The translations under genes were made by a program, and so were the position numbers. The notes under the pieces are model-generated. The model saw nothing but the letters and a program-made list of their open reading frames with translations, did no database searches and had not been told where the DNA came from. 43,326 nt of DNA, taken from Catajapyx aquilonaris (Eukaryota). How positions within the stretch are numbered: the first letter of the stretch is position 1; each line of letters opens with the position of its first letter. The stretch spans positions 1 through 43,326 of the forward strand of contig JYFJ02003333.1 of NCBI GenBank assembly GCA_000934665.2, given 5' to 3'. This document shows, in pieces, positions 1 to 43,326 of this stretch.

Positions 1-698
1 TTTTAAATGTGCCGTAATTTATCCAGTAATGTCATTTTGATGCAACAGAGTGATGGAATGTATGTTTACGGGCATGGGCTAGCTAGTTATGAACAAACAT
101 CCCAAATCCCAGACCAAGGCTAGTTCCCCATTAGTTTACATGCTGTCACATCATCAGGTAGGTATAAATTGTGTGATATAATTATCGCAATCATAACAAC
201 GGGAGCGCTTGACCTCAATTTTCACCTCAAAGTGCGACAAAGTGACCCCCTACGTGTGGGCTGTAACCTCATAGACCAGAAGAGCCAGAATTCCTCGAGT
301 GCTACAATAACGTGTTAGGCAAACAAACAAACACCACTACATACACAGAAGTGGAGTAAACAGTTGTTGCTACAAGGGCATAATCTAAAATGTTGCTTAA
401 TGTAACACTGGAGTTAGAAAGTTACGAAAGAACTAAAGCAGATGACGATCAGTCACATTTGTGTCAAAACTGAATATTATGCAACCTTTTAACATAGTCT
501 TCGAAATGACAGAATGATATACCATTTAATTTGAACAGGGAGAGAATTACAAATGTTGGTAGTCCATACTTCCCAGCATCAGTTCTCTTTCCAGCATGAA
601 AATAATACGCATAAAAATTAAATGGTCTTAAAACAGCTCAATATTTATTGCTTTTCTCCCATCTTTCTTCTCTACGCAAAGCTTGTTGACCCGGTGTT

Positions 699-3060
699 TT
701 AAGTGAAGTAGTGATTATATTCGTGGCGAGACCGAGACCGAGGCTGAAGCGCCACCATCGCAACACCATCCACTTCATACACCAGGAAGTCGGAGTGCTC
801 CTCCTTCAAAATCTCTCGATCGAAAAGCTGCTTATAACACTATTAGAAAGAGAAGGGGAGGGGGTACATGTTTACAAGAAGAGAAAAGCACTTTGTGACT
901 AATGGACAGATATGAAGAGCAAACGCACAGCACCGGATTTGTTGTCGAAGTGGTTTCCCCACATGAACAGGTGTGTGATTTTTGAGTGTCTAAAGGCGTA
1001 GGACAGAAAGCACAGGCCCTCGGAGGTTATCCCATTGTGGCTCAGGTCCAAAACTTCCAGGTTGGAATTCGGAATGTTGTAAGTGAAGCACCTTTGAAAC
1101 AAGCAGAATTGTACACGACATGTGTGCCACTGAAATGGCGTTGGTCATACCTGGCACCAGTTTCGCCAATATTGTTGTGCCCCAAGAGAAGCACACGAAC
1201 TGTCGGTTGCTTGACGATCAGGTGAGCCAGAGTGTCGGCTCCGTCAGCATGCAGGCAGTTGGCAGTCAAATCCAGCAGGCTTAGCGTGCTCTCGGGGTGG
1301 AGTTCTCGAAAAATTTCCTCAATGTCCCAGTCTCGAAGAGAACATTTTTGCAATCCGAGGCCCAGGAGACTCGGTTGATACTTGGCCACAAAAACAATGA
1401 AACTTGAATTAACACTGCCTAAAGCTACTAAAGCAACAGGACACAATGGCAACAGACAATGGGTGGAATTTTCGTCTCACTGCTAGTTACTGCTAACTTA
1501 GCAGTACCAGTGTCAACACTGGTATCCTATAGGCCTACTGCTAAGTTAGCAGTGTTTGGCAGTGGAAAGAAAATTCGACCCAATAATAATAATTATAAAT
1601 TGATATAATACCTGCAAAAGTAACCTCAGTCTGACTGCAGCCTCCATAATTTCTTGGTCACTCTTAAAAAGAATCCGGTTCATCGTGATGAATTTTGGAC
1701 ACCCGGTATCGCGAATCACGTTAGTCAAGTACAGAAACCCTTCCATGCCCAAGTCCGTTTCTCCGATGTCCAGTTCTATAGGGATTTTAGACGGGTGGGA
1801 AGATGCTATCTGAGTTGCGAGCACTTTAGCACCCTGCAAATTATCCAAAATTAGATTAAAGCTTGCTGTATAGGCTACAGAAACAGGGAACATTCGTGCT
1901 CACTAGATTTCCGAGTCTGTTTCCGGCCAGAACAAGACGTTGCAGGTGGTGGGTTTGCATGATCGCTTCTGTCAGTTCTTGCATTCCTTCAGGGCCAAAA
2001 TTGTTGTAGGCCAAGTTCACCACCTTCAGGTCTGGACAGTAGGTCTGATGGAGATAATGCACAGTACAATCGGGACGTTACTTTTGTGGGCGGAAATTTT
2101 TACATGGGAATGTCACCTTCAAAGCCTGCGTGAGAGTTATCACTCCTTCATCTGCTATTTCTTGGTATGTTACTTCAACATGGGTAATCTTCGTATGAAA
2201 TTCCAAGGCCATGGTCAAAAATATCATGTCCAAATCTGACAACCTCCTCCTGCATTGATGCGAACATAAAAATAAGACAGTGATGTGAACAGGCCTACAA
2301 GTCAGTGAGCGCTCCATATTTTATAACATTGATGCTACACTACGTTCATATAGTCAGAAATAGTGAGACATCGCCTCATATAAAATGTAATGGTCATTCA
2401 CGCAGCACAAGTTTCGTAATCGAATGCGATTTAATTGTCAGTAATTGTTGGTGAAACAATAAAAAACCGATCTGAATATGATTAGTTGAATTCATTACAA
2501 AACTTTTTTGTTGTCGTATGAATGGCCCTTGTATGTAATCCATAAATTAAAAATCTTACGGTCCTTCTGCAAAGTCTCATGTTAACTCCACCGAATGAAG
2601 AGCTTCATTACGTTGTCCCCGAGTTTCTTAAACTAAGCCCATTCCGGCCATGTAAAAACAAAATTAATGTAGTTTCCGCGTGGGGCAAGGGCATCAAGGT
2701 GTCATATTCTCCCTTGGAAACTCCAGACAGAGACTGCCTCTAATTTCTCATCACCACTTGCTCTCACCCTTACCCGTATGCTCGTCCTACGTCGCCTCCC
2801 CGGAGGATCAAATGCAACTCTCCCTTGAGGCTTCGGTCCAGCCAATTCATGAAGTCCTCCGCCACTATGATGGTTTCCGGGCCGGGTTCATGACTCTGGG
2901 CCAGCTCCTGATTGGTCTCATAGAAGGAGCACTGGCTGTGGCACAATTTGCAATGCAGAGGGTTAAACGACCTGTCCTCTTTGACTGCTGCTTCGCTTGT
3001 CTTGGGCCTGGGGGATGTGGTGGATTTGATGGATTTGGTGGATTTGGTGACCAGAGCCAT
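699..3060 (-). CDS. LRRC34: Leucine-rich repeat-containing protein 34-like (RNI-like LRR), about 438 aa, 7 coding exons
   Basis: Exons (minus strand): 3060-2774, 2249-2117, 2044-1904, 1833-1612, 1380-1151, 1091-929, 839-699. All introns are GT-AG, phases are consistent, total 1317 nt. RI-type LRRs are present (LKVVNLAYNNFGPEG, LQRLVLAGNRLGNLGA, LSLLDLTANCL, LEVLDLSHNGITSEG). The tail 'ITHLFMWGNHFD...DFLVYEVDG' and the junction 'LILRG...YGRRLSDLDM' resemble LRRC34 from memory. Start context GCCATGG with an upstream in-frame stop. Minus-strand AATAAA at 644-649. Confidence 0.8.
1461..1581. mobile_element. 121-bp MITE, PIF/Harbinger-like, in LRRC34 intron 4
   Basis: Termini GGGTGGAATTTTC...GAAAATTCGACCC. 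Imperfect inverted arms of about 46 bp include a perfect 18-bp pair (1489-1506 / 1536-1553). Flanked by the 3-bp direct repeat AAT (1458-1460, 1582-1584). Superfamily is inferred from the GGG...CCC ends and 3-bp TSD. Confidence 0.65.
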
Positions 3061-4676
3061 GGCTGTCAACTCCCTCTGGTGGCTGGCATGTCGCCATGAA
3101 TACGGATCACTTTCAAATAATGGACTTGCTAGACAGTGGAGCCAATTGAATACACACGGGAGATGGGATTCATTTCACCTGAGATGCCTCGGAACACCGG
3201 TTGACGGCACCTCCTTTAGCCTATATTGTGAAAATAATATTCGGTAGTACTTATTCATTTTGGTCGAAAAACGATAGACTGCGTGGACTGGATCACCGAG
3301 TATAAAGCAAGACATCCTGGCCTGTATGCAACAACACCCTTGTCCAGATAACAACATAAGTTGCAGGGGAAAATGTAGAAAAACGGGATGAACGTTCGAA
3401 GAAAAAAACTATGGAGGACCTTTCGTTCGTGACCAATGCAGGTAATTAAAATGCCAACCAATTAGCGCGACAACATTCCGGATTCTGTTATTACAATAGT
3501 GCAACACCCTTTGTCAGGATTGGGTACTGCTCAAAATGACTGCAGCTGTTTCTTAACATATCGTCATACTCTCTTAATTGTGACTAAACTACGTGCAAAA
3601 CGTACCTTTCTCGTCCCGTCGCGTCGTATTTTTGTAGTCCGCACCCTGGAAGGAGCGTCAATAACCTTGAGAGCTTTCTAGGACTTTCCCAGTCAGCGTG
3701 CCTTGCAGAAGTAGTCCAATTATTATCGAGCAACAAATCCCAATATTTCCCTTCCTTGACCTGGGAAAACTATGAATTCAAAATACAAGTTTCGCTAATG
3801 ATGGCCATATCCAATATATTCCCCAGGCAGTAGGCACACAATTTTTCTAGCCAACTCCAATGGGGTCCTAGCCTTGGCCTGGGATTTGGGTAATTTGTAC
3901 ACGAATAGCTCAACCATACATGTAAACACGAATTCCACCACTTTTCGGCACCAAAATGTCATTCCTCGATAAATTATCGGGGGTTTAAAAGTCACTCGCT
4001 AATTGGCGGGGAAAACGGGGACGTGGCCTAAAAATCGCATTCCCACTCCTGCCTAACCAAGCTAACAACAGTGACGTCAGTAGACCGTTGCCTCGCGGTC
4101 GTTCGATTCGGCTTTACTGGCGGTCCCGTTCGATTCTGTTAGGCAACAAACAAAGGAACAAAGCAACCCGGGTGCATTCCTGACTCTGCACCGATCTTTC
4201 AACAACAGTGACGTAAGAGGGAAATACGATACCATATAATTATTATGATCTCAGATCGATCATAGCTCGAAAACTAATATTTACGTCTTCGAACTAAAAA
4301 CACCAAAATTCGTTTAAAAATAAGGACGATTTTTACATGGGTTTTGCAAAATGTAGGATAGGACCCCATTATAAGCGCCAGAATAAGTTTATTCAGTGCA
4401 ATGCAGGTTATTGGCATAGCGGCTTGCATTTTACAGACGCTCATTCACAACATGTGACAAAACTATATGACAAACAAACACTGCCATCTAATGAAATAAT
4501 TCTCATGGTACCATTTTATTCATTGGACAAAAGAGCGGGTACAGTATCAAATTCCCTGTCCATGTGTGCTAAATGAATGCCGTTTAATCAGCTGGATGAA
4601 AGACAGTACGGCAAACGATACAGATAAATGCGTTTCATCCTGCTGACTCCACAAAATGAGTGGTGTTGAGTGGCCC

Positions 4677-7600
4677 CTAAATGATGTATTTGTCAATCGG
4701 CTGGAGCCTTTGTGCTTCAATTGAATCCCACAGCCATTGGGGGTCCACTAAACGGCTGTTGCTGCTCACTGGCTGCAATGAAACGTGGAAATAATCCGAA
4801 TTTGATTAATAACGGTGTCAATTACATCTTACTTACGTCACCGAATGAGTAAATAGTATGGGTAGCCTTGGACCGCTCGGATGACGTCAGCAGTCGTCCG
4901 CCATGGGCCACAAAATACCGCTTCAGCACTTCGTACTCTGGGAACGATGGCGGTAGGTAAATTTTCACTCCAACGAAAACGTCCGGAAAGTACTGAAAAG
5001 CAAGTTACACAGTGACAGCAAAGGAAATTCAATTTTCAAGATGCAAAAAGTCAGCTTACTTTGGACTTGAACTCGGAGCCTGGTTTCGGCTGCAAATGGA
5101 TTCGAAAATGATCAGTGTACGAGCAGCACTTCTCACAAATAAATGCAACTAGTACCTGCTTGACCCTGGACGGCTCCGCATCCGCCCCGTTCTTTCTTTT
5201 ATTGGGCGACGATGAATTCGCACCCCTAACAAAGAAATCCAGGGTCCTTTGTTTCTGGAAGATTAAAATGACGCGCGTTGAAAGAAACAATTAACGACCA
5301 ACAATGGGGTGAATAAATCTAATGGCCCTCACCGACGGGGATGTTTCGTTCTCCTTCTTGCTTGTCTTTTTGAACTGCTTCCCCGGAGAATTATTCACCG
5401 GTTTGACTGACGGACCACTCTGATCCACAAATCCGGCGAATTCCTTGGATTTCTTGAACAGCACCTGAGGCATAAATAAAACATACGGATCTATACGAGC
5501 GCTGATTTGATTTATGAAACATCCCCCCCCCCCCCCTCTCTGTATATCTCCATATTATACTATACCCTTAGTTCCTTCAGGCTGGTCGCTTCTTTCCACG
5601 TTTTATCATCCCGGATCTTCGTGACCCTCGGGAATCGGACGGAAATCCCATCCGCTGTATGGACTTCGTGCTTGGTGAACTCGGCACCTGTGACTTCCCA
5701 CACTGGCATGGACTGTACAGCGGGAGGCCGAGACATAATTAATCAATCATCTGGCTCATTTACACATCAGGGGCAGCCTACACACCTTTGGGTCCACAGC
5801 CACAAAATCGGGGATCAGGTTCCTGTGACACAACATCCAGGAGGGGAGATTGGCTGGATCTTTGCTAATCTTTGTCACCAGCGGATCGAGTTCTTTCTGC
5901 AAATAACAGCGAATGCGAGGGATTCAGTGTACAGTGCAAAGAGAGGGGGGTTATTGATGCGCACCTGCAATCGATCAAGAGTGCTGTCGTCGTGGCCCGT
6001 GTGTACTTTTGTGACGGTGCACCACTTGTTTTTCATTTCGTCGTAGCAGCCCATTAGGAAGACAGACATCATCCCTCCCTTTTGTCCCGTGCCATACCAT
6101 GCACCCAATACTACCAGATCGGCACTGTCAGCCATGGCTCCTTCTGACAAATAATCCTTCTTCACTTTCAGCCAATGCCGCTTCCCAGGTTCGTATGTGC
6201 TCTGCAGACCCGTATCGTTAATCATGTGCGTCAATGATAATTTTCAAGCTATATATCTAACCTTAGTATCCTTCAGAACCAGTCCTTCAAGACCTTTCTT
6301 CAGCACGTCAGTAATCATGTCTTTCAGGCTGTCCGGATCCTGGAATCAGCAATACAGAGGGTTATGGCAGTGCATCAAAGCAGCAATTTTTCTGTATTTA
6401 CGAGCGGCACGAAACTCACGTCGATAAACTTCATCTCCGAAAACACGATGTGATTGGGAATTTCCGCCATGTGTTCCTTCAGAATATTTTTCCTCTCCTT
6501 GATGGACCTATAAAAGCGATAGAGAATCACGTTTCCGCCTACTACGTAATTACACGCCTCTTTAAAAATATGAATAGACCTGTTAATAAGCGTCTCCCCG
6601 TTCATGTAAAGGCAGTCAAACACAAAAAGGCACACTGTGGCATCTTGGAAGGCAGTTTTCTGAAAAAAATGGGCGTGGGAGAGTTGTTAAAATTGATTTG
6701 AATCCGCCCACTGACAGCCTATCACTGGCGGGACGTTGAAAAAGAGATGATGGACGTACTTTGTGAATCCCAAGTGTGCCAAATGGCAGGGGCTGTCCCG
6801 TGACGGTGTCAACAAGCAATATTTCGCTGTCCAAAATGAGGTCGTCAGCATCGGGAAAGGCTTTCGGAATGTAGTCCTTAAAGTGAGCTACCTGTGTACA
6901 CAATGGTTGACAAGTGGGGTCATTACATATTTATAGGTAGGGCGGAGGCTGCGGGTTACCTTGTGAGGAAGGACGGGCTTCAGACTGCGAGAATAGTAGG
7001 TGAAATTGGCGCCTTTCTTGTGAACCTGCACCCTTTCGCCGTCGTATTTGATCTCGGCGTACATGCCGTTGGGACATTTTTTCATGGCGTAATCGATTGA
7101 TCGGCATGGTTCGGCCTGTCACCCAAGCAATAAATATGGAAATCAAAGGAGCTCAGCAGGTACAAGAAAAATATTGGTATGGCTGATTTTTCTTGTGACA
7201 TCATGTGTCTGCATGCACAATATAAGTTACAAACAAATTCAGCTTATTACTGAACATGGTGACATACCAGCATGGGTAGCACTGGTGTCATCAGGGACAC
7301 GTTGATGGTCAGCGCCTTCTGAGAATTGCTGTCACTCTTCATAACTTGGTCAATGACGCTTGCCAGATCGCGAGAAGCTTGAAAAGCCTGGTATGCGTCC
7401 GGATGTACGGCATCTAGAATGTGCTTGGCGCCTGCATTGATGGCCAGATCTCCTTTGATCAATCGGACGACCATCTTCAGGTCGTTTCCTGTGCATCTGA
7501 GCGAACGTCAAACTGTATTAGCATGCACTCGTCGGGGGCTAACGTGCGTTGTGATTCATTACCTAGTTGCGATGCTGTTTAGCACTCTCTGCTGATCTGC

Positions 7601-9040
7601 ATCTTTTGTCAAAGTGGACAGTTTTGCCAGATACTCATCCACATCTTGGAGACTAAGAGAGCTTTTTTTGGTCGGAGCGCACTGGCTGCTTTTCTCGAAA
7701 AATGATGCAACCGTTTCGGCTACGTCACCCTTCTCCAGATCAGTCAACATATCTTCTTGGTTTGAGTCAAAAATCTGGATCAAGAGGAAATCAATCAAGT
7801 TGCCGATCCAATTTTTACAAAATTAATTTAAAAACGCACTTGACTGAAGAGTTTAATAAGCGTCTTGCTCTGGATGTTGTAGGTCCTTTTGATAACCCCT
7901 GGCAGCAGCATCCGGACCCACAAATACAGGTCGCCTTCAAAGCCCTCTTCAAGTGCCCAAAAACTAGTTACATAACTGTATTCTCACATGTAATATATCG
8001 CATAGTACTTACTTCCACTGGTTCCATCCCGAAAATAATCTTTTATCAAGCTAGTTTTGTTATTGTACGACGACTCGTTCGCGACAGCAGAGCAAAGACG
8101 TCGAAATTCACGAAAAGCATCGTCTTTCACATCCGGCTTGCCAGAAGAGCTACCTGAAGGTGGACCTATCGGTGTGGATGCTGAACTTGTAGATGGCTCC
8201 GGAGTGGAATTTTTTTGCTTGGAGAACGGCGATGCTGCACCTTTCGCTTCGATATACATCATTAAAAAAATCGGAGTTAGCATAACAGGCTAGTCAACAT
8301 ACCTCCCTCCTTTCACTCCTAGCAAACCAGCAAGGAATTCTATAGCTTTCCATGGCTCTTAAAACCACCCCCACTAATTTCACCCGAAACCCCGCAAAGG
8401 CAACACAGAGCATGCCCGACAGCACATTTTTTTCCAGCTTACCTGCAGCTGGAGCCAGATTCGCTTTTCTCGGAGTCTTTGCAGGGCTTGCTTTTGCGGG
8501 TGTCCCTTGTTGGGATTCCAGATCTAGTAAATAAAACCGGTGTTGAACAATCGCGTCGCGTTTCACGAAATCAAGGCCTCCGGTTACTATTCACCTTTGA
8601 TGTGTTGAAGAATGGTTTTGCGGTCGCCATCCTGAACGTCAGCCCAACCGTCCACGTCATCTGGACTCTCGATTTTTTTGGTCGAGGCTCGAGCTCGGGT
8701 GAACGTCTCGAAAAGGCATCCAACATGGTACCATTGCTTCATGTCCCCCGCTGACTCGCTGAATGGGTTGGGAACAATCTGTCCAAAAATTGAGATTACT
8801 TTTCTAACTATTTTACAATTTTTTGCAATCTGATTTTAATTTCATTAATTTTTTCCTTTAGTTAGTTTTTCAAATTTCAAAAACAAATCCAAGTAATTTC
8901 TAGAGTAATGCGACACAATGTGCCGCATCAAGACATACCTTACCCAATCTGAGCACTCCCTTCTCAATCTTCTGCTTGCATTTTTTGCATCCGGCAGTCC
9001 CACGTTTGGCATACTCCACGCAGAACTTATTTGACGACAT
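4677..9040 (-). CDS. LIG3: DNA ligase III (alpha-type: zf-PARP, DBD, NTase, OB-fold, BRCT), about 896 aa, 20 coding exons
   Basis: Exons (minus strand): 9040-8939, 8778-8595, 8523-8443, 8246-8013, 7946-7840, 7774-7563, 7496-7268, 7115-6960, 6891-6760, 6659-6580, 6507-6420, 6339-6262, 6201-5965, 5896-5786, 5712-5566, 5464-5333, 5254-5156, 5089-5060, 4992-4837, 4772-4677. Total 2691 nt, phases consistent. Motifs: EYAKRGTAGCKKC...WYHVGC (PARP zinc finger), EIKYDGER (adenylation Lys), EGLVLK, WLKVKKDYL, SVRFPRVTKIRDDK, and BRCT (KRYFVAHGG...PQWLWDSI). The N-terminus could extend further upstream. Confidence 0.95.
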
Positions 9041-12000
9041 TTCGAGAGCAATGGTCTCCACAGGGGCGCTGAAAAATACGGCAAATGGGCAGAAGATGTG
9101 AAATGAGGCTCGAACGTCTTAACCGGGTAGGGAAATGAATTGCCATCTCCATTTTGACAGACGTAATTCGTCATGCAAGATTTCAACATCCTGCGTCATA
9201 ACGAGGCGACCTTTAGACGCACGTGTTTTTTTTTCATCTTCGGAGTCGTATTGTATTTCTCTGCAGGAGCGCTAGTTAAATAAGCCTGTTTAAAAAAACG
9301 ACAGCAGTGGTAAAAAATAAACAGGTGATAAAACCGGGGAAATTATCCAGGCAAGTGGTTATTCAAGCCAGCAAACGCAATCCGGGGGTGGTTTCACTTA
9401 AAAAGTCCGATGCATGACCACTCGTATGCGTCAGTGCGGACCCGTGAATTAAACAGCTGGAAATGGAGAGAAGCAAACTCAAATACAAGCAAATGGAATT
9501 CGCCCCATTCCTTTTATGTTTTCAGCCCTCTCGTGTTTACCCCATTCATTAACACTGAATTGGAATTTCGAATAACTTGTTGACAAACCCATCCTCTCCA
9601 CTGCGGACGAGGTGAATAAAGAGTCGTGTCTCTTGGGATCTCCCGGATACTGGGTTCGGTTTGCAATAATTTTAGACGGGTTACAATGCGCAAAGCTGAG
9701 AGAAACTGACGTCATGGGGTGAGCGGTATGGCTTATTCTGGGTGTTAAAAGGTGCTTGACGAAGTCTTCAAGTCCACCCACTCGATATACCGTCACTTCG
9801 AGTTACGCCAATGAGCTTCTGTGTAGGTGTATACAAATCAGTTCCGGACAGACATGTAAGTTTGAAAAGCTTCCGCTTTAAATAATATACGCAAGTTGTG
9901 TAATGTAATTAGCCTCAATCGGATTTGTTAAAAATTGAGCGAGGACAGCCCGATGTGCGGGTGTTGTGGTGTGCCAATGAGGCAATTGCAACTTGCCTCG
10001 GTGGCGCAGTTCATTAGTTTGAAAGCAGGAGTCGAGCTCCTCCATCCAATGAACCAAAAACACACATGCGTAATAGTAATTTAATGGACAAAGCATATCA
10101 AATGGTCATTAATTCAAGTTGGATTCTAATGCAGGAGAATACTGAAGCATTTGTGACCATAAGGTTCTTGGAATTCCTTACAGTTGGACGGGAATGTACG
10201 CTTCACCCTAAGCCTGTTTGTGCACTTGAGACAAACATGTTTTTGTACCTATTTAAGATCCTTGGAGATTCTTAAAGATAAAGCAAATGCAGCAGTACCA
10301 TACTCTTGAACGCTACTGTATCTCTCGGTTTATCTATACTTCTTCAGGAACTTACATAATTGCTTTTTAAATGCAATCCCTCCAGGACATTAAGACAATG
10401 CAAAGCCAATGGCTTAGAAGGACCATACTAAAGATCACACGACACCGCGAAGCTTTACGATATTATAAGTTGAAGACCCCTTTAGGCCGAGAATATCCTG
10501 AAGGAACAACTGGTGTCCAATTACAAGTTTCACTGCAGCCGAGTTTCCCCCGGCCCAAGCAGCCAACTTTCAAAAGATCAATTTTTAGGCGAAAACCAGA
10601 ACGAAAACTCGTGAAAATCGAATCCTAAAATCAGGGTGTCGGGACTCAAGGTTTCTGTCGCGCAATTGTACGCGACTTTGGCGACGTGAAAAACTTGCCT
10701 GATGATGAAGTGCCTTGCAACACAGTCTCGACTAGGAAAATAACACGGACCCTTCAAAATGCCTCTGCGTACTAGGCAGAGAGCAAACAAATGCCAATAA
10801 TTATTACCTTCTACAGTTCGATATTATACCTCGTTCTTGTTACATTACGAACACTTGCATGGTTTGCCATACTTGACACACATTCTGAGCACCGAGCTTA
10901 ATGGGTGATTCAATTTTCTCAGATATGTCCTCCCCCCATACGACGCGACGGTATGAAAATTGGTTGCCATTCCTTCCAGTCAAGGGGAATGAAGAATGCA
11001 AATGCCATCAAGACCCGATAGAAAATGTTTTAAACTTTCTCCACGACATAAAGTGGCTCCGAAATTGAGATAAATTGCAGGGAGTGGACCTGGTGATCTC
11101 CAAAGGCTCTCTTGAGATATTCCATAAACAGCAAATGAAGATTGCTCCTGAATTTTTAAGCGCGTTAAAAACCCCGTAACTGCCACGGTAATCTCATCTC
11201 CTTCGCAACAGTTATTTTAAGTAGACACGGAAAAAAAAGTTATTCAATTTAGGAGCAGCACATCGTAATAAATTCTCATCAGCATGTTCAGATAAACTTT
11301 ACGCCGACTTTTCAACGTTACGTTGTCTCTATCTAGAAGGCAGGCACTTCACATGTGTCAACCGTTATGAACTGCCTTGCTAGACGGTGTCACCAAATGT
11401 CACTGACCATATGGTAGCACAAATCTGTGCCCGGATGTTATGAACCAGATAAAAGATAGTCCAACAGTGTTGCAATGGTTCCGGGAACACATCAACGACA
11501 AGACATTTCCCAAGAGCTGAGCCAACATCCTGATCGTTATATATGGAGTGGTAAAACATTGCTCGATGGATTTCTGACGTGACGACATTTATATAATTAA
11601 TATTGCGTCAAAAATATGAGTAATGAGCTACTTTTCACCTTTCACTGTTATGCCCGCCAAAATGCACGTGCAAATTCTGATAAGAGTATTTTAGTGAGAC
11701 ACATTGCATGAGGCGGTCACCCGACGTCTTTACTCCAGACAAGTTCGATATTAATGCATGCGCATGCAATCCTTAATGCCACCGCAATAATTGACTTTTA
11801 TAGCTCCCGTCCGGATAATTTACACGATATCTTTATGCCCACCGTAAGTTTGATGTCGAACATTGATGCCTCAGGGGCTGATAACTACCGAGAGCTACAT
11901 CCTCTTAAATATTAGCCTAAGACTGGCTGGCACCCATAAAACCTTATTCAATCGTTACGGGAAAGTGAAAATAGTAATTATTTGCTCTCCTTTAGCTGCT

Positions 12001-12729
12001 GGTTTGCATTGAAATCAAGGCTAAACTACTATTGACACAATTAGATTTTACGCGAAAAAGTAGCCTATCACTGACAGCACACATTGAAAATTGGCCTGTG
12101 TTTGACTCTCCTACTGGAAGTCAAAACTAGTCCGGGGTTAGTTTTCAAGGTTTCCACAGCCCCGGATAGAGCAATACTTCAATCCGAGAAGCAGTGACAA
12201 TGGTGCCCTGAACGCCTTACTGATTAAAGTGATGGAGATTGGAGAGCCAGAGGATTGCCGCATTGCTACCTCGGGACCTATTAGGAGCAGAAAGGAACAG
12301 GACGAGGGCCCCGAAAAGACAAGGATTATTCGGAATTAGGAGGCCGCTTCAAATGGTTCCTCCTGGACACTGCTTGCCGGTCGATTCAGGATTATTTCTA
12401 TATATAAATTTTTGTTTGAAGCTGTAATGTATAGGTGCCTCTGCGGCAGGAATATAAAAGCCGAGCATTCTTGTCAAACCCAGGCACGCATATCCAGATT
12501 TTCCAATAAATGCGCGGCAACAAGTCATTCCGATGGCTGTCATAAACATTCTAACTGGACGAATTCAGGAATTGATGAAAAAGTCTTCCCCATTCCGAAC
12601 GTGTGTTACCCGCGAATTCAAAGATGTCATACTTCATACTTCTTGTGCATACAGTATACAAGCAGCATAACTTCCCAAAAAAGTGATTAGGCGACTTGTC
12701 CCAGTAAACTCTACACCAGACACCATAAG

Positions 12730-12783
12730 CGATCTGATTGGTGGAGCAAAGGGTGGGGGGCCTCTGCTCCACAAATCAGATCG
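12730..12783. repeat. Short inverted repeat / hairpin (23-bp arms, 8-nt loop)
   Basis: cgatctgattggtggagcaaagg (12730-12752) matches the reverse complement of 12761-12783 (cgatctgatttgtggagcagagg) at 21 of 23 positions. Confidence 0.8.
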
Positions 12784-15700
12784 GTGGGTACAGTGCGGTA
12801 CAAAAGACTCTTTCGAAACCCTACCGTGGCTTAACCTCGGAGGTTGGAATATTTAGGACATGCTTTTTTAAAAAAATTTGAGAAGTTACGATGTGGGTAC
12901 TGTACACTGGTGCAATATACCAGGAACGAAGCAATAGTGACCCAAATGCACAAGCCTTAAGAAAATATACTGTATGTGTGAGAACGCACCGTATTAAAAC
13001 CCCTGCCGACCCACGAAACCAACTGTGTTAGTTACATTGCATATGCAGCCACAAGGCATTTGGTTTTCGACCGTCCAATGGAATTAAAATGTTCGCAACA
13101 ACTCTCTACCCGGATTAGAGGCTGGGCTTTCAGGTGGGCTTGAGTGTTATATGTTAAAGTTCACCATAGTGATTAAGCCTGTCCAGAAGAATTAAAACCC
13201 AAGTCAACGACTCTCATGCAGCCTACAGTTGAGAGAGGATGAACCATCAAGCTGCCACAGGTGCGTCAACCTGCCATACCTGAAAGCTGATCCGCATACG
13301 CAGAACGTCCATCACTGCAGGTCATTCCCAACATACGTGTAATCCTTCAAAAGCCTCCGAAGGTCGTCCTTCCCTGTACCCAACCCCTGAATTAATCCTA
13401 GGTTCCTTAACGCAACAATTCGGATTGGCTTCCTCCGAGGCATCTAAATAATCAACTCAATCTGCAGTCCCAACATAACGCAATTAGAAGAGCCATCGTC
13501 GATCATGAATTAGCCATTCTGCGCACCCCCACCCTGAAGAAGGGCGGGTTCCTCCCCCACCGCTTGACTTGATTAAACTAATTGCGTCAAGAAGTACTTC
13601 AACCTGGTTTTTGGGTGCGGGTAAGGGCGGAAAAGATGCCGTAGGAAGACGTCACTGAAGTTTGCACTGTAAATTGCCGCGATGTGAAGGTGGCGACAAG
13701 GATAAATCCTTCAGTTCGAAACGTTTCCCAAGGCGGGTCAAATCCGACCATCCTTCATCTGGACGGCCTGTATTCATCCCAGGAGTACTATCAAGCCGAA
13801 GAGACACTTTGACGTCAAAATATAAACCTATATGTGAAGGGAGGGCATTATCGATGGCCCTGTGGTTACAATTATCCCTCCCTCTACACGGAGCAAACCG
13901 ATGTACAAACCGATGGGGATTGGTCTTGTCCAGTACATACACTCGACCGACAGTAAATTGGATTAGATGCGGCCACTGTTTGTGACAGGCTTTGACCATG
14001 CAAGTAATAAAGTGCCAGCCATGATGATCATAGGGAAAAAGAACTGCGGCTTTGAAGCGCAAATTCCCGTCCAGGATGTGCTTCAGAAGCGACAACCTTA
14101 ACTCGGTCAGCAAAAGTTACACGCTGTTTTGCACACCGTGTTTGTGACAGTCGCTGTGCCGTGCGCATTTGCAGGGGAATGTTACACAAAAATTGCGTGG
14201 AGCTACCGAAGGAAACCGCATCATAATGTATGGGGCTTAGTGCGGGATGTACCAAACACTGCAGGGCAGCAATGCAGAATTTCTGGCTATTAAAATTGCA
14301 GGCATTTGCAATGTGGACACGTTAATATATATTATTTACACGTGGTTTCGCAGAATTAATAACGGTGTTTGCACTAATGGTGCCATCCACCCACGACTGC
14401 CCTATTTGTAGAGGCAATCTTGTGTGCTGCGTTTAAAGGTATATCAGGTAAACATCCTGGTCATTACGGGTTCATATCAGGTGGCAGCTATCCCACAGGC
14501 TGTTTTCCGCTAGTTCTTCGTGCAATCTCATAACAATTATTGGAATTATCATTATGGTATTAATATTATCATCATTCACAGATATACGTAGTACGTACAC
14601 TAGCCAGTTTCCCTTCCCATTCTCTAAGTCACTTTTTCTGAACATATCGCCTATAGTGAGTCGTATTATTTTGTGTTGACAGGATAAACAAAGGTTCGTG
14701 TTTTCGACAACAAGAACAGCAAACATAGCCGAATATTTTTCTTGGTAATAAGTCATGCAAATTGTTTCACGGCGCTTGAAGATCTACAGACACACTTGTT
14801 GCCATCGATTGCCGATATAGTAACGGCCAACCGGTGCAAACTTTTCAGAAGGAAGGGAATGGGGGAAAAAACTAAGTAAACTTTCGTCCCATTAATCTCT
14901 CGGTGTACACGGGAGTTCGGAGCGGTTTTTTTCCCCCCATTGCAGGTGGCAACTGCGACGGGACATTGGCCGAAAATAAAGGCAATTTTTCAAGTGTCCA
15001 CTCGACGACCCTTTCTATCATGTGTATTTTTTGCCGATATGAACCCAACCTGAAAATATTCGACGTTCTGTCCAGGTTGTGCGTAGAAAACTTTATCAAC
15101 AGCATCAATACCAGAAGGTGTTTACGATCTCTCCTCAAAAGACGCAGCCTAGCAAAAGTAATCTCACTTAAATCGCCTGCTGCCAAATTCGCATAACAAT
15201 ATAGTAATGACAAAACCTAGTTACGAGGAATCCTAACTTGATGCACACAGTTTAGTACTTTAATATATTATTTCATTCTCAAGTTATACGCGACACGTGC
15301 CATCGATCCGGAACACATCCTGTGAAATTTTTCTCTCTTTCAGGTACGATTTCATAATAAGGTATAAAAATAAATTACTTTCGCTCCAAAATACCTAAAT
15401 CCCCAACAATGCAAAACACATTTAATAAAAAATTTCAGAACCCTCTGCGCTAATACTAGACTGACAAAGGTAAAACCCGTAAGCTCCTTATCTCTCTCTA
15501 TATATATAATAAAAATAATCCCCTGTTTATTATAACATTGTAACAAGGCTGGTTTTTTCTAGGGCTCTATACTCTAACCCGAATGAGCCATTCAGACACT
15601 CGTAAAAATAAAAGTGCGCTCTGGCAAAAGCCTCGTACTATTCTGCGGTAGGACGGATCCTGGTCAAGATCAAAGGAGCTTGCTGTTCACACAGATAAGC

Positions 15701-16824
15701 CGACTCCAGAATTGTCCTTCCTGTGTGGCGGAGCAGGCAAAGAACACAATTGCGAAAACCTGGAGCAACGTCTGTGTCCAATTTCGTCGGTCTCCCAGGT
15801 AATCCCGCTCAATGTATAGGACGCAGCACTTACCAAAAGAGAAGCCTACGTCACAACTGCGCTTTTATAAGATCAGAGTTCTTTAACTCTCTCAGCGACC
15901 TGGTTACTCTGAAAGTCTCTCATCGACCTCCTTCCCTGGATTATACAGTATAGGTTTTCTTAGCATAGGCCTAAGGTGCGCCATGAGGGAAGTACGAGAT
16001 ACGACAAGGGCATGCTTTATTCCAGTTATCAATGTTGTACAACTGCAGCTTTACATGTACCTAACCTAACAATTCGTATCCTATTTAACAACTATATAGG
16101 TGTGGATCATTAAATTTTCTTGCGGGCGAATTTCGCAAATCAGCAGGGAAATTCCGTAATGTCATATACCGGACTGGACTTCCCATATCCTTGATCACAA
16201 ATAAATCATGCCATAACGACGCAATGTCAATGAAAATGTGAAAACACTGCTCTTCTTGTGATTCAGTTGTTATGGAATCAAATCCGCCATAAATATTTCG
16301 TCAGGGCACATGAGGGGTTTCTAAGCGATGAGTGCATCAGAAGGCAGCCAGGTATATAGCTACGCTACGCAGTCGTGTTAATATCTCATAAGGCTTTCTT
16401 TCTTCTGTAACGTAGAACCAAGGTCCATATGAGGTCATGGAATGGAACCCCGATAGGATGATTTGGACCATATACGGTAATAATATTAATAGCCGCTAGT
16501 GTAAAGATGTTGCGCCAAAGAACCACTAAAGCCATGTGGGTTTGAAGTACATGAGCGGAAGAAAGCAGTTCCCAAATTATTAATTTAATTACAGGATTTA
16601 TGTTGGGCTTGGTGTCGGTCAGTGTACGCATAAGTGAATAAGACGAAGAATCAGAAGCAAAATGCAGAAACTGTCTCTGACATCTCATTTATTATCTGAC
16701 AACTATACAGTACAGTATTACAAAAATTTCATCCCCAACAATATAATTAAACTAATTTTGATCCTTGGAAGCCCGTTATATGAAATCATATGGAATGCTG
16801 TAAGTCTGTAACTTTCTCTATATA

Positions 16825-17352
16825 CAGGGTGTTTACGACCTAACTTTACAAACTTCTAGGGGTAATAGAGGGGACCAAGACAAACATATTTCGCATAGGA
16901 ACCCGTGTCCGGAAACGCCATCTAGAGGGGGTTCATAGACAAGGAACGGGTGCGCTCCGACACGTCAGGAGGGGGGCATTAGCGGTCGAAGCGTTTAGTT
17001 GCTAGGTGGTGCGCGGATTGTACACAACTTCGCAATTCGCAATAACCTGGCAACAACAGAACCACCTAACAACTCAAGTCAGCATGCTAGGTAGCGCGCA
17101 GATAATAAAGAACAACTCTGTTGTTGCCAGGTTATGGCGAATTGCTGAGTTGTGTACAATCCGCGGGCCACCTAGCAACTAAACGGTCCGCTCGCTAACG
17201 CCGCCCGCCTGACGCGTCTGAGCGCACCCATTCCTTGTCTATGAACCCCCTCTAGATGGCGTTTCCGGACACGGGTTCCTAGGTGAAATATGTTTGTCTT
17301 GGTCCCCTCTATTACCCCTAGAAGTTTGTAAAGTTAGGTCGTAAACACCCTG
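16825..17352. mobile_element. 528-bp fold-back MITE, Tc1/mariner-type
   Basis: Termini CAGGGTGTTTACGACC...GGTCGTAAACACCCTG, flanked by TA on both sides (16823-16824, 17353-17354). Arms of 236 bp (16825-17060 and 17117-17352) have about 17 substitutions and no indels by manual alignment; the first ~68 bp are perfect. Spacer is 56 bp. No transposase. Confidence 0.93.
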
Positions 17353-17438
17353 TATAGGACTTGGTTGCTAGTATAGAGATATCCAGAGAGACAATCACAA
17401 ATACGTTCTCAGGGGGTGGTACCAATTTTAACCTTGCA

Positions 17439-18110
17439 CTAATCTTCAGGACTCGTAAATTCCATCCATATGCCTTCAAAAATATCTGTGAGGCCCTGCA
17501 TGAGCACCCTGTCATTAGAAATGACGCACACGTCCCAGTTGCCATATATCGCCTGGTTACTCCAGTTGAGAGATCCATGCATCCCAAATGTGTCGTCTAA
17601 AAGGACAAACTTATTATGCATCATTCCGAGTTTTAGTTTCTTCATAGCAACCGGAATCCCGGCATTTTGAAACCGCGGAATCTGTGATCTGGAAGTGTTG
17701 CTCATGTCAAACTCAGTGATGATCCTGATCTTGACACCCCTTTGGTGGCATCGCATCACTGCATCACTCAGCTCCACGTGGGTAATGAGGTACATGCATA
17801 TGTCCAATGTGCTGCTGCATCTGTCCAGATAGCCAATCATGGTTGCAACATGATCCTCTTGATGTATAAATGGTGTCATATCGAAAGTTTCATTCTCGTA
17901 ACCCCACTGGACATTCCCGATGCATGGGAAAAACATCACATGCTCCACTGAGGGTGCTTCTCCTTGTCTCATCTTCTCCCTTGCTCGTTCCTCCCTCTGC
18001 AATTGCCTCTGCCTTCTCTTCCACCAACGCATCCCCAACTTGTACACTAAGTACGCTACTGATATTGATGTGATCCTCATGACAGGCCCTGGCAACTTGA
18101 TCAAAGGCAT
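17439..18110 (-). CDS. zuc: Zucchini / MitoPLD (PLD6, mitochondrial cardiolipin hydrolase family), 223 aa, single coding exon
   Basis: Single HKD motif HNKFVLLD followed by GSLNWS...GNWD. Family segments VMFFP, LDICMYLIT, RGVKIRIIT and AGIPV are present. The N-terminal hydrophobic stretch followed by a basic patch (ITSISVAYLVYKLGMRWWKRR) resembles a mitochondrial outer-membrane anchor. In-frame TGA just upstream of the ATG. Probable 5' UTR intron acceptor (tttatttcag) at 18169-18178. Confidence 0.92.
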   Translation of the reverse strand: MPLIKLPGPVMRITSISVAYLVYKLGMRWWKRRQRQLQREERAREKMRQGEAPSVEHVMFFPCIGNVQWGYENETFDMTPFIHQEDHVATMIGYLDRCSSTLDICMYLITHVELSDAVMRCHQRGVKIRIITEFDMSNTSRSQIPRFQNAGIPVAMKKLKLGMMHNKFVLLDDTFGMHGSLNWSNQAIYGNWDVCVISNDRVLMQGLTDIFEGIWMEFTSPED

Positions 18111-19446
18111 CTTCAGTCACTCTTAAATGAAGAGTTCAGTCCTTTTTGGTAAGCTAAGCTCCAACAATCTGAAATAAATTAATGAAATTAGTTCTTCTAT
18201 CGACGCTAGCACCTTCGCAGTTGCTCTATCTGGCCGATAAACTGGTTGGTGACGTTCTCTACAGAAATGGACTATTCAATTGCCTCCTTCACAGGCCCAT
18301 AAAATGACGTATAGGGGGTAATGCCCCCCTTCCCAGTATCTCAATCTATTGGCGGAATATATGCATGGTGTGTATACTGTATATACCTAATTTCTTGTAC
18401 GTCAGTAATCGGCTTCGCCTATTACATTACTGCAAACATTACCGCTCGTAAAACCCAGCCATGTCTGAAAATACTCTCTGGCAGGTTCCCCAAATTAATA
18501 CAACGGATCTTCTAGAAAGGCAAACTGACGCAATGCAACGTAATCAGTGCCGGTAAATTCATCAAGACGGGGATTTCCTAGCTCCCGCGATAAGTAACAG
18601 ACACCCAAGATTCCCAAAGACCGGAGTAATAAAAGAAGCTAGAAAAAGAAAGCACCGCCGATCCTAATCTGGATCCCATACGATGCCGTCATAGGAAAAA
18701 CACCTGCGCACTTTTCCCCTTTGCCACAAAAGCCACTGGGCCAATTGCCTGTGGCAACTCCATTCCCAAGCGATGTGTTTTCCATAATGGAGTTTGGAGG
18801 GATGACGAGAAGAAACTCGAGCATGAAAGCATAGGCACCCAGCTCTAGTCACACTGCTCTAATGGCAGTATCAAAAGGCATGAAAACAACCCGAAAAGGA
18901 TAGGTATCTTTCTATTCAAATATTCATCTTCCGGTAGTGGTTAGCTTTTAATCCTGGAAATAACCCTCTTTTTTCCTTATGCCTATCAGTTCCGCTTGAA
19001 AAAAACTCCATAAATCCTGCAAGCAAATAGATTTCCTGATGCGCCAAGCCCACACCTTCCGCCTTTTAAATCAACCGGCCAGCTTTGGGTGCTCACGTAT
19101 CACCAATATTTGTCACCATACCGCAATCTCACCTCGTACGGATTTCGAAAAGACGCAAATTAATGCCGCCAGGCATCCGTTTTTGATGCTGCGAAGTGGG
19201 GGTCAGCACCTAATTGCATAACGATCCATGTCCGCAAATTCTGCAGGAAGCTCCGATGTGTCCGCTTCCTTGACTGGAAACAAGCAGCCGGAGATTCTCC
19301 AAGAGCTTATGCAAAACCCTTTCCTGCATGGGTCAGTTCCATTAGACTACATATCTACCCTAGATCCAAATAACTGCCCATCCCCCCCCCCCCCCTCTCT
19401 CCCCACTCTTTCCATGGGCAACCAATTGCGTGTGGGAGTCCGCTTC

Positions 19447-19525
19447 CACGTGATCGGTGCCGGAGTGTGGGACGCGAGCAACTCCAGTATATATAGGAGA
19501 GGCGCCAAGCTCAAGTCGCAGTGGT
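19447..19525 (+). promoter_or_regulatory. Probable core promoter of the orcokinin gene (E-box, TATA box, Inr-like)
   Basis: CACGTG at 19447-19452, TATATATA at 19488-19495 and GCAGT (Inr-like) at 19518-19522, about 30 bp after the TATA box. There is no intervening ATG before the signal-peptide start at 19674. Confidence 0.6.
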
Positions 19526-19673
19526 CCAGTGGAAGCAGCAAACTTTTGTGGGAAATAACAGGGCCCCTCCCCTCCCTCCCCTCATCCCACCAACCACCAA
19601 ACGCGATATCCTCGCATTAATTTTCAAACAAAAAAAAAAGAAGAAGGGTGACACCTTAGATCTGTCCAGGAAG

Positions 19674-22600
19674 ATGTACAGCATAGATCGCACTCTCACA
19701 TTGCTGGCTGCTATAGGCTTCTGGGCCACAATCGCTTGCGGCAAGACCCTCAGTCAGGTAAGTGTTGTAGAAATAGGAAAATATAATAGAAATATGTAGT
19801 TTTAACGAAATGATGTTTAAAAAAAATAATTGGCTAGCAAGATGAAAGTTTCCTCAGTTTGTTATGCGAATGGTCGTTTACAAATGACATAATGCATGCT
19901 TCCTATAAAATGTAGCATGTCCAGCACTTGTCAACAAGACCTGTTGCTCCTTGGAGTGTCTATTTTCGTCAATATTTGGTAGGATGGAGCGGGTGCATGC
20001 AAATTTGCTCAGTGGTTCACAGTTGATCAATGGGCTCGCTGGAAAAAATAATTATAGGGGGAAAAGAATTCGCAGTAATCGAGGGCTTAGATTCAGTACT
20101 TACAGGAAATTGCGGGCAGTAATCTCAACTGAATGGCTTCTTTTTTTTGCCTACTCTAGACGGGTGTAGACTCAGCATTTTAATTTCCCGCCCGTTGTTG
20201 CTGGGAAGTTCAATTTATGTTCTGGCCAAATCTGTCCGATTAGTTCAGACGACCAAGTGCTAATCCATTCAGGCGGCAAAACGAAGGGATGTAGAGGCTC
20301 AAAATCAGACTCGGATCAAGTAACAGAAGATACAGATCACATTGCAGGAAGAGCTATGTCATCCGCTTTTATCTATAAAGAGGGCTTACCACACCCTATA
20401 TGTAGAACATAGAAAAACTCTCGCTTTGCTAACGAATAACAGCATTCAATAACGCTTTTCCGATAATACATGGCAGGAATGCAGGTGTTGACTCGAATGT
20501 GGAAATCCACAGAATCATGAGCAGAACACAAATCAAGTTTATGGTGTCAGATGTAAATTACAGCACGAATGTGGGGGCCGTCCTGAACAGCATGCATGCT
20601 GTGGTGAATTTGCAAAGTGTGTGTATAGGATTCCGCTGACACATACAGGAGAGCTCAGATGATGAGGCCGGAAGGTCTTGCTGCTTGTATTCGTGAAGAA
20701 GTCCCTATACTTGCTCACAAATTATGATTCCGGATATCATTCTCATTAAGAGACGCAAATTATTGTCTCGAGAGATGCAGACCCCTAATAAGCGGGTCAG
20801 TTCATAACACACTGCGTAATAATCAGCTTCTATTTCTGTAGGAAGTCCCGATGTGCACGCTTAGCTGAGAGTATATAAAAGGCCTCGTATTCTTGTAGGT
20901 TATGCGCAAAACTAATAATGGGAAACACTATACCAGGTCACAGCCATACGATATTGAACGTGTAAACCTCCTGCTTTTCATTCCAAAATTCCGAGCTGCT
21001 TTGATTTCTTTAATAGATTTAGCCAATCCATCATAAACCGTTTATTCGGAGTTGTCGTCAATTTATTAAACATGCCATTAAAATATTGATTACTTGTGAT
21101 ACTGTCTTGGGAAGGCGGGAAAGCTAGAGCAAAAGAATGTTTCATGTGAGAATCAATACAAGCAATACTGAGTTACATATGCTGCAACATAATGCACTCC
21201 CGCTAATAAAAACGGTTCTACAGGCACATAAAACAGTGTAACACATTTACACAACCTTTTCTATCTAGTGATTTTCCTATGCACTACACAACACCGCTGT
21301 TTTATGCAGTTTAACTAGCAGAAATGCATGGCAATTTTCAAATATCCATACAGTCCGAGTCATGTTTATTAATAAACATTACAGTCGCATATCCCGAAGA
21401 GAGACTGACGCTAAAAAGCCCGTCCTTTCGGAGTAGCTAAATATAGGTAACTGGCGGCAACTGTCACGGGCCCGAATGCTGCAATGCTGTACAAGCTTTT
21501 AGACTTTTAAATATTTTAACAACTAGCTATAAAAAACTTACGATTAAATATCTATCCTACCATTTAATGCATTCACGAGCTAATACCAAGTGATCTGCAT
21601 CGCGCCAAAGTGCCTACAAATTACGGAATAATTGATACGTGAAAATGTATACAGTTTAGACATGCATTATTTAAATTCAGGGAACTTCAAAAGAACCGAA
21701 TGCCCCAAATGTTTCGAATCAACCCCGTCGACAGCAAGAGCATTAAAATGTCGCACTGGGGGCACTCTTTTTTCGATCCGGCATTTCAGCAATCACGAGT
21801 TACAAAGTGTCTCCAAACCAACAACCCGTCAATCCTTCTATTTAATTTTCACTGACGCCATCAAGAGACATGACCTCTACCATTCTACCCGCAACCAACC
21901 CATCGATCAAAAATGTTTCAACCAGCAAAAATGATGGCCCCTATACGGCATACTACATCGAAACTGATATTAACCCAAACTCTCCAACAAGACAAATATT
22001 CTATCCACGTCCACATTTTATCGGAAACTGTACTCGACCATTTCCACTTACGCGGGGAAAAAAAATTTCAAGCAGTTTGGACTCAAAAAGTAGCTCTCTT
22101 TAAATCCCTTCCCACGATGGTCATGATATGGTCGAATCTGGTGTTGAATACGTATCACTTCAATCCCGTTCATACGAAAGCGTTAGTATGCGACGCAGCT
22201 TCGCCCAAAAACTGTGCAAAAGCATTCGTTAGAATTACGCTGTAACGCATATTTATTTTGCCCACCCAAGCTCAGCAGGTCGTATAAATCGAAAATCGAA
22301 ATAAAGTACCGGTGGCATGTGGTCGGAAATGAGCCCTGGGATCGTGGCCTGGGTGTGAAGTTATCAGGATAAAAAATTGAAAAGTGCATTAGTATGCATT
22401 CGTTTTCTTTCCTTGAAAATTGGAAAGGGATGAGCATATGTGTGCCACACATTATTCACTGGGTTGCAGGCAGAAGTTGTCATTATTCACATCTCACCGG
22501 AGAGATTCGAAACAAATGAATCCAATTTTACTCAAGTCGACACGATAAACGCGTGATGTATGAGTGTACTGAAGGGATATCGCCTGAAACATGACCTCCC

Positions 22601-25600
22601 AGAAATATCATGACCTCCGAATTCTCGGCACTTTTTTTCTTCTTAATTGGCAGCCATGCCAGCAGGGGTTGACGTTTTTAAACAAGCGATCCAATTAACA
22701 CCTGAAACTTTTTACAATAAAATTTAATTTAACCGCAGAAAAAGGGGGGCAACATTCCCTCGTAACTTGCTCCTATTATAGAACCTTCGCCTTAATTATT
22801 CCTTCCCTACCAGTTAGTTTCTAATGAAAGCTTATCGATATCATGCAAAATTGCAGGGCCCGAATTAATGCGTCGGAATACAGGCAACAAGACGTCACTC
22901 TTGTAATCCTCCTGAAGCAACGTGCTTCATTCACAAAACATATTAGTTATGACACTGCGAAGGTTCCGTTACGACAAGAGTTATCTCAATTCAGACAAAA
23001 AAATTCGCAAACTGTCGTGATATTCCGATCTAATTATCAGATCATCTACTATTCTTCATTGGGGAATCACAGTTGGTTGGATCTCGGTTTTCCATTTCAT
23101 GTAAATGTCAGTCCGAGTAATGACCGCTGACCCATGGCGCAAATCCTCCGGACCGTTTCTGTCCAATCAAAGTCTTTCCAGCAGCACCGCAAAGCGCAGG
23201 AAAGTAATTACTTCTGGTTACGTCGGCCGTAACAGCGGACAGGCCAGTGCTTACCGCAAGTTGAGCAAAGCTCGGGGTCCAGATACCTCAATGAAATGCA
23301 TATAGCACGCCTTAATCCTTCGTTTTTAAAATATCGGTAGTGCAGACCTATAGCCTTAGCTTCCATGTTCAGACACTATAGTTTTCAACACGCTAACTCT
23401 ACTAACATTAATCATTATAATAGCCGCATCGATAACATGGTAATGCATAATAGCATTCCAAATATGCAAAATATCAGGGGAGATCGGTGCATACTGCAGG
23501 GCTGTAACAACACATGTCCACTTGGGAATTGCTTGATTGAAAATTGCGTAGTCGGTTAGCGCAAGAAGCACTTTACAAATTAGTGCTTTAGGTGCTTGCA
23601 TGAAAAGGCGCTGCGCTCCTTTTCATGACAGAGTTATTTGCGGTGCAGTACGGTCTGTGTTGCTGGACAGCTTCCTCGATAACAGTAAATTGACTGCATA
23701 GGCCACAGCGGCTTTACATGTGTAGGCCCTGCATATAGGCCGCTGTGCGGACAATCCAGATAACAGACAGGGCATTGTGCAGGATAAAAGGATGTGTCTA
23801 GTGGAATTAGTGTGTCTCATGTCGCATACAAACTATACGTAGCATTATTGTACCACTTTCATCAGGGCACATGGACTTTTAGAGGATTTTCTCCGGACAT
23901 GCATGGCAGTTACTGTTGTAATAACAGGAAGGGCACAGTTCTAAGATAATCCGTACAGTAATGAGGCAATTGTGTCCGGGTACAGAATTTCAGTCTGCAT
24001 AAATCTGAAAATGCAACATTACCCCAAATATTCTCAACTTACGATCTTCATCATCATTGCAATTTATGGTGCAATAAAAACTGCAACTGTCACCGTTCAA
24101 ATATGTGACAACCTGACACATAAGTCATACGGCAGCAAGTTGTCTTAATTTAGCCTCATGCTTGGCGACCACTCACTTTGCGACAGGTCCAAGTCATGTA
24201 CTGACCACACCCCGCACAAAACCGTCAAGTAAATTTCCCATGCCTATAAGGTTTGTTGATCCTCCCCCTGCAGGAGTGCAATAATGAGCAAAGCCAGTGT
24301 GGGCCGAAGTAACTCCAGGTTACGAACCGCACGCTAATGATCAAATGGCCCGTATAGTCAAGCCGCAAAGATCATAACCCCAAGCATCAGGCAGCCCCTT
24401 CGAATAACGACACCCTCTCGACGGTTAAAGTGAATTTGGACACAACGGCAAATGGTCGAATTTCGCTTCCCACGAAACCTCTTCTAGACCTGGACCATTT
24501 CGAGCCATGCATTACCATAAAACCGTGTGTCCTTTCCAACAGGAGTATACATATTCTGCGACAGGGCAGACAAAAAAATGTAAGCAACAGAGAGGGCCAT
24601 CATTTATTTAATGGACTTGACGGCTTATGGAAGTGGTCAAGGTCGACGTGAAAGTAGTTTGCCGACATTGCACAATTCCATTTCCCTCTGTTCGACATCG
24701 GGGACCAATTCGACACGAATTGTGCGCCAGGGAGGTAGCAGATTCGCAAATGGTTCCCAGCAGCAATCCCAGGGTTCAAATCTTCCTAGATTCAATCCAG
24801 AACACTTGTAAAGATCTGTCCCTTTTTTTTCTTCTTTCTTCTTTCTTGTCTGCTGCTGGTGTTTGCCTGGATCCAGAATGAAGAACGGAGCCTGGACAGT
24901 TTGGGCGGCGGAAATCTGCTGCGCAGCCTGGATTCGCTGGGCGGTGGAAACCTGTTGCGGGGACTGGATCCCTATACTGAAGGTCAGTTGGCGATGCCTG
25001 TTGCACTGCGACATGCTCGTATAGAAGCATATTCTATTTGATCCTTCTCAGGAGGACCTGAAGGATGGAATTATTCATACTTTTTGTGCGAGTTTTTAGT
25101 CTGGCACCCATGTCACGGAAACCTGAAGCTTTGAAGATTTAATATTGCGTCCGAGTTATTTTTAATAAGGCTCTTTTCAGAAAGAGTGTAGTTCTCGGAG
25201 GCAGCGTTCTACTTTTTGGAACGTGATTAAAATAATGTTTGAATGAGATGACGTCGCTGTTTCATGGTAGGAGACAAATTTTTCCTGAAATAACAGTGGC
25301 AGGGACGAGCAGATTACGCTCTTTTCCCCGGGGCATTAGCTTGGCTAATTGTCAAAATCTTCTCCTAATGGCCCTGCCAGTACTCCCTCAAATTGTACTG
25401 TATCGAAAAATATGGGAGACAATTTCGCATAGAATTCGTCTCCATATTTTTGAGCGATTTAGTACGCACAGCACACTGACGAGTATCAAGAAACTCCTTT
25501 TATAAGCAAACAATCAAAAGTATATGACATGCCCATTTTTATGAGCAAGGCAATCAAATAGTAATCGAGACCTCGTTCACAAAGCGTACAGCATATGCCA

Positions 25601-28600
25601 AGGAGCATGGTTGCAACTCGGGCATGAAACTGTTCCAATTTATTTAGGCCTGCACCAAATCTCCTGTCTTTCCCTGCCAATTGTGCGGATCTTTTTGCAT
25701 TACCGGTATTCATTATTATTCGAGTGATCTGCTAGATACATGAGCAGGATTTATCCCGAGTTTCATTGTCACGTTCGACTCATTAGTGCGTACTACCAGG
25801 TACTACATACGATAATAGGTACGGTTCCACCACAGTCGCCGAGGACATTTTAACGTAGACTATAATTTATTGGATTGGGGTCTATAGTAGTCAAAATGTG
25901 TTTACTGTAAGTAAATGCCAGTTCTTGCCTTACTGATTGCATCAGAAATGTAGCTATCGAGACGCAGAAAAACTGCAATAATGAGACACTTTTGATCTAT
26001 TCGTTTTTCGATGACAAGAATAACTAGTACTTTGATGAGGTCTTTATTTCACTCGTGCAAGTCCGGTAATGTAAATAGAAAGCAAATATTGAACCACCAT
26101 TAATATTTCAACAGCAGAGGTTCATTAATTTTCCTGTTTTCATTGCGTACTGAATTGATAAGTGGAAAATTCATGAAACTTTCAGACCCACAGGTGCCTA
26201 TACAACATCCAAAATGAAAAGGCATACGAAATTAAGTAGCAATCGACATGTACTCAAAATCCGCATGTAAATAAAGCAGAACTATAGCCTAGTTTAAAAG
26301 TCCGTTTCATTCGCAACTTTGATCGTCCGGGTTCCTTACGATCTCTTGACAGCAGAAAACTCCGAGACGAAAACTGCAAATGTGACATGCATGTTAGAGA
26401 AGCAATATTTTTATTCGTGTCATAAAAACGAGCAAACTCCTTGACTTTCTTAAAAATCTAGTTCTTTAGTACACCGAATCGCTTCTAGTAATTAGACATT
26501 ATAGTGTGACAATATGCAGTCGGTAATCTCCTAGGGTGCTAGGGACCCACAAAAATGATAATGGCAGCACATCTTCGAGTAGTTTCTCCAATGATTTCTC
26601 TCGCCTGGGAATACAATTAATATTAGAGTTGCTTTATGACATGCTTGAATATTGCCTTCCCGACAGCCTTACAGCCGCTCATTTTAGTGCGGAATTTGAC
26701 AAGAGAATTCATTAACAGGAATGCCAGTGCCAATTAGTTACAGTTTGCTTGGCAGGCTGAAGAGATGTCAACTCATGACTGTACCCAAGTTAAAAATCCT
26801 ACGCCCATCTCAACAATATTTGCAGGAAATAGTTCGCTACAGTATTCACGTCTTACAGTGGGCTACTAAAACCAGAACAAAATGACATCGAACAATGATA
26901 CTGTACTTGTCTCGCGGGAACAATAGCTCAGCCCTAAGATAAGCTGTCTTAATGTGGTACCTGATCATTAAGAAAAGTGAGAGATTAAAACGAGAACAGG
27001 CGGGACATATTCGCAACTACTCAGTTTAACTTCATTACCGGTACGTGAAATTATCGGAATCGGAACACAGTCAGCTCTGCATAATATCGAAACTACAAAG
27101 TTTTTCACTGATATTTATAACTCATGCAAGCAATTACCAGCTTCAATGGTGTCGCACACCACATCCGGTAATATCGGTAGTACAAAGTGCCGTGTAAATG
27201 TCCCTCCTAAAGTTCATTCTGCCAGAGAATCACATTGACGTCACATGCCTTGACTCATTATTAATTACTTGGCCTAAGTAGACAGTTATTGTTGCCCCAT
27301 GGTGACGATGACGTCGCGTCGGTCCCATTTAATATCTGGTTGAATGAACTCACAGCCATAGTTTGGGCAGTGCAGGTAACTTTCCCACGAGGTTAACAAC
27401 CGTGATAACGTACCTAAAATATCGGACGTAAACATGCCGCTATTAAAACATCGTTTTTGAAAAATGTATTTCTGAACGCTAAATCACATATTTCGTTCCC
27501 TTCTCAGCTGGTCAGATGCGCTTGAACTATCTCCGTTCCCTGGACTCTCTGGGCGGTGGCAACCTCCTGGGCGTACGTTCCTTGGACTCCATCGGAGGCG
27601 GCAACCTCCTCCGAAGCCTGGACTCCTTGGGAGGAGGTAACCTCCTGCGCAACCTCGATTCACTGGGTACCCTTCTCTTATTCATCAAGCTTGCGTGATT
27701 TACCTCACCGCTTAAAATTAATCCAATCTACTAGATCCTATCCAACTAAAACAAAAACAACAACAAATTTCCCCCCAAAAAACAACTGAACTTAAACCTT
27801 TACAAATATTTGACACCGGCATTTCGAGCCTCTCTCCTTCATTAGCACATGCACATAATTGATTTTCACGGAGAGCGACTTGCAGGGGCCAGGAAATTAA
27901 CTACAGGTTCCGGTGCTGTCGCTTATATTGTACCGGGGGTACGACACATAGTTGGTTTCCAAGTCGGCAAGACGAGGGGAATTTAATTGGCACCGATAGA
28001 AACCCATTAGGGGGGGTGTGTCGGAGTAAAAATGCGGAGGAGGCTGCTTATTGAAAAGCCGAGCGTCTTCTCCGAGAAACTCATCCAATCTCATGGTAGA
28101 TTACCCAAAACACCCGCCCTTTTGCATTTTTCAGGCGGTGGTAACCTCCTGCGACAAACACGGGGATTGGACTCGCTTTCCGGAATGACTTTCGGTAACA
28201 ACAAGAGGTTCGACTCGCTCAGGTGAGTTTAACATGGGTAATGGGAGACTCCAGGTTGCCGCACACATTCCCCGCAAAATTTTGTCCAGTGGCATCGCTT
28301 CAGTGATATTGCGACATGCAGTTCACGACAGTCTTTGACGTGGATCCACAAAAGGGCGGCTTTTCATGTGCGTGGATTCATCTGTGAAAGTGCCAGTGCA
28401 CTTGCGGAATGGAATTCGGTATAAAAAGTATTGCCCCTCAGGTATGGGCACTTACGTCATAGTGTATGCAGGACGGTCGGTTACTCCACATTTGCTTCAA
28501 GCCTATAGTTTTAGGACCAACATACTCCACATAAATTTTGAAATTCAGGCATAATTACGGCGCGCGGCGTACATAATGTTTTTATACAGTCAGCATAGGA

Positions 28601-29545
28601 ATTATGAAGAAGTAAATTAAGCCTAAATTCCATGAATTGCTGACTGCCCTTCACAGGATACAGTCCTAGCACTTGTGCTCTAAGCTGATTGGTTCAAGTT
28701 AAATTATAGGCGAATAAAATATTGCAGTGGATAATTCACTTTCCGCCTACCCAATCGATTCGTACTAGACCTCAGTACAGTGCAATGGAGGTAAATATTA
28801 AATCTGTATGTTCTGTCGCAGAAATTTCCAGCTGTGTGGTGTACTGGGGAGTAGCCTACGCCCTACAGTATTAGACTTCTGACATTCAAGAAAGGGATTA
28901 ATTCTTCATATGCCTGTCAAATAAACGTCGACTTATCATGCCATATTCTGGTATAAATGCTGTAGAAAATGCAATAATCTCTTACATTTTTCAATATGAT
29001 GTACACCACTTATTCACCCTCGTCACAGTACTGTGCGACCATTATGTATAGTGTAGTTCCAATTTCTGCGTAATGATATTAGCAAGTTATTCTGGCCGCC
29101 GATGGGGACAACCAATATGAGCCACATGTATCCTAATCCTCGTAGTCGGTGAACTGGACGAACAAGCATAAAAAGGCAGATCTCGTTTGCGCTAATGAAG
29201 TTTATAATATAATTAGAAACTAACGTTCCCTGCAATGATTGTAGGGCACGCGCAAAAGAAATTCTCTGTACAATACAACTGCAGGTTATTCATTCCATAT
29301 CTTGTTAACACTTTCGTTGCGTTTCTAGTGGGCTGACTTTCGGCAATCAGAAGAGGAACTTTGACGAGATCGACAGGTCGGGTTTCGGCAGCTTCGCCAA
29401 ACGCAACTTTGATGAGATCGACAGAACCGGCTTTGGCCGATTCGCCAAGAGGAACTTTGACGAGATCGACAGAGTGGGTTTCGACAGCTTCGTCAAGAGG
29501 GAGGCTCCCAAAGAGCCGGCCAAGGAGCCAGCCAAGAACCAATAA
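19674..29545 (+). CDS. Orcokinin: Orcokinin neuropeptide precursor (orcokinin-B-type and orcokinin-A peptides), about 217 aa, 5 coding exons
   Basis: Exons: 19674-19757 (signal peptide [23 protein letters not shown]), 24877-24982, 27508-27666, 28135-28222, 29329-29545. All introns are GT-AG, phases 0/1/1/2 are consistent, total 654 nt. Encodes six xLDS(L/I)GGGNLL repeats, [25 protein letters not shown], and KR-flanked [28 protein letters not shown] and [14 protein letters not shown] (NFDEIDR is the orcokinin signature). Confidence 0.93.
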
Positions 29546-29720
29546 AGCAGCTGTCCAATTCTTCCAAAAATATAAAAACAACTCCCCAAAAACAGAGATA
29601 TATATATTACAAATATGTCAAAAACCTATGTTTTTTGCTCCACGGCTTAATCGCCGTTACCTCTCTTCTCTAGGTAATCTCACTGTTGTTTTCTCTTTGT
29701 GTGGATTCTAGTCAACTTTC

Positions 29721-29726
29721 AATAAA
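29721..29726 (+). terminator. Probable polyadenylation signal of the orcokinin transcript
   Basis: AATAAA about 175 nt after the stop codon, followed by a T-rich tract (ttctttgtttcgtttc). Another AATAAA overlaps the stop codon at 29541-29546. Confidence 0.5.
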
Positions 29727-32700
29727 AAAAATTATAATTCAGTGTCGAGGTCAATGTTAACAAGCTCCATTCTTTGTTTCGTTTCACCTCCTTTTTACCA
29801 AGGCGGTTGTCTCTCTGGCCGTTTTCGGAGATGTGAAATTAGCTCCAGGCCTCACAGAAGATCACACGGTTCCGCATTATGCAAAGTGAAGAATGCTAAT
29901 TTCCTCAAAGTGTTACAACTTTTTGGGACGGGTTTCGCCTCTTTAAGGATAATCAGGTGCTGCTACTATATTAATCGCACTGAACTTTCTTGCTGCAACA
30001 TATTCGTAACCGAGTTACCTACATAAAACGGGAGCGCCTGGAGCCTGACATTGCGAGTGGTAACTGGAAAAGAAAACTCCACCAGTTCTCCTGATGCAAT
30101 AAAAAGGCGAAAGAAGATGAAAGAAGAAAAGAGGATTCCGATATTGCCACCTCTCAAAACTCTTCCGCTTCAGGCTATTCTACGAAAAGCCAGTTGGAAA
30201 TCCAGATCTGTGCAGAATACATCGTATATATACGTTACACATCAGCAACCCCATAGCAGTCTGACAGTAACCGATACCTCCCGTCCAGAAAACCGATCCA
30301 CGATATCACTAACTAACACTGAAACCTGTAACAAAATAATTCCGTGGACACAGCTTACAAGGTGTAAAAATCAGCAAACATTAATGCGCTTAACTTACTA
30401 ACAGGATTTCTATGGTGATTGGTACTTCACAAAGCACTCCAGAAGAGCTTGTACTGTAAGTATTCATTTTCGCCTCTCCCATTCACGAAAGTCCCCGTCC
30501 AGTGCCTACAGGAACGAGATAATTTACTTACTATAAAATCCCCTTGTATAACTACATTATGCATCGCTGATAGTAACGGGTAACATCCTGCTCGCTGAAT
30601 TAGACAGGCCACCCAGTTGAAAGTCATGGGTCATAGAACACTGTAGGTCAGACAGAAAAAAAAAAGTATCGGTACTGTTGACACTCACTAATCCTCACGC
30701 GCTCTGAGTCCACTCAAGCACGAAGAAAAATCGCTGCAAACACAGGTCTAGCCAAACGAATAGTGACATTGCGATTTCTCTTCCGAATTGCTCACGTTCT
30801 TTAATCTCGCTTGATCCCCACGGAGTGCTCGGTCACCGGGTAAAACGTTGTAGATACCCAGAAGCCTGTTACACCGCATGGAAAACATTGTGATCGGCTA
30901 AACTATATAGGTTCTACCCTATAATCAAGCATATAGATTCCGCCGGAAATTGATAATATCCGCAAGTTATTTGCTGCACCACTTGCGCTTGCACAAAAGC
31001 CCTTTGATGGTGCATCGACAGCTGGAATAGTGCTAGAGACATGAGCCTTTGACGATATATAATTCACATTTTAGTGTAACCTGCTGGCACACCTAAATGG
31101 GGTCAAAATGCACAGATCACCTTCAGTTAACCGGATCCAATTGCCAAGTTCACTCAGCCGGTTAAATTAATCTTTCACACAACACGTACAGCCTAGATCC
31201 TAGCTAAGCGCTGCGGTTTATATGTCCATTAGAACTGTCAACAAGGGACGTAAAATTTGTATTACATGCTGCGGGTCCTTGCATTATTTTCCAAACCTTA
31301 TATACCCTCTATGGAAATGCGATAGGGATTATCTTCATATACGGAGTTCTGTAGAAATAATCAAATCCCCTGAGGGAACCAGCAGGACACACGAGACTGT
31401 CAGTTTCCTCAAGCCTGGGTGCACGCTACTCTTGTACCAGACATGTAGGGCAACTTGTCATAATTGCCCAAAATGTTTCCGCGAGTGCTTCCTGCTTGGT
31501 CGGGGCTTGACTTGAAAGGAGAGTAGCTAGGACTCCATTACGCAAGCAAGCGGGGAAAATTACGCTTTTGCCGAAACTATTATCTTGCCTTCAGCATATA
31601 CCGGTGGTCACATTTCCTCTGAACAGGTCGCCAGATTCATAAGGATCCTTTGTGCAGCTTCAGAAACTGGAGATTAGAAGCAATGGACGTAGGTAGATTA
31701 TACACCCCTATATATATACTCCTGCCTTAGAGCACAAAGGGTAATATTTAGGGGCTAGAAAATTGCAGAGTATATCACTTTTCCGTTAATTAACCACCTT
31801 AGCCTAGCAGTGCAAGATTGCTGCTAGGAATTTGTCTGGTGTTTACAAGAGCTCCTCCGGAACAACATGCGATTTCTATTTCCTCGCAGAATTAATTATG
31901 CAGTGCAATTCCAAGACTGCGAGACGAGACATGAATATCCGGTTACTTATGAATATTCCGGCATTAACGTGTAATGACGAGATAATTGCGTTATTAAGGA
32001 GAAAATTAAATTTTAATTTTTCTCCCTCCTTCAATGAGGTTTGTTCTGCTCGTAACGGTGAAAGCATATGAGCGTCATCTTCTGATGCAGAATGCAAATG
32101 CGAAGAACTTTATGTCACGAGCACATGCCAAAATTCACATGGTACAGTAACTCTAACTATTAGAGTATACTGTACACAGAGTAGGGCCTACACCTGCTTT
32201 ACATATAGGCCATTAGCAAATAAACCCCTCAAATTCTATTATCTTCATTTCCCCTCTGTAACATGAACTGTGATACTATAGACACATATAGGCTTAGTGC
32301 AAATACAGCTTCGCGCTCGTTAAAAAGTTGAAACTTTTTGTTCGTGCCCCCGAAAAAAATAAAAGTATGATCTAGTTAGGAGCGGTAAAACAACACTGCA
32401 CACGTGAATCGTGGAACAAACCTCACGCATACAAAAACATGAACTGGAAACGTTGTTCCATCCTCATCGCAGAGCAGCTGTTTTTTAAAAATCAGGCAGT
32501 GTAATAATAATAATCTGTAGACCCGAGCTGCTCATAAAACTCCTAATAATGCCCTGATATGGATCATGAATCAACCCCAAATTTCTCCATCACTTCATCC
32601 CGCGTTAATATAACGTCCAGAACGGCGATAAAAAAAAACATAGGCCCGCATTCCGTCCCTATATCGGCGATTTCCGTGGCTCAAAACAAGTCATCGGACA

Positions 32701-35700
32701 TGCAAATGACGGCGGCGTGTGGAAAGCCTGTCACACATTCTCGCTTCGGATGAATGTGCAATCCCCCTGAGTGCTACTATACAAAGGGGACCTATGCTGG
32801 ACTGTACATCTTACTGCTGCTCATAACGCGATTCCGCACACTGCGGCAGGGTAATGGAAAACGTGTTAACTTTAACCTTCCATCGAAACCCACCCATGAT
32901 TCCAGGCGCCAAGGGCAATTTAATATACACCCAATCTTGTCCCTTAATGAACATTCGCTCTACTGAAATCCCTCAGGGGTAAAATAGTAGTTTATGCTAC
33001 CATCACATCTTCGCTCTGACGTAACTCCACACGTTTACTCCACTTATTCATCCATCCGTCACGCACAAATTCTATGCCCGTCAAAGAAGTCACCTGCTGC
33101 ATTGAAAACAATGCCCATAACCATAAGCAACATATCCCTGTCTCGGGCACATCACCTCAACAATTACTTTTTGTAAGTGACTTGATCGAACTCAGCGTAT
33201 AAATCAGGCATCAGCCCGAAGAATCCCGCTTACACGGAGCAGCATTGTAAATCACAAGTTCCTGATTGTGTTCAATAAAGGAAAAAAACTCACCTCAGAC
33301 AATGCAACTTTTTCTACAAATCCCACTGAACCAACTAACGCTATACTCGTAGGCCAACTGCTGTAATTGTGAGCGGTTTCATCTATAGGCAGTGATTATA
33401 GGCCTACAATACACTGTAGGGGACAGGGGGACTATTGTTTCCACACACAGCGCGCCCACTATAGGTGGGCAGAATTGGCCGACAATGATTTTGCGCCCAC
33501 AACAACAAAACTTCAACGAAACAAAGGCCTATTGACTGACTTCCTAATCGATAATCACATTACGACACAGGTCAGTTTCCATTCAGTACTCATGTTTCAT
33601 AAACAATTTTTTAACGAAAAATAGACACCCACAGCACGAGCTTGAATCAAGTCTTGTCTACACGGTTTTCGGTGGAGTGAAGCGGACTATGTTCTTTTTC
33701 TTCCAAGTCCTCAACGGAGGTAAGCTGCTCTGAAGCCCTTGTGACGGGAGAAGGAGGCGAAAAGTGCTCTAGCGTAGACTGACTCTGCCTAATTTGAGCA
33801 GGTACCCACCTCCACTTGAATAGCTTATTTGAAACATGGTTTCCCCAAGTTAACTCGGCTCTCTCTGCCCACCACCTCTCAATAAACTGACCAAACAAGC
33901 AGGCTAATAAACAACCTCAATTTAAAGGCAGAGAATTCCATATTACCTTGTACGTATATACGAACGCGTATATCACTAGGTATGTAGTTGGATACAGAGT
34001 GCCTGGTGAGACATCTGCATACAAGTGTCAAATATTAATTCAATTAACAGAGAGTGTGTTTTCGGATCTTCTGTTAAATAACGTTACTCTTGCACCTGTA
34101 CAAAATCACACTCTTGGAGGCCTATATCGATCTCAACTGAACAGTAACCAGCTGAGAGATCCGCCTTCAAGGTGTACACTGGTTTCCTGAAATCGTTGAT
34201 TTCTGGAGGATTCGACTGAAATCATACTCAGATGGTTTCTCTGGAAACCAAATCGGTTTCGGATGTTTTTTGATCCGTTTCGGATCGAATTAGGATCAGC
34301 CTCGGATCGTTTCTGCATAAAAGCATACTCGGGTTTCTCCAAGTGGCTACCTCCTCGTACCCAGAACTTAAGTACTTCGATTGCTGCATATTGTGCTACT
34401 AGACGTAAAAGAACACGCATGCTCGAGCGCCACTTCCAACCAAGTGGTGCTCAGTTTCCGATTACGTACTCTTCTATGCAACCTGTGATAACTGCGTCAA
34501 ACAATCTCTTCAGGCGAACTGGTGTAATTTCACACCAAATCAAACGTGCAGCTTCATGTCAGACTTTCAAAATTGTACTTCTCTTTGGTGAAAATAAGCA
34601 GAAACTGGTTGCTTTTGCCCCAACTGAAGGGATTCCGCCGACTCTTCCGGTGCCGTGAGCAATTCAATGCATTAGTTTAATTGCTTCAATTTCATACGTG
34701 ACGGTCGTTATTTCCTGTTCTCACACATGAAGCACCCAAAAAGCGATTTTCCTTCCGTTCCTCCAGTGCCGGAAAATTGGGGAGTCGTGACCTGCATTCC
34801 ACTGAATTGCAATCAGGACTTCTGCACTCAAAAATAATCCAAAGTGAAAGGACACGAGAGCAATAATTTTATATCACAATCAACCGCAAAGGGTCCCATT
34901 GTACCCCTTCCTTTCCCTACTTTCCTCAGCAACAAAGCACCATACTATACACTTCGGCGTCTGCGAATTGGAGTTCCCCACGCTATATTATAGGAGGCAC
35001 CAACACTTGATAAGTAAAACCCCTTGGAGAGGTCCGGCATCCCGTTACATGGGCACAGCATGACTACCCTGTTGACCCGAATTCTCCCTGGCAAAATAGC
35101 CACTCGGATTGCAGCTCAATTCCGCCTCTCTCTCATTAAACTGCGCAGACATAGGCTCAGAGAGTGAGAGAGAGAACTCGCTCCTTGTGTTTGCCTTCGG
35201 TAAACTCTATTCCAAACTGCACAAAAGGGGTATGGTTCCGACGTCCGCCGCCAGCATCCCGACACATTATCTGTTGGTCCTGTGTAATAAAAAAACAGGG
35301 CTCCTTTTGCCCACCATTTCCTCCCCTGGAGATATGGCCAACAATTAATTACCCTCGCGCCTCTCCCAACTATTCCAGTCATTCAAACAATGGAGGGAGG
35401 CGCAAAAATCAATGGATGAATAATTATGCATGGTGTGACGCGTGTCAATTACGTTATACTGTAACACCCGCGCGAATATACGTGTGAATTACAGGGGTGT
35501 CCCTCGTGGAAACTATTGCGGTTGTCTGCTCGGTGGATGTCCTAAATAAGATTGGACAGAGGCAGAGCAGGTTCATATTGGTAGGAGTGACTGCGGAGGT
35601 CATCCTGGACTCAAGGCATTTTGTGCCCCTCTCTTGTTCGCCGTGGAGTATACATGGCAGGGGCACTGGAGTAACAAGGTGTAAACTGTTTTACTGTTGG

Positions 35701-38700
35701 AATTAAATTACGCCATCTTCAGTTACTTTCTTTGCAGTACATTGTCACATTCTATCCCTCTTAGTTTTCATACGATATAATCCAATCAGTGAAACCGGCA
35801 TGTAACTGGTTCACTCCCTTCCGCCCGCAAAAACGTTCCGCTGGAATGCCACAAATATTTGGCCTATTACAGGCTGCACAAAAATCTATAAGGAATAGAA
35901 CACACCATAAAATCCCACAGACGAATATATCAGTTGTGTGGTTTGCGAACAGAGTAGGACGCAGTGCAGTTTGAATTTCATGTATAGTCCAGCACTAACA
36001 GTGACGCCAGTTGTGTAACATAAATTATGTACATACAGAAATTCAAAATGCTTATAGTCTGAGATATTGCTTTATTGGAATTGAAAATGTCATGAATACA
36101 GTGTGGTGGGTACAAAAGTGGGGGTTTCAGACGCAATATAAAAATCGTACTTAAAATGAAACAAACATTGCAGTTTCCTTGATGGCCGTACCGCACGTGC
36201 AAGAGTGAACTATCCCTTTCATGAAAATCGGATAGTGTGAAGTGCAGGTGTATGCTCGGTGCAAAATGGGCTAGTGTAATGCAATCATACTCAAAATACT
36301 ATTATAACAGACAGCACGTAACTAAATCAGTCGTTCCATTGTAATTTAGCAGCATAATAATGTTCCATCTGATTTATGGCAATTTCATCTAACAACACAT
36401 TCAAACAAACATATCTTTCTGCCATTGAGATTCATTGTGACAGTCAGGTCACAAAAACAATGGAAGGGCCATATAAGTTCATATCGACTATTTAACAGCA
36501 ACAATGCCATTCAGCAGTCACTAAACACAAGCAACATAATGAAGATTTCAGCCGTTTTTGAGCAGCATAAAATTCAAAGGCCGCTGAACTACGTGTCGAA
36601 CAGTTGGCCTGAAAATTTACCGCCCCATTCATCACCCCTTACCCAAACATTATCCGCAAATTATTCTTTCCTCGTACCAGCCCGCAACGCCTGCAATTAA
36701 ACCCTTTCCCGCAGTGAGAACCGCCACATAAAATTATTTTTGCAGTCCCAATAGTGGCTATGAACTGGCGATTCTCCATGCTTTTGCACTTGATGAACAT
36801 CGCCCAAAACGATCGTCGTCAAACCCGACCTAGCTTTAAAACGGGGTGAGCCAGAACGTGTGTAAAAAAGAATGAAGTGTGGGTGTAAACCCGGGAAAGA
36901 TAACAGCAGGAAATAATTAGGCCGGTAAAAGGTGTGTTTATCCTGCAAGATCAACCGCCTCATAAGCTTCCGCGGAGTTGGTTTAACAAACACCACTCTG
37001 TTTTCATTGGCTCTTGGGCATATAGTCTGAGGTCGGTGCGGTCTAAGCGCTAAAAACGTGAACGGACGATAAGAGAAGTCGAGTAGTGACAAGAGTGGTC
37101 GGCCTTTCCAGTCACTGATAATGTCACTGTACCTTACATAACGCTGATACCACAAAACATGCTGCTCAAAACTGTCCGCGATACACGAAGGCCATTATCT
37201 CCGACGCCCACCGTCGACGTGATTAACGATAACGATGGCGACACATATTGGCATGTACGTTGTCAATTATTATAAACTCTCTTAAAATTAGCCAGGTCAG
37301 GGTGTAGCAAAAATAATATATTTTTTTTCTTGCCGAATCCTGACCTATTTTGGCTCCAAGGCCAAGAAAAACCACTTGATCTCAATCCGCCAGCACATAA
37401 TAATGTTATCTCCACTCCCTAATAACCATTTTACCAGTTACGACAAGTTTCATCCAATTCCGTCGAGATTAATGCTAGGAAAAATTGACAAGTCGCCTTC
37501 CAAAGAATCAATCATTCCTCCCACAAATCGCTTTGCCCTGATCATCAATCATGCTCGACTCCGCACAGCCTTTTACCGGAGTGAAGTCATACCGCAAAAG
37601 ATACATCATTTACATAGCAAACGCCCGTACACAAATCAATCAGCATTTTTTCCTCCCAATTTTTTCCCCTCATTTGAATTGACAAAAAGGGGGCGGCCCG
37701 CAGACGTAAACCAAATTACAGTCAGCAAAATTCTTTTCAAACCTAAAGGGAATCAATCTCCCCCGCAGGACAGGAGCGCCCCCGTAATCGGATTATTTCC
37801 CACACCGAAATCAAACCCAAATTGAGTCACCTGAGCGTCTGCATGAATTACCAGCCCAACAGGGTGAAAAGGAAGGGTGTGCGCCCCCTAAGGATCTTCA
37901 TTCCCACCACCCCCGCCCTCAGGATGATGTAAAGGCCAGTAGACGCTGGCCAAATCGGGGTAAATGGCGGGATTTCAATCGGACGATTTGGACAAATGCT
38001 CGGCGTAAATTAGATGGACGCTGACTTTCCTAACTCTATCAAACACATGTGTGTGCGATAGTTCCCCATACTCGCACCTATCAAAAATTAACGATTCTGC
38101 TTATGATGCTGGTGGTACTGATTAAGTTTCGTCCCTAATGTTTTTCTACCCAGTACTATGGAACTATCTCTATTATGTGGGCAGTAATGAACAGGCAGGG
38201 CTGATGATGAAGGGTTGACAATGATCGGCTCAGATTGCAGGTGTATCTTTTCAAGCACTGCTTGCGTTAAATAAATAAATAAATTCTGGTTGCAATTAAG
38301 CGTGATTGGCGGTTGCGTTAAAATCCGAGCATTTTTATCCACTGTGTGAAGTGCTGCGTATGTTCATCACTAAAGCAGGTGCAAAACCGTGATTGAACAG
38401 GGGCATTTTACATTCTCTTTGCCCTTGACAATGTTAAGGGCTATGAATTACTACAGTGCAATGTGGGGAGCTAAATAGTGTTTATCTTTCCCGTGTATAG
38501 TTTTTTTTTCCAATTCTGTTACACGTGTAATGATGCTGTAAAACGTGGTGCCAATATTTGTGGAGTATTTTACCTGCGTAATACGTTTGGAATTCCTGGT
38601 GTTTACGAGGGGATGTGCTTCATAATTATGTACTAGTTTTAATAATTCAACGTTCGTAATTGCTTATAGGCCCACAGGATTAATCAGAACAGATGCCATC

Positions 38701-38981
38701 CAGCCGCCAGTGGCTAGATTAGTCCAAAATGTTGGGGGATGAGAAACATCCAGATACTTATAGACCTATATCTGTAACGACGTAGACGACGGCGAACGTT
38801 TGTGTTGCCCCTAGACAATCACGGTCACCCGCATAACACCTTATTCTGGAACATATGGGCAGAAAAGTCATGCTGACTTTTGTAGTGTCTCAACATTGCT
38901 CACTCACTACCTTTTTTAAAGTTGTTTGGGGTTTATTTATATGTAGGCGTTGACGACTGTGACACCTCCAGTGCTCATTCA

Positions 38982-39081
38982 CATGTACTATGGGCGCCAA
39001 AAGAATTGACCGGAGTTGATGGGTATATGGCGCTATATACCCATCAACTCCGGTCAATTCTTTTGGTGCCCATAGTACGTG
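38982..39081. repeat. 100-bp spacerless palindrome (probably a collapsed MITE)
   Basis: Arms 38982-39031 and 39032-39081 are reverse complements at 47 of 50 positions. TA-CTATGGG...CCCATAG-TA lies near the ends. Confidence 0.9.
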
Positions 39082-40434
39082 CTACATCTACCAAATTATC
39101 ACGGTATAAAAAATTGAACCCCTTCCACTCAATAAAAGTAATGAAACTGCAGCAGGCTCCACCATCAAGCTACAGTAAACGTGACACTCGCGGAAATGAA
39201 AAACCGTGCGATATGTTACATCTAAAAGCCAAGAGCAGATATGAACCTTCTTCACTAAAGCCTGCCTTAAATCAAAACTCGGTGTATAAGACTACTGCTC
39301 ACGACTTGCTTTTGTATCCGATATACGTACATGACCTTCCCATCAACACACATGTTCATCGCAGGTGCGTTAAATTTACACGCGGATGCATATGGCAATA
39401 CATGGTCGCTGGAGTTGGTTCTCATTATCTACTTCAATTAAAAGTTCAGCGGTCAATAGTTTGTGACTTGTCACATGCATAAATCAATCATTCGTGAATA
39501 AATTCATGGTGTCACCATAAGAATTTGGTGTAGTGTCACAATACTAATCGTACTTGATAATGACACAGATATTATAAGAAGAAGCCTGTAAAATATCTAA
39601 TTTCTACAAGAGTGTGCAGCATTTCATAAAAACATTAGCCAAATGCATTTTATTCCAAGTACCTTCGCTCAAAAATACTTGCCTTAATAAGTCTCATTGT
39701 GCAGGATCAGCTGTAGCAAGAGATAAAAGGGAGTTTTAGAGCAGTTATAGGAGCAATCAAGACGTGAAAAGGGTACTGCCTCCTCACTATTGCATTGGTA
39801 GTCTGCGTTAAATTGACATCAAAAGTTCCCCATCTAGATCCTTTCCCTTCCCATCTCCTACTTCAGAAGACCTACCTCCCGCTCACGCCTTAGGATACAC
39901 GAAACTTCCTGGCCTCTGCCTCACCAGTCCATTACGCTGAATTATTATGTTCTTTCATCACTTTCACATTAAACTGCTGCTATGAAGCTGATCTCAAATA
40001 TCATTAAAGGTTACTTTTAAAGACTCACATAATCCCCATTTAAGGTTTGCAATATCCGCAACAGCACATGCCACAGAGTATACTCTGTTGGTCGCAAGCA
40101 TTTTATAAAATTCATTGCACTTCTGTGATTAATGACGTTTTGAAATTAGCAGGTTTAGTTTTTCAGATTATTTTGCACTGAGTTAGCCTACCACTCTCAC
40201 ACATGCACACAATATGAGACTTAAATCTCTATGAAACTTGAAGTAATTAAATGATTTTCTTCTCATATCCTGTATGGCCTCCCCCCATATTCCTGGCAAC
40301 CAAAGACCCAACTAACTCTCTCCACACCTGTTATGAGTCCCGCATCATTCTCCTCCTGACATGTAGTATATTCTAAAACTCAATAAATGTAATACTGCAA
40401 CACTTTAAGCTATAAGCAACAGCACTACTTAAGA

Positions 40435-40733
40435 CAGGGGTGGGCAAAGTGTGGTCCCCATCTACCAAAGAGTGAAGTCTACAAAGTTAATGTGATTGAT
40501 GTTTAATTTATCAAATAAAACACGTCATAAGGCTTGTGTGGGACTTCAAACAGTTCCACTTTTCACATTAAATGCGGTAAGTGAACTCACCTTTATGTAT
40601 GCATTTTTCATCCATGTTTCACTAGGTTTGTTGTGTAGTCACTACCTTGCTGTGGCTTTTAGTTGCTACCGGCCCGCCCCATGATTTATAATTTTCAGAC
40701 CGTCACACAAAAAGAAAACTTAGCCCTCCCCTG
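40435..40733. mobile_element. 299-bp non-autonomous hAT (Buster/Charlie-like) element
   Basis: Perfect 8-bp TSD ACTTAAGA (40427-40434 and 40734-40741) with central TA. 16-bp TIRs CAGGGGTGGGCAAAGT / ACTTAGCCCTCCCCTG match at 14 of 16. Subterminal CGGCCCGCC motif near 40670. Confidence 0.88.
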
Positions 40734-42423
40734 ACTTAAGAACTGTCATTCATATGGCAAGTATCAAAGAATGATGAAGTAACACATTAACTTAACATTC
40801 AATAACATTAATCACTTGACACATGCTCAGATATTACTGTATTCCAGTGTTTCAAACTATAGCGTTTTCCACAAAAATCAGCATAGCCACATGATGGCAG
40901 ATCTTTCAGCTGCTATTGCCCACAAATACCATGATGATCAAAGCCCTTTTCTAATGATGGCACCAGATTTAAGCCTACACTAAGCACCAACTTGCCAAAA
41001 TTTGGCCAAAAAATTAGGCAAAATTGCCAAAGTGGAGAAGAAGAGAGAGACGCAGACCAGGCAGCGACATCCGACGGCGAAGTTCCAAAGTAAGACTGTG
41101 CGGAGGTAGCGCTCGTGGCCGGAACGGCATTTATGGGAACTCCGGAGTGGTTGGTTTTTTTAGGTGGTCAGGGTTTTTTGCGTTTTATAAATTCCCTGGA
41201 CACTATTTCCAAAAAACCAAAGTTTATTGCAAATATAGGACACTTGGGCTAAATTTTGAAATCACTTCCAATGCTGCAGGCCGTTACACAGCGAGAGGAA
41301 TCGCCATCACAGTAGGGTATTAATAATATAAATAAGCACATGCCATGCAACGCTGGCAAGGCTGTTGTTGATCCCTCCATAGGCATGCTCCTTTCCACAG
41401 CTGCTACGGCTCAGTTTCAAAAGCCTAGGTGGATACCGTGGTGAAACTATTACTACCACCGCTAGGCTCTTGCCTGACAAAATTTCCAGACAAGATGAAC
41501 CATGTAAAGGTCACTCATTGCAAGGTCAGAATTTTGTCTGAGTTTGAAACAAAACAAATATGGGCAAAGTACACTCTTACGGGAAAATGCAGTTTTTGAT
41601 TTAAGAATGTCTTCCTTCAGGTTGAGCAACCTCTGATGCTCCTTTGGCATGGAATGACCCAGTTGTTTTTGGATAAAACAGTGACCTCATACAACACTAT
41701 GTTAATCTCTTTAAGATGGTGTTCCAACCTAAATTATGTGTTTTAGCTAGCAATTTTTCCGCACTAAGCTGCTAATTTCTAAGCAGTTGCTTTGGCCCAA
41801 CCAGCCCTAAACCTCTGCTATAGGTCTGCTTCTGCAAGTCAGATTTCTCACAGAAGCTTTCTCATGGGTTACCATGGATGGTTCCTAGTTGCTGACAGCA
41901 GAACTAACCGTAAGGCAAAAAACTGGGGTTTTGCTTGACAATTAACTTATTAACAATGGTAACTCCAGGGTTACAAATGAAACCTGTGATGGTGTAACCC
42001 AGTCTAAGATACCACAGCAATGCGCAAACTTCTATTGTAATCTTGGAAAGATAGGCCATGCAACAATCAATCTTGTGTAACGGTTCTGTCGGTTAGTTGA
42101 ATTCAAACATATGGCCGACTTTTTCTTGCTATATTATGACAATGCGAGTAAGCTAGGTAATCGGTGGGACACCTGTGTCACTTGGTCCACTAAGATTTTT
42201 GGTGAAAATGGTCCTTGACAGTGACTGCTGTCTTTAAAGGTGAGTGCCAGAATTACAAACCTGGCATACCGCTGAGAATATTGGGGTTAAAATGCTGTGA
42301 ATTAGCAATCTTTTCAATAATCAAATTGTCAGAGAAGACACCCCAGACCTAAAATGAGTTTTATTTTACCTTTTATGCCATTGTAGGCGATGCCCAATTT
42401 TTAAAGTGACATATTGTTCACTA

Positions 42424-42514
42424 AAACTGACATTTAATGAACTTGACATGTTACCCAAGCTGTTACATGATCCAATAAGTATTGTGCAATCAAGTAATCA
42501 TTAAATGTCAGTTT
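42424..42514. repeat. 17-bp perfect inverted repeat pair with 57-bp spacer
   Basis: aaactgacatttaatga (42424-42440) pairs with tcattaaatgtcagttt (42498-42514), extended inward by acttga/tcaagt. No clear TSD. Confidence 0.65.
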
Positions 42515-43326
42515 AGGTATACAATATATGACTGAGAAGATTCACCGTCCTATACCTTTGCCAAATTTAAAGCCCAGCCCTTTGCATTCCAAAGGGCCCC
42601 AAAGGGCAACCCGACGTGCGCCCACTCACCCAGCCTGCGATGCCTTGAGCAGTCAGCCCCAGGGGCGGCCCCTAGGTGCTCTCCTTCCGGGAACGACCGT
42701 TGGCCAGGGCGCCAGGCGACAGGTCGCGTGGATGGATAACAAAACCGGTATCGACACTTCACTACTGAGGCGGACAGTGGTTCCAGGCATGGTTCCAGGT
42801 GGCGAGCAGGGTTACCAGCTGTGATGGAGCGATACCATCCTTTAGCAGCGCTACATTCAAACCTTTGAAAGATTGCAGCTTATTATCAGAGCGTGCAGAC
42901 CTTAGACCATATATACCAGTAGACGCTCCCCTCCCGTTTACGAGCAAGCCCAGAAGTGAAACCCCCCACTCTGAGGGGGGATCACGTGACTTAGGGCAAA
43001 AGGGAGGCGGGAAGGCGAAATTAACATGGCGCCTTATGGGGATTCCGACTATCTTTGCGCCGTCACTGTCAGGCGCCCATTGGGACTAAAAATATGCAAT
43101 GGGTACCAAATGATAGCTCCACTCGTGCCCCGTCTCATGCCGTACATCTCCATCCGAGAGGTTGAGCGGGGAAGGACATAAAAAATCCTACACTTTGTCA
43201 TTGTTTCTCGCCGGAAGTGCAGTTTGTGCCACTACATCACTCAAACAACCACATTAAAATGATCCAAATTTTAATATGTTGTACAGACAATCTTCCTCTG
43301 CATATTTCACCAACTCGGGGTCGATT

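Follow-up and report, generated by a model that had tools for sequence, protein, structure and literature searches.

The window, i.e., the whole stretch of 43,326 bases that was analysed, very likely carries an ordinary five-exon arthropod orcokinin gene whose main (possibly only) mRNA encodes a single precursor for both B-type and A-type peptides. Judging from its resemblance to the precursors of other arthropods, the arrangement found here, an array of B-type peptides followed by two orcomyotropin-like and three A-type peptides, is a common and probably ancestral layout of mandibulates and no novel fusion.

Organisation of the gene and its transcript

Five exons separated by GT-AG introns, all on the forward strand, join in frame to encode a precursor of 217 residues plus stop (spliced CDS of 654 nt). 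The splice sites, as read in the window sequence, are canonical and the phases match. The coding part of exon 1 (19674-19757) has an ATG and 28 codons, with the donor gtaagt at 19758. The 5' UTR extends at least from 19631, the first position covered by the transcript contig described below, and a TATA-like element further upstream (19488..19495, + strand) is a candidate core promoter, predicted from sequence alone. This exon lies outside the interval that the earlier note had described (24877..29545). The beginning of its product, judged by eye, resembles a signal peptide: it has a charged start, a hydrophobic core and small residues before a Lys. A pyrimidine-rich frame upstream of exon 2 was also considered as a signal peptide and rejected; it has no ATG and corresponds to the polypyrimidine tract of the acceptor.

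The B-type array is spread over the next three exons. Exon 2 (24877-24982; 106 nt, phase 0 to 1) encodes two B-type peptides, each with a single Arg on either side, and the first part of a spacer peptide. Exon 3 (27508-27666; 159 nt, phase 1 to 1) encodes the remainder of the spacer and three whole B-type peptides, and opens a sixth copy with NLDSL plus the first base of a Gly codon. It is the only phase-symmetric exon and thus the sole one that can be skipped in frame. After GGGNLL, which completes the sixth copy, exon 4 (28135-28222; 88 nt, phase 1 to 2) continues with RQTR and one full orcomyotropin-like peptide, and begins the second. The coding part of exon 5 (29329-29545; 217 nt, stop TAA at 29543-29545) completes that second peptide and adds three NFDEIDR (orcokinin-A) peptides, with KR between them, and the C-terminal tail. 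Its 3' UTR runs to 29731, where the contig ends, with an AATAAA at 29721-29726. Two introns therefore interrupt peptides: intron 4 the second DSLSGxTFG peptide and intron 3 the sixth B-type peptide, in phase 1, within the first Gly codon of its GGG.

We found that one contig of 883 nt from a public run (X1; depth 65.6) spans all five exons with 0 mismatches. Its blocks align at 19631-19757, 24877-24982, 27508-27666, 28135-28222 and 29329-29731, and each of the four joints has GT..AG (aligned limits 19754/7 to 24874/7, 27665/6 to 28134/5, and 28220/2 to 29327/9). The depth in every bin along the gene is explained by this contig and two low-depth intronic pieces (2.2-3.4), and the contigs of X1 list only the four constitutive joints, and no alternative ones, within 16000-35900. 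Transcript support comes from this one run, whose kind is not on record and which is stored as contigs, a form that drops rare variants; it consists of 85,611 short records (32 Mb in total), a transcriptome-like profile. X1 matched 0.20 of the sampled words; no other run among those searched did so, and none recorded as RNA was listed as a match. The contig bears out the earlier reading of the five exons as a single ORF with six B-type, two DSLSGxTFG and three NFDEIDR peptides: the counts agree and the frame holds. It also contradicts the possibility, raised in the same note, that exons 2 and 3 never occur together with exon 5.

Peptides of the precursor

The precursor contains six peptides of the form xLDS(L/I)GGGNLL (B-type), two DSLSGxTFG peptides, which we call orcomyotropin-like after PMC4237046, and three NFDEIDR peptides (A-type). 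All six B-type copies match the repeated core xLDxIGGGxL(L/V/I), mostly bounded by single Arg, and such single-Arg sites are described as typical for most OK-B precursors (Veenstra 2019, PMC6585902). Compared with one another, the copies show 6-13 differences in 33 nucleotides but only 0-2 in 11 residues; since they are alike in protein despite this divergence, the motif array is more than a product of chance. The A-type peptides (29357-29398, 29405-29446 and 29453-29494, + strand) are each flanked by KR pairs and form a tandem repeat with a period of 48 nt over 29351-29500. Both orcomyotropin-like peptides follow the N-terminal part and precede the A peptides, and they align with equivalent positions in insect precursors.

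All five exons in the main (possibly only) mRNA would give a secreted prepropeptide of 217 residues, from which the signal peptide would be removed first. Prohormone convertases would then act on the precursor, with cleavage at single Arg predicted to release the six B-type peptides, and cleavage at Lys-Arg pairs the two orcomyotropin-like peptides (xDSLSGxTFGxx) and the three orcokinin-A peptides (NFDEIDRxGFxxFx). Each expressing cell would thus produce, and presumably co-release, all three peptide classes together, provided that other isoforms are indeed absent.

No B-specific exon within the window

A six-frame scan of the whole window for GGG[NHSQ][LIM] and [DE][DE]ID[RK] gave matches on the + strand confined to 24892-24954, 27540-27644, 28134-28196 and 29327-29482. 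Outside the gene, it gave a single isolated GGGHI at 10922 (-). Searches of the window with the exons and the precursor (blastn and tblastn) placed all matches with E<0.1 in the five exons, with no further B-like coding sequence and nothing resembling a decayed terminal B exon. The earlier statement that the window lacks a separate GGGNL-repeat exon is thus upheld. We found no B-specific exon used in place of the A exons within these 43,326 bases, which include 24.8 kb before exon 2 and 13.8 kb after the stop; the B array sits instead in exons that the 883-nt contig joins to the A exons.

Homologous precursors in other arthropods

The exon-5 peptide matches 373 proteins at E<=1e-3, many of them named orcokinin. 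The exon-3 peptide matches 173 at the same threshold (phmmer), and its motif is present in 121 of the best 150. Pfam returned 0 families for the peptides of exons 3 and 5. Regular expressions for the two motif kinds found both in 17 of the 120 listed exon-5 homologues and in 17 of the 150 listed exon-3 homologues, with at least three B and at least two A copies in 7 of the latter 150. The spliced product as a whole matches proteins of Schistocerca, Halyomorpha and Amphibalanus with E values of 1e-57 to 1e-64 (blastp).

The best near-full-length match (50% over 230 aa) is the 'Orcokinin peptides type A' precursor of the barnacle Amphibalanus (Balanus) amphitrite (KAF0295567.1; cDNA JQ864201, Yan et al. 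2012, PMC3462748). It starts with a signal peptide, where the product of the window has a signal-like start, and both have a single-Arg B array (five copies versus six here), two orcomyotropin-like peptides and three NFDEIDR peptides. In both, two of the three NFDEIDR peptides end in Ala and the tail starts with KREAP. Unlike here, the five B copies of the barnacle are all identical (GIDSLGGGHLL), and a long spacer separates its array from the orcomyotropin-like peptides. The cDNA with these five copies and the NFDEIDR peptides was reported as confirmed by RACE in 2012, and its B array was entered by Yan et al. as one 'precursor-related peptide' and not as OK-B (PMC3462748).

Insect OK-A precursors (Schistocerca piceifrons, Blattella germanica, Carausius morosus and termites) are collinear with the window product over the last B-type copies, 'RQT(R/K)', two DSLSGxTFG, three NFDEIDR and a short tail, with identities of up to 75.7%; this maximum is reached over 111 aa by the S. 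piceifrons 'orcokinin type A-like' protein (blastp with the spliced protein). They carry just 1-2 B-type copies, whereas the window transcript has four extra copies in exons 2 and 3. On these alignments, insect OK-A precursors are the same layout with fewer B copies. The products of the locust A transcript are reported to include NLDGLGGGHLLRQT and SGLDSLSGATFGEQ, and the same insect genes to yield, separately, a many-copy B transcript (Veenstra 2014, PMC4237046), for which the window has no B-specific exon.

With B for B-type, o for orcomyotropin-like and A for A-type peptides, the precursors can be written as BBBBBBooAAA (window), BBBBBooAAA (barnacle), BBBBBBBoAAA (Halyomorpha isoform X2), BBooAAA (Schistocerca), BooAAA (Blattella and Carausius) and oBBoAA (millipede). 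The order of B-type, orcomyotropin-like and A-type peptides also recurs in a stink-bug isoform and in gene models of a copepod, a millipede, and wasps or bees; some of the insect examples that appear fused (Plutella, Loxostege, Polistes, Habropoda) are automatic models and may merge alternative exons. The copepod Tigriopus californicus (XP_059084447.1) and the millipede Chamberlinius hualienensis (GAB6027476.1) have all three classes in one predicted protein, known as a gene model and with lower copy numbers than the window. This agrees with Veenstra (2014, PMC4237046), who noted B-type peptides both in precursors of myriapods, copepods and remipedes and in the A transcript of the locust.

The A-type isoform X2 of Halyomorpha halys (XP_066903575.1) has seven B-type copies before its orcomyotropin-like and A peptides. 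It shares its first ~183 residues with the OK-B precursor of Nezara viridula, and the two part inside a B-type peptide, close to where intron 3 cuts the window gene. Three splice variants, OKA, OKB and OKC, are documented in stink bugs (PMC6250713), whereas none was seen for the window gene in the contigs of X1. Our placing of the insect B exon derives from such comparisons of isoforms. Sterkel in 2012 and Veenstra and Ida in 2014 reportedly described the exon organisation of insect orcokinin genes, and Jiang, Kim and Park in 2015 are said to have described the orcokinin isoforms of Tribolium.

These comparisons temper the claim of the earlier note that the gene fuses a B-type array with orcokinin-A peptides. 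Exons 2-3 and exon 5 do stand in one contig, and the window has no separate B-repeat exon, but the view that this architecture is unusual or newly informative is not supported. The word fusing overstates the contrast, as named insect OK-A precursors carry one or two B-type peptides and the stink-bug A-type isoform seven. The note had allowed that the same layout might already have been described, and this is largely so, given the barnacle cDNA that Yan et al. (2012, PMC3462748) confirmed by RACE. The exact peptide strings of the gene had no match in the literature main texts at hand or in the accessible part of the Derst et al. 2016 supplement.

Isoforms, origin of the layout and the A/B split

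A single contig could hide a B-only or B-reduced isoform, made by skipping exon 3, by retaining intron 3 or with a B-specific exon beyond the window, and then A and B peptides would be functionally split after all. We regard this as rather unlikely. Exon 3, with its 159 nt, is an in-frame cassette, and reading through from it into intron 3 (frame 27483..27698) leads to a stop at 27696-27698, so that retention of the intron adds 11 codons before the stop and would yield a B-only precursor. Such a variant, if rare, would be dropped from contigs, and a B-specific exon or second orcokinin gene could sit beyond the 43 kb. Splice variants are moreover reported in Collembola, most Archaeognatha and Zygentoma (PMC4770511) and described as general among insects (PMC4237046), but their absence is also a known state, which Derst et al. 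report for Protura and Diplura (PMC4770511). The run itself argues against further isoforms: it has the four constitutive joints only, and in the bin covering the bulk of intron 3 (27288-27951) exon 3 by itself accounts for the depth. The window, for its part, holds no more B-like coding sequence. It is extremely improbable that the joined contig is an artefact, i.e., a processed retrocopy or an assembly chimera of five pieces that never formed one mRNA. The kind of run is not on record, and in DNA runs a joined form generally means that DNA exists without the skipped part. But the joints keep GT..AG and the frame, the contig stops 5 nt past an AATAAA, its depth far exceeds that of the intronic pieces, the profile of the run is transcriptome-like, and the product aligns collinearly with precursors named orcokinin.

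The earlier note left open whether the architecture was ancestral or re-fused. Under re-fusion, insect-style alternative splicing of A and B would once have been present and the B exons would have become constitutive later. This would account for the C-terminal two thirds of the precursor being nearest to polyneopteran OK-A precursors (as in the Schistocerca match), and for intron 3 cutting near the insert that distinguishes the Macrosteles isoforms X1 and X2, and near where the Halyomorpha and Nezara products part. It is nonetheless very unlikely, and unneeded, because the barnacle, copepod and millipede outgroups have the unsplit layout; the DNA ligase 3 tree presented below sets the window apart from the insects, and the window has no decayed-looking terminal B exon. 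An ancestral layout is the better fit.

The picture that B-type, orcomyotropin-like and A-type peptides stood together in one precursor before insects, as the relevant parts of Veenstra (2014) and the barnacle cDNA indicate, is unchanged by this gene. What it adds is an exon map, with transcript support, of an unsplit orcokinin gene from a pancrustacean outside the winged insects. Two of its features could help to reconstruct how A and B peptides came to be divided between gut and nervous system in insects: a B-type peptide interrupted by an intron roughly where the A and B isoforms of hemipterans part, and exon 3 as the only in-frame cassette. A more specific proposal is possible, though doubtful: in this lineage the whole B array, the orcomyotropin-like and the A peptides would always be expressed from one transcript, a retained ancestral state of mandibulates, and intron 3 would be a conserved hinge onto which insect B exons were later attached. 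The idea of a hinge arises because A and B exons both begin with 'GGGxLL', completing the same half-peptide. If it is true, the gene would serve as a genomic outgroup to date and explain the origin of A/B splicing.

DNA ligase 3 and the placement of the window

A DNA ligase 3 gene lies about 10 kb upstream of the orcokinin gene, and the two are also neighbours in termites and orthopterans: orcokinin and ligase-3 proteins come from contigs of equal size in Coptotermes (Cfor_02993 and Cfor_02995), Zootermopsis, Cryptotermes, Schistocerca and Anabrus. A quick FastTree phylogeny of ligase 3 comprised 80 rows, i.e., the window with 48 named and 31 unnamed rows of the 120 listed; the 41 rows omitted by hand were for the most part fragments and redundant sequences of Lepidoptera or Hymenoptera. 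The window falls outside all 54 insect rows, whose branch has an SH-like support of 100, and clusters only with rows lacking a species name (SH-like 84), in a tree that is without a non-pancrustacean outgroup or a named branchiopod, copepod, barnacle or collembolan and does not fix the class. Judged by these proteins, the source organism is a pancrustacean outside the winged insects. A 77-aa exon of the ligase is 84-91% identical to insects and malacostracans alike and falls in eukaryote-wide protein clusters. Elsewhere in the window, a PLD-like ORF has one match, at 35%.

Organisation of the orcokinin gene

The + strand carries a five-exon orcokinin gene between 19.6 and 29.7 kb. Its first coding exon (19674-19757) opens with an ATG; the 28 residues encoded there are charged at the start and then form a hydrophobic core, and the donor reads gtaagt. 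The others are exon 2 (24877-24982, phase 0/1), exon 3 (27508-27666, 159 nt, phase 1/1), exon 4 (28135-28222, phase 1/2), whose first codons complete a B-type peptide half encoded by exon 3, and exon 5 (29329-29545, phase 2/stop). The exons have AG acceptors after pyrimidine tracts, GT donors and compatible phases, and the spliced coding sequence of 654 nt gives 217 residues and a stop.

The precursor contains six orcokinin-B-type peptides, i.e., four copies of one 11-residue form and one copy each of two others. All six have a single Arg at their borders and one carries a GV extension. They are accompanied by two orcomyotropin-like peptides (DSLSGxTFG) and three orcokinin-A peptides bordered by Lys-Arg, in which NFDEIDR is followed by SGFGSFA, TGFGRFA or VGFDSFV. 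Two peptides are interrupted by introns, the sixth of the B-type series by intron 3 and the second orcomyotropin-like peptide by intron 4.

Transcript evidence came from one public sequencing run (X1, kind not on record) in contig form, in which a fraction of 0.20 of the words sampled from 24800-29800 was present; its contigs were placed on 16000-35900. A single contig of 883 nt (depth 65.6, no differing letter) covers 19631-19757, 24877-24982, 27508-27666, 28135-28222 and 29329-29731, with all four joints GT..AG, and stops 5 nt past an AATAAA at 29721-29726. Since this contig spans all five exons, exons 2-3 and exon 5 co-occur in one molecule, as the earlier note had expected. The depth per bin across the gene is this contig's share plus two low-depth pieces within intron 4, and no further joint within the gene is listed among the contigs of this one run, which drop rare variants. 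The reading of the locus as one ORF with six B-type, two orcomyotropin-like and three A-type peptides is borne out by splice sites, phases, the joined coding sequence and the contig; the one-precursor observation is confirmed, now with transcript support.

The claim that the window holds no separate GGGNL-repeat exon also stands: a six-frame scan of the 43,326 bases found no orcokinin motif outside the gene except a lone GGGHI on the opposite strand, and searching the window by blastn and tblastn with the exons and the precursor gave no match at E<0.1 beyond the five exons. Compared with one another, the six B copies show 6-13 differences in 33 nucleotides yet only 0-2 in 11 residues. They are therefore old copies maintained by selection at the peptide level and do not stem from recent duplication or from a repeat created by assembly.

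The same layout in other arthropods

A search with the exon-5 peptide returned 373 proteins at E<=1e-3, many with orcokinin names. The best matches of the spliced product in a local blastp were Schistocerca piceifrons 'orcokinin peptides type A-like' (75.7% identity over 111 aa), Amphibalanus amphitrite 'Orcokinin peptides type A' (50% over 230 aa, nearly end to end) and Halyomorpha halys isoform X2 (53% over 196 aa). Aligned with 21 homologues, the precursor is collinear from the last B copies via RQT(R/K) through the two orcomyotropin-like and three A peptides to a short tail.

We counted B-type (B), orcomyotropin-like (o) and A-type (A) peptides with regular expressions. The window gene reads BBBBBBooAAA, the barnacle Amphibalanus BBBBBooAAA, Halyomorpha isoform X2 BBBBBBBoAAA, Schistocerca BBooAAA, Blattella and Carausius BooAAA, a marine catalogue transcript BBBBoAAAA, the copepod Tigriopus BBBBoA and the millipede Chamberlinius oBBoAA. 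Both A and B motifs occur in 17 of 120 among the listed exon-5 homologues. Among the best 150 of 173 exon-3 peptide homologues, drawn from 1.84 billion representatives, 121 have the B motif, 17 both kinds, and 7 at least three B and at least two A; the insect examples from Plutella, Loxostege, Polistes and Habropoda are automatic gene models and may merge alternative exons.

The barnacle precursor is a RACE-confirmed cDNA, with a five-fold GIDSLGGGHLL as 'Orco-PRP1' beside NFDEIDR peptides (Yan et al. 2012, PMC3462748). The locust A transcript gives NLDGLGGGHLLRQT and SGLDSLSGATFGEQ, B peptides occur in large numbers on the locust and termite B transcripts, and orcokinin-B is present in precursors of one myriapod, one copepod and one remipede (Veenstra 2014, PMC4237046). 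In the accessible part of Derst et al. 2016 (PMC4770511), splice variants are given for Collembola, most Archaeognatha and Zygentoma, and none for Protura and Diplura; the accessible part of another report gives OK-B transcripts as absent from aphids (PMC13302288).

The barnacle cDNA, the other architectures and these papers together show that having the B array, orcomyotropin-like and A peptides on one precursor is a known, widespread state. The earlier note had proposed an unsplit architecture, either ancestral or re-fused. That is partly right, in that the layout lacks a split and is probably the ancestral one. It is not a discovery, because it is in print for the barnacle and implicit in insect OK-A precursors. 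The window gene differs from known one-precursor layouts only in its B copy number (six) and in having an exon map, which it adds to what is known of this layout.

Intron 3 and possible isoforms

Intron 3 may mark the spot where insects placed alternative B exons. Exon 4 of the window gene, which follows it, starts in mid-B-peptide. What separates isoforms X1 and X2 of Macrosteles is an insert lying between NLDGI and GGGNLL. About 183 residues, seven B copies included, are common to the A-type isoform of Halyomorpha and the B precursor of Nezara; the two diverge just after NLDTIGGGHL. These protein comparisons fit an intron in insects at the same place as intron 3, with either an A or a B exon completing the half-peptide.

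As the first ~183 residues are common to both forms, seven B-type peptides are part of the pentatomid A-type isoform itself. OKA, OKB and OKC variants are documented for stink bugs (PMC6250713), and the accessible parts of two stink-bug papers do not mention the B-peptide content of the A isoform.

Of the window gene's exons, exon 3 (phase 1-1) is the only one whose loss would leave the frame intact, and by the reading frame intron 3 read-through would meet a stop after 11 codons, giving a B-only product. Neither was seen in the run X1 contigs, in which rare variants are dropped.

Neighbouring genes and placement

A complete DNA ligase 3 gene lies on the - strand (9082 to 4680; ~16 coding pieces, 854 residues by ungapped tblastn). 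In three termites, Coptotermes (Cfor_02993, Cfor_02995), Zootermopsis and Cryptotermes, and two orthopterans, Schistocerca and Anabrus, the contig with the orcokinin protein and the one with the ligase-3 protein are equal in length. This suggests a neighbourhood conserved across Pancrustacea and makes the window gene orthologous to the one orcokinin gene of insects.

Between the two, a single-exon ORF of 223 residues (17442-18110, - strand) matches Pfam PLDc_2 (E 2.7e-28) and has one database relative only (35% identity); it resembles mitochondrial cardiolipin hydrolase/Zucchini. An X1 contig covers 17353-17622 in its region. At 16664-17353, many short X1 contigs are stacked at a depth of about 60, showing loose ends and one TA..TG joint, which is non-canonical, and 67 of the 94 placed X1 records fit two positions of the stretch. 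This segment probably represents a repeat or a transposon derivative that lies within, or adjoins, the PLD-like gene at its 3' end. Two open frames of leucine-rich-repeat character at 1042-1899 (- strand; weak LRR_6 match, E 4e-4, below Pfam's cutoff) probably represent exons of a gene for an LRR protein.

A quick FastTree of ligase 3 (854 joined residues, the window and 79 of 120 listed homologues, with no named branchiopod, copepod, barnacle or entognathan) united the 54 insect rows on a branch with support 100 that excludes the window, which sits in a small group (support 84) beside malacostracans; the most that can be said of the source is 'not a winged insect'. The window's small group, on the crustacean side of the tree, also includes two ligase-3 proteins deposited as 'UNVERIFIED_CONTAM' with a sturgeon assembly: that contaminant is an arthropod, not a fish.
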